A stretch of DNA of 64,000 nucleotides from a virus, in the IMG/VR virus record IMGVR_UViG_3300015360_000025; one strand, written 5' to 3'. Under the pieces are notes generated by a model. That model did not search any database. It saw only the letters and a list, made by a program, of their open reading frames with translations, and was not told the origin of the DNA. The number at the start of each line of letters is the position of its first letter. Within the stretch, counting starts at the first letter, position 1. Both the position numbers and the translations under genes were made by a program. Positions 1-64,000 of this stretch are shown piece by piece.

Positions 1-108
1 CCTGAGGACTTCACTCCTCGAAAGGGCGTGATGACCCGGTACGCAAAGCAGATGGTGCGCTCCGACTTCTACGGAACGGTCACTGTCCAGGACCTCGAGA
101 TCATCTGA
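1..108 (+). CDS. major capsid protein, C-terminal fragment (T4 gp23-like)
   Basis: Frame 1 reads PEDFTPRKGVMTRYAKQMVRSDFYGTVTVQDLEII*, matching the conserved F.P..G.MTRY....V....YG C-terminus of gp23-like capsid proteins. It is followed by a terminator and neck genes. Confidence 0.85.
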   Translation, partial: PEDFTPRKGVMTRYAKQMVRSDFYGTVTVQDLEII

Positions 109-139
109 TTAAGTCCCCTAGCTTAGGCTAGAAACGAAC

Positions 140-174
140 GGCCCCCTTGGGAAACCTCGGGGGCCTTTCTTTTT
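140..174 (+). terminator. rho-independent terminator after capsid gene
   Basis: GGCCCCC(140-146)/GGGGGCC(159-165) stem with inner GG-GAAA-CC, followed by TTTCTTTTT. Confidence 0.85.
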
Positions 175-224
175 CCAGACAGCTGGTGATTCCGGACTTT
201 CCGGTCCTTTCCTGATCTTGTCCT

Positions 225-231
225 CTAGTTA
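225..231 (+). promoter_or_regulatory. candidate phage late-promoter motif CTAGTTA
   Basis: Instance of the recurrent [C/A]TAnTTA motif found upstream of several operons. It sits inside the inverted repeat CCTCTAG/CTAGAGG (222-239). Confidence 0.4.
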
Positions 232-263
232 GCTAGAGGTGTGTCCTTCCCGCGGAGATCAAG

Positions 264-587
264 ATGAAAGACCCCAAGACCCCATCACTGACCGAAGTTT
301 TCAAGAAAGTTCTTAAGGAGGCGGGCGGAACAACGTTCTCTCCATCTCAGTCCGAAGCCGCTACACCGCCTCCTGGTCCACCCCAGAAGGCCGCCACACT
401 ATCTGGACACGTTCCCGTGCCTGGTTCATTTGAGGAGTCCATCACTGACTTCCTCACGGACAAGCACGGGTTCAAACCGTCGACCGATGCGTTGAAGGCT
501 CTTGTTGACATTGTCAGGAATGACATTCAGAATTCAGAATTATCCGACCAGGAAAAGAAGATGACGGTCGCCGACATGAAGTTGTAA
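264..587 (+). CDS. hypothetical protein, possible internal head protein
   Basis: 107-aa ORF between capsid and neck genes, with LTE and LKE motifs near the N-terminus. Confidence 0.6.
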   Translation: MKDPKTPSLTEVFKKVLKEAGGTTFSPSQSEAATPPPGPPQKAATLSGHVPVPGSFEESITDFLTDKHGFKPSTDALKALVDIVRNDIQNSELSDQEKKMTVADMKL

Positions 588-599
588 GGAGTAACGCCG

Positions 600-1751
600 A
601 TGGCATTCACAGTAGGATCGACTCCATTCGGGACGTTTGACTCGGACCCTGACTTCGCGGCTGAGGCGGACCGAATCCTCGACTTCACTTTCAAGAAGCT
701 CGGTGACCCGGTCATGGAGGTGCACATGAGCGCCTCACAGGTATACGCGTCCTTCGAGGAAGCGGCCCTGGAGTTCTCCGCTCTCATGAACTCGTATCAG
801 GCCAAGTCACTTCTGGCCTCTTTCCTCGGATCACAGACAGGGTCACTCTCGGGTTCTGAGCAGACCTATATCACACAGAACCTTGAGTTCCAGAAGAAGT
901 TGGCCGAGCCGTACAGCGATTCTGGTCCGATTATGTTGGACACGTCGATCCCGTTGTACAGCGCCTCCATCATTCTGCAACCGGGTGTGCAGAAGTATAA
1001 CTTGAATACGATACTATCAGGAGTCCTGACTGGATCTGGTGGATCAAGACTAAAGATCAGAGAGGTCTTTCACTTCAGTCCGCTTTCCGCTTATCGTTTC
1101 TTCGGCACCACCTCGGCCGTGAACTACCTGAACAATCAGTTCAACTTTGAGTCGTTCACCCCTGAGACGATCTTCTACTTGCTTCCAATCTGGGAAGACA
1201 TCCTCCGCGGTATGCAGTTTGAGACGTCCAACAGGGTTCGCCGGTCCAACTACAGCTACGAGCTCCACGCCAACGAGCTGACGTTGTATCCGACTCCGAC
1301 AGACGCTCTACCGCTTCACTTCACGTATATGTATCCGCCGAACCCGACCCAACCTGGAACCATAGTTGGACTAAGCGGTTCTGCATCGATCGACCAGACG
1401 TTCTTCGGTGTCTCCAATCTCTCGAACGTTCCGTTCGGTAACATCGCATACAACAAGTTGAACTCTATCGCTAAGCAGTGGATCCGTAAGATGGCCTTTG
1501 CTCTCGCCAAAGAGATCGAAGGACAAATCCGCAGTAAGATGGCGACCATTCCGATCCCCAATGGTGACCTGACCCTCAACGGCCCAGAGCTCATCAACGA
1601 TGCTCGCGCCGAGCAGGACAGGCTGCGTGAGGAGATCAAGGCCATGCTTGAGGAACTCACCTACGACAAGCTCGCAGCTCGCCAGGCAGAAGTTTCCATC
1701 GCGGTTGAGGAAGTCATCAAGAAGATCCCTCTGCCAATCTACATAGGATAA
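600..1751 (+). CDS. neck/head-completion protein (T4 gp13-like)
   Basis: 383 aa, RBS AAGGAG. Motifs KLG.P...V and C-terminal IP.PNGD.TLNG.ELI, plus position after the capsid gene. Confidence 0.7.
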   Translation: MAFTVGSTPFGTFDSDPDFAAEADRILDFTFKKLGDPVMEVHMSASQVYASFEEAALEFSALMNSYQAKSLLASFLGSQTGSLSGSEQTYITQNLEFQKKLAEPYSDSGPIMLDTSIPLYSASIILQPGVQKYNLNTILSGVLTGSGGSRLKIREVFHFSPLSAYRFFGTTSAVNYLNNQFNFESFTPETIFYLLPIWEDILRGMQFETSNRVRRSNYSYELHANELTLYPTPTDALPLHFTYMYPPNPTQPGTIVGLSGSASIDQTFFGVSNLSNVPFGNIAYNKLNSIAKQWIRKMAFALAKEIEGQIRSKMATIPIPNGDLTLNGPELINDARAEQDRLREEIKAMLEELTYDKLAARQAEVSIAVEEVIKKIPLPIYIG

Positions 1752-1755
1752 TACC

Positions 1756-2196
1756 ATGACCGTCCCAAAGATGACAGAGTTGTTCACCGAAGCTCCGCTA
1801 GATTGGAAGAAGTCTTTCAAGAAGGCGCAGAAGACCGTCATGAAACACGCCGGTGCATTGCCAGCAGGCGCGGCCAGAGGACTCGAGGTTCCCAAGGGAG
1901 CCAAGCCACCGCCCGAGGCAAAGCCCATCCGTGGTAAGGGTGGTCCTCATGACGATCCTCTCAAGACTGTAACGACCGCCGAGATGTTCGAGACGGAAGC
2001 CGGTAGCTACTACGTTTCCCGTGGCGTCAACGGACGATACTACTGTGTGTTCGTGGACTCGAATGTCCAGAAGGCCCGCGACCTTGGGGAACATCCGAGT
2101 CGTAAGGAGGCACTCGACGCCGTCCTCGCCGACCACGATAAGACCGCAGCTGGCATCGGAGAGGCGGAAGAGTGCGAAGGTAAGGAGACTTCCTGA
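1756..2196 (+). CDS. hypothetical protein
   Basis: 146-aa ORF in the structural operon, coupled to the next gene (TGATG). N-terminal LFTE-A motif. Confidence 0.65.
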   Translation: MTVPKMTELFTEAPLDWKKSFKKAQKTVMKHAGALPAGAARGLEVPKGAKPPPEAKPIRGKGGPHDDPLKTVTTAEMFETEAGSYYVSRGVNGRYYCVFVDSNVQKARDLGEHPSRKEALDAVLADHDKTAAGIGEAEECEGKETS

Positions 2197-2708
2197 TGGC
2201 TAGGAAATTTATAACTCAAAGAGAAATTGATTTTATCGATAAGATCAATCGCGAGTTGATCCAGAAGGTCGTCGGTCAGGAGGTCAGCTATTTCGAGATC
2301 GACCTCCAGAAGAGCAAAGCGAATCGGCTCTACGACGAGGCCATCGAGAAGGTGTGGAAGCCACCCGTACTGGTGAACGCCCGTGTCTTGTGGGACAACC
2401 CCAGCTCCGTCTCGAACAACATGGGCATCGATTCCAAGTACACGGCCGAAGTTTACTTCCACCGAGATGAGTTGGACAACAGGAATGTCTCGCCTAAGGA
2501 AGGAGACTTCCTGGAGTTCGGGCAAGTCTTCTTTGAGATAACATCAGTCACTACTCCTCAAATAGTCTTCGGACAGGTCAACAATAGGATCATGACCAAG
2601 TGCGTTTGCGTGCCCTCTCGCGAGGGACAGTTCCAGTCGGGAGGCCGGAGCAGCGAAGCGGTGGACAATACACACCCCATCGAGAATACAAAACACAAGC
2701 TACCCTAA
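2196..2708 (+). CDS. neck protein (T4 gp14-like head closure)
   Basis: F.KINRELI..VVGQEV.Y......N.LYDEA and GDF.EFG..FFEI motifs, plus synteny. Confidence 0.7.
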   Translation: MARKFITQREIDFIDKINRELIQKVVGQEVSYFEIDLQKSKANRLYDEAIEKVWKPPVLVNARVLWDNPSSVSNNMGIDSKYTAEVYFHRDELDNRNVSPKEGDFLEFGQVFFEITSVTTPQIVFGQVNNRIMTKCVCVPSREGQFQSGGRSSEAVDNTHPIENTKHKLP

Positions 2709-2716
2709 GGAACTCC

Positions 2717-3490
2717 ATGCGAACCATTTCCCTCTTTTTACTGATCATGTCCATGCTGTCTTGCTCATGTTTCCGTAGGTTTCCGGACCCAGGTGGGCAG
2801 GATGCCAGAGATATGATGACACAGACGGTCAAGGTGTCAGTCATGGTAGCTGGAGTCGAGCTTACCAAGAATGAGAATGGTGACGTCGTCGGTGAGGAGA
2901 AGGTGATATCCTGGATGGGATCGGGTGTCATCCTGGAAGTCGATTCCAAGAAGGGCAAGGGAGAGAGCTTAGTCATGACTGCCGGTCACGTCTCCAACGT
3001 CCCACCAATGATCGCGAAGAAAGATGATGAAGGTAACCTTCAGTCGTTGTTCCTCGTACAGGCGTCCATGACGGTTATCGAGACATTGGATGGGAAGACG
3101 TGTCTGGCTGAAGCTGTCTACTACGACGGTCCACACGACCTCGGAGTCATCCAAGTATTCTGCGTTGCAGGACGTGTGGCCGAACTGGCCGACGGTCTTC
3201 CCCCTATCGGTTCTGCCATCTCTGTCTCCGGAGCTGGACTTGGTTACCATCCAGCCGGACTCTTCTTGGTCGAGGACGGCCGTTACCTCGGTCTGGCAGA
3301 CGGAAGGGATCCTGATGTCGTCATGTCCGTCCCTGTCGTCGGTGGTCACTCGGGTTCCGGTGTCTTCCACCATGGCAAGGTGATCGGCATCGTGACCAAG
3401 GTATTCACAAGGTTTGAACACGGGTCCTTCGCCACCGGTGTGGATCACGTCAGGCGGGCCCTCGAGGCTGCCAGAGAGAACAGAATCTGA
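2717..3490 (+). CDS. trypsin-like serine protease with lipoprotein signal peptide
   Basis: TAGH (His), HDLG (Asp) and GGHSGSG (Ser) catalytic motifs. N-terminus MRTISLFLLIMSMLSC is a hydrophobic segment plus lipobox. Start moved to ATG 2717 (RBS AAGGA). Confidence 0.85.
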   Translation: MRTISLFLLIMSMLSCSCFRRFPDPGGQDARDMMTQTVKVSVMVAGVELTKNENGDVVGEEKVISWMGSGVILEVDSKKGKGESLVMTAGHVSNVPPMIAKKDDEGNLQSLFLVQASMTVIETLDGKTCLAEAVYYDGPHDLGVIQVFCVAGRVAELADGLPPIGSAISVSGAGLGYHPAGLFLVEDGRYLGLADGRDPDVVMSVPVVGGHSGSGVFHHGKVIGIVTKVFTRFEHGSFATGVDHVRRALEAARENRI

Positions 3491-4335
3491 TGGCTGAGGA
3501 ACATAGCCACTACCAGAGCATCACCCTCGAGACCATCGACCAGGCTGTCAAGGACTGGTTCGATAAGACGGTTGATTCTCACGTGAAGTTTCCGAACGGT
3601 GACCGAAAAAAGGTTCACGTCGGATTCTCTTCGGGAGAGCGTTGGATTACAGCGCGTCAAAAGAAGGGAGTGCGCGACAACAATGGGGTCCTCATCCTCC
3701 CGATCATCTCCATCCGTCGGAGCGGGATCGAACCGACCCCGTCCATGTCCGCCTTGGGTACCGAGACGGCCACTCTTCAGATCTCGAAGCGTATCACAAA
3801 GAAGACGAATGACCTGATGAACCTCAATCGACACCGGGACGCCGCCCACAGAACCCCGGCGAAGCCCGTCCTCTATGAAGTCACCACGATCCCGTTCCCT
3901 GATCGCTCGATAATAACCTACGAGATTCAGGTCCAAGCCCAGTACATCCTCCAGATGAATTCTATCCTAGAGAAGATGTTCCACGAACTTGATATCAGCA
4001 AGTCCTTCGTGGCCGAGTTCGACAACGATGGGCGTCACCCACCGATCGGGGAAGACTTCGAGAAGAGGGAGAAGCTCCACAAGTCATACGTCGTGGGGTT
4101 CTTCGATACGACTGTCACAGATGGCGGGAACTTCGAGGAGTTCACAGACCAGGAGAGAATCGTCCGCTTTAGCACAACCATCAGGGTACCAGCCATCCTC
4201 CAGTTAGATCCAGAAGGCGAGAAGTCCTCGCTCAAGGTGGAGCACACCTCCTACCTCCTCAACTTCGGAACGGAACGAACGACTTTCGTGGACGATCCAG
4301 AAGATGCCGACAAGATTTTCGGCGACCTGAAATGA
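3490..4335 (+). CDS. tail terminator/sheath stabiliser (T4 gp15-like)
   Basis: 281 aa directly upstream of the sheath, with ILPIISIRR and PFPD.....YEI......Y..QMN.I.E motifs. Confidence 0.7.
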   Translation: MAEEHSHYQSITLETIDQAVKDWFDKTVDSHVKFPNGDRKKVHVGFSSGERWITARQKKGVRDNNGVLILPIISIRRSGIEPTPSMSALGTETATLQISKRITKKTNDLMNLNRHRDAAHRTPAKPVLYEVTTIPFPDRSIITYEIQVQAQYILQMNSILEKMFHELDISKSFVAEFDNDGRHPPIGEDFEKREKLHKSYVVGFFDTTVTDGGNFEEFTDQERIVRFSTTIRVPAILQLDPEGEKSSLKVEHTSYLLNFGTERTTFVDDPEDADKIFGDLK

Positions 4336-4387
4336 TGTGTAGGTTGCGAGATATCGCGGGAAACAGGCCTTTTCGGCCATGTCCAGT

Positions 4388-4394
4388 CTAATTA
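4388..4394 (+). promoter_or_regulatory. candidate late-promoter motif CTAATTA upstream of sheath
   Basis: Recurrent motif, flanked by the inverted repeat ATGTCC(4379-84)/GGACAT(4404-09). Confidence 0.45.
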
Positions 4395-4459
4395 GAACGT
4401 GAAGGACATCTCTGTATAAGTAGAGTCCGTCAACAAATTTCTTCGGGAGAGAAAATCAA

Positions 4460-6796
4460 ATGGCTCAAAAGTTCATGTCCCCGGGAGTGTTTACCACTGA
4501 AATCGACCTCAGCTTCCTTGCTCAGGGAGTTGCAGGGATTGGTGCCGTGGTCGTCGGTCGCACACCTAAGGGACCGGCTTTCTCGCCGACCTTCGTGAAC
4601 GGCCTCGACGCTTTCGCAGCTGTCTTCGGTGATCCCTCTCCAGACTTCATGTTGCCGTACGCTGCCAAGAACTATCTTAAGAACTCGAACGCCCTCACTG
4701 TCGTCAGGGTCCTTGGCCACGATGATGGTACTACGACTGCGAACGGAATGAACGCTGCCGGCGGCCTCACGGCGATTCAGGCGATTAGCGACGTCTCCGC
4801 CTCTCTCGGAAAGGCTCTGGCCGTTCTCCACCACACTGGAACACTCGCCGCCCTGACGATCACTGGTGTCGCGCTCGACGCCAACAACTTCGTCGTCAAG
4901 CTGACCGGCTCGTCTGGTGTGATCTTCGCCGCCACTGCCTCCTTCAGCAAGAACTCCTCGAATTACATTGAGAAGGTCCTCAATACAGATCCGACAAAGT
5001 TCACCACGTACGGACACTACCTCTACCAGAACTTCAGCTACGCCGTTCCAGCGACCTCGGCCTCTTGGTCAGCGGTAGGAATCAGTGGTTCGACGACAGC
5101 TTTCACCAGGAACTTCGAAGGTGGTCTTACAGCCTGGGTCAAGTCTCAGCCGATCGGTGGAATGGAATTCAACCTCTTCCGGTTCCACACCCTCTCGCAC
5201 GGAAAGGCGACAAACGACGACATCAAGGTGATGGTCGCCAACGTTAAGCCCTCCCCGTCGCCACTGGCTACCGCCTATGGCACGTTCGATCTGGTCGTCC
5301 GTCGGTTCTCCGACACAGATCAGAAAGTGATCACCCTCGAGACCTTCGTGGGTTGTAACCTTGATCCTTCCTCCAAGAACTTCCTTCCACGCAAGGTCGG
5401 AGAGGTCAACGAGGTCTTCGACACGGCCCAGCGAAAGTTCGTCGTCCAGGGAAACTTCCCCAACAAGTCCAAGCACATTCGTGTCGAGCTTGATACCGCA
5501 GCCAATGCTCCGGCCGAGGCTCTTCCATGGGGTCACCGTGGTTACGAGAAGGAGCTCTTCACTGGCCCTCTCGCCGACGTTCCTGACATGGTGCTGACGA
5601 TCAACCAATTCGATCGGAACGGAAACCTCGATCCGAACATCTCGTTCGGAATTTCCTTCGTGTCTGGTGGTATCGACGACAGGATGAAGGCGTTCCCGAA
5701 CAACACTCAGACCCTGCGCGGAGCTGATGCCGACTTCTCGCTCGCCTTCCTCACCTCTTCCTACTTCAACGGGAAGCAGGTCTGGTCGTACAACCCGGCC
5801 GTTCCCGCTTCACAGCAACACCAGGCCGTCTTTGCCTCGGCCTCGCTCTACCGGTTCAATCTACCGATGATCGGTGGGTTCGACGGATTTGACATCCGCG
5901 TAGCAGACTCCCTCTACCTGACCAACGTGGCAGATGACACAGACATCGGCGTCGTTTCTGCTAAGCGAGCCCTGGATACAGTCGCTAACCCTGACGCGTT
6001 CGATATGAACATCCTGGCGGTTCCTGGAGTCCACAATCTCAAGGTCACAGACAAGGCTCGCTCGGTCGTTAACGATCGTCGGGACACCATGTACGTTATG
6101 GACGTCACCGGATCGACCGTTGCCGAAGTCATCGGTCAGCTCTCCTCCCGGGAACTGGACGACAACTACTCAGCCTGCTACTACCCTGATCTGAAGCTGA
6201 ATGACAGGACGAACAATAAGATCATCAGGGTCGCCCCGTCGATAGCCATTCTCGGAGCGATCGCATTTAGCGACCGTGTCGGGCAAGTCTTCTTCGCACC
6301 GGCCGGTCTCAACCGCGGTGGTCTCGGACAGTTCGACATCATTGACGTCGTCGATCGCCTGACTTTCAGCGAGCGGAATGACCTGTACGACAGCAGGATC
6401 AATCCGATCGCCACATTCCCGAACGAAGGGATCGTGGTCTTCGGACAGAAGACACTCCAGGCGCTGCCGTCTGCCCTTGATCGGATTAACGTCCGTCGGC
6501 TCCTCATCTTCGCCAAGAAGACGATCGCAGCAGCCGCTAAGCTTCTGCTCTTCGAGCCGAACAACCCCCAGACCTGGCAGCGGTTCCTGAACGCAGTCAA
6601 CCCGATCCTGGAGAAGATCCGCCAAGACCAGGGAATCAACCGGTTCAAGGTTGTCATGGACACCTCGACGAACACCAACGACTTGATCGACCGGAACATC
6701 ATGACTGGAAAGATCTTCCTGGAGCCGACCAAGAGCGCTGAATTCATCGACCTCTCGTTCATCATCACGAACGCAGGCGTTAGCTTCGGCGAGTAA
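4460..6796 (+). CDS. tail sheath protein (T4 gp18-like)
   Basis: N-terminal SPGVFTTEIDLS. C-terminal FAPAG.NRG, INPI..FP..G.VVFGQKTLQ...SALDRINVRRL, FEPN. Confidence 0.97.
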   Translation: MAQKFMSPGVFTTEIDLSFLAQGVAGIGAVVVGRTPKGPAFSPTFVNGLDAFAAVFGDPSPDFMLPYAAKNYLKNSNALTVVRVLGHDDGTTTANGMNAAGGLTAIQAISDVSASLGKALAVLHHTGTLAALTITGVALDANNFVVKLTGSSGVIFAATASFSKNSSNYIEKVLNTDPTKFTTYGHYLYQNFSYAVPATSASWSAVGISGSTTAFTRNFEGGLTAWVKSQPIGGMEFNLFRFHTLSHGKATNDDIKVMVANVKPSPSPLATAYGTFDLVVRRFSDTDQKVITLETFVGCNLDPSSKNFLPRKVGEVNEVFDTAQRKFVVQGNFPNKSKHIRVELDTAANAPAEALPWGHRGYEKELFTGPLADVPDMVLTINQFDRNGNLDPNISFGISFVSGGIDDRMKAFPNNTQTLRGADADFSLAFLTSSYFNGKQVWSYNPAVPASQQHQAVFASASLYRFNLPMIGGFDGFDIRVADSLYLTNVADDTDIGVVSAKRALDTVANPDAFDMNILAVPGVHNLKVTDKARSVVNDRRDTMYVMDVTGSTVAEVIGQLSSRELDDNYSACYYPDLKLNDRTNNKIIRVAPSIAILGAIAFSDRVGQVFFAPAGLNRGGLGQFDIIDVVDRLTFSERNDLYDSRINPIATFPNEGIVVFGQKTLQALPSALDRINVRRLLIFAKKTIAAAAKLLLFEPNNPQTWQRFLNAVNPILEKIRQDQGINRFKVVMDTSTNTNDLIDRNIMTGKIFLEPTKSAEFIDLSFIITNAGVSFGE

Positions 6797-6878
6797 CGGA
6801 AAAGTCTAGTTGTGACAGTTTCAAAGATGGTGGCCGACATTGGCTATCCTTACAGCATGAGAGGGGAGAGAAAACAAA

Positions 6879-7898
6879 ATGCCTATTCATTCAATAAACG
6901 TGGATCCACAGAACGTAACTGGATCTGTATCCCTCTCTGAAGCTGCTGACGTAAACGTATCAAATTTCCCGGCAACTCAAAACGTCCTGGCGCTGTCGGG
7001 ATCAGTGGCCGGTCTCCTCGTGGGTGGGCAGCCAGTTTCATCTGCCAATCCTATTCCGATCTCAGGTTCGATTGGAGTGTCATTCGTAGATCAATACTCT
7101 GGTGGCGTCAGCGGTTCAATTCCTGTCTCGGCCTCTCTAGCGGGCTTTAGAGATCCTGGTGGTCTCCTCAAATACGCGAATGTAGATAATTTCGGCAACC
7201 AGATCATTACTGGCTCTGTAGGTATTAGTGGCGTTGTCAACGTATCCGTCATTAGCTCCTCGCATGCCGGAGGACTGAGCGGAAGTCTGCCGGTATCTGC
7301 ATCGCTGGCAGGATTCATCGGCGCAGATGGTACACTTCAAGCTGCCCATGTAGATGCATTTGGTAATCTGATTGTTACTGGTTCTGTCGGAATTGCTGGT
7401 GTAGTTAATGTCACAGGTTCTACTTCGACGATCGTAACGAACGTCGTAACGATCACCGGAAGCGTCAACATTGACGGCGTCAGTACTGTCTCTGGTGCCC
7501 TTCAGGTAACTGGTTCTGTAATCTCTCAGCAGGGTACTACGCCGTGGATTGTATCTGGCTCTAACTGGATCCCGACAGTAACAGGTTCGATCGTTGTAAC
7601 CAACAAGGTTGACACGAAGATCACTGCGCTCTCAGCCTCAGTATCATTTGTATCGGCAAGTGCAGGCGCCAGCGTCATACTCGTTTCGGCAAATCCGAAT
7701 AGACTAGGTATTACTCTGTACAATGATACGAATAAGAATGTCTATGTAAAGTTGGGGGTTTCTGCTTCTCTCAATGACTATACGACGCAACTCGCAAAAG
7801 ACGACTATTACGAGATCCCGTTTGGATACCAGGGAAGGATTGATTCGTTCTCTGCGGTTTCCGTTACTGGCGTGGTTAGGATTACAGAGATCTCGTAA
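6879..7898 (+). CDS. Gly/Ser/Val-rich repeat protein (fibre/decoration-like) with C-terminal ~80-aa beta domain
   Basis: Repeated V/I-TGS-V motifs and an internal duplicated GSxPVSASLAGF...VD.FGN.I.TGSVGI.GVVNV block. The C-terminal domain is shared with 10468 and 11496. Confidence 0.6.
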   Translation: MPIHSINVDPQNVTGSVSLSEAADVNVSNFPATQNVLALSGSVAGLLVGGQPVSSANPIPISGSIGVSFVDQYSGGVSGSIPVSASLAGFRDPGGLLKYANVDNFGNQIITGSVGISGVVNVSVISSSHAGGLSGSLPVSASLAGFIGADGTLQAAHVDAFGNLIVTGSVGIAGVVNVTGSTSTIVTNVVTITGSVNIDGVSTVSGALQVTGSVISQQGTTPWIVSGSNWIPTVTGSIVVTNKVDTKITALSASVSFVSASAGASVILVSANPNRLGITLYNDTNKNVYVKLGVSASLNDYTTQLAKDDYYEIPFGYQGRIDSFSAVSVTGVVRITEIS

Positions 7899-7910
7899 AG
7901 AAACGGGTGA

Positions 7911-9356
7911 ATGATGAGTCGCGGGAATGGACCGAGATCAGTAATCTATGATTCCGATGGTGACATTCCGCTGATCGGACAGCAGGCATCCAGTGGTTCA
8001 CTTCCTGTAACAATAGCGAATGATCAGACACCCGTTCCAGTAACGGGTTCAGTACTGACTATTTCGGGATCTGTAACGACAGTCGTCACTGGATCTGTCA
8101 TTGGTCTCCTTGTCGGTGGACAGCCAGTTTCGTCACTGAATCCTATTCCGATCACGGGAAGTGTTGGGTTGAGTGGTCCCGTCGCCATCTCAAACTTCCC
8201 AGTAATTCAAACAATCACTGGATCAGTAGGTCTCAGCGGTCCGATTACTGGAACAGTCGGGCTATCAGGTCCAGTTGCTGTCTCGAACTTCCCCGCGACG
8301 CAGAGTGTCACCCAGGGAACTTCCCCGTGGGTAATTTCAGGGTCAAACTGGATTCCAACCATAACAGGTTCTGTGGGTCTCAGTGGTCCTGTAACTATTT
8401 CTAACTTTCCGTCTGTGCAGACAGTCACAGGCTCCGTTGGAATCGAGGCTCCTATCTCGATCGGACAGTGGTTAGGATCTTCAACTCCGACAGTCGGACA
8501 GAAGGCAACGTCAGCGTCAATTCCAGTTGTGATCGCGTCTGATCAGTCAAATCTTAAAATCATAGGGGCGCATGTTACCGGTACGCAAGGTACTACAAAT
8601 CCAGTATTGATTGGTGGCGTAACAACATCTGGCGACGTACAATATTTAAATCTTGATTCAAATGGAAATATTGGCGTTGTCATCGCAGCTAATCAACAAG
8701 CGCTTCCGCTTATTATTAACATGAACTTCGAAAAGTCTGATGGGGCAATTCTGGAAAACGCGTATAAGCGTGTGATGGAGTACACTGTCCCTGCTGGTTT
8801 TAACGGATGGCTGATTAGGTTCAGTTCGTTTCAGAACGAAGATTCAAAGTCGCGAATTGTTTCCGTGAAAAAACTTGGATCGTACAATGTCTTAACTGGT
8901 GTATACACATTTGATGAATCATACGAGTATCCGCAGTGGAGTGGCGTCGCTGAAGCTGAAGTAACGACGGCCTTCAGCTCTGCCGGAGCATCCGTCGTGA
9001 TTACTGTGACGTATACGAACGAGAAAAGCGTGGCGGGACGTATCGGAACGTTCTCCATTCCAAAGAGTTCGATAGTTGGTAGTCGCTTCCGATTTACGTT
9101 TCAAAGCGGAGATCTTGGACTCACTTCAATCCAGAGTATCACAGATAATTCTCCGAATACTGGCGTTGTCGATATTCTTGGCAATATCCAGCTTGCTTAT
9201 CACAACGACATCTCTAATAAGAATCAGCTTGAGACAAACTATCAACCTGGCGCCATCGCATTTCCGTCCGGAACACTATTGGCAGTTGAGTACTCCGGCG
9301 GTACGGTGTCTAAGGATAGATTGTTCGACTTACTTATACAGTTGGTGACCCCATGA
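7911..9356 (+). CDS. repeat-containing fibre-like protein
   Basis: Tandem ITGSVGLSGPV.(I/V)SNFP repeats. Shares GLLVGGQPVSS.NPIPI.GS and QGT.PW..SGSNWIPT modules with the upstream gene. Confidence 0.6.
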   Translation: MMSRGNGPRSVIYDSDGDIPLIGQQASSGSLPVTIANDQTPVPVTGSVLTISGSVTTVVTGSVIGLLVGGQPVSSLNPIPITGSVGLSGPVAISNFPVIQTITGSVGLSGPITGTVGLSGPVAVSNFPATQSVTQGTSPWVISGSNWIPTITGSVGLSGPVTISNFPSVQTVTGSVGIEAPISIGQWLGSSTPTVGQKATSASIPVVIASDQSNLKIIGAHVTGTQGTTNPVLIGGVTTSGDVQYLNLDSNGNIGVVIAANQQALPLIINMNFEKSDGAILENAYKRVMEYTVPAGFNGWLIRFSSFQNEDSKSRIVSVKKLGSYNVLTGVYTFDESYEYPQWSGVAEAEVTTAFSSAGASVVITVTYTNEKSVAGRIGTFSIPKSSIVGSRFRFTFQSGDLGLTSIQSITDNSPNTGVVDILGNIQLAYHNDISNKNQLETNYQPGAIAFPSGTLLAVEYSGGTVSKDRLFDLLIQLVTP

Positions 9357-14923: not shown

Positions 14924-17900
14924 ATGGCACGATTACCCACAAACCTAAAAGAGCTCAAGGCCTACAACGAGTTGCTGGGTGATATCAGCGTCAAGCTCGA
15001 TAAATTGTCTTCACTTGGGGGTGAGCTACTCAAGGTCGACGTTGATAGCTTCTTCCAGGCCAGAGACCACGTCTCCGATTTTGAAGCCAAGCTACGTTCT
15101 GCTGCCAAGATCGCTCCAGAACTGTCTCGGGGTCTTCAGAAGTACGCTGTGATCCAGAAAAAGATCAACGAGATGGAGAAGAACAGAATCAAACTTCAAG
15201 AAAGACTTGAAGCTCTTCAGCTTTCTGCCACTAAGAGGACCAAAGAAGAGAACGAGGAACTCAAGAAGACCGAGGAAAAGATCGGGGAAATTAACAAAGA
15301 GCTTGGGGAGATGAACGAGCAACTCACTAGCTCTAAGATGATTGCTGGTGCCGTTGGGAAGGTCATAGGTGGTTCGGTACTCAACGCCGTAGAGAGTCTC
15401 TCTGCCGCGGCCGTCAACTTTGGAATGGCTGTTACGAGCTGGTCGTTTGATAAAGCGATCGCTGGGCTCAAGCACATTTACGACTTTCAGGAGCGTTCGA
15501 CAAAGGCTGCCGGAACATTCCGACTTGAAATGGGAGCGTTCACTCAGGATATCAAGACAGCTACCAAGACAGCTTCAGCTCTTGACGGACAGATCCGGTC
15601 GTTGACTGGTGGCGACATCGGAGAAGGATTCAAGGCATACAGTGAGTTCTCTGAAGGACTTGGCTTTGTCAATGCTGAGACTGACAAGTTTGCCAAGTCT
15701 GCGTGGGAGATCGGACGGGCGACTGGCGTAGGAACCGAAGCGGTCGGAAAGTTCTATCGGGCTATTAGTATCCAAACGGATTCGTTTGCAGATGGCAGGA
15801 AGGAGACAGCCGAGTTCACGGAAGCGTTGAGAGACGGAGCTAACGAATCAGGGATGAGTGTTGCCAAGTTCTCGAAAGAGATCGCTGGTTCTATGGGATT
15901 CATGGCTCGTTTCGGGAAGGCTGGACGGAAGACCTTCACTGACACGGCCAAGTATGCCGCCAAGTTGGGTGTGTCACTGAAGTCTCTGGAAGCCTTCACA
16001 GATCTCACAGATACGTTCGAGGGGGCCGCGGAAGCATCGGCCAAGATGAACAGCACATTTGGTACCTCCATCAATGCTCTCGACCTCATGCTCGAGCAGG
16101 ATCCTTCAAAGCGATTTGAGCAGGTACGACAGTCTATGTTGGCCCAGGGTCGGACGATGAAGGACCTAATGCCACAGGAGGTGAAGTTTCTCGCCAAGAC
16201 ACTCGCCATCTCAGACGAGGAAGTCCAGGCGGCTATCAGGGAAGGGAAGACGATTGAAGAGGTGGCCAAGGCACGTGAGAAGGCTGGGAGTGAGAAGGAG
16301 AATCAGGAACGTAGTATCCGAAATGCTCTATCGATGACGGCCCAGACCCTTTTCAACTTTAGGCGAGCTTGGGATGGTCTCACTGGAGTTATCACTAAGG
16401 CTCTTGAACCGCTAGCTGGATTCCTTGGTCTCTCTAGCCAAGTCGGTGATAAGACGAAGAAGATCACGACGTTCGGTGGAGTTATGACCGAGATGTTCGC
16501 CCGGTTGGCTAAGGTGATTGAAAAGGTTGCCAATAGTTCTAAGTTTCAGGATTTCCTGAAGATTGTGGCTGCAGACTTGGGTACTCTCTTCAAGAGGATC
16601 GACGAATTTCTTGGTGGACAAGGACTAGACAAGCTCATCGATGGTGTGACATCGACGCTCAAGGTATTCTATGACCTTGTGAAGAAGGCCTTCGGTCTCA
16701 TCTACGAAAAGAAAGATACTATTATCGGATTCTTCAGCAGTCTTGCTGAGAACATGGGTGTAATCCTCGCTCTCTTTGCTGGGGCAAAGTTCGCTAAGAT
16801 GATGCTAGGAGTTGGTCAATTCGGGAAGAGTGCCTTCGATCTATTCAAGGCAATCGGAACAGTAGCTGGTGCGGGAGCTGCTGCGCCCGCTGCGGTGGCA
16901 TCTGCTGCGCCCGCTGCGGTGGCAGCAGGAGCGACTGGAGCAGGAGCCGCTGGAGCAGGAGCCGCTGGAGCAGGAGCTGGTGGAGCTGGTGTTCTAGGCA
17001 TTGGTCTTGGACCACTTCTTGCCATTGTAGCCGCCATTGCAGCAGCTGTATATGTGGCTTACGAAGCAGTCCAGGCTTTTAAGAAAGACGTTGGTGGGCT
17101 AGCGACAAGCATCATGGAGAAGTTCGACAGCATTTCGGAGCGGCTATCGATAATTTTCACTCCTTTCCTCGAGAAGGTAATTTATCCTATCGGTAGGACG
17201 ATTGGCGAGATCTTGGATCCAGTTCTGAAGATGTTCGGAGGAGACGGAACTCTAGGTGAATTCTTCGGGACGGCAGTCTTGAAGTACATCGACGACATGA
17301 TGACTAGTTTCGATCAGTTCCTCACTGTCATCCAGCTTATGATCGAATACGCGGAGGAATTTGCCGGGTTCGTCAGCGACGTCGGAGGGTTTCTCTACGA
17401 GTTGGTTGAACCGACCATTAAAGATATCAAATATCTCTGGGGAGAATTGGGCATATACATCTCTGGAATGTTCACAAGCATCAAGACTGTGGTTGTTGAT
17501 GTCTTCACTGGCATTTTCAAATTTATTACGACGCAGGCCGATCTGATCGTAAGTTTCTGGAAGCAGGCTCTTTCGAAGATCCCGTTCTTCGGTGATTCTT
17601 TCAAAGATGGGCCCAAGGATGATGTAAAGAAAGAACCTGGCTGGCTCGACAGAGTCGTCAAGTTTGGTGCCGATATCGGGACGTCAATCGGGAACGATGT
17701 CACAGCGAAGCTAGACCGTATCGAAGCTACGAAGAATGAGGGACTTCGGAAGAGAGGAAAATCACAGGGCGTAATGAGTATGCCTGAGCTGGATCTCACT
17801 GGTGGAAGGGTTACACCAGCTGCGCCGATATCTCCTGCCAAGAACGAGATGGTGTTTCCAGAGATGGATCTCTCAAGTGGTAGCGTCGCCGCACCTGGGA

Positions 17901-18049
17901 AAGCACCTCCTGGAACGAAACAGAACCTCGCAGACAAAAAGAAGACGGCTGCGGCTGCAGGTGACAAGGTTACGCTAGTGGCGGGAGATGTCTACCTTGA
18001 CGGTGGTCTGGTCGGACGTCACCTGGCAAGACTGGCACGTACTAGCTGA
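14924..18049 (+). CDS. tape measure protein
   Basis: 1041 aa, coiled-coil N-terminus, Ala/Gly-rich amphipathic segments, C-terminal GDVYLDG..VG. Follows the chaperone. Confidence 0.85.
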   Translation: MARLPTNLKELKAYNELLGDISVKLDKLSSLGGELLKVDVDSFFQARDHVSDFEAKLRSAAKIAPELSRGLQKYAVIQKKINEMEKNRIKLQERLEALQLSATKRTKEENEELKKTEEKIGEINKELGEMNEQLTSSKMIAGAVGKVIGGSVLNAVESLSAAAVNFGMAVTSWSFDKAIAGLKHIYDFQERSTKAAGTFRLEMGAFTQDIKTATKTASALDGQIRSLTGGDIGEGFKAYSEFSEGLGFVNAETDKFAKSAWEIGRATGVGTEAVGKFYRAISIQTDSFADGRKETAEFTEALRDGANESGMSVAKFSKEIAGSMGFMARFGKAGRKTFTDTAKYAAKLGVSLKSLEAFTDLTDTFEGAAEASAKMNSTFGTSINALDLMLEQDPSKRFEQVRQSMLAQGRTMKDLMPQEVKFLAKTLAISDEEVQAAIREGKTIEEVAKAREKAGSEKENQERSIRNALSMTAQTLFNFRRAWDGLTGVITKALEPLAGFLGLSSQVGDKTKKITTFGGVMTEMFARLAKVIEKVANSSKFQDFLKIVAADLGTLFKRIDEFLGGQGLDKLIDGVTSTLKVFYDLVKKAFGLIYEKKDTIIGFFSSLAENMGVILALFAGAKFAKMMLGVGQFGKSAFDLFKAIGTVAGAGAAAPAAVASAAPAAVAAGATGAGAAGAGAAGAGAGGAGVLGIGLGPLLAIVAAIAAAVYVAYEAVQAFKKDVGGLATSIMEKFDSISERLSIIFTPFLEKVIYPIGRTIGEILDPVLKMFGGDGTLGEFFGTAVLKYIDDMMTSFDQFLTVIQLMIEYAEEFAGFVSDVGGFLYELVEPTIKDIKYLWGELGIYISGMFTSIKTVVVDVFTGIFKFITTQADLIVSFWKQALSKIPFFGDSFKDGPKDDVKKEPGWLDRVVKFGADIGTSIGNDVTAKLDRIEATKNEGLRKRGKSQGVMSMPELDLTGGRVTPAAPISPAKNEMVFPEMDLSSGSVAAPGKAPPGTKQNLADKKKTAAAAGDKVTLVAGDVYLDGGLVGRHLARLARTS
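16880..16978 (+). repeat. short tandem repeats in tape measure gene
   Basis: GCTGCGCCCGCTGCGGTGGCA x2 (24-nt period), then GGAGCAGGAGCCGCT x2 plus a partial third copy (15-nt period). Confidence 0.85.
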
Positions 18050-18058
18050 GGATAGAAT

Positions 18059-20194
18059 ATGGCTCATGAAGTAGAACTACTCGGTAAGTTCCTCGGCACT
18101 CGGGCGAAGAATCCCGACACTGCCGCTTCTCCGTATGACCCGGTCAAAGAGAGTCCACTTGAGCTGGACCTGCCGAACCACGACCTTACCTTCTCCAAGC
18201 CTGCCCCATTGCCACCTCCACCCAAGGTGGAACTGAGCGCACCGAGCGCCCTCCCGCCTCCTCCAGCGGTGGTCCTAGACCCGATCGATCCCATCCCGGA
18301 TCCTCCAAAGGTGATCCTCTCCGTTCCGGCGGTCCTTCCGCCGGAACCACCGCCGCCAGCTTCCATCCCAGGGATCCTTCCGCCTCCTCCGGCGACCGTC
18401 AATATTCTGCCGACTCCGCTTCCACCACCGCCGGCGACCGTCAATCTCTTGCCGCATGCGTTGCCACCACCGCCGGCGACCACGAATCTTCTGCCTCACG
18501 CGTTGCCACCTCCTCCGGCGACCGTCAATCTTCTGCCTCACGTACTTCCCCCGCCGCCGGCGACCGTGCGGAGCATCCCCGGACTGCTTCCTCCGCTCCC
18601 GTTGACTACAAAGTCGATTCCGGCCGCGCTTCCTCCTCCTCCAGCGTTCGTGATTCCTCCTTCGAATCAAATCATCATGCCGAAGCCTGCGCCACCGGGT
18701 CCACCGCCGTTCGTAGAACCTCCAGACTTTGAGGTGAAGTACGGACCACTCGACAACAAGCTTGACTGCACTCCTCAGGAAGCTCCAGATCCGAAGCTGG
18801 TCAATCCACTGGCGACACCGAATTCTGGTTACTCTATCCTGGGAGAGACGTACTCTCCACTTCTTGGAGCGGCAGATCCAGGTACGCTCTCTGGCGATCC
18901 ATTCATGTACGCCCGCCAGGTGGAACGCCAGCTCCGCATCAGTCCAGGCAAGATCACCCTCCACGCACTCACACAAGTAGGTCTCTTCGCCCAGAACGTC
19001 TACGGTACCGTCTGGAATCCAGCGTTGATGGCTCCCCCTCCGGGAAGCAGTGAGTTTCTTCTGCCGGCTCTGGACCTCGGCGGTGGTGGTATCGGGGCGT
19101 TCGACAAGACGAACAAGGACAACCAGGAAGGGAAGACAGAGGAGCGCCAAGTCCAGATCGGCGAACTCGTTGATGCCGTCCTTGACAAGACGTTTGAAAA
19201 GGGGAACACCACTGGCAAGAACCTCGTGGGACCGAATCCGGGGTACGGTCCGAACAACGATGCCATCGCCCGCATCGCTCCGAGGCAGAGTCTCTCGCGA
19301 GGACTTTCTGCGGCCTTCGACAATGTCGCCGCAACCATCAGTTCAGTCGCCAAGAACGGTCTGAATCCTCCAAAGTCAAAGGAAGACCTGCTCAAGAAAT
19401 GGGGGATGGCATTCGAGAATGGTGTCATGCCGATGCGTCTACGTGGAGATAATAAGTTCGGTTTCCGGACGTTCCAGGGTGGTCCAGGTGGAGGGCCGGG
19501 GGATGAGACGTCTCCAGATTCAGTGTACCTGCCTCTTTGCTTTACGGACCTCCGTCCCGTCGGGAATGTCTACAGGACAGTGTACTTCAGACCGATAATC
19601 ACGAGCCTGACAGAAGGTCTTGCTCCTGAGTGGAACAAGGCGCAGTACTACGGACGTGTCGATCCTGTCGCTACGTATATGTCGACCACGCGCACGATCA
19701 ACATGAGCTTTGAGCTACACGCGTTTGGTCCAGAAGATGTGAGGACTATTTATCAGAAGCTGCACTGGCTTTCTTCGATGGTATACCCTGAGTACGACAA
19801 CAATCTTGTGTACAAGTCTGGACCGGTCGTTCGTATGCGAGTCGGTGATCTTGTCAACGCTGTCGGTCCCGAGGGTGGACGTGGTTTACCCGGGATCATC
19901 GAGAGTCTCGACTACGATTACTCAGAGTCACTCTGGGAACTCAAAGAAAACTACAAGCTTCCTCGACAGGTCAAGGTCACTCTTACGTTCACCGTCCTGC
20001 ACGATCTCCCAATCGGCCGTGGAGCTGAGGGAAGGTTTGGCGGTATGGGTCTGATCAATAGCGATGGATTGTACGAGGCTAACCAGATTGATGGTGAGGT
20101 CCTTGTTGATTCGACGGCCTTCCGGCAGTTCGGCACGGGTGCACCTGTTCGATACAACACTCTGGCTAAAGCCAAAGACGAGACAGAGGAGTAA
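18059..20194 (+). CDS. baseplate/tail-tube initiator protein with Pro-rich N-terminus
   Basis: C-terminal F..IT.LTE...PEWN...YYGR.DPV.TY..T.R.I...F.L and P.VR.RVGDL...G.IESL.Y domain. N-terminal Pro-rich repeats. Confidence 0.75.
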   Translation: MAHEVELLGKFLGTRAKNPDTAASPYDPVKESPLELDLPNHDLTFSKPAPLPPPPKVELSAPSALPPPPAVVLDPIDPIPDPPKVILSVPAVLPPEPPPPASIPGILPPPPATVNILPTPLPPPPATVNLLPHALPPPPATTNLLPHALPPPPATVNLLPHVLPPPPATVRSIPGLLPPLPLTTKSIPAALPPPPAFVIPPSNQIIMPKPAPPGPPPFVEPPDFEVKYGPLDNKLDCTPQEAPDPKLVNPLATPNSGYSILGETYSPLLGAADPGTLSGDPFMYARQVERQLRISPGKITLHALTQVGLFAQNVYGTVWNPALMAPPPGSSEFLLPALDLGGGGIGAFDKTNKDNQEGKTEERQVQIGELVDAVLDKTFEKGNTTGKNLVGPNPGYGPNNDAIARIAPRQSLSRGLSAAFDNVAATISSVAKNGLNPPKSKEDLLKKWGMAFENGVMPMRLRGDNKFGFRTFQGGPGGGPGDETSPDSVYLPLCFTDLRPVGNVYRTVYFRPIITSLTEGLAPEWNKAQYYGRVDPVATYMSTTRTINMSFELHAFGPEDVRTIYQKLHWLSSMVYPEYDNNLVYKSGPVVRMRVGDLVNAVGPEGGRGLPGIIESLDYDYSESLWELKENYKLPRQVKVTLTFTVLHDLPIGRGAEGRFGGMGLINSDGLYEANQIDGEVLVDSTAFRQFGTGAPVRYNTLAKAKDETEE
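18380..18650 (+). repeat. 42-nt (14-aa) Pro-rich tandem repeat, ~6.5 units
   Basis: PPPPATVN(L/I)LP(H/T)(A/P/V)L units starting at 18380, 18422, 18464, 18506, 18548, 18590, 18632. Confidence 0.9.
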
Positions 20195-20197
20195 TCG

Positions 20198-20512
20198 ATG
20201 GCTAAGAGTCGCCACAGCGATACTGGATTGGTCGATGGGAAGCACTACAAGAGCTTCATCCTTCCCAAGGCGGCCGCGGGATTAAAGAATGTCGACCTCC
20301 TCCAAGGGGTCAAGACGACTGAGTACGTCTACAAGGCTGCCGATCGACTTGACCATGTTGCTGCCAAGTTTCTCGGTGATGATCAATACTGGTGGGTGAT
20401 CGCCCTCGTCAACGGAATCAACTATCCATTCGCGTCTGGTGGTCTGGTACCAGGACGTGTGCTTAGGATCCCTGTCTTTGTGAAGGACGTCCTTGATAAG
20501 CTGTTGGGGTGA
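20198..20512 (+). CDS. baseplate wedge protein (gp53/LysM-like)
   Basis: Y..K..DRLD..A.KF.GD..YWWVIA..NGI motif. Confidence 0.85.
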   Translation: MAKSRHSDTGLVDGKHYKSFILPKAAAGLKNVDLLQGVKTTEYVYKAADRLDHVAAKFLGDDQYWWVIALVNGINYPFASGGLVPGRVLRIPVFVKDVLDKLLG

Positions 20513-20515
20513 TGC

Positions 20516-22276
20516 ATGCCTTACGAAAATCCAGAACATTTTCAGGTTCAGGGGAAGGATGATAAGCCGTTCGCGCTCGTCTCTCAGGCGGCCGTTGAAC
20601 TTCTTGAAGGGATCCTTCCGGCTGAGAAGGCTCAGTCTGTCCCGTACATCTTGATCTGGCAGATCGATCCGTCGACAGGGAAAGCCAAAAACAGTCCATT
20701 GTCCAATGGGTATTCCGAATTCCCCCTCAGCCTTGCATACGTCGAGCCACCGAAATTCGGAGCACAAGTGGGTGCCGAATTCAGGTTCCGGGAGCGTCCC
20801 CCAGTGTCGCTGGAACGCATCTCTATCAAGTCACAGAACCCACGTGGACTGATCATGTACCGGTTGGTAGAACTCAACTTCACGGTCCACCGTCCCGACG
20901 TTGTCTTTGGCGAACCAGCAGTTGACGGACATGATGCTTGGTCTTCCCTAGTCAACCTCGGTACAGTACACGCGCTTGAATACGGTTGGTCATCATCCCA
21001 AGGAGTCAAGAACGGTATTCTGAATGGTGAGGGATTCTCCGATCCCAACAAGGATGTTGCCATCACCGGAAGACAACAGGTCAGATTCGTCGTGACGAGC
21101 TATACGTTTACCATCCAACCGGACAATCAGATCAAGTTCGTCATCAAGGGATTTGAAGATGGTGAGTTCAACTTGCGTCAGGCAGAGATCGCGAAGAACC
21201 CGGCCACCGATGCTCAGAAGAAAGAATCTGGGAAGATAAAGATCAAAGAGAAGACCGATCCAAACTCCTACGACGGAAAGCCAATTAAGGATTTGATAAA
21301 GAAGCTTCAGGACGACGTGGCCGGAAACGCCACTAATGACAGGAAAAAAGGTGGTAAGGTCGTGTTCTTTGGAAAGCTCTTCGACGTCGTCTTTGCTAAG
21401 AAGATCGAAGAGGCGTACAAAGAGTTGGGCTATGAGCTTGAAGGAATCTTCATGGGGAGATTCAACGGTCGCTGCGGCACTCCGGCTCCGAAGTATGGTT
21501 CGACCAGCATGAAGGACGCTCCTATCTCAGACTTTACGTTCCCGCTTGACGACATAGAGAAACACTTTCGGGAACTCATCAAAGCTGGAGCTCAGTTGAC
21601 GCTTCATAACTTCATTAACTCGTTCCTTCGTTTGTTCGAACAGCAACACGTCTGGGACAGGAAGGATGGAAAGAACGACAAGGACACGACCGTCCCTCAG
21701 ATCCACATGCGAAGTATCCAACGTCGGGACCGCGGTGGCAAGTTGAAGGTGTCGTTTCATATTTTCGATGCGACCAGAGAGTTTACCAAGTTTACCAAGG
21801 ACGATTCTCAAAAGCTTCCGAAGGAGAACCAGACCAGGGCAAACATTAAGAAGATCGTTCAAGACAAGGGAATCCCGTTCGTCTCTCTTGTACGCGCCAA
21901 CTCGTTTGTCAAAGACTGTAACTTCGACACAGTGATGGATGAGCAGCAGGCCGGTATTCTCATGCGTCGGGCTCTGACCGAATCTTCGACACGGCAGGCA
22001 AAGGTTGAGAACGCCGACCTGGCATCAAAGGAGAATAGGCTCGTCGGGGCTGTACAACTCTTCTCCCCCGTCATCAACGGGAATATCACGATGATTGGGA
22101 ACTTCGTCTTTGATGTCTTCGCCCTCATTTGGATAGAGTTTGGAGTCAGGCAGTGGGATGGTCCTTTCAACATCGCCGAGAAGGAAGACCTCATCACGCG
22201 TGGTGATTTCACCACGACTCTCAAGCTTTACTCCGCCGGTACTGACCCACTCGGGACCAAGGCGTCCAAGAAGTAA
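20516..22276 (+). CDS. probable baseplate hub protein
   Basis: 586 aa after the LysM-like wedge gene. C-terminal ..GN..F.....I......Q....Y.I...D.I....F.T.L pattern typical of hub proteins. Confidence 0.55.
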   Translation: MPYENPEHFQVQGKDDKPFALVSQAAVELLEGILPAEKAQSVPYILIWQIDPSTGKAKNSPLSNGYSEFPLSLAYVEPPKFGAQVGAEFRFRERPPVSLERISIKSQNPRGLIMYRLVELNFTVHRPDVVFGEPAVDGHDAWSSLVNLGTVHALEYGWSSSQGVKNGILNGEGFSDPNKDVAITGRQQVRFVVTSYTFTIQPDNQIKFVIKGFEDGEFNLRQAEIAKNPATDAQKKESGKIKIKEKTDPNSYDGKPIKDLIKKLQDDVAGNATNDRKKGGKVVFFGKLFDVVFAKKIEEAYKELGYELEGIFMGRFNGRCGTPAPKYGSTSMKDAPISDFTFPLDDIEKHFRELIKAGAQLTLHNFINSFLRLFEQQHVWDRKDGKNDKDTTVPQIHMRSIQRRDRGGKLKVSFHIFDATREFTKFTKDDSQKLPKENQTRANIKKIVQDKGIPFVSLVRANSFVKDCNFDTVMDEQQAGILMRRALTESSTRQAKVENADLASKENRLVGAVQLFSPVINGNITMIGNFVFDVFALIWIEFGVRQWDGPFNIAEKEDLITRGDFTTTLKLYSAGTDPLGTKASKK

Positions 22277-22309
22277 ACCTCTCGTCACATCATATGATAA
22301 GATGGTGGC

Positions 22310-23689
22310 ATGTACAAATTCATCGATGGGTACCTCGATCGCTCCCATCATTACGAGATCTTTCAGGACGGAATCGTTACTTCTGGCAAACATGATCCTC
22401 TTATCCGAGTTAGAGTTCCGGAACGTATAGTCTGTTTCGATTCACGGAAGATCTTCGCTCTCGGTGTAGAACAGGACTCTCTTTACCCTAGTCCTGTATA
22501 CGACATTAAGCTACTATACAGCCACGATGGAGAGCTCTCTCGCCTGGTTCGTAGCATCGATATCCCGATCCGTGGGGATTACCTTGAGCTGGAGAAACGC
22601 TTCTCTGCGCACACCAAGGCCATTGTTGCAGGTAAGGTGGATGTGGAGACGATCCCACTCCGAGAGTTGATCCCTGATGATCTTCGCCACGAGTATATGT
22701 ACGCTCGACTCTCGGCGATGAGACAGCTTTGGGAGAGGTTGACCGAGAAGGACTTGGTCAACTACGAAAAGAATGTGTATCCGATCTACCAGGACATTCT
22801 CATCATCGAGAAAGCTGGGATAAAGATCGACGAGACGTATGTCGCCTCACAGCTTAAGAGGAATGACTTGGCCTCTCATGAGGACAGTTTTTTCAAGAAC
22901 ATTATTGGAAACACGAAGAACGGCTTCGCGAAGACGAAGATAAGTCCAGTCGGTTCGAAGACTTGGCGGCTTCGTGTGGAGGGTGGATTCAATTGCATGG
23001 CGATCCCACATGGCGTATGCCGCAAGGCGATCGTTAGCAGGTTCGATGGAGGTACAATCACTACATTTGATTTCAATGCTATTGACTACCGTTGTCTGGT
23101 AAGGGCGACAGGCGATGACAAGTTGAACGAATTCTACGGTGGGTGCCGAGACTTTCACACTCGGACCGCGTCAATCCTGGGGGAAGTGACGCCAGAACTG
23201 CGAGTGTCAACAAAGAAGATCGCCTACACACACATCTACGGTGGATCGACCGAGACCCTCCAGAAACAGACGCTTCTTCCCAGAGCAGTCCTCGCCGAAC
23301 GAATACAGAAACTAGACGTGCTGTTCGCCCCAATCACCGACTTCAGGAAGCGCTTGAGCGACCAATCGAGGATCGACGGCTTCCTCATCACTCCTGGCGG
23401 TCACGTCGTGAAGATTGAGAAGGGAGACCACGATGGCAAGATCATCGGACTTTTCGGCCAGACATACAGTTCGTCAATCTTCAATGTGGCGGTGAAGGTT
23501 GTCAACAACATTTTGAAGATTAGGAATAGACAGAGTCGGATAATCTTCACTGTGCACGATGAGATCGTGCTTGATCTCCACCCTGACGAACGGGAGCTAT
23601 TGAAAAATCTGGCAGATGCAATGGAAGTGGCGACAGGATTCGTGGTCAAGGAAAAGGAAGGGAAAAGCTATGGCGAAGCAACCGACTGA
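22310..23689 (+). CDS. polA: family A DNA polymerase (compact)
   Basis: Motif A FDFNAIDYR, DFHT.TA, motif B R...KKIAYTHIYGG, motif C FTVHDEIV. Confidence 0.9.
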   Translation: MYKFIDGYLDRSHHYEIFQDGIVTSGKHDPLIRVRVPERIVCFDSRKIFALGVEQDSLYPSPVYDIKLLYSHDGELSRLVRSIDIPIRGDYLELEKRFSAHTKAIVAGKVDVETIPLRELIPDDLRHEYMYARLSAMRQLWERLTEKDLVNYEKNVYPIYQDILIIEKAGIKIDETYVASQLKRNDLASHEDSFFKNIIGNTKNGFAKTKISPVGSKTWRLRVEGGFNCMAIPHGVCRKAIVSRFDGGTITTFDFNAIDYRCLVRATGDDKLNEFYGGCRDFHTRTASILGEVTPELRVSTKKIAYTHIYGGSTETLQKQTLLPRAVLAERIQKLDVLFAPITDFRKRLSDQSRIDGFLITPGGHVVKIEKGDHDGKIIGLFGQTYSSSIFNVAVKVVNNILKIRNRQSRIIFTVHDEIVLDLHPDERELLKNLADAMEVATGFVVKEKEGKSYGEATD

Positions 23690-24263
23690 AGAAGAGATCA
23701 TCCAAGCTGCCGAACGTCTCACGGGATTTTTCGACTTCCTTCCCGAACCGCGAAGGGACCTGGTTCGAAAGATGATGGATGGTCCCGTCGGTCAGCAGTA
23801 TTCGACGTGTCCAGCCTCCTCGAGGGATGACTACCACAGCTGCTTCCCAGGTGGTCTCCTTATCCATTCTCTGAACGTAATCAGAAACTTGAACAAACTG
23901 TCAAAGGCACTCTGCCCAGGGAAGTACACTGATTCTACCCTCATATTCGTCGGGGCGTTCCACGATCTCGGGAAGGTGGGAGATGGTGAACAGCCGTACT
24001 ACGTCCCGAATCCGTCAGATTGGCACCGGCAAAAGGGCATGCTCTATGAGGTAAACAAAGAGTGCGTCTGGATGCCGACCTCTGAACGAGGCCTCTATAT
24101 CCTCCAGAAGCACGGGATTGAGGTCACTTCTGACGAATATCTGGCGATCCGACTGAACGACGGACAGTATGATGAAGCTAATCGTGGATATCGGATGAAA
24201 GAACCAGGGCTTGCGTTGTTGGTCCACTGGGCTGACATGTGGTCGTGTCAGCAAGAGAAATAG
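23670..24263 (+). CDS. HD-domain hydrolase (YhaM-like)
   Basis: PAS....YH..FPGGL..HSLNV, FHDLGKVG, LLVHWADM. Start moved to ATG 23670. Confidence 0.85.
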   Translation: MAKQPTEEEIIQAAERLTGFFDFLPEPRRDLVRKMMDGPVGQQYSTCPASSRDDYHSCFPGGLLIHSLNVIRNLNKLSKALCPGKYTDSTLIFVGAFHDLGKVGDGEQPYYVPNPSDWHRQKGMLYEVNKECVWMPTSERGLYILQKHGIEVTSDEYLAIRLNDGQYDEANRGYRMKEPGLALLVHWADMWSCQQEK

Positions 24264-24340
24264 TCACTTCAAGTCTAAACCCGAGAGGTGGGGCTACTTA
24301 AGTTGAGAAGTTCCGTCCTCTATATCTACGGGAGTCCAGG

Positions 24341-24850
24341 ATGAAAATCAAGAGATCAGTTTTGGAGAGAATCATCCGCGAGGAGCTCGCCAATCACATT
24401 CACGAGATGATGGAGGCTGCCCCAAAGGACAAAGAGGACACCGAAGTCGTCGACGCTTCTGCCGAAAAGAAGAGTAAGGAGAAGCCTGGCGGGAAGGGCG
24501 AAGAGAACCCGACAAAGCCACAAGGCTCCACCGGCGTGAAGCAGCCAGGTGGAAACGTACCTCCGGAAGTTCAGGTGGCTGACGAGCCAGAAGCTGACGA
24601 TGAGCTCGCGACCGACGTCGCCACTCCTGACGAAGAGGAAGATCCAGCAGAGATCACCGGAGGCAAAATCTCCGACGAGATCGCTGGTAAGACTATCCAG
24701 TCCATCTCTATGGAACCGAAGTCCAAGCTCCTGCCAGGTGCTATGGAGATCGCCATGACCTTCAGAGAGATCCCGGATCCGCTCAAGATCCTGATCACGA
24801 AAACGGGGCAGGTGAAATTCCATTTCAAATGGCTTCACAACGAGCTCTGA
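24341..24850 (+). CDS. acidic hypothetical protein, probable internal head protein
   Basis: N-terminal MKIKRSVLERIIREEL...MME-A leader, preceded by a CTACTTA motif at 24294. Confidence 0.7.
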   Translation: MKIKRSVLERIIREELANHIHEMMEAAPKDKEDTEVVDASAEKKSKEKPGGKGEENPTKPQGSTGVKQPGGNVPPEVQVADEPEADDELATDVATPDEEEDPAEITGGKISDEIAGKTIQSISMEPKSKLLPGAMEIAMTFREIPDPLKILITKTGQVKFHFKWLHNEL

Positions 24851-25641
24851 TGCCGTTTAAGTCTGATCAGCAGAGGAAATGGATGTTTGCGAACGATCCC
24901 GAGATGGCAAAGCGTTGGGCAAAAGATGAAGCTGAACGGAACGGCCACGAAGGATTTGAGGTACAGGACGCCTGCCACGATATGGACCCGCTCGACATTC
25001 GAGAGATGCCGCATCTTCAAGCCGATATAGAAGCGGGTGGCAAAAAGCTGCATATCGTCGATCTTCGGATCGAGCGGTATCCGATCACACAGGTTGAAAA
25101 GCAACGGATGATGCGTGCATTCGCCAAGACGGGACTAGTTGGTGACTTCAACGGGGAACTTCTTCACTTTCGTCCGGACGGTTCGGCTGACGTCATCGAC
25201 CAATCTGCCGCTGCGCAACTTCCGAAGTTGCCAAACGGATGGGACAAGATCATGAAGTTTGTCTCTGAGGCTCACGTCGGTAACCGGTTCATTCCTGACG
25301 ATGACGAACCGATGCTAGAGCCGCTAGCTGTCGCCGGAGATGGTCCCAGCATCCTCAAGGTCTTCATCCGGGAGAACGATGGTAGCATCCCGAAGAATCA
25401 AGATCTCCCGGATCCAAAGAAGGATGGACAGGAGTTCAAGAAGGTCGGCGTGACATATGCGGTTCAGATGGACGAGCCGTTCACGGTCAAGACCATCGAG
25501 AACGACACGGCTGAAGCCAAAGCTGGAGACTTCCTATGTAAGGGACCGAATGGTGACATGTGGCCCGTCGACCAAGAAGTCTTCAAGCAGACCTACAAGC
25601 CTGCCTCACCCAAGCTGGAAAATGTCTTCAAAAGGAAGTGA
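24850..25641 (+). CDS. hypothetical protein with PGDYG-like C-terminal domain
   Basis: MPFKSDQQRKWMFANDPEMAKRW leader and C-terminal AGDFLCKG.NGDMWPV...VF..TY. Confidence 0.65.
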   Translation: MPFKSDQQRKWMFANDPEMAKRWAKDEAERNGHEGFEVQDACHDMDPLDIREMPHLQADIEAGGKKLHIVDLRIERYPITQVEKQRMMRAFAKTGLVGDFNGELLHFRPDGSADVIDQSAAAQLPKLPNGWDKIMKFVSEAHVGNRFIPDDDEPMLEPLAVAGDGPSILKVFIRENDGSIPKNQDLPDPKKDGQEFKKVGVTYAVQMDEPFTVKTIENDTAEAKAGDFLCKGPNGDMWPVDQEVFKQTYKPASPKLENVFKRK

Positions 25642-25644
25642 TAC

Positions 25645-26835
25645 ATGTCTGACCTGAATCTACCTGACATCCCGCTCGAAGCTGAAGTCCCCGTCGATGT
25701 CGAGGACGTACGTGACGAATCTCTCGGTGCTGCCTCCTACGCCTTCATCGGTTCCGGACAGGGCGGTGGACGTTTGGCCGAGGCGTTCTTTAAGCTCGGA
25801 TACCGGAAGACAATCTGTGTCAACACCGCGAAGCAGGACCTCGCCAGCCTCACGCTCCCTGATGAGCAGAAAGTCCTCATCTCCGCGGGAGAGCAGGGAG
25901 CTGGGAAGGACATGAGAGTCGGAGAGGAGGCTGCCGCTAAGGCCCAGCAACAGATCTTCGAGCTCGTCAAGAAGAAGTTCGGACAGATCGATCACATCTT
26001 CATCTGCATCGGTGCCGGCGGTGGTTCAGGTGGCGGATCCAGCCTGGTCCTGATCGAGACGGCCAAGAAGTACCTCGTCTCCATGGGAATCGATGACGTT
26101 GACCAGAAGGTCGGGGTGGTCATGTCGCTTCCGACCAATGGTGAATGCGCTTCTCCGAACGTCGCCAAGAATGCCCAGTTCCTGGCCGATGCTCTCTGCA
26201 AGTTCGCAAAAGAGAAGCTTATCAGCCCGCTGATCTTCGTCGACAACGACAAGATCCAGAAGATGTACCCGAAGCTGACCGTGAAGGAGTTCTGGCCCAC
26301 CGTCAACGCGACCGTGGCCGGACTCTTCCACGTCTTCAACCTGATCCCCACCAAGGATACGCCATACACCACGTTCGACGCGGCCGATTACGGTTCTCTC
26401 ATGCGCGCCGGCGGGTGCATGATCATGGGTGTGACCTCAGTGCGCGACTTGAAGGATGCCAACGGCATCTCCTCAGCCATCCGCGGGAACCTTGAGAAGA
26501 CCCTCCTCGCTGAGGGATTCGATCTTCGTACGGCCACCCACGCCGCCGCGATCGTCCTTGGTGGTAAGAGCATCTTTGAATCTGCTCCAGGTCTCATGGG
26601 CGCCATCGAGGGTGGGCTGGACACCCTTGCCGCCATGACTGGCAAGGCGATGGTGCACCGTGGCATCTACGAGGACGACAAAGACCGACTGGCGGTCTAC
26701 ACTATGGTCGGAGGGCTCGCCTCTCCGGACAAGAGGATCAAGGCGCTTGGACGCCACCAGGCTCCGAAAGGGGACGAGAAGACTGAATCGGCGATGCCGG
26801 CACCGAAGTTTGGCAGCAGACTTTACGACGAGTGA
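25645..26835 (+). CDS. FtsZ/tubulin-family GTPase
   Basis: GSGQGGGRLAE, VNTA..DL, tubulin signature GAGGGSGGGS, DN.K, FD..DY. Confidence 0.9.
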   Translation: MSDLNLPDIPLEAEVPVDVEDVRDESLGAASYAFIGSGQGGGRLAEAFFKLGYRKTICVNTAKQDLASLTLPDEQKVLISAGEQGAGKDMRVGEEAAAKAQQQIFELVKKKFGQIDHIFICIGAGGGSGGGSSLVLIETAKKYLVSMGIDDVDQKVGVVMSLPTNGECASPNVAKNAQFLADALCKFAKEKLISPLIFVDNDKIQKMYPKLTVKEFWPTVNATVAGLFHVFNLIPTKDTPYTTFDAADYGSLMRAGGCMIMGVTSVRDLKDANGISSAIRGNLEKTLLAEGFDLRTATHAAAIVLGGKSIFESAPGLMGAIEGGLDTLAAMTGKAMVHRGIYEDDKDRLAVYTMVGGLASPDKRIKALGRHQAPKGDEKTESAMPAPKFGSRLYDE

Positions 26836-26852
26836 AATAGGGAGCCGAGCGA

Positions 26853-27224
26853 ATGCCAAAGAAGCCCGTTCAGACATACGACTTGATCGATCAGAAGCTT
26901 GATCTCTTCAAGGAACATTTCGACAATCGCATGGGAATGGTCGGGAAAACTCTTGAACGGATGGACGAACGTCTCGATAGAGTAGATGTTACAATGGGAA
27001 AGCAACAAGGGATCCTCGAAGAACATGTTCGAAGGACCAATCTTCTCGAGGAAAAGATCGATGACGAACGGAAGTCGATCGAAGAGAAGGTCGAACCGTT
27101 CAAGACACAACACGTCCAAGTCAAGTTGCTTATGAAGATCGGTGTGGCCATCATTGCCGCTGGTGGGCTTGGCGGCGCAGGATTTGGTATCAAACAGCTC
27201 ATCTCAGCTATCTTTGGCGAGTAA
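26853..27224 (+). CDS. coiled-coil protein with C-terminal TM segment
   Basis: Heptad-rich middle and hydrophobic IGVAIIAAGGLGGAGFGI tail. Confidence 0.65.
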   Translation: MPKKPVQTYDLIDQKLDLFKEHFDNRMGMVGKTLERMDERLDRVDVTMGKQQGILEEHVRRTNLLEEKIDDERKSIEEKVEPFKTQHVQVKLLMKIGVAIIAAGGLGGAGFGIKQLISAIFGE

Positions 27225-27233
27225 GAGGTCGGT

Positions 27234-30200
27234 ATGGCCAAGCAGAAATTCCGCCCGCCCAATGAAACCCAAGGACGCGGGTTCCGTGGTGGTCAGGGAT
27301 TCCCCGTACCGATGGATATGAAGATCGGCTTCGGGGACGAGAAGTATGGTGAATTCGATGCCAGCATCGACGAGGATTCGTTCCTTGAAGACATCGTTGT
27401 AAACGTGTCTGCCAGGGTTACCGGTGGACAGCTCAAGAAGAAGGCGAGGTCTAAGGACGTCGTCTCCAAGAAAGGTTCTCCTCTCGACATCGTGGTCAAG
27501 AATGTCCTGGGTGGCCTACTGGGGGAAGCCGATGAGCAGGGCCCAAAAGGGCCACCGAATGGCATCGCCCACATCGAAGATCTAAAGCCTGAAGAGTTCC
27601 TGAGGTTCCTTGAGAAGTACAGAGACCTGCCACTGGATGGCGGACTCGAGGTATCTGAGAAGGTTGATGGCTCGGCGCATATGTCTTTCGGCGTCAAGGG
27701 TGGCCAACTCTGGACCAAGAGTAAGAATGGTACCGTCAAGATGTCTGCAGACGAGTATCCAGATCAACCGATGTTCCGCGCCTTGAAGCAGGCCCACTGG
27801 GCGCTACAAGAACTGACAACAAAGCTCCCGGAAGGTGTGACGTTTGCCTCCGATGTACTTTACACTCGCATTCCGAATTCGATCGAGTACGGCGACAACA
27901 GGATCGTGGTGCACGGAGTTTCTGGAGGAAATGGTGTCGAGGCCAAACAGGTCATTGATCAGCTGTCTACACAGAGTCTTTCTGACGGTGACCAGAATTG
28001 GAAGATCGAGTTCAAACGTGTCTTATCTCCAGATGAAGTTATGGTTGACGTAAAGGAGGAGTTCAACTCCATCTCCGAAATCTACGACGAGCTGAAGCGA
28101 CTCACACCCAACAAGTTGAAGGCGGTTGGCAAAGGACCGTACAAAGCCGCTCTCGCCAAGTTTCAAGCAATCCAGATGGCGCTAAAGAAGAAGCTTGTAG
28201 GACAACTCCGTGGCAAGAGTTCGGCCTACGGTCCAGAGGGTGGTGACGTCGAGGGACTGGTTTTCCGTGACCTGGAATCGGGTGCGATGACGAAGTTGGT
28301 CGACAAAGAATATTTCACCAAGTTGAATAAGTTCCTCTGGCGGTACCGTGAGATGCTCTATAATGGAGTTAAGATCGGCGACCAGTGGCAATTCGGGATA
28401 CTCCAACGCTTCCGGAATGCGATCGCCGACAATGTCCTCGGATCGGCCGTCGCCAAGACACCTGGTTTCGTGGGACAGTTGAAGAAGTTCGGGTATGATC
28501 TCGAGTACCCTCCTGGGGCTAACACTTCTGACAAGAGAGCAGATTTCCTTCTCTCACAGTACATTCAGAAGAATGGTCTCATGTCGGGTGACTACCTGTC
28601 TGGATTTGTGAAAGAGCTGTACACCGTCGCCGACGACTTCAAAGATCTCAGGAAGGAATGGGATACCAAGAAGAATGGTAACCTGACTCACCATGTGAAG
28701 GATGATCTCGGACATGTCATCAAGTCCATCACGATGGATCAGATCATCAAGGACAGAACAGAAGAGGCGTTCAAGGGTATGGAAGAATTCCTGCTCGGAA
28801 CTGGGAAGGCAATCGGTGAGATCGGCAAGATGAAGGGAGATTTAACAAAGAAGACCGCGCTGCTCAAGCTCATGATGGGACAGGGAAGATTGGAAAAGTT
28901 AGCGACAGAGGCTAGCCCAGGACTCCGCGAATCTGAGTCGCGTGTCGGATCCATCGAACCGTTGGTCCAGAAGAATATGCCGTTGCTGGCGAAGCATGGG
29001 TTTGACATAACCCGTCCGTCCGCCGATTGGCTTCCGAACGCCATCGGATCAGGAGCTTCAGGCACTGCATACAGCATGAAGGACGGTCGCGTTCTGAAGA
29101 TCACTACTGACGATACTGAAGCTCGGGCTAGCAACCACCTCAAAGGAAAGAAGCTCAAGTACGCTGCGCGAATCGACAACGTCTTCAGGTTCAAAGAAGA
29201 GCACGGTATTCCGGGTCGTCCTGTGAAGATGAAGTACTACGGGATCGTCCAGGAGAAAGTTAAACCTCTTTCGTCACCTGTCAAGCAAGAGCTAACAACC
29301 ATCCTTCGACTCGCAGAAGATCTATTCGGATTCGGTTGGATCACTAATGGTCGTGAGAAGAACGAGGCGCACGCAAAAGAATCTATTGCTGGTAATCCTG
29401 ATCTGACGGCAGATATCACGCGCCTTCTGAAGGGTATGAAGCAGCTCAAGCTCTGGGACATGCTGGAAGAGCTTCAGACCAATGGGGTCGAATGGCAGGA
29501 CCTCCATCCCGGTAACGTCATGATGCGCGGGAAGGACCTGGTCGCCATCGATCTTGGTGTCTCCCGCTCCCCTGGAGCAGAGCCAGATATCCTTGAATCA
29601 ATCCAGTACCTAGGAGAAGCCAACACTGGCGACGTAAAGTCAATTCTCAATAAGTTTGAACCTCTCCTTGCGAAGAACGGTATTAATGCCGGTGCGGAAC
29701 TGGGGTCCGGAAGTCAAGCGATCGTCTTCGACGCCGGTGGAGGGAAGGTCCTGAAGATTACTGAGGATCAGTCGGATGCTCAGGCCGCCCTCAAGGCGAA
29801 GGAATCTAATCTAAAGTACGTCGCCAAGGTCTTCAATGTCTTCAAGTTCCCCGGGGAAGACTACTACGGAATCGTCCTCGAGAGACTGGCCCACATTCCT
29901 GGTTCTGAGAGCGCTCCTGAGAGCACGAGCGGGGAGGCGGCGATCTTGGAGGAAGCCATTGACGAGTCTTTCCTCTTCGCTGCTTCGCGGGGAAAGTTCA
30001 TCCGTTCATGGCAGGAAGCTTTCAAAGCGATGAACGCCATTCTCAAGACCAGAATGTCTCTTGTCGGGACGCTCGCCGGTCAGGACATGCAGGAGAACTT
30101 CGCCGCTTCGATCGCCACACTCAAGAAGTACAACATCGATAAGATCATCGACGACATCGGTGCAGTCGGGATTGAGTTCGGTGACTGGCACACGGGCAAC

Positions 30201-31892
30201 ATCATGAAGCGGGGATCTGATTACGTTCTCGTCGATCTGGGTTACTCGAAGGTCCACGGTGGACGTGAGCCGGATGTGCTCGAAAAGAAGGTGGTCGAGG
30301 GGGTGCTGAAGACTCTCCGAGAGGCACGGGCTGACCAGGTAGGGGTTACCATCGGTCGCTTCCAACCGTTCCACAAGGGTCACGCAGAGATCATCCGTGG
30401 ACTCGCCAAGAAATTCGACAAGGTCATCGTCATCGTGGCCGGGAATACCAAGGACAAGAAGAATCCGTTCTCCCTCGAGACGAGGATGCAGTTGATGCAG
30501 AAGTCTCTACCGGACGTCATGTCCAATGTGGAGATCCACAAGGCTGAGTACGGAGGGAAGGGAAGCGGGTACATTCCGGGAGTCCTCTCAGACATCGTGA
30601 AGAACAAGAGGTCTTCGGTCGAGGCAGATACTGCCATCCACATTCTGGTCGGTCCGGATCGGTTCGCCGAGATCAAAAAGCAGTTGGACCACGCCAAATT
30701 GGCCAAGGAGCAGGGGACCGAATTGCTATTTGATCCCAACATGGCTGAGCTCAACCAACTCCCTGGGGTCAAGAATGACGACGATACGGATCGGATCTCC
30801 GGCACCAAGGTGCGTGAAGCTCTCGTTGCCGACCAGAAAGACGTCGTCCAGAGCATGATGGATCCACATCTGGTCTCGAATCCTGCCGACTTTGAGAATC
30901 TCTACGTTAAGATGCGTTCGGAACTGACGGCAGGGTTGGCGGGAAAGCGAGCACGACCGACCGATCCAAATCCCGCAGGTCTTGAAGAAGATCTGAAAGA
31001 CATCGGAAGCGAAGCAGGCGTTCAGGTCGTCCTTCAGGCGAATGCCGAGAAGCTCTTGGCTTCACCGTGGAAGATCGACGTCAACAAGCTTACCCAACTC
31101 GGATCTGGACAGGAGGGGATCGCCTACGACATCGGAGGCGGGAAGGTCATGAAGGTCTCGGCTGACGAGAAGGAAGCCGAGACCAGCTATGGCATCAAGG
31201 GCAAGACGAACCTGAAGCACGTCGTCCATGTCTTTGATGTCTTCCGCTTCATGGACACCCCTGGCATCGTGCAGCCGGTCTACTGTCTCATCACCGAGAA
31301 GCTCATCAAACTGACTGCACCCGAACAGAAGGAATTCGACGACGTCACCGACGAGTGTCAGGCGCAGATGGGCAAGAAGCGGTACATCGACGCCGTCTGG
31401 ACCGGAGACTGGAACCACTTCGTCCAAGAAATGCGATCTGCCTTCCAGGAAGACATCGCCAAAGAGTCGCACCTGCCGCCCGACCATCCACGTCTTGTCA
31501 GGGTCCTCGAATCTCGCATGCAGAGATACCTGCCGATCATGCAGAAGTTCAAGATGTCCGACATGATGTCCGAGCTAAAGGGATTGGGGATCAAGTTCGC
31601 CGACTACCACGGTGGAAACCTGATGAAGAGGGGAGGTGACTATGTCATCAACGATCTTGGCCGTTCGGAATCTACCAGCAATAAAGTACCACCGATGATG
31701 GAAGACATAGTCTCCAAGATCATCGAGGACTTCGGATTCGGTTCGTCTGCCGTCGGAATGAAGGCTGGTAGCTCCGCGTGGTCGACTTCCAAGAACCAAG
31801 TCGATCCTAATTCCAAGGAACTCTGGCAGAACCAACTCAATCGTATGGAACCGTTCCACTCAGGATCGGCGGACATTAAGAGACAGAAGTGA
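27234..31892 (+). CDS. multidomain protein: ligase-like nucleotidyltransferase + kinase + kinase + HxGH (NMNAT/cytidylyltransferase-like) + kinase
   Basis: EKVDG, EGLVFR, KLVDK. Three GSGxxG/VxK/DxHxxN/DLG sets (DLHPGN, DWHTGN, DYHGGN). GRFQPFHKGH and ISGTKVRE. Confidence 0.85.
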   Translation: MAKQKFRPPNETQGRGFRGGQGFPVPMDMKIGFGDEKYGEFDASIDEDSFLEDIVVNVSARVTGGQLKKKARSKDVVSKKGSPLDIVVKNVLGGLLGEADEQGPKGPPNGIAHIEDLKPEEFLRFLEKYRDLPLDGGLEVSEKVDGSAHMSFGVKGGQLWTKSKNGTVKMSADEYPDQPMFRALKQAHWALQELTTKLPEGVTFASDVLYTRIPNSIEYGDNRIVVHGVSGGNGVEAKQVIDQLSTQSLSDGDQNWKIEFKRVLSPDEVMVDVKEEFNSISEIYDELKRLTPNKLKAVGKGPYKAALAKFQAIQMALKKKLVGQLRGKSSAYGPEGGDVEGLVFRDLESGAMTKLVDKEYFTKLNKFLWRYREMLYNGVKIGDQWQFGILQRFRNAIADNVLGSAVAKTPGFVGQLKKFGYDLEYPPGANTSDKRADFLLSQYIQKNGLMSGDYLSGFVKELYTVADDFKDLRKEWDTKKNGNLTHHVKDDLGHVIKSITMDQIIKDRTEEAFKGMEEFLLGTGKAIGEIGKMKGDLTKKTALLKLMMGQGRLEKLATEASPGLRESESRVGSIEPLVQKNMPLLAKHGFDITRPSADWLPNAIGSGASGTAYSMKDGRVLKITTDDTEARASNHLKGKKLKYAARIDNVFRFKEEHGIPGRPVKMKYYGIVQEKVKPLSSPVKQELTTILRLAEDLFGFGWITNGREKNEAHAKESIAGNPDLTADITRLLKGMKQLKLWDMLEELQTNGVEWQDLHPGNVMMRGKDLVAIDLGVSRSPGAEPDILESIQYLGEANTGDVKSILNKFEPLLAKNGINAGAELGSGSQAIVFDAGGGKVLKITEDQSDAQAALKAKESNLKYVAKVFNVFKFPGEDYYGIVLERLAHIPGSESAPESTSGEAAILEEAIDESFLFAASRGKFIRSWQEAFKAMNAILKTRMSLVGTLAGQDMQENFAASIATLKKYNIDKIIDDIGAVGIEFGDWHTGNIMKRGSDYVLVDLGYSKVHGGREPDVLEKKVVEGVLKTLREARADQVGVTIGRFQPFHKGHAEIIRGLAKKFDKVIVIVAGNTKDKKNPFSLETRMQLMQKSLPDVMSNVEIHKAEYGGKGSGYIPGVLSDIVKNKRSSVEADTAIHILVGPDRFAEIKKQLDHAKLAKEQGTELLFDPNMAELNQLPGVKNDDDTDRISGTKVREALVADQKDVVQSMMDPHLVSNPADFENLYVKMRSELTAGLAGKRARPTDPNPAGLEEDLKDIGSEAGVQVVLQANAEKLLASPWKIDVNKLTQLGSGQEGIAYDIGGGKVMKVSADEKEAETSYGIKGKTNLKHVVHVFDVFRFMDTPGIVQPVYCLITEKLIKLTAPEQKEFDDVTDECQAQMGKKRYIDAVWTGDWNHFVQEMRSAFQEDIAKESHLPPDHPRLVRVLESRMQRYLPIMQKFKMSDMMSELKGLGIKFADYHGGNLMKRGGDYVINDLGRSESTSNKVPPMMEDIVSKIIEDFGFGSSAVGMKAGSSAWSTSKNQVDPNSKELWQNQLNRMEPFHSGSADIKRQK

Positions 31893-32917
31893 CTCTCCTC
31901 CGCATCAACCTGAAAAAAGAGAAAAGGAAATTCAAGAAAGCCGTAGCTATACGCACGGCCGTTTCCCCTGATCTCATCTGGAATCCATGGTCGCTTGAAG
32001 CTTTACTTGTTTCATTCGAGAGACATGTGAGACGGGTCGGTCGCGGGCCTGGAGAAAATAGGTCCGTCGCCGAACCGACAGCTCCGACCTTCGGCGGTGA
32101 GATCCAGGGACCGAACACCCATTATGATGTCGACAATGTCGGAGCTTTGTTCGAAGTGAAGGGTCTCTCTGGATACGAAAGAACCATCAATATCGGAGGG
32201 GAAGGGAATTCGCTTGTCACAGACTTCACTTCTCAGATCTGTCTAGTGGTCGGAGAATTGAGAGAGTTCAAGAAGGTGCTAGACATACTCGATAGAGTGA
32301 CAGCTCGCGCCGTCCTGACCGAAGGATTCAGCATCCAACGCTTCAACGATTTCTTCGAAGAGCTAGTGCCCAAGTTGGAGACCGGAGTGGAGATCGCCCG
32401 CGGTACCGTCATCCATGCCGTCGATCAGTTCGAGAGGATCACCAGGTTCATGATCAGGGCGAAAGCGGAGCTTGAAATTTCCAAGAAGAAAATAGGTAGC
32501 GTGATCTTTGACTACGAAGGAAAGACGTTACTCTTGGAACAGGCGTCTTCAGAACTGCAGCTGCAACTGTTAAGAGATGTCGGCGTACCTCCTGAAGAGA
32601 TTGCTCGGAAGTTCTTCTTGATCATCGGTCAGAAGATTACTCACCCATGGCTGACAAACTACGGTAGATTCAGAGAAGCCTGGGAGAACCTCGCCCAAGC
32701 CGCCGACGTCTTAACGGCGGCCACCGACGGGTTGCTTGTCGTGCATGAAGAGTACGGCTGGTTCCTCATACCTCTCAGCGAGGTCAATACTCGGTTGACT
32801 TTCGATTCCATCACCAGGCGATCTCTGCGCTTTCGTCTCAATGCTCTTCCTCCGAAACCCGTAAAGAACGTTCAGAAAACGATCCTGAGGTGTATCAGTG
32901 CCGTCGTGGAATGTTGA
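31889..32917 (+). CDS. hypothetical protein, possible PD-(D/E)XK fold
   Basis: 342 aa overlapping the previous stop (GTGA), with a YDVD-x6-EVK segment. Start uncertain. Confidence 0.45.
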   Translation: MTLLRINLKKEKRKFKKAVAIRTAVSPDLIWNPWSLEALLVSFERHVRRVGRGPGENRSVAEPTAPTFGGEIQGPNTHYDVDNVGALFEVKGLSGYERTINIGGEGNSLVTDFTSQICLVVGELREFKKVLDILDRVTARAVLTEGFSIQRFNDFFEELVPKLETGVEIARGTVIHAVDQFERITRFMIRAKAELEISKKKIGSVIFDYEGKTLLLEQASSELQLQLLRDVGVPPEEIARKFFLIIGQKITHPWLTNYGRFREAWENLAQAADVLTAATDGLLVVHEEYGWFLIPLSEVNTRLTFDSITRRSLRFRLNALPPKPVKNVQKTILRCISAVVEC

Positions 32918-33422
32918 ATGGGTCCGGGCCAAAGAGTATGTGCTCCTGAATTGTGAGTGCACGCCTATCCTTCTCAGTCAATCGTCAAAGCCTGATCTCT
33001 CATGGCTGATGAGTCGGATGGAAGAGCTAAGGATCCCGATTTCGTATACTAAGAATCTGGAAAAGATCATCTTTACCAAGATTCCCAGGGGACACCACGG
33101 CGATTACCAGGGAGACATCATTCGCCTGGCGGCAGATAAGAAGACTGCACCGATCCTAGACAAAGTTTTCGTTCACGAATTAGCTCATCATGTCGACGAT
33201 CACGAAGACATCTCTTCTGACGATCTCCTGATCAAGGAGAAAAAGGTTGCTTCCAAGTACATGGACGATGCCTATGCCAGGAAGAACACGAGTGAATATC
33301 TAGCTGTCGGGTTTGAAGTCTACTACCTCGGGACCAAGGAAGAGAAGAAGAAATTGAGGGCCAAAAACCCACGCCTCTACCGTGCGATCGCCGCTTTACA
33401 CCGGAAATTCAGTCGCATGTGA
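32898..33422 (+). CDS. zincin metallopeptidase-like protein (HExxH)
   Basis: FVHELAHHVD plus downstream YA..N.SEY.A.GFE.YY, similar to lethal-factor/Pro-Pro peptidase-type zincins. Start uncertain. Confidence 0.65.
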   Translation: MPSWNVEWVRAKEYVLLNCECTPILLSQSSKPDLSWLMSRMEELRIPISYTKNLEKIIFTKIPRGHHGDYQGDIIRLAADKKTAPILDKVFVHELAHHVDDHEDISSDDLLIKEKKVASKYMDDAYARKNTSEYLAVGFEVYYLGTKEEKKKLRAKNPRLYRAIAALHRKFSRM

Positions 33423-33511
33423 AGAGGCTCACTTGGCCTCCTGATGCCTAATTAACATGTGCGCTTTCAAAGCACAAATCACTGAAGACACCAACACAAG
33501 GACACAAAGCA

Positions 33512-34399
33512 ATGGACGTCAACGCACTCCGTGAACGCCTCGCCAATATGAACCGGAAGACCTCGAAGGGAAACGACATCTGGAAGCCGAAGGATGAGCA
33601 CCAGGTTCGCCTTCTCCAGTACCCGCACGGCGACGACCCCTTCCTCGAACTGAGTTTCCACTACGAGATCGGTGATTCTCCCCCGGTCCTCTGCCCACTG
33701 CAGTTTGGCAAAGAGTGTCCGATCTGCAAGTTTGCAGATCTGCTCAAGGCCTGGAAGGACGAGAACGGCGAGGATAAGCCGGAGAAGATGCGCAAGCAGG
33801 ACTTCGAGCTCTTCAAGAAGATCCAGGCCAAGGCCCGCGTCTACGTGCCGATGGTCGAGCGTGAGAAGGAGTCTGAGGGCGCCAAGTTCTGGGGTATGAC
33901 CCCGGCGCAGGCCCAGCAGGCCCTGGAAGTCTGCCTTGATGGTGACCGTCTTGAAGCGCTCGGGCTCGAGAAGGATGACGCAAAGAATGGTCTCCGCATC
34001 CTGTTCGACGTCGACAAGGGATACGACCTGGCTGTGTCGTTCGCCAAACCGGGAGAGAAAGGGAACGCCAAGACGTTCACCCAGATAACCGTCAAGGGTC
34101 GCATCAAGGGGACGCCGCTCGCGAAGGACAAGGCGTCTGTCAAGAAGATCATGGACAGCGTGAAGAAGATCACCGACGTCTTCCCGGAGGTCTCGACTGC
34201 CGAGGTTGACAAGATCTTCAAGAAGTTCGTGGGAAGCTCGGCAGCTGAAGCCACCCCTGAGGGTGGGACCGAGAAGTACGCCAAGACCGAAGAGGTCAAG
34301 GCTCCGGCGAAGTCGAACACGAAGGAAGATGCCAAGGTGTCAGGCACTCGTTCGATCGACGACGCCTTCGGTGACATGCTCGCCGACGACGCCACCTGA
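33512..34399 (+). CDS. single-stranded DNA-binding protein (T4 gp32-like)
   Basis: WKP.....VRLL, FHY......LCP...G..CPIC, GYDL.V, acidic C-terminal tail. Confidence 0.85.
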   Translation: MDVNALRERLANMNRKTSKGNDIWKPKDEHQVRLLQYPHGDDPFLELSFHYEIGDSPPVLCPLQFGKECPICKFADLLKAWKDENGEDKPEKMRKQDFELFKKIQAKARVYVPMVEREKESEGAKFWGMTPAQAQQALEVCLDGDRLEALGLEKDDAKNGLRILFDVDKGYDLAVSFAKPGEKGNAKTFTQITVKGRIKGTPLAKDKASVKKIMDSVKKITDVFPEVSTAEVDKIFKKFVGSSAAEATPEGGTEKYAKTEEVKAPAKSNTKEDAKVSGTRSIDDAFGDMLADDAT

Positions 34400-34407
34400 T
34401 TCAAACG

Positions 34408-34440
34408 AGCGAGGGGACTCAACATCCCCTCGCTTTCTCT
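34408..34440 (+). terminator. rho-independent terminator after SSB
   Basis: AGCGAGGGGA-CTCAACA-TCCCCTCGCT 10-bp stem followed by TTCTCT. Confidence 0.8.
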
Positions 34441-34458
34441 CGTTCAAGGAGGAACGAC

Positions 34459-34941
34459 ATGCCACAGTTTTACGTCGTGAAAGGGATCGGTGGAGGATTC
34501 GACGGTCTCGTGATTGAAGGCGAGTCTCTGGCTCACGCAGATCTGATTGCCGTCCAGAAGATTATCGATCGTGATTCTGTCGTTGGTGACAGGAATGTCG
34601 CCCTCCCGATCCCGAACAAAGGTCTATTCATCGGACGGGAGTTTCTCGATGAGATCGAAGATCCTGGGATTCGTGAATTCTCGTCGACAAACCCGTACGG
34701 AAAGCTACAGCTGGAGGGGAGGATGGACTGCGGCGGATTGCAGGTTGTCTACGCTCAGTACGAGCTCACCCTGACTGTCGTCGTCACCGACATGGTGGCA
34801 AAGAGGACGGTCCTCTCACAGAACTTCTCGAAGGACTTCGACAAGGTGAAGGCGAAGATCGAGGAGTGTCTCAAACAGGCAGATGCCGAAGACTTGGTCT
34901 TCCAGCTTCGCGCCCTCAAGGAGGCCGAAGTCAATGGCTAA
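34459..34941 (+). CDS. hypothetical protein
   Basis: 160 aa, RBS AAGGAGG. Confidence 0.7.
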   Translation: MPQFYVVKGIGGGFDGLVIEGESLAHADLIAVQKIIDRDSVVGDRNVALPIPNKGLFIGREFLDEIEDPGIREFSSTNPYGKLQLEGRMDCGGLQVVYAQYELTLTVVVTDMVAKRTVLSQNFSKDFDKVKAKIEECLKQADAEDLVFQLRALKEAEVNG

Positions 34942-36169
34942 GAAAGACAAGGAAGAGAAAGAGTCCAAGAAGGACCGAGCACCAGTCGAAAAAGAACTCG
35001 ATTCCCTCAAGCTCAGCAAGCTTCTCATCGGGGAACTGAACAAGGACCAGGACAAGACGGGGAAGGTCGCCTGGTGTCTTGCCACTGACGAGGACAACCC
35101 GACCGAGGTGAAGGAATTCATCAGCACAGGGTCGGTCCTTCTCGACTACATCATCTCCAACAGGAAGAACGGAGGGATCCCGGTAGGGAAGCTGACCGAG
35201 ATCTCTGGTGAAGAGGCGTCTGGTAAGTCGCTCCTCGTCGCTCACCTCATCGCCGAGACCCAACGTCGTGGCGGCATTGCGGCGTACATCGACGTGGAGA
35301 ACTCGGCTAACCCTGAGTTCATGGTCCGCCTGGGGGTGAACATCAAGGAGATGATTTATCTTCAACCACAGACCGTCGAGGAGGTCGGAGAGATGATCGA
35401 GAAGATCATCATCATGACACGTACCCGTGCTCCAGACAAGCTGGTGCTCATCGCCTGGGACTCCATCGCGGCGACCCCATGCAAGTGCGAGATCGAGGGA
35501 GACTTCGAGATAGGCATGGATCTGCAGCTGGCCAAGTCGAAGGTGCTCGCGAAGATGATGCGGAAGATCACCGAGACGCTTGGCAAGGAGCGGATCGCTC
35601 TGGTCTTCACGAACCAGTTAAAGACCAAGATCGGCGTCATGTACGGTGACCCGATGACTACCCCGGGTGGGAAGGCTGTCCCATACCATTCGTCTGTTCG
35701 TATCCGCCTGAACGGTGGTGCAAAGCAAAAGGACGACAAGACAGAGCAGATTTACGGGGTTCACACGACCGCCAAGATCGTGAAGAACCGCATGGGCCCA
35801 CCGTGGCGTAAGTGCGAGTTCGACATCCTCTTCGCCTCAGGGATCGACGACGAGAGCTCATGGTTGCAGCGCCTTCACGAGTGCGAAGAGGTGTTCAAAC
35901 AGGGCGGATGGTGTTACCTTTCCTCCTTCCCATCCGGGAAGATCCAGGAGAAGGGCGTTCACGCCGGCAAGGACCTCGGCATTTCTTTCCAGGAGAGCGG
36001 CTGGACAGAGATCCTCAAGAGACCGGAGGTCAGGAAGTGCGTCCTCGGTTTGCTGGAGAAACACATGATCGTCCGCTACGGCGAGAAGCCGAAGGATGTC
36101 CTACTCGATCCGGAATCTCTAATGGATTCAGAAGCCGTGCAGGAGGCGGTCGTCAATGGCGACATTTGA
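34934..36169 (+). CDS. recA: RecA/UvsX recombinase
   Basis: ISTGS..LDY, Walker A GEEASGKS, YIDVE, WDSIAA, VFTNQLKTKIG.MYGDP.TTPGG.A..YH.SVRI. Start moved to ATG 34934. Confidence 0.95.
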   Translation: MAKKDKEEKESKKDRAPVEKELDSLKLSKLLIGELNKDQDKTGKVAWCLATDEDNPTEVKEFISTGSVLLDYIISNRKNGGIPVGKLTEISGEEASGKSLLVAHLIAETQRRGGIAAYIDVENSANPEFMVRLGVNIKEMIYLQPQTVEEVGEMIEKIIIMTRTRAPDKLVLIAWDSIAATPCKCEIEGDFEIGMDLQLAKSKVLAKMMRKITETLGKERIALVFTNQLKTKIGVMYGDPMTTPGGKAVPYHSSVRIRLNGGAKQKDDKTEQIYGVHTTAKIVKNRMGPPWRKCEFDILFASGIDDESSWLQRLHECEEVFKQGGWCYLSSFPSGKIQEKGVHAGKDLGISFQESGWTEILKRPEVRKCVLGLLEKHMIVRYGEKPKDVLLDPESLMDSEAVQEAVVNGDI

Positions 36170-36434
36170 GCTCGACAAGTACGAGTCTGACCTGTATGAG
36201 GTATGGGTTCAGAAGCACTTGGACGAGTCCCATGACGGGCAGTTTCCGTACAGCGGAGCCATCGGCGGACTCTTTTCCTTTGTCGTGACCTGGACAAGCC
36301 TGGGAACGATCGTGAGTGTCCGCTGTGGACTCTGCGAATCAAAGTTGATTGGAAAAGAGACGAGCGAGAAGATGCACGAGAGGACGAACAAAGACTCGTA
36401 CTCTCACTGTCTAACCAATTTCGACGACTGGTAA
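36156..36434 (+). CDS. hypothetical protein
   Basis: 92 aa with the GAIGG..SF....TSLG..V.V.C motif often seen in small phage ORFs. Confidence 0.6.
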   Translation: MATFELDKYESDLYEVWVQKHLDESHDGQFPYSGAIGGLFSFVVTWTSLGTIVSVRCGLCESKLIGKETSEKMHERTNKDSYSHCLTNFDDW

Positions 36435-36437
36435 CCA

Positions 36438-36989
36438 ATGCCAATCTTCAAGCCAGCGCAGGTGATCCGATTCACCTACATCCAGAAGATAGTCGACGAA
36501 GACACCGGTGATCGTTTCAAGGAAGTATTCGTGCTCAATCCCAGCTGGCAGGGGAAGATGCACGGAATCGATCTGAAGCGCCTGACGGCTGCCGAACGGC
36601 AGGTTCTCACGGCGATCTTCGATCCAAAGACGAAGAAGGGGATGTCCCGCATCCCGATGGTGAATGACATCTTGAGGCGTATGAATCCGCGTCTTGAAGT
36701 GAAGAACCCAATGTCGTTCTACCAGAAATTCGTGAAGGTGTTCCTCAGGAACAAGGACGCCTACCGGGTGTACGAGACACCGAAGATGCTGAATGTTACG
36801 GTCGTGAAGCAGACGGAGGTCCAGGGTGGTGTCACCAATCCGACTCCTCTGTTCCATAAGGTCGAGACAAAGGCTCCGGTCGATCAGGCGGCCCGCATGG
36901 CCCTGATCAAGAAGGTCGCCGGTGAGAAGGGTGTAGGCGTGTCCTCGAAAGCCGCGGCCCCCGGTGGCGGAGTATTCAAGAAGATATGA
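36438..36989 (+). CDS. hypothetical protein
   Basis: 183-aa ORF, operonic spacing. Confidence 0.65.
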   Translation: MPIFKPAQVIRFTYIQKIVDEDTGDRFKEVFVLNPSWQGKMHGIDLKRLTAAERQVLTAIFDPKTKKGMSRIPMVNDILRRMNPRLEVKNPMSFYQKFVKVFLRNKDAYRVYETPKMLNVTVVKQTEVQGGVTNPTPLFHKVETKAPVDQAARMALIKKVAGEKGVGVSSKAAAPGGGVFKKI

Positions 36990-37201
36990 TTCTGTCTCAC
37001 CTCTCGATGAAAGCCTTCCTGCTGCTCAAGGGCAGGAAAGAAGACACGAAAGGTCCGGCGTGCGGGAACAAGATAGGTTTTAATTCGGTTATGGTAGACG
37101 ATGATGGGCAGATCATCAAGACCGCTCCTGTAAACTGTCCGACGTGTGTCTCGGTCATGAGAGGTCTCAATGTCGACAATTCCCAAGATCCTGATCATTG
37201 A
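36986..37201 (+). CDS. small hypothetical protein (Cys-containing)
   Basis: 71 aa, overlaps both neighbours, contains PACG and CPTC. Confidence 0.45.
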   Translation: MILSHLSMKAFLLLKGRKEDTKGPACGNKIGFNSVMVDDDGQIIKTAPVNCPTCVSVMRGLNVDNSQDPDH

Positions 37202-38132
37202 TGGACTCAACATCTTCATCAGGTGTTTCGTCGTCGTACCGACGATGGATACGAACGGCGATCCCATCGGTGGCATCGTCGGGTTCCTCAAGAGCATGAA
37301 GGCGCAGATCCGTGAGGTGCAACCAGACCGTGTCGTCGTGGCCTGGGACGGCGATGGTGGATCACAGCGTCGACGAGGTGTTTACTCAGATTACAAAGAG
37401 GGGCGTCGGGTACGATTAAACCGTGAGCTTGGTACCGAGGGTGCACAGATTGAACAGGAGAACATGAGGAGCCAACTGAAACGACTCAAACAGTTCCTCG
37501 AGCTCGTTGGCGCCGTCCAGATTGAAGTGGAAGACATCGAAGCGGATGACGTGATCGCGTTTCTCTGTAAGTTCGTCTTCGCCGACAACGAGAAGGTCGT
37601 CGTCACTTCAGATCGGGATATGCTCCAGTTGGTTGACAATCTGACGTTGGTCTATTCTCCGACGAAGAAGATGTACTGGACCCGTGCCGAGATGATGGAA
37701 AAGATGAACGTCATGCCGGAGAACTATATCTTTGTCAAGGCCTTGATGGGCGACTGCAGCGATAACATCAAGGGGATGGGGGGGATCGGGGAGAAGACTG
37801 CTCTCAAGCTCTTCCCTTTCTTGTCTGAGCATGAATCTAGTCTCGAAGAAATTCGGACTCATGCGGAAGCAAACGTCACCAACGGGCCTAAGTACAAGAG
37901 CATACTTGATCAGTGGGATCGTCTTCTGGAGAACGTACAACTGATGCAACTCTCACATCCAATCATCAGTTCGCAGTCTGCCAGGACGGTCAGGATCTCC
38001 GCCACTGAACAGAAACCGAAGTTTAATTTTACGGAGCTAAAACTTAACTTCGCCCGTCATGGGATTCAAGTCGTCGACCAGGACATGTTCTCAGTTCTCA
38101 AGGCGTACCAACTCCGGGCGACCGCGTCATGA
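37170..38132 (+). CDS. 5'-3' exonuclease/flap endonuclease (T4 RNase H-like)
   Basis: IIDGLN, VAWDG.GGS.RR...Y.DYK..R, EADD.IA, SDRD.LQL, ALMGD.SDNI.G..GIG.KTA. Confidence 0.93.
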   Translation: MSTIPKILIIDGLNIFIRCFVVVPTMDTNGDPIGGIVGFLKSMKAQIREVQPDRVVVAWDGDGGSQRRRGVYSDYKEGRRVRLNRELGTEGAQIEQENMRSQLKRLKQFLELVGAVQIEVEDIEADDVIAFLCKFVFADNEKVVVTSDRDMLQLVDNLTLVYSPTKKMYWTRAEMMEKMNVMPENYIFVKALMGDCSDNIKGMGGIGEKTALKLFPFLSEHESSLEEIRTHAEANVTNGPKYKSILDQWDRLLENVQLMQLSHPIISSQSARTVRISATEQKPKFNFTELKLNFARHGIQVVDQDMFSVLKAYQLRATAS

Positions 38133-38914
38133 GCATCCTCGATCAGTACTTTCAGATCTTCAGCGAAGGGGCGAGTGACCAACAGTTCCGCCAAAGGGCC
38201 ATCGACATTGGTCGGAGGGTGCAGGTTGCCCTACGAAACATCCCCGTCGCCAAGTTGGGTGTATCCAAGGGGCCTGAGAAAAACATCGTGGTGAACATCG
38301 GAGAGCTTCTGACAGATCCTGAACTGACCGACCTCGATATCCATTTTGTCAAGAAGGTCGAGAATGTCGAAGCTGGCAAGAAGAATTTGGATCGACGGGC
38401 CCAGTTCAAGGGTGGGACGGTCAGTTCTCCAAACAAACGGATCGAGATCTACGTCGAGCTCCCACCCGATGTCGTCAGTAAGCTGACTCCAGAGAAGTGG
38501 AAGGGTCTTGTGGCATCACACGGCGAGAAGATCATGGATCGGGCCAAGGAACTCTTCTGGCACGAGTTCATCCATTACATGGACTATAACCGCATCCACC
38601 CACAGGATCCAAAAAGACGGAGCCAGGTCTTTAAAAAGAAGGGCGATGACAAAAAGTCTTACTTCAACAATCCCCTGGAACTTAATGCGTTTATACAACA
38701 GGGTCTCAGTAGGGTGGAAAACCATTTAACAAGCGTAGGCAGCAGGGCTGAGGTGATGAAGGTTATCGGGAAGTCGGCCGATGAATTCTACAAGACCATG
38801 CTCAAGCTTCTGTCCCCAGGCTTTGCCAAAAATTTGACTGACCAGAACAAGAACAAGTTGAAGAAACGGGTGGCCCAGATGTGGACGGACACAATGAAGC
38901 GGTTCGGAGGATGA
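38129..38914 (+). CDS. HExxH-containing protein, possible internal head metallopeptidase
   Basis: FWHEFIHYMDY and Y.NNP.E.NA motifs, short N-terminal leader ending IFSE-G. Confidence 0.6.
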   Translation: MSILDQYFQIFSEGASDQQFRQRAIDIGRRVQVALRNIPVAKLGVSKGPEKNIVVNIGELLTDPELTDLDIHFVKKVENVEAGKKNLDRRAQFKGGTVSSPNKRIEIYVELPPDVVSKLTPEKWKGLVASHGEKIMDRAKELFWHEFIHYMDYNRIHPQDPKRRSQVFKKKGDDKKSYFNNPLELNAFIQQGLSRVENHLTSVGSRAEVMKVIGKSADEFYKTMLKLLSPGFAKNLTDQNKNKLKKRVAQMWTDTMKRFGG

Positions 38915-38916
38915 CG

Positions 38917-40320
38917 ATGGAACCAGAGCAGACGGCAGCAGAGGTGACGGAAACTTTCTCGAAGATGGGAAAGACGTACCAAGAGAAAGTTGTGCAGGCT
39001 TTGCTGCAGGACTACCAGTTCGCCGAGCAGATGGCTGACGTCCTCCAATCGAAATACTTCGATCTCAAGTATCTCCAGGAGATCGTCCAGAGCTTTTACG
39101 ATCACAAGAACAAGTACAAGACGTACCCGTCTCCTGACATCCTGGACGTGATGCTGACCCGTCAGGACGACAGCACTGACGCCGTCGTCAACCAGCAGGT
39201 TCGGGAATACCTCGATCGTTCCAAGAAGACCCCGCTCAACGGCGACAAGGGTTTCATCGAGGAGAGTTCACTTGAGTTCTGCAAGAAGCAGAGCTTGAAA
39301 GATGGACTCATGGAAGCCATCAACATGATGGAGAGCGGCAAGTTTGACTCCATTCAGTCCGTCATCAAGGATGCTCTCAACAAGGGTGGAGCCAGAGATC
39401 TCGGACACGACTACAATGAGGGGTTTGACTACCGTAGCAAGCGCTCCATCCGGAAGCCGATCTCGACCGGTTGGCCAACTGTCGATAAGGAGTTCAACGG
39501 TGGCTGGGAACGCCAGACTCTGACGACTTTTATTGGTGGCACCGGATCTGGCAAGTCCATGTTCCTGGTCAACTGTTCCGCCGCAGGCGTGGCACAGGGA
39601 CTGAACGTTCTGTACGTAACCCTGGAGATGGCGGACTACAAGATCGGTCTGCGTCACGACTCGTACTTCTCAGGGATCGAGATCAACAGCGTCCCTGACC
39701 ACAAAGAGAAGGTCGAGGCCGACGTCCGAGGCGCAGTTAAGGGTCGGCTCATGATCAAGGAGTTCGCCACCAAGACGGCGACCGTCCAGACTCTGCGAGC
39801 CTACATCCAGCGCCTGGTGTCCACCAAAGGATTCGTTCCGGACATGGTGGTGGTGGACTACGCTGACCTCATGCGTGGATCCCGTTCGTATGGCGACCAC
39901 CGTTTTGAGTTGGCTGGAGTTTACGAGGAACTTCGCGCCCTTGCCCAGGAGCTGAACGTCGTCCTCATCACGGCGGACCAGACCAACCGCGGCGGCATGA
40001 ACGAAGAGATCGTCACCCTTTCGTCCATCGCGGAGAGCTTCGCCAAGGCTACCGTTTGTGATGTGATCATCACGATTAGTCGTCGGATGGAAGACAAACA
40101 GTCGAACATGGGACGGCTTTTCATTGCCAAGTCCCGCCTCGGCCGGGACGGAATCGTTCTTCCGTTTACCCTCAACACCGCGACTGTCAAGGTCACCGTG
40201 CTTCAGCATGGGGATGATCCGATCGCCATGTTCATGGAGAACAATCAGAACAGGAAGGAAGTTCTCGCCGATCGCTACAATAAACTCATCTCTGGCAAGA
40301 CCGGCACAGCCGACAAGTGA
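38917..40320 (+). CDS. dnaB: replicative DNA helicase (DnaB/T4 gp41-like)
   Basis: Walker A GGTGSGKS, YVTLEM, VVDYADLM, TADQTNR, SRLG.DG. GGAGG RBS favours ATG 38917 (38911 possible). Confidence 0.92.
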   Translation: MEPEQTAAEVTETFSKMGKTYQEKVVQALLQDYQFAEQMADVLQSKYFDLKYLQEIVQSFYDHKNKYKTYPSPDILDVMLTRQDDSTDAVVNQQVREYLDRSKKTPLNGDKGFIEESSLEFCKKQSLKDGLMEAINMMESGKFDSIQSVIKDALNKGGARDLGHDYNEGFDYRSKRSIRKPISTGWPTVDKEFNGGWERQTLTTFIGGTGSGKSMFLVNCSAAGVAQGLNVLYVTLEMADYKIGLRHDSYFSGIEINSVPDHKEKVEADVRGAVKGRLMIKEFATKTATVQTLRAYIQRLVSTKGFVPDMVVVDYADLMRGSRSYGDHRFELAGVYEELRALAQELNVVLITADQTNRGGMNEEIVTLSSIAESFAKATVCDVIITISRRMEDKQSNMGRLFIAKSRLGRDGIVLPFTLNTATVKVTVLQHGDDPIAMFMENNQNRKEVLADRYNKLISGKTGTADK

Positions 40321-40335
40321 AAGGAGCTCAGAAAC

Positions 40336-43056
40336 ATGACCACGGAAATCTACGAGCCGGCTGGCTTTGCGCTGGAGATATTCAAGAAGAGGTACGCCAG
40401 ACACGAGAATGAAAGCTGGCAGGAGGCATGCGATCGTGTGGCTTCCCACATGGCTGCAGCCGAAACGAACGGTCACGTCGCCGAGTACAAAGAACTCTTC
40501 AGTGACATCCTGAAGAAGAATCTCTTCTTTCCTGGCGGACGAATCTGGTACGGATCTGGCAGACCGAAAGCCCAACTCCTGAACTGTTTTGTCATACCTA
40601 CGAAGGATAGTCGCGAAGGTTGGGGAAAAACACTCCACGACACTGTGGTGATTTCAGGAACTGGAGGAGGAGTCGGTTGTAACTACTCTCCCACCCGTCC
40701 GAGAAACTCAAAGATTGAAGGGACCGGAGGAATAGCGACCGGTGCCGTCAGTGAAATGCGGATGGTGAATAGCATCGGAGACGAGCTCAAGGCTGGAGGT
40801 GGTCGCCGTATCGCTCTGATGATGGCTCTGAACCTGACGCACGGAGACATCCTAGAGTTCCTCGACGCCAAGCTCGACAAGAACCAGCTGAACAACGCCA
40901 ATGTCAGTGTCATCTTCGATGAGGATCCAGAGCGTTTCTTCAAGTTGGTCAAAGAGGAAGGTATCCTCGAACTCAAGCATAACGGCAAAGTCGTTGGCTC
41001 CGCTTCGGCCAAAGAGCTCTGGCACAAGATCGTCAGCAACGCGCTGAAGGGTGGTGAGCCAGGCCTTCTGAATGGCTACCTCGCCAACAAGATGTCAAAC
41101 ATCTGGTACTTCAGACCACTCATCTGTACGAATCCGTGTATCACCGGTGACACTCTTATCGCCGTCGCGGACGGGAGAAATGCCGTCAGCATCAAACAGC
41201 TCGCTGACGAAGGCAATAACGTCCCTGTCTACTCGACGAATGTCGAGACCGGGCAGGTCGAAATCAAGACCGGGCGGAACCCTAGAAAGACCGGCGCGTC
41301 GAAAGAAGTCTGGAAACTCACGCTTGATGACGGTTCTATTCTCCGAGCGACACCGAATCACAAGATTATGAGACTTGACAGACAGTATGTCGAGCTGAAA
41401 GACCTGAAGCCCGGAGACAGTGTGTTCCCGTTTAACACGTTCAGTTCGAACGGCTACAGACAGGTTTGTGGTACGGGTGCACAGATGTCAGGAGGAGCTC
41501 GCAGGAATCGTAGGCAGTACAGACTGATTAACGAGTTCTTCAACGGGCCGACGGACGCGAAACGCTTCGCTATCCATCACGCCAACTTCGACTGTACTGA
41601 CGATAGCATCGATAACTTGAAGATGTTGGAACACGAAGAACACCGGCGTCTTCACACCGAGAAGATGATGGGAGCGAAGAACCAATATCATCGAATGGAC
41701 GAGCAGTGGAAGAATGACTTCGCTTCTCACCCCGGAGAAGAGAACGGTCGTTTTTCGGGACACACGAACGAGGAACTTGTCGTCGAAGGACGTGAGGTCT
41801 TCGAAAAGAACGGGAAGTTGACGCAGGAACTCTGGGTCGAGCACGCGGAGAACAAGGGTCTTCCACAGTTTCTCGGCAACGACTTCCGATTTGGGTCATT
41901 CACGAATTTCAGGAACCAGGTCGTGACCAATCACCGGGTCGTCTCTGTCGAGTTTGACTGTCACGAAGATGTCTACAACATCACCGTCGATGACAATCAC
42001 AACTACCATGTCGTCACTAGCGGAGACGGCGAAAAGAACGTCGTGTCTTCTGGTCTCTGCGTCAAGAATTGCGGGGAGATCTGGCTGGTCGAGTACGACT
42101 GCTGTGACCTCGGTTCGCTCGTGCTTCCTCGGTTCATCTACAATGATGGTGGTAAGCTGAAGATCGATCGTCCTCTTATGAAGAGGGTCATCAGCATCGC
42201 GATCAGATTTCTCGACAACGTCCTGACCGCGAACAACTACCCGATGCTTGAGATCAAGGAGATGTGTTCCATGATCCGTAGAATCGGTCTTGGTGTCACC
42301 GGACTTGACACGATGCTGATGGAGTTAGGGCTGAAGTACAACTCTTCCGAAGCTCTCGAGTACGTCGACAGCTTGATGAACTTCATCAAGAACTGCGCCT
42401 ACGAGGCAGGTATCGAGCTCGCCAAAGAGAAGGGAAGCTTCCCGGCATTCGACGCCGAGAAGTTCCTGCAGAGTGGATTCATGAAGACCATGAAGCCTTC
42501 TATCAGGAGTGACATCCGAAAGCACGGGATCAGGTTCTGCGCTGGCCTTACCTTACCACCTGTCGGTACAGGTTCGATGGTCTGCAACGTCGACAGCGGG
42601 ATCGAGAAGGCCTTCGGTCCGGCATGGAACCGCTGCTTCCGAGATGGGGACAACCTCAAGAATGAGATCGTTATCCATCCAATCTTCAAGAGGAAGTATC
42701 TTGCTGGAGAAGATGTCTCTCACTTCCAGACCGTCTGGGACCTGAGCATGCGTGACCATTTCGAGATGCAACGGGTCTGCCAGAAGCACATCGACAACGC
42801 GGTTAGTAAGACGATCAACCTCCCTCCAGGAACGTCCATCCAGGAGCTCTCAGAACTCTACATGGAGTTCTTCCCTGATCTCAAGGGTGTGACCGTGTAC
42901 CCCGAGGGCAGCCGAGAGAACCAACCAATCACTCCACTCTCTGTTGCCGACGCAATCGCCCACATCGATGCCGAGGTAGCCGCAGGTCCAACCAGCGACG
43001 ACTCGTGCCGTGGTGGGGTTTGTGATGTCCCGTGGGCCAAAGATGTGGTAAAATAA
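40336..43056 (+). CDS. nrdJ: ribonucleotide reductase, class II-like, containing an intein
   Basis: PGGRI, LLNCFV, GGVG, EPG. NPC/GEI is split by the intein. C.LGS, RRIGLG..G, P.GT.S, IDNAVSKTINLP. No beta subunit nearby. Confidence 0.85.
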   Translation: MTTEIYEPAGFALEIFKKRYARHENESWQEACDRVASHMAAAETNGHVAEYKELFSDILKKNLFFPGGRIWYGSGRPKAQLLNCFVIPTKDSREGWGKTLHDTVVISGTGGGVGCNYSPTRPRNSKIEGTGGIATGAVSEMRMVNSIGDELKAGGGRRIALMMALNLTHGDILEFLDAKLDKNQLNNANVSVIFDEDPERFFKLVKEEGILELKHNGKVVGSASAKELWHKIVSNALKGGEPGLLNGYLANKMSNIWYFRPLICTNPCITGDTLIAVADGRNAVSIKQLADEGNNVPVYSTNVETGQVEIKTGRNPRKTGASKEVWKLTLDDGSILRATPNHKIMRLDRQYVELKDLKPGDSVFPFNTFSSNGYRQVCGTGAQMSGGARRNRRQYRLINEFFNGPTDAKRFAIHHANFDCTDDSIDNLKMLEHEEHRRLHTEKMMGAKNQYHRMDEQWKNDFASHPGEENGRFSGHTNEELVVEGREVFEKNGKLTQELWVEHAENKGLPQFLGNDFRFGSFTNFRNQVVTNHRVVSVEFDCHEDVYNITVDDNHNYHVVTSGDGEKNVVSSGLCVKNCGEIWLVEYDCCDLGSLVLPRFIYNDGGKLKIDRPLMKRVISIAIRFLDNVLTANNYPMLEIKEMCSMIRRIGLGVTGLDTMLMELGLKYNSSEALEYVDSLMNFIKNCAYEAGIELAKEKGSFPAFDAEKFLQSGFMKTMKPSIRSDIRKHGIRFCAGLTLPPVGTGSMVCNVDSGIEKAFGPAWNRCFRDGDNLKNEIVIHPIFKRKYLAGEDVSHFQTVWDLSMRDHFEMQRVCQKHIDNAVSKTINLPPGTSIQELSELYMEFFPDLKGVTVYPEGSRENQPITPLSVADAIAHIDAEVAAGPTSDDSCRGGVCDVPWAKDVVK
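41137..42069 (+). mobile_element. intein with HNH homing endonuclease (311 aa)
   Basis: Starts CITGDTLI, block B LRATPNHKI, HNH IHH.N....D...NL..L...EH..LH, ends DVYNITVDDNHNY...VKN followed by extein Cys. Confidence 0.92.
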
Positions 43057-43062
43057 GAGCAG

Positions 43063-43331
43063 GTGTCAGCTAAACCCGGGTCAACACCATGGAACAAAGG
43101 TTTAACAAGAGAAACGGATCCTCGTTTGCGCGGAGCTTCTGAAAAGAATAAGGGGAAGAAAAGAACTGAAGAGCAGAAACGGAGAATAGGCATCGGTACT
43201 AAGTTGGCAAATGGCACGTCGATCATATCAGAGGGATTTCTACTTTTCCTGTTGGAATTCTAGCAAGCATTGTGAATGCCCTCGATAATCTTCAACCTTT
43301 GTGGGAAGAAGAAAATTTAAGGAATGGGTGA
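43063..43331 (+). pseudogene. frameshifted NUMOD3-HNH homing endonuclease remnant
   Basis: Frame 1: PWNKGLT...GKKRTEEQKRRIG. From 43203 another frame reads VGKWHVDHIRGISTF...NALDNLQPLWEEENLRNG* and has no start. Confidence 0.75.
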
Positions 43332-43334
43332 TTG

Positions 43335-44243
43335 ATGTTACCGAGACCAGATAAAATAGAAGACACGATTCTTGTGACTCACATGGGGTGTATGGATGGA
43401 TCGGGGGCGATGATTATGTTCGTCCGGGCTGGTGGTAAAAAGGAAAATGTCCACTTCGTTGCCGCCGGGATGCTTGAAAGGTTCATCAAGAACGATCTCG
43501 ACGGCTTCAAGGGCAAGTTCGTCATCTTCGCAGACATCGGTCTCGCTGGTGACAAGGGATCAAAATACGCAGATATTCTTGAGAAGCGCGGGAACTGTGT
43601 CCTGATTGATCATCATGTTACCTCTACTCACATGAAGGGCAAAGAGTGGTGCGACATTAGAATGGAGTCGTGCGGTACTGAGCTCCTCCGTCAATACTTG
43701 AAGCTTGAAGACGAGAGTTCGAAGGCCATGGCCGCGCTCATCCAGGATCACGACCTCTGGCTCCGGAATGACCCACGGTCGGTCGACCTGGCCGCCTTCA
43801 CCGTGTTCGTTGGGCAGGACATATTCGTCGAGAGGTTCATGGATCGGGACGTGACGAAGGAGTTCTTCACTCCTCTTGAGACGGAGATGATGGCGATCAT
43901 GATCCGGCGACGAGACCAGTTCATCGCCGCAGCAATCAGAAAGGTGATCGTGAAGGATGTCATCTGGGGAGATACGGATGAGAAGCTTGCCAAGGTCGGA
44001 TACATTATCTCTCCAGAGATGAATGTCTCCCTTCTCCTTGACACACTCCTGATCGAGAAACCAGAGCTTGACATCGGATGTCAGATCAACTTCGAGAAGG
44101 GGTCGGTTAGTCTGCGATCTAATCGCGGGTACGATGTGTCCGAGTTCGCTGAATACTACGGCGGTGGTGGTCACAAGGCAGCGTCGGGTCACAAAATCGC
44201 AGATGAGATCATGAAAGGAATATTCGAGGAAATCCATGGCTGA
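43335..44243 (+). CDS. DHH/DHHA1 phosphoesterase (oligoribonuclease-like)
   Basis: TH..C.DG, DIG, IDHH, SLRS, GGGGH..ASG. Confidence 0.88.
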   Translation: MLPRPDKIEDTILVTHMGCMDGSGAMIMFVRAGGKKENVHFVAAGMLERFIKNDLDGFKGKFVIFADIGLAGDKGSKYADILEKRGNCVLIDHHVTSTHMKGKEWCDIRMESCGTELLRQYLKLEDESSKAMAALIQDHDLWLRNDPRSVDLAAFTVFVGQDIFVERFMDRDVTKEFFTPLETEMMAIMIRRRDQFIAAAIRKVIVKDVIWGDTDEKLAKVGYIISPEMNVSLLLDTLLIEKPELDIGCQINFEKGSVSLRSNRGYDVSEFAEYYGGGGHKAASGHKIADEIMKGIFEEIHG

Positions 44244-45198
44244 GCATTGCATTGTTGGTAACAACTTCGATGACATCTATCGAGACCTGCTTCACGATCT
44301 CTCCTGGTCCCCGCAGTACATTTGCAGTCCTAGGGGGCAGAAGATAAATGAGAACCTTGCTGTCACTCTTGTTCTGAATGATCCCAGGGCCCGCCTTCTC
44401 AGTTGTCAGAAGAGGAACACAAACTACGGGTTCGCGGTCGGCGAGTTCCTCTGGTACTGGAACGGGAAGCAGGACCTCGAGACGATGCTGTACTACAACA
44501 AGAGGATGAAGGACTACTCTGACGATGGAAAGACCCTCAACTCAGCTTATGGGTTCAGACTCAAGGGGAGATTTGTTGGAGACGGATGTCCTTACATGAG
44601 CCAATGGGATGTGGCAAAAAAGACACTTCTTAGTGATTCTGATTCACGGAGATGTGTACTTCACATCAATGAACCCGAAGACCAGCATGATGCCGTTTCC
44701 GAAGGATCGAAGGATGTCCCATGTACCCTCTCCCTCCAGTTCTTCATTCGTAACAATCGACTCGACCTTCATGTGCATATGCGATCCAATGACGTGATGT
44801 GGGGACTGACCTACGATCTCTTCAGCTTCACTCTCTTTCAGGAATGCATGATGCTTGAACTTCGGAAGGAAGAGAAGTTCAAAGACTTGCAGCTTGGAAG
44901 GTATTATCACACCGCTGGTTCTCTCCATGTCTACGAACAACACTTTCAGCAGGCGATGGACATTGTCAACGAGTATGCCACCTCCATCGTCTACAAGATG
45001 CCAATGGAACCGTTCGAAAGCCTCGAGGACTTCGATAGATTAGGTGACATTGAACAAGCATTGAGGACTGGACTGAGTACGAAGATCGTCTCGAACAACC
45101 TCATAGCTGGATTGTGTGAATCTGCTGAGTGGATGGGAGACAAACTTCTTGATCATCGTGAAAAACGTGACAAGGAAGCTTTGAAGAAGATTGAGTAA
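44236..45198 (+). CDS. thymidylate synthase homologue, dCMP hydroxymethylase-type
   Basis: PCT catalytic Cys, MRSND, and GLTYD with Asp where ThyA has the dUMP-specifying Asn. YH.AGSLHVY. Confidence 0.85.
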   Translation: MAEHCIVGNNFDDIYRDLLHDLSWSPQYICSPRGQKINENLAVTLVLNDPRARLLSCQKRNTNYGFAVGEFLWYWNGKQDLETMLYYNKRMKDYSDDGKTLNSAYGFRLKGRFVGDGCPYMSQWDVAKKTLLSDSDSRRCVLHINEPEDQHDAVSEGSKDVPCTLSLQFFIRNNRLDLHVHMRSNDVMWGLTYDLFSFTLFQECMMLELRKEEKFKDLQLGRYYHTAGSLHVYEQHFQQAMDIVNEYATSIVYKMPMEPFESLEDFDRLGDIEQALRTGLSTKIVSNNLIAGLCESAEWMGDKLLDHREKRDKEALKKIE

Positions 45199-45205
45199 TT
45201 AGCCC

Positions 45206-45421
45206 ATGGGTAAGAGACGGGTCTGTTACGTCGTTCACTGGTCTGACGCGACGGGATGTCCAGAGAGTAGAATATACCCAAAGCTTGGGATTGGGCTAGT
45301 CAAGTTTATCTCAGATATCGGGAAGCAGCAGACTGGCGAACCGGTCGTTGAGCGGATCGTCCTATCCGATCTGACCAAAGAAGAAAAACGAAAGCTAAAG
45401 GAGATACAAGATGGCCAATGA
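45206..45421 (+). CDS. hypothetical protein
   Basis: 71-aa ORF, operonic. Confidence 0.5.
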   Translation: MGKRRVCYVVHWSDATGCPESRIYPKLGIGLVKFISDIGKQQTGEPVVERIVLSDLTKEEKRKLKEIQDGQ

Positions 45422-45794
45422 ATTTCTTGAAACTGAGTTCCGCTGTCGGTGTCTAAAAGTCGTCGATGGAGACACGGTCGACCTTTGCGTCGACATTGGT
45501 TTCCACGTCTCTTTCACCGGTCGCTTCCGTGTTCTCGGGATTGACACGGCTGAGATGAATTCCAAGGATGTCACAGAAAGGGCCGTGGCACTACTGGCCA
45601 AGGACAAGGTAACAGAGTTACTCAAACCATCTCCGACGACCACTGGCTGGCCTCTGATGGTGCGGACAAAGAAGGACCCCGACAGCTTTGGTAGGTGGTT
45701 GGCTGACATCAGTTACTTTCTTCTAGACGGAACGAAGTTGGGCCTCGGCCCGATGCTGATCCTCGAAAGACTGGCGAAACCTTACAAGGGGTGA
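45411..45794 (+). CDS. thermonuclease (SNase-like)
   Basis: KVVDGDT.D, R.R..GIDT.E, D.FGR.LA. Confidence 0.88.
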   Translation: MANEFLETEFRCRCLKVVDGDTVDLCVDIGFHVSFTGRFRVLGIDTAEMNSKDVTERAVALLAKDKVTELLKPSPTTTGWPLMVRTKKDPDSFGRWLADISYFLLDGTKLGLGPMLILERLAKPYKG

Positions 45795-45797
45795 CCG

Positions 45798-46169
45798 ATG
45801 GCCGACCAAGACATGTTCGAAGACATCTTCGAACGACAGACACGTTTCATGGAAGAACTGCGAACCAGCGACAAGCTTCCAGAGTACCCGGTCGACCTGA
45901 CGACCAAACCGGGACAACGTCTCATCAAGGAGACGATCTTCAACATGATCGAGGAGCTGGCGGAAGCCAGCTTCACCCTGAAGAACAGGATCCACCGTGT
46001 AACCGACGTCCGCGTGCTTGACATCCAGCACTACAAAGAGGAGCTAGGCGACGCCATGGCCTACCTCATTGAGGTGTGCATCCTCTCAGGGTTCACACCA
46101 CAAGAGATCTACGAGGAGTACAAACGCAAGAACGCAGTCGTCTCTGAACGGCTGAAGAACGGGTACTGA
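45798..46169 (+). CDS. MazG-like all-alpha NTP pyrophosphohydrolase (dCTPase/dUTPase candidate)
   Basis: EEL.E......KN, YKEELGDA..Y, Y..KN..V..R...GY. Confidence 0.8.
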   Translation: MADQDMFEDIFERQTRFMEELRTSDKLPEYPVDLTTKPGQRLIKETIFNMIEELAEASFTLKNRIHRVTDVRVLDIQHYKEELGDAMAYLIEVCILSGFTPQEIYEEYKRKNAVVSERLKNGY

Positions 46170-46170
46170 G

Positions 46171-46464
46171 ATGGACTTCGAACCAAACGTCGGACGAATC
46201 GTTGTAGAGGTAGACAACGCCGATACTAAGACCGATGGTGGTCTCTACATTCCGGGCAGTGTCGAACGGAACGGTGTGGTGAGGGGCACGATCAGGGCGG
46301 TCGGTCCGACCAGACTCGTCGACGGGGCCCCTACTGCTCTTCTTCTTTTCGTCGGGGATCGGGTGATGCTCGACCCGATTGGTGCGCCGAAGTTGAAGAT
46401 CGAGGGGAAGGAGATGGTCCTCCTCCGTGCAGAGGACGTGGTAGGCCGTCTTCCTAGGGTATGA
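46171..46464 (+). CDS. groES: co-chaperonin GroES
   Basis: P..GRIVV, T.GGLYIP, G...AVGP, VGDRV, ..G.E..LLR.EDV.G. Confidence 0.9.
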   Translation: MDFEPNVGRIVVEVDNADTKTDGGLYIPGSVERNGVVRGTIRAVGPTRLVDGAPTALLLFVGDRVMLDPIGAPKLKIEGKEMVLLRAEDVVGRLPRV

Positions 46465-46931
46465 TCAACGATCAGGAGGCGTACAAAGAGAGTGTGGCTC
46501 AGACCATGATGGTTACCAATCATCTGTTCTACCACGCTATCCCGTTTGATGCCAAAGAGCTTTCTCCAAAAGAGCAGCTCACCCATGGCGATGTGCGTCT
46601 CACTGGTCTTCCCAAAGAGATGAGTCTAGAATTGAAGAGCGACGCCTCCTCCCCCGGGAGTGTTTGCATCTCCGTTGATCAGCTTGCCTCATTCGATAAG
46701 CGGGGGAAATACGTTTGCTCTCAGCGAGCTCCAGACGGAAAGTACTCCCATAGACTGACATGGGTTTTTGATACTGAGTTCGTGCATGGATACCTCAAGT
46801 CAGTCCCTCAAGCAAATCCGATTGAACGCGCAGTGTATTCAGGAATAAGTAGCTTCTACAGGATCTTCATTTTCAAGAATCAACTCCACAACGCTGAGAC
46901 ATTAGAATCATTCGCGAGGCTGGTCAGATGA
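46461..46931 (+). CDS. hypothetical protein
   Basis: 156 aa, overlapping start and stop with both neighbours. Confidence 0.55.
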   Translation: MINDQEAYKESVAQTMMVTNHLFYHAIPFDAKELSPKEQLTHGDVRLTGLPKEMSLELKSDASSPGSVCISVDQLASFDKRGKYVCSQRAPDGKYSHRLTWVFDTEFVHGYLKSVPQANPIERAVYSGISSFYRIFIFKNQLHNAETLESFARLVR

Positions 46932-47317
46932 CAACTCCAAGGCTCACCAAGGTGTTCAAATCTGTTTTCCATGGTCAGGTGTACGAACTGAATGGCAAGG
47001 GATATGATGTGCCTGAGCTGACCTACTGGTGCGTCGAGAACCTGGATTTACGGAACATTCCTCTCGTCGATCTCACCATGTCCAAGTCGGATGAGAAGCA
47101 CGCGTCAAAAGAGTTCAAGAAGCACGCCAGAAAGGTCGATCACAAGGGTTACCCGATCGTGGTCGTGGCCAGGAGCGACGGCAAGTTACAGATCGCGGAC
47201 GGAAACCACCGCGCCTTCAAAGCCGCCTCCGCTGGGGAGAAGACGATCGAGGGGTACATCATCCCCGAAGATCAACTTCCAGACTCGGCCCTGGCTGGCG
47301 AAGAGGAAGAGGAGTGA
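46928..47317 (+). CDS. ParB/Sulfiredoxin-like domain protein
   Basis: YPIVV......LQIADGNHRAFKA. Confidence 0.75.
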   Translation: MTTPRLTKVFKSVFHGQVYELNGKGYDVPELTYWCVENLDLRNIPLVDLTMSKSDEKHASKEFKKHARKVDHKGYPIVVVARSDGKLQIADGNHRAFKAASAGEKTIEGYIIPEDQLPDSALAGEEEEE

Positions 47318-47451
47318 AGACGGTATCGTTCGTAAAGCAGTGTCCACGGGATGTCTGTCTGATTCAAAATCGTGCACTCCCTCCTGAAAAAAGACTCGAG
47401 GAATACTACGTCCGGAAAAGCAATGTCCTCTCCAGACTTCTCACTTCGTAG
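47314..47451 (+). CDS. small hypothetical protein (45 aa)
   Basis: GTG overlapping the previous TGA, purine-rich RBS, fills the gap. Absent from the ORF track because of its size. Confidence 0.4.
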   Translation: MKTVSFVKQCPRDVCLIQNRALPPEKRLEEYYVRKSNVLSRLLTS

Positions 47452-47458
47452 TAATCTG

Positions 47459-47467
47459 TGTTACAAT
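47459..47467 (+). promoter_or_regulatory. extended -10 promoter upstream of dnaE
   Basis: TG-T-TACAAT, 14 nt before the RBS/ATG region. Confidence 0.55.
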
Positions 47468-47481
47468 AACCAAGAGGACTC

Positions 47482-50388
47482 ATGATCAAGGACTTCGCCA
47501 GCTTTCACAACCACAGTCACTTCTCCGTAATGGATGGTATCAGCCTTCCTGAGGAGATGATCAAGACTGCTAAGGCGAAGGGGTTAAAGTCCATTGCGAT
47601 TACAGACCACGGGCACTGTCACGGTCATGCCGACTTCTTCCTGTTCGGGAAGAAGCACGGCGTCCGTACTGTGTTCGGAGTCGAGGCTTACGTTATCCAC
47701 GACTTGAAGGAGTGGCAGGACCTCAAGGACTCAGCCGGCTTCGAGGACACACAGGAACGGGACTCCAACACTGCCGGTGATGACGAGGGGAAGAAACTCT
47801 CGAAGCAACTCTACCGTAAGGGACACCTAGTCCTCCTGGCGTGCAACAGGGAGGGTTTGGCGAACCTGTACCAGCTGACTTACAAGGCCCACAAGGATGG
47901 GTTTTACGCCAAACCCAGGATGGACAAGAAGATGCTGGCCCAACATTCTAAGGGCGTCATCGCGACGTCTGCATGCATGGGCGGTGTCATCGCCAACAAG
48001 TGCTGGGACCTGAAGAACGGACGAGGAGACTTCCAAGACATAGTCAACGAGGCGAAGGAGTTCGACGAGATCTTTGGCCGAGGACGTTTCTTCCTGGAAC
48101 TCCAGTTCAACGAACACGACGGACAAAGGTTCATCAACGAATTGCTTGTACGAGTTCACAAAGAGACAGGGATCCCGCTGACCGTAACTACCGACTCTCA
48201 CTACACTCAGCCAGAAGAGTGGAAGGCTCAAGAGCTCCTCTACATGCTCCGGTCCAATAAGACCGTGACGACGCGTGGGGACAAGTGGGACTTCCAGGTC
48301 AAGCAGCTCTACATCAAATCTCCCGAAGAGATGTGGCAGACGTTTGAGAAGTTCGGCGGGATGCTTGAACCGAAGATCGCGCTTGAAGCATTCCAGAACA
48401 CGATGCTCATCGACAGTCTGGTCGACGACTACGAGCCAGACACACACAAGCGACTACCTTCCCTTCCGTACGAAGACCCGTTCATGGAGATGATGGCTCG
48501 GGCCGTGAAGGGGCTCAAGGCCCACGGTCTGGCGCAGAAGGACGAGTACAAGACCCGTCTCCTTCACGAGATGAAGATTATCAAGGAGAAGGGGTTCGCC
48601 AACTACTTCCTCATCACCCAGCAGATCATCGAAGAGGCGCGCAAGACCATGATGGTCGGAGAGGGCCGTGGTTCGTCCGCGGCGTCACTCGTCTGCTACT
48701 GCTTGGGGATAACCGACCTTGATCCCATCGAACACGACCTGCTATTCGAGCGCTTCATGGACCCATCCAGAACTGAGGAGCCCGACATCGACATTGATTT
48801 TGAGGACGTTGAAGCGACTAAGGACATGCTTCGCCGAATGTTCGGCGAACAGAATGTAGCGTGTCTTTCCTCGTATGGTACCTTTCAGATCAAGGGTCTT
48901 CTGAAAGATGTTGGCCGGGTTTATGACCTGCCTGTTAAGGTCGTCAACGACGCCAACAAGAAGATCGAGAAAGAACTAAAGGTCCTCTACCTAAACCAGG
49001 ACAAGAGCACCCTCGTCATCAAGTTGGAAGACGTGCAAAGAGTCAGTCAGACATTCCGAGAGCTGGTTGAGAAGTATCCGCTGGTAGGTGAGCACCTGAC
49101 CAAACTTTACGGACGCAACCGACATTGCAGTCGACACGCCGCAGGTGTCATCATCGGCGATAACCTCCCGGCCGAGACTGCATTGTGGGTCCAAAAAGAC
49201 AAAGATACGGGGAAGCAGATCGTCCAGGCGTCCTTCACTGAAGGCATCGTCAACAAGAATGTCTCGGCGATGGGCTTCACCAAGTTCGACATCCTCTCCA
49301 TCGCCACACTCAAGGTGATACACTATGCCCTCAAGCTAATCTCCGAGAGGACCGGACGTCCAATAACGGAACTCCGAGAGATGGTCCGTTCGAAGAACAT
49401 GAAGTTGAATGACCCGAAGATCATGGAGCACTGCTTCTGGAACGGGAACTTTGCCGGGGTCTTCCAGTTCACTGAAAAGGGGATTCGACGTGTGGCGAAG
49501 AACGTCCATCCCGATACCTTTGTCGACATCTCAGCCATCTCTTCCATCTACCGTCCAGGTCCATTGGCTGGCGGCTTTGACAAACTCTACGCTCACAACA
49601 AACACCATCCTGAAGATGTGACCTACGAGCATCCGCTGCTTGAGTCAATTCTGAAGAAGACACGTGGTTGTATCGTGTTCCAAGAACAGCTGATGCAGAT
49701 CTGCAACTCTCTGGGCAAGATGTCGTGGAAAGACGTGAATGCCGTACGCAAGGTTCTACTGAAGAAGGACAAGAGCAAGACAGAAGAGTTCCTTAAGTCA
49801 GAGAACGAACGTCTCGCCGGACTGTTCTACAAGGGGTGCGAAGAGAACGGCTACCCTCGATACATTGTGACCGGGACTGAAAAGAAGAAGGACGAGAAGG
49901 GTGAAGAGAAGGAAGTTGAGATCAGAATTCCGAAGGCGGAGAAGCTCTGGAATGACCTGCTTGCGTTCGGTGGCTACGGATTCAACAAAAGTTTGCACTT
50001 TGCTCAACGAATTGCTATTTATAGTAACGGGAACGTAATCTCTAAGGAAATCAAGGACGTACAAAAAGGTGATTTAGCATTTTCTCGTGATGAAAAAAGC
50101 GGCAAAATATTTTTAGAACCAATCGTTGCTCTTCATGACCACGGAGAACTTGAGTTAATAGAATTTACGATGGATGATGGGAGTACTGTGCGATGCACGG
50201 CAAATCACAAGTTCAGGACGACGACCGGAGAGATGTCACGAATCTCAGAGATTATGGCCAGAGACTTGGAGATCGTCTCGTTTGCAGACTTTGCGCCACT
50301 AGTGTCAGATCAGCTTCTCATTGGGAAGCAGGACGTTGTAAACAAGCTCATGTCTGTAAATGTGGAGCAGAGTTCATCGGAACGATAG
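47482..50388 (+). CDS. dnaE: DNA polymerase III alpha, N-terminal part + N-intein
   Basis: PHP HNHSHFS..DG, TDHG, GRGSSAASLV.Y.L.IT..DP, PDIDIDF, KFDIL, GYGFNK followed by intein SLHF... Confidence 0.95.
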   Translation: MIKDFASFHNHSHFSVMDGISLPEEMIKTAKAKGLKSIAITDHGHCHGHADFFLFGKKHGVRTVFGVEAYVIHDLKEWQDLKDSAGFEDTQERDSNTAGDDEGKKLSKQLYRKGHLVLLACNREGLANLYQLTYKAHKDGFYAKPRMDKKMLAQHSKGVIATSACMGGVIANKCWDLKNGRGDFQDIVNEAKEFDEIFGRGRFFLELQFNEHDGQRFINELLVRVHKETGIPLTVTTDSHYTQPEEWKAQELLYMLRSNKTVTTRGDKWDFQVKQLYIKSPEEMWQTFEKFGGMLEPKIALEAFQNTMLIDSLVDDYEPDTHKRLPSLPYEDPFMEMMARAVKGLKAHGLAQKDEYKTRLLHEMKIIKEKGFANYFLITQQIIEEARKTMMVGEGRGSSAASLVCYCLGITDLDPIEHDLLFERFMDPSRTEEPDIDIDFEDVEATKDMLRRMFGEQNVACLSSYGTFQIKGLLKDVGRVYDLPVKVVNDANKKIEKELKVLYLNQDKSTLVIKLEDVQRVSQTFRELVEKYPLVGEHLTKLYGRNRHCSRHAAGVIIGDNLPAETALWVQKDKDTGKQIVQASFTEGIVNKNVSAMGFTKFDILSIATLKVIHYALKLISERTGRPITELREMVRSKNMKLNDPKIMEHCFWNGNFAGVFQFTEKGIRRVAKNVHPDTFVDISAISSIYRPGPLAGGFDKLYAHNKHHPEDVTYEHPLLESILKKTRGCIVFQEQLMQICNSLGKMSWKDVNAVRKVLLKKDKSKTEEFLKSENERLAGLFYKGCEENGYPRYIVTGTEKKKDEKGEEKEVEIRIPKAEKLWNDLLAFGGYGFNKSLHFAQRIAIYSNGNVISKEIKDVQKGDLAFSRDEKSGKIFLEPIVALHDHGELELIEFTMDDGSTVRCTANHKFRTTTGEMSRISEIMARDLEIVSFADFAPLVSDQLLIGKQDVVNKLMSVNVEQSSSER
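49990..50388 (+). mobile_element. split intein, N-half (132 aa)
   Basis: Starts SLHFAQRI after GFNK. Block B DGSTVRCTANHKFRT. Ends at stop TAG 50386. Confidence 0.85.
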
Positions 50389-51176
50389 GTATTAATTCTG
50401 ATTTTAAGTCTCATAAGAAGACGTGCGAAATTTACAGTTCTTGGCGAAATGAAACAAACATTAAAAACGGACGGCGCGGTTACGCTTCCATAGTCGAGCG
50501 CGGTGAAGTTGAGGTGTGGAAAGAAAAGATTGGGAAGGCTGTCAGTAAAACTATTGTCTCAAATCCACAAGAGATAATGAGGCGTCAGGAATTGAGTAAG
50601 ACGACAATAACGGCTTGGGCAGTATCAAAAGAGGGACGAAGAAAATCGTCAGAGACTGCGATTAAGACATCTGCTAGACCCGAAATACAGAAAGTTAGAG
50701 CTACTGTCTTGAAAAGATGGAGAGACGAGAACCCCGAGGAATTCTACCAGAAATCAATCGTTGCTATGCACACAGTATTCGTCTCCAAGCCACAGGTAAG
50801 ACTCTCAGAAGAATGTAAAAAAATTGACGATGGTTTCAAACATAACCAGCAGATTAAAAATCTTGAATTCACAAATAAAACGCACAGACGTCAATTAGAT
50901 GTTTTACATGCCGAAAAGAAAATTGTCGTAGAATTTGACGGACCCGTTCACTTCAAGAAATTTAGAAAGAATCAAGATCTAGAGAAAACAAAGAGGCACG
51001 ATGAAGAGATGAACGAGGTACTTTCGCGTATTGGTTATGCCGTTGTTCGTATTTCCTACGAAGATTATGATCATCGACGTGGTGGATCTTTTTCAGCCCG
51101 CGCATTGAATGTGATAAGATCTCTAGTGGAGAAACAAAACCCAGGCATATACAAGATTGGGGGTGCATATTCCTAA
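50193..51176 (+). CDS. Vsr/DUF559-like homing endonuclease between intein halves
   Basis: Cys/His-rich N-terminus and C-terminal QLDV......IVVEFDG..HF, RI...D. AT-rich, in the -1 frame relative to dnaE. Confidence 0.8.
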   Translation: MHGKSQVQDDDRRDVTNLRDYGQRLGDRLVCRLCATSVRSASHWEAGRCKQAHVCKCGAEFIGTIGINSDFKSHKKTCEIYSSWRNETNIKNGRRGYASIVERGEVEVWKEKIGKAVSKTIVSNPQEIMRRQELSKTTITAWAVSKEGRRKSSETAIKTSARPEIQKVRATVLKRWRDENPEEFYQKSIVAMHTVFVSKPQVRLSEECKKIDDGFKHNQQIKNLEFTNKTHRRQLDVLHAEKKIVVEFDGPVHFKKFRKNQDLEKTKRHDEEMNEVLSRIGYAVVRISYEDYDHRRGGSFSARALNVIRSLVEKQNPGIYKIGGAYS

Positions 51177-52278
51177 GATAATTTCAGCTAAAAACATAGG
51201 CAAGCATCAGACATTCGATATCGAGCTCGCTCACGAAGACCATCAGTTTTTTCTGGAAAACGGTTTGTTGACATCAAACTCACACTCTGACGCATACTCA
51301 GTTATGACCATGCAGTGTGCGTTCCTGGCCACCTATTATCCTCGGGAGTTTTACGCCGCCCTACTTACCAAGGGGCAGTCCGGGGACCTTCAACAGTACG
51401 TTAGCGATATCCAACGCACGGGCATCAAAATCCTTCCGGTCAGCATCAATTCCAGCCAGGGTACACACGTGATCGACGGGAACACCATCCGGCTCGCATT
51501 GAACTCCGTACCAGGAGTTGGACAGTCGGCCGTCGAAAAGATCATGGCACACCAGCCGTATAGTGATTTCCACGACTATATCCGAAGATCTGGTGTTGGA
51601 AAGACGGCCACGGCCCCTCTCATCCTTGCTGGCGCGTTCGACTGCGTCTATCCAAACATGAAGGACCTCGACATAAACTACGCGTACTACAACGAGTTTC
51701 CAGATTACAAGAGGAAGACGCGAGCCAAAAATAAGCCAGACGCCAAGTGTTGGGACGATTGGATCAAATTCTTCGATGAGGAGAACATGAGCGAAGACTA
51801 CACTCTAGCTGAGAAGGTCGGACACGAGAACGAACTTTTCGACTTTTCTCTCCGTGGTTCCCCATTTGAGATCCTCGATAGGATGGACAAGATCGAGAAG
51901 TATCTCGCCGAGAAGGCTGGTGAGCTTACCGTTATTCACTACGATCTCGACTACGTCCAGGCGATCAAGAGCAAAGTCGAAGTGATTTGTATTCCAGTGA
52001 CAATCAGAAGAATCTTCGAGAAGCCACAGCGTAACGGTCAGATGTTCTCGTTCCTTACGTTCTCAACGTTTGACGAAGTGGAATTCGATGCCCCCTGCTT
52101 CTCTACAATATGGAAATGGATCAAGCCAATCACCAAGAAGGGGACGGTGTACATGGCTGTCTTTAACAGAAAGCTTGGAGAAGAAGCGGAGAACCTGGTA
52201 GTCGGAAGACCGGGCTTCAGTCACTCTGGTGCATCATCCTTAAAGTACATGTTCGACGTGGATCAGATCAAACTTTGA
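51157..52278 (+). CDS. dnaE: C-intein (41 aa) + DNA polymerase III alpha C-terminal part
   Basis: KIIS...IG...TFDIE.....HQF.L.NG.LTSN|SHSDAY...A.L..YYP.EFY.ALL. HhH motif ..PGVG..A. Start TTG 51157 or GTG 51163. Confidence 0.9.
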   Translation: MGVHIPKIISAKNIGKHQTFDIELAHEDHQFFLENGLLTSNSHSDAYSVMTMQCAFLATYYPREFYAALLTKGQSGDLQQYVSDIQRTGIKILPVSINSSQGTHVIDGNTIRLALNSVPGVGQSAVEKIMAHQPYSDFHDYIRRSGVGKTATAPLILAGAFDCVYPNMKDLDINYAYYNEFPDYKRKTRAKNKPDAKCWDDWIKFFDEENMSEDYTLAEKVGHENELFDFSLRGSPFEILDRMDKIEKYLAEKAGELTVIHYDLDYVQAIKSKVEVICIPVTIRRIFEKPQRNGQMFSFLTFSTFDEVEFDAPCFSTIWKWIKPITKKGTVYMAVFNRKLGEEAENLVVGRPGFSHSGASSLKYMFDVDQIKL

Positions 52279-52535
52279 CAGGAGAGAACTCGATGATCAA
52301 GATCCATTGGTGGGAAGATGCGCAGGGTCGTTATACTTGTCACAAGAACGATCGTGGACTCTCATTCAAAGAGAGCTTTCTCGGCGAACTAAAACGCGGT
52401 AGTGGTGCACCCGAAACATGGTATTTCATCATCGCCAATACTGATGACGTTGTCGGTCCATTCAAACACATGGGAGCAGCGAGGCGAGCTCTCGAGGCCG
52501 CTGTGGGTGGTGAACCCATAACTACTTGGGACTGA
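52275..52535 (+). CDS. hypothetical protein
   Basis: 86 aa, overlapping neighbours. Confidence 0.5.
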   Translation: MTGENSMIKIHWWEDAQGRYTCHKNDRGLSFKESFLGELKRGSGAPETWYFIIANTDDVVGPFKHMGAARRALEAAVGGEPITTWD

Positions 52536-52543
52536 GAGGAAAC

Positions 52544-53641
52544 ATGGCCAACGATATCTGCTTAGTAATTCCGACGATCAGGGAAAATTCTTTTAACGAC
52601 TTCGTGAAGCGCTGGAGCGCGATTGGTCTGTTCGAGCATACTGACCTGCTCATCATGGAGGACAATCCGACCAAGACCTTCGACATCCAGAACAGCGTCA
52701 GCAACGGGATCCCCTGTACGTTGGGTCACTTTGCCTGGGACTCCATCGCCAAGAGCCTGGGAGATGAAGAGTGGATCATCCCCCGACGGTCAGACACGGT
52801 CCGCAGCTTCGGGTACCTCGAAGCATACCGTCGAGGGTACAAGTTCATTCTTACCCTGGATGACGATTGCTACCCGACGGGGGAGGAGGATGGTGTCACC
52901 TACACTGGCGCTGGATTCCTCGGCGATCACCTCAAGCAGATCACTAAGCGTTCCCGGTGGTTCAACACACTAAATTCAGTGAAGCCACGTGGAATTCCGT
53001 TCTACAACGTCGGAGTCCAGAAAGAAGTAATCGTGAACCATGGTCTCTGGACGAAGGTTCTTGACTACGACGCTCCTTTCCAACTCGCCAATCCGATTCC
53101 TGAGCAGTATTCGTTTGACAATCGCATCATTCCTTCAGGACTCTACTTCCCGATGTGCGGCATGAATGTCATGTGGAAGGCCGAAGCTACGGTCCTCATG
53201 TATCATCTCCTTATGGGGAGGCGGAAGGCGATGCTGGACAACGTCCCGGGAGCGGACGAGCATGACCTCGTGAAGCTGCCCTTCGATCGCTTCGGTGACA
53301 TCTGGTGTGGCATCCTGATGAAGAAGGTAGCCGATCACCTCGGGAAGTTGGTGTCCACTGGCATGCCATACATTAGGCACGAGCGCGCATCCAATCCATT
53401 CACCAATCTGAAGAAAGAAGCGAATGGGATCGAGGTCAACGAAGACCTGTGGCAGTTCATAGATGACATGGATCTCACGGGGACAGAGAAGGGAGTAAGC
53501 CCATATGTGTCTGCCTACACGAGGATCGGTCTCTATATGAAAGAGTTCACGTCTCTTTATCCAAAGTACAAGGAACATGAGGAGTACTTCAAGTTACTGA
53601 GTCTGGCGATGGTTACATGGGCAGATCTGTTTAAGGAGTGA
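52544..53641 (+). CDS. reversibly glycosylated polypeptide / UDP-arabinopyranose mutase-like (GT75)
   Basis: VIPTIR, RSFGY, TLDDDC, RG.PF, HGLW...DYDAP.QL, IP.G..FPMCGMN, LMG, RFGDIWCG...K..DHLG..V.TG.PY..H..ASNPF.NLKKE are colinear with plant RGP/UAM. Start ATG 52544. Confidence 0.88.
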   Translation: MANDICLVIPTIRENSFNDFVKRWSAIGLFEHTDLLIMEDNPTKTFDIQNSVSNGIPCTLGHFAWDSIAKSLGDEEWIIPRRSDTVRSFGYLEAYRRGYKFILTLDDDCYPTGEEDGVTYTGAGFLGDHLKQITKRSRWFNTLNSVKPRGIPFYNVGVQKEVIVNHGLWTKVLDYDAPFQLANPIPEQYSFDNRIIPSGLYFPMCGMNVMWKAEATVLMYHLLMGRRKAMLDNVPGADEHDLVKLPFDRFGDIWCGILMKKVADHLGKLVSTGMPYIRHERASNPFTNLKKEANGIEVNEDLWQFIDDMDLTGTEKGVSPYVSAYTRIGLYMKEFTSLYPKYKEHEEYFKLLSLAMVTWADLFKE

Positions 53642-54819
53642 TTGTGAACCACGTTTGTCAAATATGCGGACAAGCTTTTCGTAGGCCTGGATCACGACCT
53701 GTCGCAACATGCGGTAAATCATGTCGTGGCATTTCGCTTTCGAGAAAAATGAGCGGAAACGGAAATCCGATGTTCGATAAGGTAGGTTCAGATCATCCGA
53801 AATTTGGAAAGAGAGGAAATTCTCTGCCGTCTGGGTGGAAACATTCGAGTGAGACCAAGACAAAGCTTCGTGAGTCTTGGCTTAAACGTACGAAAAATGG
53901 GACCGTTCTCGGCAATTTGAAGTTCAAGATGGGAGAATACATATCTAAAAAAACTGGCCGCCGCGAAATATTCCATTCATCTTACGAGAAGACGAGGATG
54001 GAGTTTTTGGACATGTCACAAGATGTCATTGACTGGACGAAGCAACACGGCATCTCTATACCGTACGAATTTCGGGACGCAGAGCATCTATACATTCCTG
54101 ATTTCCTTGTAACGTGGATGGACGGCCAAAAGACATTAGAAGAAATAAAAGGCTTCGTCAAGGATCAGAAGCAGCTTTTCGCAAAGAATATGGCTGCTGT
54201 CTCATACGCAGAAGACAACGGCTTGATATTCCGTCTTCTCCAAAAAAGAGACCTTGTCTCTCCAAAGAAGCATCGTGTATTTTTTCTCGAAGGACCAGAC
54301 AATTGTGGGAAATCACATATTGGGCGCGGACTTTCGCAACATCTGACGATTCCTTATTTCAGGTTTTCGCGACAGCACGAGATGTGGACCAAGAACCAAT
54401 TTAAGACTGCACTAGAGTTTGATCAGCCTTTACTTGTTTCGTTCTTGGGACAGACGAAATCTGATGTAATTGTAGATCGCGGATATGCATCAGAATTTGT
54501 TTACTCAAAGGTCTTCGGGAGAGAGACAAATCGAAAAGTACTTGAATATGTAGACAAAAAATTTTCAGAATTGGGAGCCGTATTCCTCATCTTTCTACGT
54601 CGTGATTATTCGAAGAATGGCGGCGACGTCGTCGTCCCAGACGAGAAATTGTTGGAGCTCCACGAAGAATATCTGAAGTTTGTCGATTGGACGAGGTGCT
54701 CGTGTATCGTGATGTATGTCGATGATCTTGGTAATGACCTAAAGCTTCAAGTAGTTTCGTTGCAGTCAGCCATGGACATGGTCGATCTCTCTGTTGGAAA
54801 AAATATCATCTTCACATGA
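53638..54819 (+). CDS. fusion: Zn-finger/NUMOD3/TnsA-like endonuclease + dNMP (thymidylate-like) kinase
   Basis: C..C...C...C, KHS.ETK.KL, S.YE...Y.PDF.V....LEE.KG. From about 54271: LEGPDNCGKS P-loop and DRGY.SE.VY. Confidence 0.8.
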   Translation: MIVNHVCQICGQAFRRPGSRPVATCGKSCRGISLSRKMSGNGNPMFDKVGSDHPKFGKRGNSLPSGWKHSSETKTKLRESWLKRTKNGTVLGNLKFKMGEYISKKTGRREIFHSSYEKTRMEFLDMSQDVIDWTKQHGISIPYEFRDAEHLYIPDFLVTWMDGQKTLEEIKGFVKDQKQLFAKNMAAVSYAEDNGLIFRLLQKRDLVSPKKHRVFFLEGPDNCGKSHIGRGLSQHLTIPYFRFSRQHEMWTKNQFKTALEFDQPLLVSFLGQTKSDVIVDRGYASEFVYSKVFGRETNRKVLEYVDKKFSELGAVFLIFLRRDYSKNGGDVVVPDEKLLELHEEYLKFVDWTRCSCIVMYVDDLGNDLKLQVVSLQSAMDMVDLSVGKNIIFT

Positions 54820-55271
54820 AGAAAGAGAACGCCATCTACTTCCAGAGCAAGGGGTATCAAGAGTTTCGTTTCATGAGTAACTTTTACGCTGCACCGTTCA
54901 GCGTTGGACCAGCTTTGTATCCAACTGTCGAGCACTACTACCAAGCATCGAAGGCGACCAATATGGACGACTTCAGGCATGTCATGGCTGCCACGACACC
55001 AGGCGAAGCAATGAGACGTGGGCGATCAATCCAGACTCCGCTATCCTGGGAACACATGAAGATCGAAGTCATGACACGTGCATGTCGAATGAAATTCGAG
55101 CAGAATACTGACCTCAAAGAGATGTTGCTAGCTACGGAAGGATTCGAGCTGGTGGAGTACGCTCCCTGGGGCGATACATTTTGGGGAGTAGGGAAGGACT
55201 ACGTAGGACAGAACAACTTGGGAATCATCCTGATGCAAGTCAGGACCGAACTGAAAGAGAGGACAAAATGA
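54816..55271 (+). CDS. NADAR (YbiA-like) ADP-ribosylhydrolase
   Basis: F.SNFY, YPTVEHYYQA.K, W...K..VM......KF.QN..L...LL.T, D.FWG.G....G.N.LG..LM.VR. Confidence 0.92.
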   Translation: MKKENAIYFQSKGYQEFRFMSNFYAAPFSVGPALYPTVEHYYQASKATNMDDFRHVMAATTPGEAMRRGRSIQTPLSWEHMKIEVMTRACRMKFEQNTDLKEMLLATEGFELVEYAPWGDTFWGVGKDYVGQNNLGIILMQVRTELKERTK

Positions 55272-55672
55272 AGAAGATTCGAACCGTAGACGTGAGCACA
55301 CTGTTCAAGCTGGCGGAGGGATTCCTGAATAACAGGACCAAGACCCACCGTGTCACTGGTAACTTCGGCCTGTTCAGGGCCATGATTTCCTTGTTCCTAG
55401 GGAGGGTCGCCTTGTATTTGACGACTATTGCTTTCAGAATCCTTCCGAAAGAGCAACCTCTCAAGCTCCCGGATACCCTGGTCCGTCCAGCGCTCGTCGA
55501 GATGGCAACCGAAAAGCTGCCAGATCGCAAGGTCGACAACCTCGGGTCGTACGGACCAGCCATTTACGCTCCCGTCACCCCTGGACGGTATGCTGGGGTA
55601 CGAACAGAAGATGTGATTCAGACAGACATAGCCGAGATGAATAAGGGCTTCGGGACCACTGGTAAGAAATGA
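55268..55672 (+). CDS. hypothetical protein
   Basis: 134 aa from ATG 55268, overlapping both neighbours. Confidence 0.55.
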   Translation: MKKIRTVDVSTLFKLAEGFLNNRTKTHRVTGNFGLFRAMISLFLGRVALYLTTIAFRILPKEQPLKLPDTLVRPALVEMATEKLPDRKVDNLGSYGPAIYAPVTPGRYAGVRTEDVIQTDIAEMNKGFGTTGKK

Positions 55673-56778
55673 GGATCGGCTACTCCTACTGGGGATTTCT
55701 CGGTGACCGCAAGCTGGGTGCCGATGGGAAGGAGATCTCTGCTCCAGACGGGAACGCCACATACTCGTGGAGCTTGATCTGGGAGATGCAGAGGCGTGGT
55801 CACACGGTCCTGGCAATGCAAGAGGACCGTGACTACCAGGCATGGAAGATGTGGGGGACCTTGAACTTCGAAGCATTCTCCCAGATGAAGCGGACCGAGG
55901 CGTACACAAACCTCAAGCATACGTTCGGCTCATCGGAGATCCTACCTAAGTTGGACATCCTGCTCGTCGAGTGGAGGTTCCCGATCCCAGGTCGAAACTG
56001 CAGTGAGTCTGATGGGACGACGTACTCGTACAACGAGAACGAGCATCAGCCAGATTATCATCGCCAGATGCAGATGCTCCTTCACTACAAGACGAAGGGG
56101 ACTAAGATTATATTCTGGGATCTCGACCACAAGCTCACAGAGCACGATGAACGTCACTGGAATCCGGACGCCATCTTCGAAACATCCGTAACCCCTCTGA
56201 AGCTCTTCAAGGAGCGGACCAGGGTAGAACCACCCTTCATCATCTCTGATCTCATGCAGCATCCCACACTCCCTCCAGACCACAGTCGTAAGTTGGTTTA
56301 CATCGGTAGCCGATACGAGAGGGACGACGTTATTGATGAATGGATCAAACCTGCTTCACTGAGATACCCGGGAGAGATTGAGTTTCACGGGAAGTGGGAT
56401 GACGAGGCGAAGGCACGTTGGCCGCAGGTTAAGATGGAGAAGCGTTGCGCAGTCGTCGATTTCCGCCAGATCTATGGGACGGCCGGGGCGTGCCCACTGC
56501 TGGCGAAGAGGAGTTACCTCGAATCGGGATTCATCACGCCACGTCCTTGGGAGGCGTTGCTCTTTGGAACAATCCCCATTGGTCTGAGTTCGATGAAGGG
56601 AATCGAACAGTACGTGACATTCGTCGCTCAGGATTCGCTAGATATGATTGACCTAGCAGATACACTGATCGATAACGGTGTCGAGTACAGGGACGAAATG
56701 CGCCGAGCCAACGTAGAAAAGCTGGAGTTCATGGATGCTCGACACTTTGTGGACAAGGTTGAAAATGTCGCTGGTTGA
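55669..56778 (+). CDS. DNA glycosyltransferase, T4 beta-glucosyltransferase-like (GT-B)
   Basis: C-terminal LVYIGS...R, EFHG, GFITPRPWEA (compare BGT NFITLRVWET), then F......D....L.......R.EM. Confidence 0.7.
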   Translation: MRIGYSYWGFLGDRKLGADGKEISAPDGNATYSWSLIWEMQRRGHTVLAMQEDRDYQAWKMWGTLNFEAFSQMKRTEAYTNLKHTFGSSEILPKLDILLVEWRFPIPGRNCSESDGTTYSYNENEHQPDYHRQMQMLLHYKTKGTKIIFWDLDHKLTEHDERHWNPDAIFETSVTPLKLFKERTRVEPPFIISDLMQHPTLPPDHSRKLVYIGSRYERDDVIDEWIKPASLRYPGEIEFHGKWDDEAKARWPQVKMEKRCAVVDFRQIYGTAGACPLLAKRSYLESGFITPRPWEALLFGTIPIGLSSMKGIEQYVTFVAQDSLDMIDLADTLIDNGVEYRDEMRRANVEKLEFMDARHFVDKVENVAG

Positions 56779-56797
56779 CACTAAAAAGGAGTTGCAC

Positions 56798-57124
56798 GTG
56801 GCCAAGAGAATCGTGAAGTTCGCAGTGACCGACGGACGGAAGCCTTCCAGGACAGAGGAGGTCGGTAAGCCATTCGCCTTGAAGATTCCGATCGCTCTCA
56901 AACTGGCGGCGGGGCAGTCACGTCGGGTCAAGCTGGGATTGAGCTGCAACCTTCCCACCGTGATCGTGGGGAAGCAGGGAAGTCTCCTATTCAGCCCGGG
57001 CAAGGAGCTCGAGGTCGACATCGTCGGTGAGGGACCTGGACAAGAAGTCCTGAACATTGGTGAAGGAGAGGTCATCGCCAAGGCGTTCCCGATCGACAGT
57101 TCCGGTCTAGACTTCGCGGAGTGA
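56798..57124 (+). CDS. degenerate trimeric dUTPase-fold protein
   Basis: LAAGQSRRVKLGLSCNLP and ELEV.......EVLNI.EGEVIAK resemble the dUTPase scaffold, but the catalytic motifs are absent. GTG start with AAGGAG. Confidence 0.45.
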   Translation: MAKRIVKFAVTDGRKPSRTEEVGKPFALKIPIALKLAAGQSRRVKLGLSCNLPTVIVGKQGSLLFSPGKELEVDIVGEGPGQEVLNIGEGEVIAKAFPIDSSGLDFAE

Positions 57125-57330
57125 TAATGTTTGAACTCGTGGCAGCAGCTACCGCTTTCGCAGGTCTGTTAATCTTCGTCAGGCTCGTCGGTTCCGCGAG
57201 GAAGCGTCGCCGAGAACAGACGGACGATGAGGTAGACTTCGACGATTGGAAGAAAGGTTCTCCAAACGATCCGCTTCCACCCGGCGCCGTACCCGTCAAG
57301 CAAACAGGTATCAAAGATGAATCGTCCTAG
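57121..57330 (+). CDS. small N-anchored membrane protein
   Basis: Hydrophobic N-terminus followed by RKRRR. Confidence 0.55.
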   Translation: MIMFELVAAATAFAGLLIFVRLVGSARKRRREQTDDEVDFDDWKKGSPNDPLPPGAVPVKQTGIKDESS

Positions 57331-57760
57331 CTTCGACAATGTCTACATGAATCTCGCTCTCATGTTGGCGGCGAGGAGCACGTGTTCCCGCCTCCATGTG
57401 GGATGTGTCGTCGTATCAGGTGACAATCAACGTGTACTCGCGATCGGTTATAACGGATCGTACCGTGGTGGACCGAACGGTTGTGACTCGTCTGAACCTG
57501 GCAACTGCGGGTGTTTACACGCCGAGGACAACTCTCTAATAAAGATGAACTACAATGATCCCGCAGAGAAGAAACTTTACACAACGATCATGCCCTGCGT
57601 CTATTGCGCTAAACGGATCGTAAATGCCGGAGTCGGAGAAGTTATCTATCTCTATGCGTACAGGAAAACGGAAGGTCTCCAAGTCCTCGCGTCGGCGGGC
57701 GTCAAAGTCCGGCAGCTCGCGCCGGGGGACATACTGTTCGTCGAAGACCGGAAAGACTGA
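57317..57760 (+). CDS. dCMP deaminase
   Basis: RSTC.R..VG.V, GYNG, HAE.N, PC..CAK.I...G..EV.Y. Confidence 0.92.
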   Translation: MNRPSFDNVYMNLALMLAARSTCSRLHVGCVVVSGDNQRVLAIGYNGSYRGGPNGCDSSEPGNCGCLHAEDNSLIKMNYNDPAEKKLYTTIMPCVYCAKRIVNAGVGEVIYLYAYRKTEGLQVLASAGVKVRQLAPGDILFVEDRKD

Positions 57761-58064
57761 GAAGTACGACTCTTCCTATGAACTCCGGAGGTTCATAGCT
57801 CTAGATGCTTCTCCACTCGTGGAGACGTGGACAAAACAACACGGGCTGAAGATCAGGTACACCATGCTCGGAAGACGTCACAGGTATCATCCAGACATTC
57901 TTGTGATTTACCACGACGGTCGGAAATTTGTGGAAGAGATCAAAGGTAAAGTATGGGATCGATTGGCATTTGGCCTGAAGAACCTGGCCGCCATCTCCCA
58001 CTGCGCCATGTACGGGATGAAATACCGAGTGGTGTTCCGGGAACAACTCGAGTTGGTCGTATAG
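57654..58064 (+). CDS. TnsA-like free-standing endonuclease
   Basis: G.Y.S.KTG....Y.SSYE, I.Y......Y.PD.LV...DG....EEIKG. Overlaps the deaminase 3' end. Start ATG 57654 or 57624. Confidence 0.75.
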   Translation: MRTGKRKVSKSSRRRASKSGSSRRGTYCSSKTGKTEKYDSSYELRRFIALDASPLVETWTKQHGLKIRYTMLGRRHRYHPDILVIYHDGRKFVEEIKGKVWDRLAFGLKNLAAISHCAMYGMKYRVVFREQLELVV

Positions 58065-58083
58065 TTACATTTGGAGGCCGAAA

Positions 58084-58440
58084 ATGAAGAAGACGATCAC
58101 CAAGCAGGATGGCTCTGTCGAAGTCGTAGAAGGCACGGCGGAAGAGATAGCGGATTACGAGCGTAAGCTCAAGGGTCAGCCAGTTCTCGAGGCTCCCAAG
58201 CCCGGTCCTGGACTCCTAACCGACGACCTTCGCCGTCTCCTTCAGTACAGTCCGTTTGAATCAGGATACCGTATCGATCACGGACCGACCTGCCAGCTCA
58301 CCGTCGCCCAGCAGGGATGGTGGTCCATCAACCCTCCGATGTGCACCTGCGGATTGATCGCCTACCCCATCCATGGTGGTACCATTCGCTACACGACTGG
58401 GACTAACATCCCTGTCGCAGGTTTACCAGATCGGTCGTGA
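58084..58440 (+). CDS. hypothetical protein
   Basis: 118 aa, RBS GGAGG. Confidence 0.65.
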   Translation: MKKTITKQDGSVEVVEGTAEEIADYERKLKGQPVLEAPKPGPGLLTDDLRRLLQYSPFESGYRIDHGPTCQLTVAQQGWWSINPPMCTCGLIAYPIHGGTIRYTTGTNIPVAGLPDRS

Positions 58441-58610
58441 GACGCCCACCCATCCAAGTCCCTCCGGCGCATGTGATAGAGGAACTGGAGAAACACCGCC
58501 AACCGCTCTACGAACCAGTTCCTCTTCAGCTTCCACTTCCTTTACCTCCACCCTACGAACCTTCCGAACCGAAGAAGCATGGTGGCTCAGTCATCGTGAT
58601 ACAATTGTGA
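58437..58610 (+). CDS. small Pro-rich protein (57 aa)
   Basis: MRRPPIQVPPAHVIEELEKHRQPLYEPVPLQLPLPLPPP...GGSVIVIQL*, with GTGA overlaps at both ends. Confidence 0.5.
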   Translation: MRRPPIQVPPAHVIEELEKHRQPLYEPVPLQLPLPLPPPYEPSEPKKHGGSVIVIQL

Positions 58611-58897
58611 CAAGATCGAACGACCAGGCCATCACGTTCCGGATGCACATGAATGACAAGGCGCTTCTCATGAAGCTCCTGTCGGACGAGAAGCTCACGT
58701 ACCAGTCATTCGCGGACGCGTGTATGCAGGCTTACCTACGTGGTGACCCGTCCATCATCAAGGTGATCAAGGACTGGCGTACCCTGAACGAAATTCCCAA
58801 GGAGCTCCAGGATCGGTATACGCTTTCCCACAGAGAGCGTGCGAAGATCCTGGATGACATCGCTGCAGAGGACGCATTGGATCCGAATGCGAAGTAG
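58607..58897 (+). CDS. hypothetical protein, possible ribbon-helix-helix regulator
   Basis: AITFRM...DKALL..LL pattern. GTG start overlaps the previous stop. Confidence 0.5.
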   Translation: MTRSNDQAITFRMHMNDKALLMKLLSDEKLTYQSFADACMQAYLRGDPSIIKVIKDWRTLNEIPKELQDRYTLSHRERAKILDDIAAEDALDPNAK

Positions 58898-59468
58898 TCT
58901 TCTCTTCCTTCTTCTCATACTTTCATGTGCCCCCGGATTGGTGGGCTTCAAACACGACTCTTACGGCCGGCCCCAAGTCTTCAATGACTTCCCTGTCCTC
59001 TGGTCATTTGACTGCGAATTCCCTAAGAATATGAAAGAGGACGTCCGCGACGGATTCCGTTACTGGAACGATGAGACGGAGCGTCCGATATTCTTAGAGG
59101 CCGATGACTGCGGAGTCGTCGCGCTGATCAATTACAGCAAGCCAAGAGTATTCGTGACGTCTGTCATGGGTTTCAATCCCCGTAGTCCCAATCATATTGC
59201 GACCACTTCGACCGGAATCTTTGACAACGTTCCACGCACTGCAGTAGTGAGGTTCTACAAGCCGTGGCTTGAGCACGCTAGCCACGGAGGTAGAGCATCA
59301 GTGGCACGTCATGAGGTAGGACACGTCCTAGGATTCGAACATGCCGAGTCCATGTTTTGTCTGATGTACCATCAGATGGACATGAGATATTATAGTGGGA
59401 AACCAATGACGGCGTGCCAACCTGAGATCGACATGGCACGCCGTCACTACCCAAGGGAAGGTCAATAA
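58887..59468 (+). CDS. matrixin-like metalloprotease lipoprotein
   Basis: HEVGHVLGFEH metzincin motif plus CLM Met-turn. Signal MRSSLLFLLLILSC. Confidence 0.85.
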   Translation: MRSSLLFLLLILSCAPGLVGFKHDSYGRPQVFNDFPVLWSFDCEFPKNMKEDVRDGFRYWNDETERPIFLEADDCGVVALINYSKPRVFVTSVMGFNPRSPNHIATTSTGIFDNVPRTAVVRFYKPWLEHASHGGRASVARHEVGHVLGFEHAESMFCLMYHQMDMRYYSGKPMTACQPEIDMARRHYPREGQ

Positions 59469-59746
59469 TGGGATCGTTCACACGACAGTTTAGTAGGAGT
59501 CAGCTTCGCCAGGAGTTTAATGCTTTCACAAAGCAGTGGGCGAATGCCAAGATGTTTCAACAGCAGCGGACGACCGCCGGTGAAACCATCGATCACAAGG
59601 AGAAGCTGGGGCGGAAGCCAAGCTTTGGGATGTTCCTCAAGCGGATGAAGGCGATGGCTGCGATGGAGAAGATCCAGAAAGAGCTTAAGCTCGAAGAGAA
59701 GAAAGAGGAAGAGAAGAAGATCGACCTCGAATGGAAGGACGAGTAA
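59468..59746 (+). CDS. hypothetical protein
   Basis: 92 aa, overlapping the previous stop, charged C-terminus. Confidence 0.6.
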   Translation: MGSFTRQFSRSQLRQEFNAFTKQWANAKMFQQQRTTAGETIDHKEKLGRKPSFGMFLKRMKAMAAMEKIQKELKLEEKKEEEKKIDLEWKDE

Positions 59747-59898
59747 CTAACCAGGAGGCTTCCCAGAGTTGCCCATAGCACATCCGCGCTTCGCCGAAAT
59801 CGTATCAGGTCAGACAGTCATAAGAAAGCGAAGGAAGTCAAAGAAGGAAAAGCGTGCAATTCGGAAGCTCCTGAGAGCCCTCCAAGAGAAGGAACGTC

Positions 59899-60645
59899 AT
59901 GAAGATCTGCCACCTGAGCGATTGGCACGGAAATACCCGGAGACTGCCTACTGCCGACTTGTACGTCGTCACGGGGGACATGCTACCGAACTTTCCACTA
60001 CTCAAAATCCAGGTGGACAAGTGGCGCCGCGACGGGATAGTGACGTACGATCCGTACGGCCATCTTATCGGCAAACCACAACGGCAGCCAGTGGGAGTAT
60101 ACGCCGGTAGGCAGATCATCCCTGCCCGTGAAGAGACCTTCCAGAAGCAGTGGTGTGCCGGCAAGCCGTTCAGGCAGGAGACCGGTCTCTCCGAAGATTC
60201 TCACGTTCTGGTCGTCCGGGGCAACCATGACTTCATCGACCTGAGCGATTGGATCCAGGGAGACGTCTGGGAGATCAACCTCGATCCGACCCGGACGACA
60301 TCCCTTCTTGGTATGAAGTTCTGTGGGTGCCGGGGGATCAATTACATCGTGGGCGAGTGGAGTGACGAACTCCGCAAGGAACAGTTCGACCTTGTGGCGC
60401 GCCAGATCCCTGAAGACCTTGACGTGCTTCTGACACACGCCCCTCCATTAGGGATCAGGGACCTCGGTTCCCGTCACTATGGCTCTCCAGCTCTCTTCAG
60501 CTACTTCAACCGCCGAGCCTATGGCGGGGGTAAACAGTTGAAGGCCCACCTCTTTGGCCACGTCCATGAGATGCTTGGTCAGGAAAAGAGGGATGAGACA
60601 GTCTATTCGAACGCCGCCACTGGCGTACAGATTGTAGAAATCTAG
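59899..60645 (+). CDS. calcineurin-like metallophosphoesterase
   Basis: SDWHG, TGD, GNHD, THAPP, FGHVHE. Confidence 0.9.
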   Translation: MKICHLSDWHGNTRRLPTADLYVVTGDMLPNFPLLKIQVDKWRRDGIVTYDPYGHLIGKPQRQPVGVYAGRQIIPAREETFQKQWCAGKPFRQETGLSEDSHVLVVRGNHDFIDLSDWIQGDVWEINLDPTRTTSLLGMKFCGCRGINYIVGEWSDELRKEQFDLVARQIPEDLDVLLTHAPPLGIRDLGSRHYGSPALFSYFNRRAYGGGKQLKAHLFGHVHEMLGQEKRDETVYSNAATGVQIVEI

Positions 60646-60679
60646 CGCAAGGGAGGCATGTTGAACCCGGGGTGACGCT

Positions 60680-60895
60680 ATGACCAATCGAAGATGCCCG
60701 AGTTGTGAAAGTGGAACGCTTCGTCAGGTCGCAATTCCAGGCCGCACACTGAAGCACCGCAATCTCTTCGAGGTTCCGGTGCCGGCCGATTTTGAAATTC
60801 CGACGTGCGACGGCTGTGGAGCCGAGATTGTCAGCTACCAGTTGGCTGAAAGCTCGAAGAAAAGTTGGAAGAGCAGTGGCAGCTCGAACTCGTAA
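60680..60895 (+). CDS. YgiT/MqsA-type zinc-ribbon protein
   Basis: CPSC..G.L......................P.C..CG. Confidence 0.6.
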   Translation: MTNRRCPSCESGTLRQVAIPGRTLKHRNLFEVPVPADFEIPTCDGCGAEIVSYQLAESSKKSWKSSGSSNS

Positions 60896-60933
60896 TGTCA
60901 GCGATCGCTGACATTGCTTCACAAGGAGAAACA

Positions 60934-64000: not shown

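Follow-up and report, generated by a model that had tools for sequence, protein, structure and literature searches.

Candidate prohead-protease motifs at the domain junctions of a five-enzyme protein from an uncultured jumbo phage

Introduction

The internal head proteins of phage T4 (IPI-III and Alt) bear capsid-targeting sequences that are cut by the prohead protease gp21, which prefers L/I-x-E at the P3 and P1 positions. Their leaders comprise 10-20 residues, and each of these proteins is a single effector. In phiKZ, 201phi2-1 and SPN3US, a gp21-related protease (gp175/gp245) cuts after Glu within an x-X-E motif; processing affects many of the head proteins that are ejected, and a number of these are cut at several sites (PMC10052503, PMC5694885). 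Iyer, Burroughs, Anand, de Souza and Aravind described in 2017 the polyvalent proteins of phages and conjugative elements, for which their paper predicts delivery together with the DNA (PMC5512222). The paper names metallopeptidases embedded in the polyvalent proteins, rather than the prohead protease, as the processing enzymes and states that their 2H domains never associate with RNA ligases (PMC5512222).

Here we report on a protein of an uncultured, ~190-kb, T4-like-headed, tubulin-encoding jumbo myophage, in which five catalytic domains of three fold types are joined in one polypeptide, with intact active-site motifs and short disordered linkers between them. Judging from its sequence, there is an even chance that this one protein is packed in the capsid, cut by the prohead protease into separate enzymes and injected.

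Results

The gene runs from 27234 to 31892 on the plus strand of the window, by which we mean the whole 64,000-nucleotide stretch of IMGVR_UViG_3300015360_000025 that was analysed. It is a single intact gene, as the original prediction held: the ORF check found it to be read without interruption into 1552 aa, and a Shine-Dalgarno sequence (AAGAGG) stands 7 nt 5' of its ATG. The database copy of the protein (P0002) comprises 1526 aa and begins at Met27; the 1552-aa start is favoured over Met27 because the N-terminal motif, RG-x-(P)G-[YF]-P-V-P (aa 22-26), is conserved in homologues (45/84, mostly near the N-terminus). The window holds no second copy of this motif, and we found no cultured phage carrying the protein family.

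The gene shares an operon with tubulin, lying between the tubulin gene and recombination/replication genes, and adjoins UvsX, RNA ligase, exonuclease and DnaB. This setting favours an alternative in which the protein would be an uncleaved multi-enzyme scaffold made in the cytoplasm during infection, serving for example RNA repair or NAD-related chemistry together with the kinases, while the motifs would be conserved helices of linkers or leaders, retained either because folding needs them or as recombination joints for shuffling; we regard such a scaffold as possible, at a rather low probability. The locus directly follows the tail and baseplate genes, an indirect sign of virion packaging and injection. 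The gene is located outside the head operon, an observation that speaks against packaging and cutting; the genes of the T4 internal proteins are likewise scattered.

AlphaFold2 models built from 16-sequence alignments were used to define the domain limits, which agreed to ~10 residues with those predicted earlier. All features lie on the plus strand. The disordered leader (aa 1-109, 27234..27560; pLDDT <50) ends with LLGE98 followed by Ala and precedes the RNA-ligase-fold covalent nucleotidyltransferase (aa 110-557, 27561..28904). Linker 1 (aa 558-572, 28905..28949; pLDDT <50 over aa 560-572) contains A-T-E559 and LRE566, the latter followed by Ser. Kinase 1 (aa 573-789, 28950..29600), which ends P-D-I-L-E788, is separated from kinase 2 (aa 797-1018, 29622..30287), which ends P-D-V-L-E1017, by linker 2 (aa 790-796, 29601..29621; pLDDT <50) with LGE795 before Ala. 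Linker 3 (aa 1019-1032, 30288..30329) is a low-confidence helix (pLDDT <50) carrying VVE1022 before Gly and LRE1030 before Ala, and leads to the NadM/NMNAT-like HIGH nucleotidyltransferase (NTase; aa 1033-1235, 30330..30938). After linker 4 (aa 1236-1251, 30939..30986; pLDDT <50) comes LEE1252 before Asp, and kinase 3 (aa 1252-1499, 30987..31730) closes with P-P-M-M-E1490 and a helix ending IIE1498. The C-terminal tail with the stop codon (aa 1500-1552, 31731..31892) is disordered (pLDDT <50), and its motif, AGSS-x-WS ... ELWQNQL, follows the last kinase in ~28/84 homologues.

The five enzymes named in the original prediction all hold: one domain has an RNA-ligase fold, three are kinases that are paralogues of each other and keep their catalytic motifs intact, and one is an HxGH transferase resembling NMNAT. 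The ligase domain carries motif I (SEK143VDGS), motif IV (E340-G341) and K354 in the motif V region; K143, D145, G146, E218, E340, G341 and K354 are invariant in homologues, and Foldseek matched the domain to Rnl3 (8uce, 2vug) and T4 Rnl2 (2hvr) with probability 1.0. The PF09414 RNA_ligase profile did not match the 1552-aa protein. Of the stand-alone ligase relatives, P0092 reached 29.1 bits, above the 27-bit cut-off, and the others scored 17-26; the domain is therefore a divergent branch of the ATP-dependent RNA ligase superfamily.

The NTase domain, which has a Rossmann-like fold with GRFQPFH1047KGH1050 and ISGTKVR1194, matches PF01467 (E 8e-14, 52 bits; cut-off 21), archaeal NMNAT 1f9a among PDB sequences and archaeal NMNAT 1m8k in Foldseek (target-normalised TM-score 0.71); PPAT scores almost equal the NMNAT scores in both the PDB sequence and Foldseek comparisons, and NMN is a candidate substrate. 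Ligase and NTase also occur together as a two-domain protein (P0087, P0090), which suggests that the two domains work jointly and is in keeping with a cytoplasmic scaffold. Their role is likely to be RNA-end repair or nucleotide-cofactor chemistry. Homologues further contain InPase (PF18823), 2H (PF13563/PF10469) and SLT (PF01464) domains, weak T4 Rnl1-like matches and CCA-adding-type domains (two marginal matches).

Kinases 1, 2 and 3 are paralogous (E 1e-25 to 1e-29), and all three retain the Gly loop, Lys, the catalytic D-x4-N and D-x-G; in kinase 1, which matched MAPK, YabT and PknS in Foldseek, the Gly loop, K622, D756-x4-N761 and D773-L-G are invariant in homologues. The activation segment and C-lobe helices F-I are absent from all three, each domain ending 13-15 residues past D-L-G. 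They likely phosphorylate host targets. E788 and E1017, at the ends of kinases 1 and 2, are invariant in homologues, the kinase-end P-x-h-L-E docks on the kinase body in the AlphaFold2 models, and stand-alone kinases keep it at their C-terminus. P-x-h-L-E thus belongs to the kinase fold itself and has a structural role even if it should also be cut, and this role again suits a scaffold. Because of this kinase-end element, about half of the junction motifs described as doubled in the original prediction need not be cut sites. Stand-alone kinases also have N-terminal helical leaders, which end IFE↓A, LTE↓S or LGE↓D (the arrow marks the putative cut).

The gp13-like protein of the window recurs, with an identical sequence, on a contig that has Portal_T4, Peptidase_S77 and Gp23 just upstream; the Peptidase_S77 gene (PF03420, 198 aa, T4 gp21-type) lies ~6 kb before the window. 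Relatives G001 and G002 also have Peptidase_S77, and G002 combines it with a 43%-identical homologue. On the basis of these gene assignments, the phage has a prohead protease of the T4 gp21 type. L-N-E and L-M-E occur in capsid proteins of relatives at the place where T4 gp23 is cut, and the junction motifs match what the phage's own prohead protease would be expected to cut.

LGE98, LRE566, ILE788, LGE795, VLE1017, LRE1030, LEE1252, MME1490 and IIE1498 were all found as claimed; for the claimed LATE559, the junction Glu motif is present, but it reads A-T-E and its Leu occupies P4. Over its full length the protein contains 35 [LIMV]-x-E where ~26.5 are expected, and this total is nothing unusual. 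What stands out is their placement: the 97 linker residues hold 10/35 h-x-E (binomial p = 4e-5) and 6/11 h-x-E-[AGS] (p = 2e-5), and these ten h-x-E are all found within disordered stretches or at their borders. Inside the folded domains the motif is not depleted (observed/expected 0.95), another point in favour of an uncleaved scaffold.

We compared the 25 aa before each of 320 domain starts with the domain cores in 84 homologues of shuffled domain order. The density of h-x-E-[AGS] was 2.39 per 100 aa before domains and 0.36 in cores, 6.7 times higher, while control motifs, which had D, Q or K instead of Glu or ran in reverse order, gave 0.7-1.0 times. The motif was denser before than inside domains in 77 of the 80 informative homologues. 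Ala was the dominant residue after the Glu, at 35/54 unique junctions before ligase, 34/73 before NTase and 34/132 before kinase domains. In most homologues, L-x-E↓A occurs at a variable 8-14 residues before the ligase domain, with unrelated sequence upstream. All 74 NTase domains have h-x-E within 25 aa upstream, 58/74 in the form h-x-E-[AGS]; L-x-E-A keeps a constant spacing of 2-3 residues there and may belong to the NTase domain itself. E1252 is invariant in 9 colinear homologues, P0016 begins exactly at an M-N-E-A junction, and an entire extra domain is inserted between LGE↓S and MTE↓A in P0005. Loss of the motifs from homologous junctions had been named beforehand as a refuting outcome; they are kept despite the domain shuffling. 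More than 80 homologues thus conserve L/I/V-x-E, in most cases with Ala, Gly or Ser next to it, immediately ahead of their domains, irrespective of which domain lies upstream. A purely structural linker leaves unexplained the strict Glu (Asp and Gln are not enriched), the following Ala and the variable distance to the domain.

The motif pattern by itself would also suit a true polyprotein that another Glu-specific protease, of host or phage, processes in the cytoplasm with no link to the capsid, and a second protease, of Trypsin_2 type, is encoded at 2717-3490 of the window. We consider this very improbable, as the motif fits the T4 gp21 P3/P1 preference and that protease family is present in the phage. 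Neither does the 1552-aa protein contain a peptidase domain of its own (Pfam at E up to 1; no spare folded domain in the models).

Discussion

In the mechanism that we propose, the N-terminal leader would take the protein into the prohead core, where the prohead protease would cleave on the C-terminal side of the Glu at each junction; we expect cuts after E98, E566, E788 and/or E795, E1017 and/or E1030, E1252, and E1490 and/or E1498. The freed enzymes would leave with the DNA and act ahead of phage gene expression. In homologues P0059 and P0026, an SLT lytic transglycosylase, a peptidoglycan-cutting enzyme, lies between kinase and NTase; this counts for virion delivery, and a peptidoglycan hydrolase amid cytoplasmic enzymes would make little sense in a scaffold that never leaves the cytoplasm. 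A stand-alone ligase-like distant relative in PA5oct (26% identity) has no MS-detected flag in virions, though its neighbours have one, which fits the scaffold better.

The protein could also be packaged and ejected with only the leader removed, or with nothing cut, so that the five enzymes would stay in one chain, like N4 vRNAP or P1 DarB. LGE98↓A within the 109-residue disordered leader is compatible with this, and N4 vRNAP is packaged unprocessed according to the polyvalent-protein paper (PMC5512222). All gp21-family cleavages found in SPN3US remove propeptides and none splits enzymes, which counts against release by cutting: 13/14 mapped gp245 cleavages remove N-terminal propeptides, and the other removes the protease's own C-terminal propeptide (PMC10052503). 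Nevertheless, we deem an uncut or leader-trimmed chain unlikely, since the internal junctions share the motif and Ala preference of the leader site, and the disorder of their linkers would make them accessible to a protease.

Returning to capsid processing, we suggest more tentatively, at somewhat less than even chances, that the prohead protease of this clade of T4-like jumbo phages doubles as a polyprotein-processing enzyme. A leader-like linker with L-x-E↓A at its end would accompany each enzyme module. A single hypervariable locus could then exchange modules between polyproteins and genes that stand alone, without any module losing its ability to be packaged, set free in the capsid as a separate enzyme and injected. 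If true, this would be a tailed-phage counterpart to the polyprotein strategy of eukaryotic viruses. One capsid-targeted gene would supply the cell, as infection begins, with finished enzymes in a set that can change, and it would explain how domain shuffling at one locus retunes the counter-defence set. The role of the gp21-family protease would widen from propeptide removal to enzyme release, and in uncultured T4-like phages L-x-E↓A would offer a simple means to predict which effectors are injected and where their mature ends lie. The rule is testable with recombinant protease and junction peptides, without the uncultured phage.

Single domains of the protein recall known pathways. The RNA-ligase-fold domain is common to T4 RNA repair (Pnkp plus Rnl1/Rnl2), whereas the Pnkp kinase has a P-loop fold and the present kinases a protein-kinase fold. 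Phage NAD+ salvage (NadM/NadV) likewise uses an NMNAT-fold domain with GRFQPFHxGH and ISGTxxR; no NadV or Nudix partner came up incidentally in the present analysis. Unlike in both pathways, the present domains are all fused into one chain, and their substrates are predicted.

The original prediction that no described system has this architecture does not stand as worded, as injected multi-domain polyvalent phage proteins were described in 2017; term searches of that paper did not find an RNA-ligase-like, kinase and NMNAT-like combination (PMC5512222). Polyvalent proteins likewise join unrelated enzymes in a large phage protein, and that paper describes a truncated kinase type (no C-lobe, a Gln conserved in the final strand of the N-lobe) that the present kinases fit (PMC5512222). 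This kinase type, InPase, 2H and SLT, all of which the paper describes in polyvalent proteins, occur in the present family as well (PMC5512222). The polyvalent proteins with the kinase type, InPase and 2H are predicted to be virion-borne, a further point for virion delivery. The zincin-like metallopeptidase (MPTase) hub is frequent and not obligatory in polyvalent proteins, and the present protein is without it. New relative to the published polyvalent proteins would be the proposed processing of junctions at L-x-E↓A by the prohead protease.

The present phage shares with T4 and its internal head proteins a protease of the gp21 family, a portal of T4 type, a capsid protein of gp23 type, leaders ending h-x-E↓A and gene positions scattered outside the head operon. 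In contrast to T4, the leader here is ~100 residues long and contains a G-Y-P-V-P motif, and the release of five enzymes would involve as many as six internal sites. The motif of phiKZ, 201phi2-1 and SPN3US is A/S/G-x-E, whereas that found here is L/I/V-x-E. Cuts in SPN3US remove or fragment propeptides (PMC10052503), whereas the separation of catalytic domains by such cuts is proposed only for the present protein.

Architecture of the putative polyprotein

The polyprotein gene (27234..31892, +) is an open reading frame of 1552 uninterrupted codons with a ribosome-binding site, AAGAGG, 7 nt 5' of the ATG. Its database copy, P0002, has 1526 aa and starts at Met27; the longer start is favored because a motif at aa 18-26 is kept near the N-terminus of many homologues. 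Of 84 homologues, 45 have the signature R-G-x-P-G-[YF]-P-V-P-x-x-M (window 27297-27311, aa 22-26). It usually begins 13-50 residues into the protein, but where additional domains lie at the N-terminus it is internal (aa 160-530). The signature may serve in targeting or docking.

Two AlphaFold2 models built from 16-sequence alignments (mean pLDDT 74 and 77) revealed five folded domains separated by stretches of pLDDT < 50. A disordered leader (aa 1-109) precedes domain 1 (aa 110-557), domain 2 (aa 573-789), domain 3 (aa 797-1018), domain 4 (aa 1033-1235) and domain 5 (aa 1252-1499), with linkers at aa 560-572, 790-796, 1019-1032 and 1236-1251. A tail at aa 1500-1552 (window 31731-31889), also disordered in the model, contains the pattern 'G-x-[KR]-A-G-S-S-x-W-S ... 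D-P ... E-L-W-Q-N-Q-L', which follows the last kinase in approximately 28 of the 84 homologues. Sequence motifs, Pfam and fold matches of the folded domains confirmed the original prediction that five enzymes are joined in one chain.

Domain 1 bears the lysine motif of ligases and capping enzymes (SEK143VDGS), with E340-G341 and K354 invariant, and its fold matches archaeal Rnl3 and T4 Rnl2; the polyprotein itself gave no Pfam match in this domain. An exhaustive profile-free search with domain 1 retrieved 283 relatives. Among them are stand-alone proteins, 370-500 aa long, that touch PF09414 (RNA_ligase), and two-domain proteins (P0087, P0090) that pair a ligase of this type with a HIGH nucleotidyltransferase. 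Pseudomonas phage PA5oct encodes a stand-alone ligase-like relative (150524-151864; 446 aa, fold match E 1e-17), surrounded by genes whose products are annotated as structural and MS-verified.

Domains 2, 3 and 5 are paralogous protein kinases by fold, sharing 29-32% identity (E 1e-25 to 1e-29) in a segment-wise comparison, whereas self-BLAST of the whole polyprotein did not detect the repeats. Each retains an intact Gly loop, Lys, D-x-H-x-G-N and D-L-G, and ends 13-15 residues past D-L-G, matching the C-lobe-less kinase family described for polyvalent proteins by Iyer et al. (PMC5512222). Domain 4 is a HIGH nucleotidyltransferase (NTase; PF01467, E 8e-14) in which GRFQPFHKGH and ISGTKVR are signatures of archaeal NMNAT. 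Against the M. thermautotrophicus NMNAT it reached a target-normalised TM-score of 0.71, with PPAT close behind.

A conserved motif at the domain junctions

A word-indexed search identified 64 relatives, 900-2500 aa long and in many cases encoded on contigs of 187-201 kb; an exact-pattern search of viral contigs with a single protein found no match, whereas an alignment-based search did. The relatives contain one to five kinase copies (171 in total) in differing domain orders, and some include an InPase, 2H phosphoesterases or an SLT lytic transglycosylase. Weak T4 Rnl1-like matches also occurred, and two marginal hits point to a CCA-adding-type nucleotidyltransferase. Slot and neighbors of the gene are identical at twelve loci, and it is thus hypervariable within a conserved frame.

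The raw number of [LIMV]-x-E triplets in the polyprotein is ordinary (35, with about 26.5 expected), but their placement is not: pLDDT defines 97 linker residues, and these hold ten of the 35 triplets (p = 4e-5) and six of the 11 h-x-E-[AGS] motifs, where h is L/I/M/V (p = 2e-5). We then placed the ligase, kinase and NTase domains by HMMs in 84 long homologues and counted motifs by position. The density of h-x-E-[AGS] in the 25 aa before domains exceeded that in domain cores 6.7-fold (2.39 vs 0.36 per 100 aa), whereas the ratio was 0.8 for both h-x-D-[AGS] and h-x-Q-[AGS], 1.0 for h-x-K-[AGS] and 0.7 for the reversed [AGS]-E-x-h. Of 80 informative proteins, 77 showed this enrichment; for the remaining proteins of the window the motif density is 0.24 per 100 aa. 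Among unique junction 15-mers, P3 is mostly Leu, and Ala follows Glu in 35/54 ligase, 34/73 NTase and 34/132 kinase junctions.

Before the ligase, L-x-E-A lies 8-14 variable residues upstream of the domain, and the sequence preceding it is unrelated between homologues, being a leader, a kinase end, a 2H domain or an unknown domain; the related protein P0016 starts at M-N-E-A. Loss of the motif at homologue junctions would have refuted the original prediction, a check that it clearly survived. Domain architecture and conserved junction motif are solid. In the related protein P0005 (L001 10001-15040), an extra domain of about 130 aa (aa ~105-235) is inserted precisely between the leader-junction motifs LGE|S and MTE|A; it looks ParB-like, with a ParB/Srx-like 'LVAGNTRL' motif.

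A reading of these motifs purely as cut sites is weakened by three observations. P-x-h-L-E closes every kinase, forms a beta-bridge to the kinase body in both models (pLDDT 71-76) and is retained at the C-terminus of stand-alone kinases of 226-241 aa; it is part of the kinase fold. Ahead of the NTase, L-x-E-A keeps a constant spacing of 2-3 residues to the beginning of the domain and may cap its N-terminus. Finally, h-x-E-[AGS] is not depleted in folded domain cores (observed/expected 0.95).

Stand-alone kinases (P0183-P0185) start with amphipathic leaders ending in IFE|A, LTE|S and LGE|D, which look like the polyprotein linkers and the N-termini of small ORFs in the window; this likeness points to the linkers as leaders that were kept. 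The small ORFs, at 264, 12442 and 24341 (+), begin with amphipathic helices ending in h-x-E-A (VLKE|A, ILKE|A and MME|A, for example).

The prohead protease

We found no prohead protease inside the window. A 24.9-kb contig encodes a gp13-like protein identical to that of the window and has, just upstream, Portal_T4, three unknown genes, Peptidase_S77 (198 aa), further unknowns, bS21, a 403-aa gene and Gp23 in this order. A T4 gp21-type protease is therefore encoded by this phage, some 6 kb ahead of the window. The 52-aa bS21-like gene lies inside this head operon, between the protease and gp23 capsid genes, about 3-4 kb before the window. Peptidase_S77 is also present in the relative phages G001 and G002, the latter encoding a 43% identical homologue of the polyprotein. 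Their capsid proteins have L-N-E and L-M-E roughly at the T4 gp23 cut position, L-T-E|A.

In T4, gp21 cleaves capsid-targeting leaders off Alt and the internal proteins (PMC5694885). A related protease in SPN3US cleaves after A-x-E. Fourteen of its sites have been mapped: at 13 of them an N-terminal propeptide is removed, and at the other the C-terminal propeptide of the protease itself (PMC10052503). The window also encodes a trypsin-like serine protease (2717-3490, +; PF13365 on the 24.9-kb contig; phrog_9683) with a hydrophobic, lipoprotein-like N-terminus, between the gp13-like neck and sheath genes.

Genomic context

The window's genes form a single co-oriented myophage block. It opens with the gp13-like neck protein, sheath, tube, baseplate hub and tape measure (600-18049), continues with unknown proteins, then a DNA polymerase A fragment and an HD hydrolase, and reaches a short operon (start at 24341, +) in which the 1552-aa protein is encoded together with a tubulin homologue. 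Beyond this operon lie the genes for UvsX, a small RNA ligase, a 5'-3' exonuclease, DnaB, ribonucleotide reductase and a DNA polymerase. The tubulin/PhuZ-like gene (25645-26835, +; PF00091 in the 80%-identical L001 orthologue) lies two genes 5' of the polyprotein gene, in a phage with a T4-type head, and is absent from some syntenic relatives (L003, L006, L012, L014). The 459-aa polymerase A-like fragment (22310-23689, +; PF00476 in its orthologue), between tail-associated genes and the HD hydrolase, is kept in all syntenic relatives; the main polymerase is distant (47482-50388). HNH-endonuclease-like inserts in the ribonucleotide reductase large subunit (40336-43056, +) and in the G002 portal gene (L084 11662-14781, -) resemble inteins or homing elements; both host genes are essential.

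Among cultured phages, a DNA search with the polyprotein gene gave no match, and a protein search found no gene similar to the full-length protein, returning NTase-domain matches only; the ligase domain gave weak stand-alone matches. In 185,579 prokaryote species genomes only the NMNAT domain was matched, which offers no host clue.

The T4 late promoter TATAAATA has a single match, on the wrong strand. A candidate shared upstream element, CCTCTANWT, has seven matches (2.8 expected), four of which (222, 11464, 13869 and 24317; +) lie 20-50 nt 5' of start codons, including the operon start at 24341. We dropped it as evidence for late expression because the orthologous locus L001 lacks it.

Possible virion delivery and relation to known systems

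On analogy and comparative patterns, the best-fitting explanation is that the polyprotein would be packaged in the head and cut there by the S77 protease, and that the enzymes would then be injected; we give this scheme about an even chance. Its main rival is a multi-enzyme that stays uncleaved in the cytoplasm. The best indirect argument for virion delivery is the SLT peptidoglycan hydrolase embedded between kinase and NTase in two homologues (P0059 aa 1390-1498; P0026 aa 1241-1338), since this domain is useful only outside the cytoplasm. Against delivery, the polyprotein gene lies outside the head operon, and the stand-alone ligase-like protein of PA5oct (26% identical) bears no MS-detected flag, whereas six neighboring genes do.

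Neither our literature search nor a term search of PMC5512222 returned a description of prohead-protease processing at domain junctions or of a ligase, kinase and NMNAT-like architecture. That phages may inject multi-enzyme proteins is, as a general idea, already published, and the predicted injected polyvalent proteins have their kinase type, the InPase and the 2H domains in common with the polyprotein family.

Follow-up and report, generated by a model that had tools for sequence, protein, structure and literature searches.

A five-domain enzyme protein of an uncultured myovirus with RNA-ligase-type, truncated kinase-like and NMNAT-like domains

The window, i.e., the whole stretch of DNA which was analysed (64,000 nucleotides), belongs to the genome (about 190 kb) of an uncultured myovirus. 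It contains an open reading frame (ORF) for one protein of 1552 amino acids with five enzyme domains, namely one of RNA-ligase type, three pared-down protein kinases (K1 to K3) and an NMNAT-like adenylyltransferase of the HxGH type. The order is N-terminal leader, RNA-ligase-type adenylyltransferase with a helical domain, K1, K2, HxGH, K3 and a conserved tail. The features are:

27234..31892, + strand: multi-enzyme "polyvalent" ORF (P0001), 1552 aa; full-length match, including the N-terminus, to the 80%-identical homolog P0003
27234..27530, + strand: N-terminal leader, aa 1–99; Gly/Arg-rich start, acidic stretch, ending in VLGGLLGE/ADEQ
27561..28358, + strand: covalent nucleotidyltransferase (RNA-ligase-type) domain, aa ~110–375, from motifs, AF2 fold, VIA and conservation
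28359..28943, + strand: conserved helical accessory domain with two beta-hairpins, aa ~376–570, directly C-terminal of the nucleotidyltransferase domain
28956..29603, + strand: kinase-like domain K1, aa ~575–790; GSGASG, VLKI, DLHPGN, IDLG; weak APH/ABC1 matches
29625..30299, + strand: kinase-like domain K2, aa ~798–1022; GSGSQA, VLKI, DWHTGN, VDLG; AF2 pLDDT 94
30336..30929, + strand: HxGH (HIGH-superfamily) nucleotidyltransferase, NMNAT-like, aa ~1035–1232; H1047-K-G-H1050, I-S-G-T-K-V-R1194
31017..31703, + strand: kinase-like domain K3, aa ~1262–1490; GSGQEG, VMKV, DYHGGN, NDLG
31716..31892, + strand: C-terminal tail, aa ~1495–1552; conserved GFGSS..AGSSAWS..ELWQN..SGS
32898..33422, + strand: neighbouring zincin metallopeptidase (ATLF-like "MPTase"), 174 aa, PF07737 at 1.5e-8; two genes downstream, an association only

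Phage genes around the ORF include those for sheath, tape measure, baseplate hub, UvsX, DnaB, RNR and DNA polymerase; PolA-like, HD, tubulin-like and SSB-like genes adjoin it. Since the ORF has tail genes on one side and replication genes on the other, the timing of its expression is ambiguous. Gene order around it is conserved in the related loci L001 and L002/L003, and L001 has the same MPTase neighbour. The leader is kept in P0003–6, P0009 and P0010, and also in P0035, which has no ligase domain; the AlphaFold model has low pLDDT at its start, just C-terminal of the leader. The tail was found in about half of the homologs and takes an internal position in longer ones.

The initial annotation had paired a KxDG with an HxGH domain on the basis of five motifs, all of which are present in the one frame of this ORF. 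They are not due to chance, since they are conserved in relatives, the ligase fold was obtained by modelling and the cut-offs of PF01467 and TIGR00125 were passed. The span originally given, 27528–30938 (aa 99–1235), holds both motif domains, but K1 and K2 lie complete inside it and K3 just beyond, without having been mentioned. The observation was confirmed, and its interpretation is in part supported, as described below.

Motif I of the ligase-type domain is K143-V-D-G (EKVDG at aa 142, nt 27657), motif IV E340-G-L-V-F-R (EGLVFR at aa 340, nt 28251) and motif V K354-L-V-D-K358 (KLVDK at aa 354, nt 28293). Among 64 aligned relatives, K143, D145 and G146 are present in at least 90%, E340, G341 and K354 occur in all and D357 in nearly all; in motif III the window protein has D207, versus Glu in at least 90% of the relatives. 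The AF2 model (pLDDT 90) has the fold of covalent nucleotidyltransferases, and its best structural matches (VIA) were the RNA ligases NgrRnl (Z 11.9), T4 Rnl1 (10.8), Rnl2 (10.7) and Trl1 (9.7). The window's domain matched no ligase model in Pfam and NCBIfam, and no solved ligase structure was matched in a sequence-profile search with it; of the stand-alone ligase relatives, 27 of 56 match PF09414. Membership in the ligase/capping superfamily, as proposed earlier, is supported, with RNA ligases being closest. A capping role, also considered earlier, was not supported, capping enzymes being worse matches than RNA ligases and occurring only far down the Foldseek list.

The domain resembles NgrRnl (Rnl5), T4 Rnl1, T4 Rnl2 and fungal Trl1 in its nucleotidyltransferase fold and in having motifs I, III, IV and V, but identity to ATP-dependent RNA ligases is only 12–17% and all Pfam RNA-ligase thresholds are missed. 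It forms a clade of its own, with 283 representatives at E ≤ 1e-3, nearly all of them metagenomic phage proteins. The absence of an OB domain, noted previously, was borne out by the model; the supposed absence of any other accessory domain was not, since about 200 residues form a helical C-terminal domain instead, which is present in stand-alone ligase relatives, too. Rnl1 and Trl1 likewise have a helical domain in place of the OB fold, although that of the window protein is larger and without a match; only Trl1 ligase-domain alignments extend into it, to model residue ~394–410 (VIA).

For the HxGH domain (GRFQPFHKGH at aa 1041, nt 30354; ISGTKVRE at aa 1188, nt 30795), the generic models PF01467 (8e-14, 52.4 bits versus a cut-off of 21) and TIGR00125 (55.5 bits versus 27.7) were passed, and the family profile matched PDB 1f9a (MJ0541) at 1.7e-11. 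The closest named relatives are NMNATs of 165 aa of the archaeal/NadM type, aligned over 80% of the domain. The NMNAT-like character is supported at the level of sequence. However, the cut-offs of all NMNAT equivalog models were failed by far (e.g., TIGR01527, 45.9 bits versus 181), so that the NAD+ regeneration proposed in the initial annotation can only be suggested. GRFQPFHKGH, KNPFSxExR and ISGTxxR are common to this domain, the archaeal NMNAT and the NadM/NadR domains, but it is about 40 residues longer and has, past the first ~65 residues, conserved motifs of its own, with GGKGSGYIPG, VGxDR and NDDD being invariant. Instead of a Nudix or P-loop kinase partner, it has ePK-like kinases on its flanks and a coupled ligase. 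Phages use NMNAT, NadM and NadR adenylyltransferase domains for rebuilding NAD+; an NMNAT alone is insufficient to regenerate NAD+ from ADP-ribose and nicotinamide. Among the window ORFs scanned, no NadV was detected, and a NADAR gene, which had been cited as fitting, was searched for and not located.

K1 to K3 are paralogous and truncated, with all catalytic residues intact, and together account for about 40% of the sequence; the earlier reading had left them out. G-loop, Lys, D..N loop and DxG are retained in 24 of 24 aligned kinase copies. All three domains stay below the threshold of every Pfam kinase model. In the K2 model the kinase fold stops just past DFG; the best 50 rows of its structural comparison (VIA) were all protein-kinase folds, and the best viral matches were phage protein kinases, including those of the T7 group. 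A comparison by hhalign with T7 gp0.7 gave a probability of 76%. With T7 gp0.7, small phage Ser/Thr kinases, OspG, RIO and ArkI, the domains have in common the ePK N-lobe and catalytic loop, and a size of ~200–230 aa without activation segment; in contrast to gp0.7 and other minimal kinases, the family of this protein embeds one to five paralogous copies per polypeptide.

About 70 metagenomic relatives have a common core, and no published description of this family was found in the literature examined. An SLT lysozyme (peptidoglycan hydrolase) domain with its catalytic motif is embedded mid-protein in nine homologs, an inorganic pyrophosphatase (InPase) domain is present in ten, and in five a 2H phosphoesterase with both HxT motifs intact immediately precedes the ligase domain; none of these three domains is present in the window protein itself. 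Ligase and HxGH domains are an evolutionary pair which was coupled repeatedly: kinase-free fusions occur in both orders (17 Lig-HIGH and 10 HIGH-Lig proteins), and Xanthomonas phage BUDD encodes the two in neighbouring genes which overlap. Kinase and HxGH domains without ligase domain occur in several proteins (e.g., P0035, P0054, P0058, P0061, P0183), and kinase domains flank the HxGH domain almost always. Domain junctions carry conserved (L/I/V/M)-x-E motifs.

The polyvalent proteins of phages and conjugative elements (Iyer, Burroughs, Anand, de Souza, Aravind 2017, PMC5512222) are similar in several respects. Both are large phage proteins stringing together unrelated enzymes, both contain truncated kinases with intact active site and missing C-terminal subdomain, and co-injection with DNA is predicted in both cases. 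InPase (a component of polyvalent proteins packaged in virions), 2H and peptidoglycan-hydrolase domains occur in the relatives, and MPTase, the hub domain of polyvalent proteins, is encoded nearby. In contrast, the published set contains neither an RNA ligase nor a HIGH-superfamily adenylyltransferase, and its 2H domains are stated never to have been found with RNA ligases, whereas in the five relatives 2H and ligase domain are directly fused. The kinase clade described there, from (pro)phages of Verrucomicrobia-Chlamydia and Bacteroidetes, carries an extra segment between its catalytic His and Asp residues; no such insert was seen here.

The best explanation, which we consider fairly probable, is that of a polyvalent, probably virion-delivered effector for sealing RNA breaks, synthesis of NAD+ or a similar dinucleotide, and phosphorylation of host proteins. 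The protein would be made late, packaged and released into the cell alongside the DNA, possibly after cleavage into separate enzymes at the (L/I/V/M)-x-E junctions, although the motifs there might serve as structural caps and not for cleavage. The ligase domain may form Lys143-AMP and then reseal broken RNA, the likeliest substrates being tRNAs or other translation RNAs cleaved by host anticodon nucleases; an RNA-repair role is suggested by the intact 2H domain directly before the ligase domain in relatives. The HxGH domain may convert NMN and ATP to NAD+, which would offset NAD+-depleting defences and/or feed NAD+-dependent removal of 2'-phosphate in RNA repair. K1 to K3 would act on host proteins, as is the case with T7 gp0.7. 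Delivery at injection, already proposed in the initial annotation, is indirectly supported by the embedded SLT and InPase domains of homologs and the MPTase gene; the relatives suggest entry into the host at infection as a means against its defences.

The same domain content could belong to an enzyme which works in the cytoplasm as an ordinary early or middle gene product, a single uncleaved polypeptide which is neither packaged nor injected. The adjoining genes (PolA-like, HD, tubulin-like, SSB-like and UvsX) and the lack of SLT in the window protein would fit, but the nine SLT-containing homologs are products of the same syntenic gene, and this domain would be useless in the cytoplasm; also, the leader is conserved irrespective of the next domain, and associations with InPase and MPTase are typical for packaged polyvalent proteins (PMC5512222). 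This explanation appears unlikely, though worth consideration. Quite improbable is a two-step activation of a small molecule by kinase and HxGH domain (X-OH to X-P to NDP-X), with a product not necessarily NAD+. Pairing of kinase and HIGH transferase is a classic pathway design, as in NadR (riboside kinase and NMNAT), RibF, HldE, or choline kinase and CCT, and the close association of both domains, the weak APH and ABC1 matches (families including small-molecule kinases) and the failed equivalog cut-offs are in its favour. Yet GRFQPFHxGH with KNPFSxExR is the archaeal NMNAT/NadM signature, NMNATs are the nearest named relatives, the kinase fold is closest to phage protein kinases, up to five kinase copies would be odd for a single metabolic step, and kinase-free Lig-HxGH pairs exist.

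A complete heal-and-seal RNA repair system similar to Trl1, where the K domains would replace the P-loop kinase as RNA 5'-OH (or 2'-OH) kinases and 2H would be the cyclic phosphodiesterase in relatives, seems very doubtful. The order 2H-Lig-...-kinase in five homologs and the Trl1 alignments, which reach furthest into the helical domain, agree with it, as does ArkI, a small enzyme of ePK fold which phosphorylates tRNA (PMC9095486) and matched K2 with Z 8.5; this match, however, is level with those of many protein kinases (Z 7.6–9.9), protein kinases were the best viral matches, and several proteins with kinases and HxGH domain lack the ligase domain. We know of no RNA 5'-kinase of ePK fold. 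Finally, an identity of the KxDG domain as DNA ligase or mRNA capping enzyme is highly improbable: its catalytic motifs are common to the whole superfamily, and DNA ligases (Z ~8–9) and the vaccinia capping enzyme are among the structural matches, but the top 26 VIA rows are all RNA ligases (Z 9.0–11.9), with DNA ligases at ≤8.9, the C-terminal domain is helical as in Rnl1 and Trl1, and the Pfam models matched by relatives are those of RNA ligases.

The motifs from which the initial annotation had read a ligase-like KxDG domain and an NMNAT-like HxGH domain were all found in one frame. A single open reading frame of 1552 amino acids (27234–31892, plus strand) encloses the whole of the annotated span, 27528–30938, and contains EKVDG at residue 142, EGLVFR at 340, KLVDK at 354, GRFQPFHKGH at 1041 and ISGTKVRE at 1188. 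A homolog with 80% identity covers the full length of the protein including its N-terminus; therefore the long start of the reading frame is correct.

Within the KxDG domain (residues ~110–375), motif I reads K143-V-D-G, with K143, D145 and G146 kept in at least 90% of 64 relatives, and motif III is represented by D207, a site at which at least 90% of the relatives carry Glu. Motifs III, IV and V follow each other in order; E340, G341 and K354 were invariant in the 64 sequences, and D357 was kept in at least 90% of them. An AlphaFold model of residues 100–590 reached a pLDDT of 90. The strong Foldseek matches of the ligase-domain model were ligases without exception, and the top 50 rows obtained with VIA-align were ligases throughout, with RNA ligases scoring best (see Table). 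The proposed membership in the covalent nucleotidyltransferase superfamily is thus borne out by motifs I, III, IV and V together with the modelled fold, and, judged by this model, the domain is a real member of the superfamily and closest to RNA ligases.

Table. VIA-align matches of the ligase-domain model
NgrRnl: Z 11.9, rmsd 3.6, 185 aligned residues
T4 Rnl1: Z 10.8, rmsd 3.8, 171 aligned residues
T4 Rnl2: Z 10.7, rmsd 3.3, 179 aligned residues
REL1: Z 10.4, rmsd 3.2, 174 aligned residues
Trl1 ligase domain: Z 9.7, rmsd 3.9, 200 aligned residues
DNA ligases: Z up to 8.9

Models of Pfam, NCBIfam and PHROG gave no match to the window's own KxDG domain. Since it stayed below the gathering thresholds of both PF09414 (Rnl2/Rnl5 type) and PF09511 (Rnl1/Trl1 type), the domain was assigned to a clade of its own within the superfamily. 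The best relative for PF09511 (RNA_lig_T4_1), the metagenomic homolog P0043, scored 27.1 bits against a cut-off of 28.3, just under the limit. HMMER, run in full against 1.8 billion representatives, yielded 283 relatives of the ligase domain, about 100 of which are stand-alone proteins of 350–500 amino acids; PF09414 (RNA_ligase) was matched by 27 of 56 stand-alone relatives (E ≤ 0.01). The cluster names of stand-alone ligase and kinase relatives were empty throughout, and in the protein atlas the ligase domain matched viral clusters only, none of them named. A search of solved structures with the profile of the clade found no ligase, only spurious helical matches, and for this reason the assignment rests on the fold and on transitive Pfam matches. 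The view that no accessory domain is present had to be given up: a helical domain with two hairpins (residues ~376–570) is conserved directly after the ligase domain and is also common to the stand-alone relatives.

The HxGH domain (residues ~1035–1232) contains H1047-K-G-H1050 and I-S-G-T-K-V-R1194, which are the HxGH and ISxTxxR motifs of the HIGH superfamily. It passed the generic models PF01467 (52.4 bits, threshold 21) and TIGR00125 (55.5 bits, threshold 27.7), but failed all NMNAT equivalog cut-offs, among them those of TIGR01527 (45.9 against 181.2), NF002243 (50 against 127) and TIGR01526 (34.6 against 341); these equivalog matches span just the first ~60 residues of the domain. The first ~65 residues are nearly identical to the archaeal NMNAT/NadM signature, GRFQPFHxGH ... 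KNPFSxExR, and the remainder has invariant motifs of its own. The best PDB matches were 1f9a, 2qjt, 2qjo and 1ej2; at the top stand the MJ0541 NMNAT (1f9a; 1.7e-11 with a family profile) and the NadM proteins of Francisella and Synechocystis. The nearest named stand-alone relatives are proteins of 165 amino acids, with 80% of the HxGH domain aligned at 27–30% identity, whose NMNAT names are automatic JGI annotations. Thus, from the initial designation as NMNAT/NadR-like, "NMNAT-like" is justified by the signature and by the nearest relatives, and an identity with the NMNAT equivalogs is not, since every cut-off was failed. That the domain is an NMNAT we infer from its sequence.

The pairing of these two domains is the strongest new result of the analysis. 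Among the best 150 representatives of the ligase clade, the order ligase–HxGH was present in 17 and the order HxGH–ligase in 10, all without a kinase domain; in those of the kinase-free fusions that were matched by motif patterns, the catalytic motifs of both domains were present. In the Xanthomonas phage BUDD (ON758385, positions 4127–5468), USV40837, a "hypothetical protein" of 286 amino acids, matches the ligase profile (E 3e-7), and its gene overlaps the start of the gene for USV40836, a HxGH transferase of 162 amino acids. Fusion in both orders, together with the overlapping genes of BUDD, points to a functional partnership of ligase and HxGH domains rather than to chance co-delivery. A paper on an association of ligases with NMNATs or HIGH-superfamily proteins was not found in the literature searched. 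BUDD is a cultured phage; the gene pair is thus open to test and provides a tractable entry to a partnership that is absent from the literature searched.

Three paralogous kinase-like domains of ~215 amino acids (residues ~575–790, ~798–1022 and ~1262–1490; K1, K2 and K3), which did not appear in the initial annotation, share about 30% identity with each other (E 1e-25 to 1e-29). Across the 24 copies compared, which stem from the window's protein and from relatives, four elements were invariant: the glycine loop, the beta3 Lys, the D-x-H-x-x-N loop and D-x-G. The model of K2 (pLDDT 94) matched protein-kinase folds only; in a VIA search of all PDB entries the top 50 rows were kinases, with Z from 9.9 to 7.6. 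The domains end ~15–30 residues after DxG, structural alignments halt just past DFG, and the activation segment and the C-lobe helices F–I are missing. Kinases truncated in the same way, without activation segment or C-lobe helices, were described for polyvalent proteins (PMC5512222), and, by the modelled fold of K2 and the motifs common to all copies, K1–K3 are truncated eukaryotic-type protein kinases of this kind. A Pfam scan of the 24 copies gave weak APH/ABC1 matches only. The kinase domains of the window had no match to PF27024 (the T7 gp0.7 family) in Pfam; for two metagenomic homologs, P0036 and P0062, a PF27024 match was precomputed. Alignment of the kinase profile with T7 gp0.7 by hhalign gave a probability of 76% (E 2e-5), limited to the N-lobe, and the closest viral structures were small phage protein kinases, with those of the T7 group among the top matches. 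The structure matches of K2 also included ArkI (Z 8.5), which is a tRNA 2'-kinase (PMC9095486); judged by this structural match, RNA is a possible substrate of the kinase domains.

The 1552-aa protein belongs to a family of about 70 proteins of 850–2500 amino acids, encoded on contigs of up to ~200 kb. Their common plan consists of an optional InPase, 2H or extra kinase domain, the ligase, the helical domain, one to five kinases, an optional SLT domain, the HxGH domain, a kinase and a tail. InPase was found in 10 members and SLT, with an E-S...AYNAG motif, in nine. In five homologs the ligase domain is immediately preceded by a 2H phosphoesterase in which both HxT motifs are intact; the window's own protein contains no 2H domain. 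The make-up of Trl1, a P-loop kinase together with 2H, was not found in the window's protein, the kinases being of ePK fold and without a P-loop. With five enzyme domains of three kinds on one polypeptide in a phage context, the protein is of the polyvalent type.

A peptidoglycan hydrolase inside a polypeptide is of use only if that protein comes into contact with the cell wall. The SLT domain inside the homologs is therefore the best evidence here for delivery from the virion; this evidence is indirect and comes from relatives, not from the window's protein. SLT in nine homologs, a conserved leader and a neighbouring gene for an MPTase would together be consistent with packaging in the virion and injection with the DNA. 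Conserved (L/I/V/M)-x-E motifs were present at the domain junctions of the family: LLGE|A (residue 99) follows the leader and is duplicated on either side of a 130-aa insert in the metagenomic homolog P0005, LRE|A precedes the HxGH domain, and P-x-L-E follows each kinase, its Glu being kept in at least 90% of the 24 copies. Counted from the HxGH start, 45 of 65 proteins have such a site at the same position, -13, and all 65 have at least one within 25 residues. The conservation of these motifs is confirmed, and they are candidate prohead-protease sites.

While the domains of the protein are identified, its substrates, packaging and processing can be given as an inferred scheme. In this scheme, the ligase domain would rejoin RNA cut by host nucleases, the HxGH domain would convert NMN and ATP to NAD+, and the kinase domains, like T7 gp0.7, would modify proteins of the host. 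The overall picture, a polyvalent effector combining RNA sealing, NAD+ synthesis and phosphorylation of host proteins, is in our judgement somewhat favoured. Two links between ligation and NAD+ are plausible: both main abortive tactics would be countered together, or repair in the style of 2H/Trl1 would leave a 2'-phosphate, the removal of which by KptA/Tpt1 consumes NAD+ (PMC9503650). That fusions exist in either order and that the two genes overlap in BUDD demands some direct link between ligase and HxGH domain. A closer form of it, rated as improbable, would be one coupled two-enzyme machine of ligase and HxGH transferase with a chemistry not yet described, delivered ready-made at infection; in one option, an RNA ligase would draw its AMP from NAD+ or a different dinucleotide that the HxGH domain produces in place, and in another, the HxGH domain would act on RNA 5' ends, e.g., by NAD-capping.

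None of the single elements is new: polyvalent proteins, RNA ligases, NMNATs and phage kinases were all known before. RNA ligases and HIGH-superfamily transferases are both missing from the polyvalent repertoire of Iyer et al. 2017 (PMC5512222), whereas the family of the 1552-aa protein has both and thus extends the known repertoire by these domains. The same authors stated that polyvalent 2H domains never accompany RNA ligases; the five relatives in which 2H adjoins the ligase domain contradict this. If the overall picture of a polyvalent effector is true, this phage clade would bring ready-made enzymes into the cell, so that RNA repair, restoration of NAD+ and rewiring of host proteins would precede phage gene expression, and the combination answers the two commonest tactics of abortive infection, tRNA cleavage and NAD+ depletion.

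The window belongs to a large phage and carries genes for a tail sheath, a gp19-like tube protein, a baseplate hub and a tape measure, then three tail genes and PolA-like, HD-like and tubulin/TubZ-like proteins, followed by the 1552-aa gene. Downstream are genes for a zincin MPTase, a weakly matched gp32-like protein, UvsX, a 5'-3' exonuclease, DnaB, ribonucleotide reductase and a DnaE-like polymerase. L001, an NCBI metagenome contig of 198.6 kb, and the contigs behind L002 and L003 have the same gene order around the 1552-aa gene. When 20 kb surrounding this gene were searched at the nucleotide level, no GenBank phage was matched; tblastn with the whole protein gave two matches only, both to the HxGH domain. 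The NADAR gene cited in the initial annotation was not found among the window ORFs scanned. Several further genes were recorded:

2600–3490, plus strand: trypsin-like serine peptidase (PF13365, 1.1e-8), amid neck and tail genes
22310–23689, plus strand: PolA-like protein of 459 amino acids, match confined to the polymerase region at the C-terminus of family A DNA polymerases (PF00476, 2e-21)
25645–26835, plus strand: tubulin/FtsZ-family protein of 396 amino acids with TubZ-like C-domain (PF00091, 1.5e-10; PF22453), two genes upstream of the 1552-aa gene
31889–32917, plus strand: ORF of 342 amino acids, overlapping the stop of the 1552-aa gene by 4 bases
32898–33422, plus strand: ATLF-like "MPTase" zincin metallopeptidase of 174 amino acids (PF07737, 1.5e-8), two genes downstream
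40336–43056, plus strand: ribonucleotide reductase large subunit with HNH-endonuclease-like insert, about residues 367–456
47482–50388: DnaE-like polymerase, encoded by the phage in addition to the PolA-like protein
57624–61812, plus strand: TnsA-like endonuclease (57624–58064), calcineurin-like phosphoesterase (59899–60645) and ThyX thymidylate synthase (60865–61812)

The serine peptidase is a candidate virion-maturation protease, and the HNH-like insert may be an intein or homing endonuclease. The PolA-like gene directly follows the tail genes and has the same position in L001 and L002. The tubulin is a phage tubulin of a ~190-kb myovirus, and no other chimallivirus marker was present within the window. 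The zincin MPTase, which is also a neighbour in L001, may act as a co-delivered effector or else in processing. The 342-aa ORF had no match in Pfam or PHROG; because of the overlap of 4 bases it is probably translationally coupled with the 1552-aa gene, and in L001 the homologous gene is also followed by a gene of similar size.

Follow-up and report, generated by a model that had tools for sequence, protein, structure and literature searches.

Three truncated kinase domains remotely related to the T7 gp0.7 kinase in a multi-enzyme phage protein

Related kinases and enzyme fusions

The gp0.7 protein of phage T7 (T7K; PF27024, Phage_T7_kinase; PHROG 2828/15752) is a very active protein kinase, focused by its DNA-binding C-terminus, and is known to disarm bacterial defences. 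It reportedly phosphorylates most host proteins and weakens defence systems (PMC13645617). Truncated kinases are also found in phage polyvalent proteins, where they are predicted to modify host proteins (Kinase-PolyVal, PF18762; Iyer et al. 2017, PMC5512222). Other relevant systems include ArkI, an archaeal tRNA 2'-OH U47 kinase that is a protein-kinase-like (PKL) protein of ~216 aa able to phosphorylate tRNA (PMC9095486; PDB 7vnx), fungal and plant Trl1 and T4 Pnkp with Rnl1, which pair an Rnl1-type ligase with P-loop kinases, and NadR/NadM-type NMN adenylyltransferases (NMNATs), including a phage fusion of an NMNAT with a nicotinamide riboside kinase of the P-loop type (PMC7824862).

Domain organization of the protein

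The window analysed here is a 64,000-nucleotide stretch of viral DNA (IMG/VR record IMGVR_UViG_3300015360_000025), for which a preliminary description reported three kinase-like domains in tandem at positions 28941-31688. This interval corresponds to residues 570-1485 of a single ORF, which is organized as follows:

27234..31892, + strand: single ORF coding for a polyvalent protein of 1552 aa, in the order RNA ligase, K1, K2, HIGH nucleotidyltransferase, K3
27531..28913, + strand: predicted RNA-ligase module, aa ~100-560 (AF2 model, Foldseek, motifs)
28956..29618, + strand: K1, truncated protein-kinase-like domain, aa 575-795 (motifs, family alignment, tree)
29631..30308, + strand: K2, truncated protein-kinase-like domain, aa 800-1025 (motifs, family alignment, tree)
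30330..30926, + strand: HIGH-superfamily nucleotidyltransferase, NMNAT-like, aa ~1033-1231 (Pfam, PDB, NCBIfam)
31035..31703, + strand: K3, truncated protein-kinase-like domain, aa 1268-1490 (AF2 model, Foldseek, VIA-align, tree)
31704..31889, + strand: C-terminal tail with an AGSSxWS patch, aa 1491-1552 (consensus of relatives)

Database gene callers place the start at residue 27, giving 1526 aa, and a 100% identical protein (P0002) is carried by a 187,020-bp contig. The source is an uncultured, myovirus-type phage of ~190 kb. K1 and K2 are adjacent, in agreement with a tandem arrangement, but the NMNAT-like nucleotidyltransferase lies between K2 and K3. This enzyme and the RNA ligase in the same polypeptide had been missed, and fusion to them makes RNA-end or nucleotide kinases a serious alternative to protein kinases.

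The upstream module (AF2 model, pLDDT 93.3) is predicted to have an RNA-ligase fold, with a covalent nucleotidyltransferase domain (motif I EKVDGS, including K143; motif IV EGLVFR; motif V KLVDK) and, C-terminal to it, a helical part. The model is nearest to Rnl3, Rnl1, and Trl1-LIG, with Foldseek matches in the PDB to an archaeal RNA ligase (2vug, 1.2e-4), T4 Rnl1 (2c5u, 6.4e-4), and the Trl1 ligase domain (6n0v, 6.7e-4), suggesting an Rnl1/Trl1-like enzyme. The K, D, G, E, and G of the ligase motifs are nearly invariant among 51 sequences, and Pfam RNA_lig_T4_1 matches relatives P0043 and P0007. The central module (residues ~1033-1231) matches PF01467 (cytidylyltransferase-like; 8.3e-14) and archaeal NMNAT 1f9a in the PDB (5.4e-8), and contains GRFQPFHKGH (HKGH, 1047-1050) and ISGTKVR (1188-1194), which fit the archaeal/NadM NMNAT motifs GRFQPFHxGH and ISxTxxR, although its scores against NCBIfam NMNAT models (1e-11) are far under the equivalog cut-offs. 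The ribosylnicotinamide kinase of NadR is a P-loop enzyme, whereas the kinases flanking the nucleotidyltransferase here have a PKL fold.

The kinase domains and their fold

K1, K2, and K3 are, judging by pairwise blastp (E values of 4e-26, 2e-25, and 7e-30; 29-32% identity), true paralogues of ~220 aa each. All three keep the Gly loop, the Lys (in beta3), the acid of helix C, and the DLG described previously, as well as a catalytic loop of the form DxHxGN, at these positions:

K1: GSGASG, 605-610; VLK with K622; E629; DLHPGN, 756-761 (D756/N761); IDLG, 772-775 (D773)
K2: GSGSQA, 824-829; K841; D848; DWHTGN, 984-989 (D984/N989); VDLG, 1000-1003 (D1001)
K3: GSGQEG, 1290-1295; K1307; E1314; DYHGGN, 1457-1462 (D1457/N1462); NDLG, 1473-1476 (D1474)

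The helix-C acid of K2 is Asp rather than Glu, and from the motifs kept all three domains look catalytically competent, as had been proposed. Pairwise identity is 37-42% in the N-lobe and 45-51% in the catalytic loop and DLG region, but falls to 15-29% in the helical subdomain; these helical segments, previously said to differ completely, are much more diverged but still alignable, and not unrelated.

Each domain has an N-lobe with the Gly loop, the beta3 Lys, and the helix-C acid just 7 residues past the Lys, a variable five-helix subdomain that forms the entire C-lobe, and then the DxHxGN catalytic loop and the metal-binding DLG, with the chain ending ~15 residues past DLG in a conserved P-P-V-L-E tail. 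K3 was the copy modelled, and its AF2 model (pLDDT 92.9, pTM 0.88) is a PKL fold that stops just past DLG. The activation segment, P+1 loop, and helices F-I are absent, and constitutive activity is thus expected, with the usual peptide-selecting surface missing, as in T7K. Foldseek matches of the model in the PDB are to PKL folds only, with APH(4), APH(2''), JNK, and p38 at E~1e-5 and APH enzymes ranking best. The best 50 VIA-align matches are kinases throughout (Z up to 9.8), and ArkI (7vnx) is matched with a Z of 7.8 over 133 residues, within the protein-kinase range. The domain-family profile matches 809 kinase sequences in the PDB at E<1, the best being LegK4 (1.3e-5).

Relationship to the T7 kinase

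T7K is, by profile comparison, the closest characterised relative of the K1/K2/K3 family, and the parallel with gp0.7 drawn in the preliminary description reflects a remote but real homology. Alignment of the family to T7 gp0.7 alone with hhalign gives 91.9% (E 6.9e-7), and to 13 T7K homologues 94.9% (E 4.2e-8) over 137 columns spanning T7K residues 70-214 (G-loop to D213), with the T7K invariant G76, K93, D195, and N200 aligned to the G, K, D, and N of the family. Seven of 32 family members match phrog_15752 (T7-type kinase) and six match phrog_18305 at E<=0.001, K1 itself having a weak match to phrog_18305 'kinase' (8.8e-5). With Z=1e6 and a limit of E<=10, the family HMM matches 119/120 T7K homologues, the best at 3e-5, and the N-lobe and catalytic segments are collinear. 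Foldseek against BFVD retrieves T7-like kinases listed as 'seryl-threonyl protein kinases' (5e-7 to 5e-6), and relatives P0036 and P0062 have precomputed PF27024 assignments.

T7K and the family are both phage-specific minimal PKL kinases that end soon after the DFG-equivalent Asp, and share GxGxxS/G, V-[IL]-K, and an acid 7 residues past the Lys in equal order and spacing, followed by D-x-H-x-G-N-x-M and then a D with a Ser nearby. However, identity is only ~20%, the family has DLG in place of the T7K hallmark DPV, and it lacks the T7K shut-off/DNA-binding C-terminal domain, all of which count against a protein-kinase reading; the helical subdomain of the family is also longer. T7 is a podovirus, whereas the predicted kinases here occur as three paralogous copies in a 1552-aa polyprotein that also contains the RNA ligase and the NMNAT-like enzyme and belongs to a myovirus-type phage of ~190 kb.

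The family is large, comprising 1896 representative clusters from phage and metagenome sequences, with one to five full kinase-domain copies per protein, and its members are predicted to be catalytically competent minimal PKL kinases. It is very improbable that the domains act as ATPases or scaffolds instead of transferring phosphate, a role suggested for minimal kinases of the Bud32/RIO type, or that they autophosphorylate the polyprotein only. K2 weakly matches NCBIfam Bud32 (2.6e-5), Rio2 aligns to the K3 model with a Z of 7.7, the domains are of minimal size, and a Ser after DLG, conserved in 274/340 copies, falls close in the alignment to S216/S218, the residues that T7K autophosphorylates; but the beta3 K, D, N, and DLG D are kept in 333/340 copies, and the closest characterised relative is highly active on proteins.

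We favor, with about an even chance of being correct, the view that K1-K3 are T7K-like protein kinases with constitutive activity, carried by a polyvalent protein that serves host takeover or counter-defence. They would phosphorylate host (and perhaps also phage) proteins on Ser/Thr/Tyr during infection, leading to host takeover or weakened defence systems; the action of gp0.7 on host proteins, defence components included, as noted in the preliminary description, agrees with the report on T7K (PMC13645617). The domains fall into three clades: K1 in a 'pre-NTase' clade (87 leaves, support 0.89), K2 in a separate 'pre-NTase' clade (21 leaves, support 0.94), and K3 in a 'post-NTase' clade (92 leaves, 84/92 post-NTase, support 0.94). 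These represent three old, separately conserved paralogue lineages tied to position, which argues against simple redundancy, and we infer that their diverged helical subdomains could confer differing target ranges. The fused ligase and NMNAT-like enzyme may provide independent counter-defence activities (tRNA repair and NAD+ supply), or alternatively could tether the kinases near RNA-bound targets, comparable to the C-terminus of T7K.

Fusion partners and alternative substrates

The fusion partners are almost always nucleic-acid or nucleotide enzymes (RNA ligase, HIGH nucleotidyltransferase, 2H phosphoesterases, CCA-adding enzyme); this weighs against protein kinases, and RNA-end or nucleotide kinases therefore fit at least as well. 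At least one K domain could phosphorylate RNA ends, either as a polynucleotide kinase acting on the 5'-OH or, like ArkI, as a kinase of the 2'-OH. It would heal broken tRNA or RNA for the fused ligase, with a PKL fold in the place that a P-loop kinase has in T4 Pnkp and fungal Trl1. We regard this as possible but somewhat unlikely. The ligase resembles those of the Trl1 and Pnkp + Rnl1 systems and is present in 63 of the 108 long kinase-domain proteins, and relatives P0043, P0056, and P0059 add 2H/LigT/Acb1-like phosphoesterase domains, which would complete a Trl1-like set of ligase, kinase, and cyclic phosphodiesterase in one chain; a distant relative (P0064) carries a CCA-adding enzyme. No P-loop kinase was found in the polyprotein in Pfam and NCBIfam searches, the peptide-binding C-lobe is missing, and ArkI, whose similarity also counts against protein kinases, is a precedent for a PKL protein of this size acting on tRNA. 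However, the nearest characterised homologue is a protein kinase, end healing does not call for three to five intact paralogues in one protein, 37 stand-alone proteins (<330 aa) have no ligase in the same polypeptide, the 1552-aa protein has no 2H domain, and ordinary protein kinases match at least as well as ArkI, to which no link was found at the sequence level. The protein resembles the Trl1 and Pnkp + Rnl1 systems in joining an Rnl1-type ligase to kinase domains in one chain and in its phage context, but its kinases are PKL-fold and three in number, and those systems lack an NMNAT-like domain.

The kinases flanking the nucleotidyltransferase could instead act on small molecules and supply its substrate (X-OH to X-phosphate to NDP-X), for example nicotinamide riboside to NMN to NAD+ in a NadR-like salvage against NAD+-depleting defences, or as in a choline-kinase/cytidylyltransferase-type pair; this we consider distinctly unlikely. 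A kinase-nucleotidyltransferase-kinase core is conserved, with a nucleotidyltransferase in 93 of the 108 long proteins, preceded by a kinase domain in 84 and followed by one in 76, and the copies after it form their own position-bound clade. The nucleotidyltransferase is NMNAT-like, as in the phage fusion with a P-loop kinase (PMC7824862), and an inorganic-pyrophosphatase domain in some relatives would pull its reaction forward. APH-type small-molecule kinases typically have a catalytic loop of the DxHxGN form, which, with the APH enzymes ranked best by Foldseek, argues for this and against protein kinases. But APH and ABC1 Pfam matches of the domains are below their cut-offs, the helical substrate-binding subdomain that follows DFG in APH and choline kinases is absent, homology points to T7K, and ligase-nucleotidyltransferase proteins of ~700 aa (P0181-P0183) have precomputed Pfam domains none of which is a kinase family.

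The domains also resemble Kinase-PolyVal, which likewise has a kinase core minus the C-terminal subdomain with ATP-binding and phosphotransfer residues kept, and occurs within giant multi-enzyme phage proteins as well as in stand-alone versions. The Gln of its last N-lobe strand recurs frequently in the present family (consensus QEKL) and is found in K1, but not in K2 and K3; the present domains have no insert between the catalytic His and Asp positions, and their partners differ, being an RNA ligase and a HIGH nucleotidyltransferase. The PF18762 model does not match K1, K2, or K3 at E<=1, and detects 4/32 relatives weakly (best 0.0024). In the C-terminal tail, the AGSSxWS patch is kept in the consensus of 51 aligned relatives.

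Organization of the polyprotein

The interval 28941-31688, in which the preliminary description placed three kinase-like domains in tandem, lies within one ORF of 1552 aa (27234-31892, +) and covers its residues 570-1485. The three domains (K1, K2, and K3) are confirmed and every motif listed for them is found where it had been placed, but the layout is not a plain tandem array. A HIGH-superfamily nucleotidyltransferase (NTase) lies between K2 and K3 and an RNA ligase module is N-terminal, giving the order ligase, K1, K2, NTase, K3. The chain thus joins unrelated enzymes (a ligase, three kinases, and a HIGH NTase) in one phage product, as is characteristic of polyvalent proteins. No description of this ligase-kinase-kinase-NTase-kinase architecture was found in the open-access literature.

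Modules of the 1552-aa polyprotein (27234-31892, +)
Residues ~100-560: RNA ligase module, motifs EKVDGS, EGLVFR, and KLVDK
Residues 575-795 (28956-29618, +): K1, kinase-like unit of ~220 aa, with its P-x-[VIM]-[LIM]-E tail at ~29580-29594
Residues 800-1025 (29631-30308, +): K2, kinase-like unit of ~220 aa, tail at ~30276-30290
Residues ~1033-1231, in the K2/K3 interval: HIGH NTase, cytidylyltransferase-like, motifs GRFQPFHKGH and ISGTKVR
Residues 1268-1490 (31035-31703, +): K3, kinase-like unit of ~220 aa, tail at ~31686-31700

The C-terminal region of the polyprotein (31704-31889) is of low complexity except for an AGSSxWS patch (31764-31784; aa 1511-1517), which is kept in the consensus of 51 relatives and might act as a signal for targeting or interaction.

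The K domains are minimal protein-kinase-like units

K1, K2, and K3 each contain the motif set of the protein-kinase-like (PKL) fold, comprising the Gly loop, the beta3 Lys, the helix-C acid, the catalytic Asp and Asn, and the DFG Asp. A K3 model based on K1 and K2 aligned with 29 stand-alone homologues (pLDDT 92.9, pTM 0.88) has the bilobal PKL fold, with a beta-rich N-lobe and helix C followed by five helices and then short strands bearing the DxHxGN and DLG motifs. The modelled chain stops ~15 residues past DLG and is without an activation segment, APE motif, or helices F to I. Foldseek comparison of the model with the PDB returns only PKL folds, including APH(4)-Ia, APH(2''), JNK, and p38 (E ~1e-5), with low TM scores (0.35-0.41), and in a VIA-align scan of 48,161 chains the top 50 are all kinases (Z 9.8 to 7.3), among them Rio2 (Z 7.7) and ArkI (Z 7.8), a tRNA kinase from archaea. 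A 32-sequence profile matches 809 distinct kinase sequences in the PDB at E<1, the best being LegK4 (1.3e-5); significance is reached only with this profile, a three-sequence profile giving no significant match to PDB sequences.

A conserved tail, P-x-[VIM]-[LIM]-E (P-P-V-L-E in the family consensus), closes each K domain; its Glu is kept in 260 of 269 ungapped copies, and the tail is also C-terminal in stand-alone single-domain homologues. A reading of the (I/L/M)-x-E motifs where the domains meet as prohead-protease sites was rejected: they need no protease, because the tail belongs to the kinase domain and also ends the stand-alone proteins, and they are neutral on whether cleavage occurs.

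No Pfam model captures these domains. In the 1552-aa protein neither APH (PF01636; E 0.014, 15.6 bits where the cut-off is 23.2) nor ABC1 (0.022) reaches its cut-off, and K3 searched alone matches no Pfam family. Pkinase (PF00069) has no match in K1, K2, or K3 and matches 8 of 32 relatives (best 2e-6); ABC1, Pkinase, APH, and Kinase-PolyVal are each matched weakly by 4 to 9 of these 32 family members. The domains also depart from canonical eukaryotic-type kinases in that no His-Arg precedes the catalytic Asp (D756, D984, and D1457) and nothing extends beyond ~15 residues after DLG.

Iyer et al. (2017; PMC5512222) described a monophyletic group of truncated kinases, lacking the C-terminal subdomain, in phage polyvalent proteins, and proposed for them a T7-like modification of host proteins. 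The K domains resemble this Kinase-PolyVal family (PF18762) in that they too lack the C-terminal kinase subdomain and retain the active site (PMC5512222). Membership is nonetheless rejected at the model level, since PF18762 does not detect K1 to K3: it has no match in the 1552-aa protein at E<=1, and weak matches in only 4 of the 32 relatives (best 0.0024).

Relationship to the T7 gp0.7 kinase

The K family shows significant profile similarity to the T7 gp0.7 protein kinase (T7K) across the kinase core. Comparison of the family alignment by hhalign with T7 gp0.7 alone gives 91.9% (E 6.9e-7), rising to 94.9% (E 4.2e-8, 137 columns) with 13 T7K homologues. The latter match begins at the Gly loop, residue 70 of T7K, and reaches as far as the DFG-equivalent Asp (residues 213/214). 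Conversely, the family HMM matches 119 of 120 T7K homologues (E<=10, Z=1e6; best 3e-5), with the N-lobe and catalytic segments collinear. In a joint MAFFT alignment the invariant columns hold T7K residues G76, K93, D195, and N200, and the family pattern DxHxGNxM ... DLGxS stands opposite FDMHSGNIM ... DPVS of T7K. Foldseek comparison with BFVD ranks uncharacterised phage proteins first (1.2e-10) and finds T7-like "seryl-threonyl protein kinases" at 5e-7 to 5e-6, better than any PDB kinase.

Database annotations also connect the families. T7 gp0.7 is in phrog_2828 and also matches phrog_15752 and phrog_18305, which at E<=0.001 are matched by 7 and 6 of the 32 K-family members, respectively; among the query's own domains only K1 matches (phrog_18305, 8.8e-5). 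One phage cluster in the ESM Atlas carries PF27024, named Phage_T7_kinase there, on 11% of its members, and PF27024 is on record for two family members, P0036 and P0062. The Pfam scan did not return PF27024 even for P0036, and the scan set may lack this model.

The relationship is remote (~20% identity), and there are clear differences. The T7K hallmark is DPV, whereas K1, K2, and K3 all have DLG; across 340 family copies this Asp is followed by Leu in 240 and by Pro in only 12. The 1552-aa protein has no counterpart of the T7K C-terminal shut-off/DNA-binding domain. T7K is reported to be a hyperpromiscuous kinase of dual specificity, which phosphorylates most host and phage proteins and weakens Retron-Eco9 and other defences, and its DNA-binding C-terminal domain focuses it on nucleic-acid-binding proteins (PMC13645617). 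The same study points to the DPV motif for the promiscuity, and includes ~220 T7K homologues, leaving distant jumbo-phage versions uncharacterised. T7K and the K domains have in common the loss of the peptide-selecting C-lobe, and this could relate to T7K promiscuity.

Three old paralogue lineages

K1, K2, and K3 are 29-32% identical (pairwise blastp E values of 4e-26, 2e-25, and 7e-30), with conservation distributed unevenly: identity is 37-42% in the N-lobe and 45-51% around the catalytic loop and DLG, and falls to 15-29% in the intervening helical region. In a FastTree tree of 340 domain copies, the clade holding K3 has 92 leaves, 84 of them post-NTase (support 0.94); K1 groups with other pre-NTase copies in a clade of 87 (0.89), and K2 belongs to a separate pre-NTase clade of 21 leaves (0.94). 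The beta3 Lys, catalytic Asp, Asn, and DLG Asp are kept together in 333 of 340 full-length copies, and strongly kept family-specific positions are Thr at K+2, Asp at K+4, an acid at K+7, Arg at Asn+4, and Ser after DLG (340 copies). By these sequence comparisons K1, K2, and K3 are old paralogue lineages, each kept intact, of which the post-NTase lineage is position-bound. Such separate, intact lineages argue against recent duplication and simple redundancy, although the nature of the difference between them does not follow from this.

Family size and domain architectures

An exhaustive search of 1.84 billion representative proteins with a K1/K2/K3 profile HMM identifies 1896 proteins at E<=0.001, of which 730 reach E<=1e-10, and a single protein may have as many as eight matched stretches; the locus thus points to a far larger, uncultured branch of the T7K lineage, with 1896 representative clusters. 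The relatives are all from metagenomic contigs, several of 190-200 kb, and tblastn searches of 50,697 GenBank phage records with the whole protein and with K1 and K3 alone yield no kinase match and only two NTase matches. T7K-like minimal kinases and polyvalent phage proteins are both known; here they occur in a multi-copy form, fused to a ligase and an NMNAT-like domain, from uncultured large phages.

Mapping of the K, ligase, and NTase profiles onto 178 retrieved proteins, a pool biased towards relatives of the query, reveals a recurrent core of ligase, one to four K domains, NTase, and one to four further K domains, flanked by variable N and C termini. Among the 108 K-bearing proteins of at least 800 aa, an NTase is present in 93 and a ligase in 63; usually there are two to four intact paralogous K copies per protein, and three is the commonest number (49 of the 108). 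The variable ends of relatives contain inorganic-pyrophosphatase, 2H/LigT/Acb1-like phosphoesterase, and SLT transglycosylase domains, and distant relatives carry a CCA-adding enzyme. A further 37 proteins of less than 330 aa are stand-alone K proteins, and the ~220-aa unit is therefore autonomous.

RNA ligase and NMNAT-like modules

The ligase module has the covalent nucleotidyltransferase fold and motifs of ATP-dependent RNA ligases (Rnl1/Rnl3/Trl1-LIG). Its AF2 model (pLDDT 93.3) matches an archaeal RNA ligase (2vug, 1.2e-4), T4 Rnl1 (6.4e-4), and the Trl1 ligase domain (6.7e-4) in Foldseek, each with a probability of 1.0, and motifs I (KxDG), IV (EGxV), and V (KxxK), at residues 142-147, 340-345, and 354-358, are near-invariant across 51 sequences. 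A search with the ligase alignment recovers 28 IMG/VR loci. The NTase matches PF01467 (8.3e-14) and has both HxGH and ISxTxxR motifs; in the PDB and NCBIfam it is closest to archaeal/NadM NMN adenylyltransferases, with scores of ~42-44 bits that are far under the equivalog cut-offs (127-181 bits). Three metagenomic proteins of ~700 aa (P0181-P0183) are recorded as combining the ligase module with a cytidylyltransferase-like domain, and the Pfam domains precomputed for them include no kinase family, which suggests a functional link between RNA ligase and NMNAT-like domains that is independent of the kinases. A search for Tpt1 in three distant viral records found none and is uninformative.

Possible substrates of the K domains

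We see about an even chance, judging from sequence relationships, that the K domains are T7K-type protein kinases acting on host proteins; this reading is favoured because of their homology to a proven protein kinase and the C-lobe loss common to T7K. The K domains would phosphorylate host proteins, with the diverged helical subdomains setting the three lineages apart, and the fused ligase and NTase would either add separate counter-defence functions or carry the kinases to RNA-associated targets, a tethering modelled by analogy on the DNA-binding tail of T7K. They would then be natural examples of a promiscuous phage kinase that has been diversified and possibly targeted. The diversified kinase arsenal proposed in the preliminary description is partly supported, being grounded in T7K homology and three conserved paralogue lineages, with substrates and an anti-defence role that are predicted. 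That the conserved active sites serve only ATP hydrolysis or autophosphorylation is a minor possibility, and a very improbable one.

Two other substrate classes draw on the same observations, namely the near-obligatory fusion to RNA- or nucleotide-handling enzymes, a chain without any P-loop polynucleotide kinase, the APH-like DxHxGN loop, and the precedent of ArkI, a small PKL protein that phosphorylates tRNA (Ohira et al., PMC9095486). The K domains could be RNA-end kinases serving the fused ligase, which is conceivable but doubtful beside the homology to a protein kinase, or small-molecule kinases supplying the NTase, which is improbable. An APH-like small-molecule kinase was first suggested by the DxHxGN loop and the APH matches in Foldseek, and was downgraded on three counts: a Pfam APH score under the cut-off, the lack of a post-DFG substrate subdomain, and the stronger link to T7K; the helical subdomain with which APH and choline kinases bind substrate after the DFG motif is not present, there being no sequence past the DLG tail.

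A combination of T7K ancestry and RNA chemistry is unlikely. On this view a T7K-like fold would have been turned into a nucleic-acid kinase, one or more of K1 to K3 would act on RNA ends, and the polyprotein would be a self-contained tRNA/RNA repair machine. PKL-fold kinases would here take the place of P-loop kinases, phosphorylating an RNA 5'-OH, or a 2'-OH as in ArkI, and the NMNAT-like domain would supply NAD+ to the repair pathway. If so, the Pnkp/Trl1 kinase would have been replaced non-orthologously, and the T7-kinase lineage would have its first RNA-directed member; action of any K domain on RNA or nucleotides would widen the chemistry of the fold and of phage RNA repair. Whether they are protein kinases or act on RNA, the locus offers three compact (~220 aa) domains that are separately expressible for direct testing.

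Genomic setting

The phage from which the window comes is of the myovirus type, with all genes on one strand, among them genes for a tail sheath, tape measure, tubulin/TubZ-like protein, UvsX, DnaB, ribonucleotide reductase (RNR), and DNA polymerase. The giant gene has the tubulin-like and small coiled-coil genes upstream and a gp32-like/UvsX/DnaB/RNR block downstream, and its position is kept in four relatives' loci (L001, L002, L003, and that of P0027) where the orthologues are only 38-48% identical; the tubulin gene is also upstream in L003. Its neighbourhood is one of replication and recombination rather than head genes, which is neutral on virion packaging.

Genes near the giant gene
25645-26835, +: tubulin/FtsZ-family protein (Pfam Tubulin 1.5e-10; TubZ-like C-terminal domain 1.4e-4)
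26853-27224, +: 123-aa coiled-coil protein, directly upstream of the giant gene
32898-33422, +: ATLF-like zincin metallopeptidase, 174 aa, HExxH (PF07737 1.5e-8, above cut-off)

Polyvalent proteins are proposed to be packaged in the virion, injected, and often processed by a zincin-like peptidase (Iyer et al. 2017; PMC5512222). In the window, and likewise in L002 and the P0027 locus, a small ATLF-like gene lies downstream of the giant gene at a distance of one or two genes. The protein in the window, which also has weaker M90 and M91 matches, could be a polyprotein-processing peptidase of the type proposed for polyvalent proteins, or it could be just syntenic. Together with the SLT and inorganic-pyrophosphatase domains of relatives, this nearby gene gives only a hint of virion packaging and processing.

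Two further features of the window are of note. Two adjacent tRNA-Ile(AAT) genes are predicted by ARAGORN at 13652-13811 (+), with unusual anticodon positions (37 and 35). The RNR large subunit (40336-43056, +) has an internal HNH-endonuclease-like segment at residues ~367-456 (PHROG HNH matches), which is probably an intein or homing-endonuclease insertion, since the RNR of a relative has intein and HNH Pfam matches.
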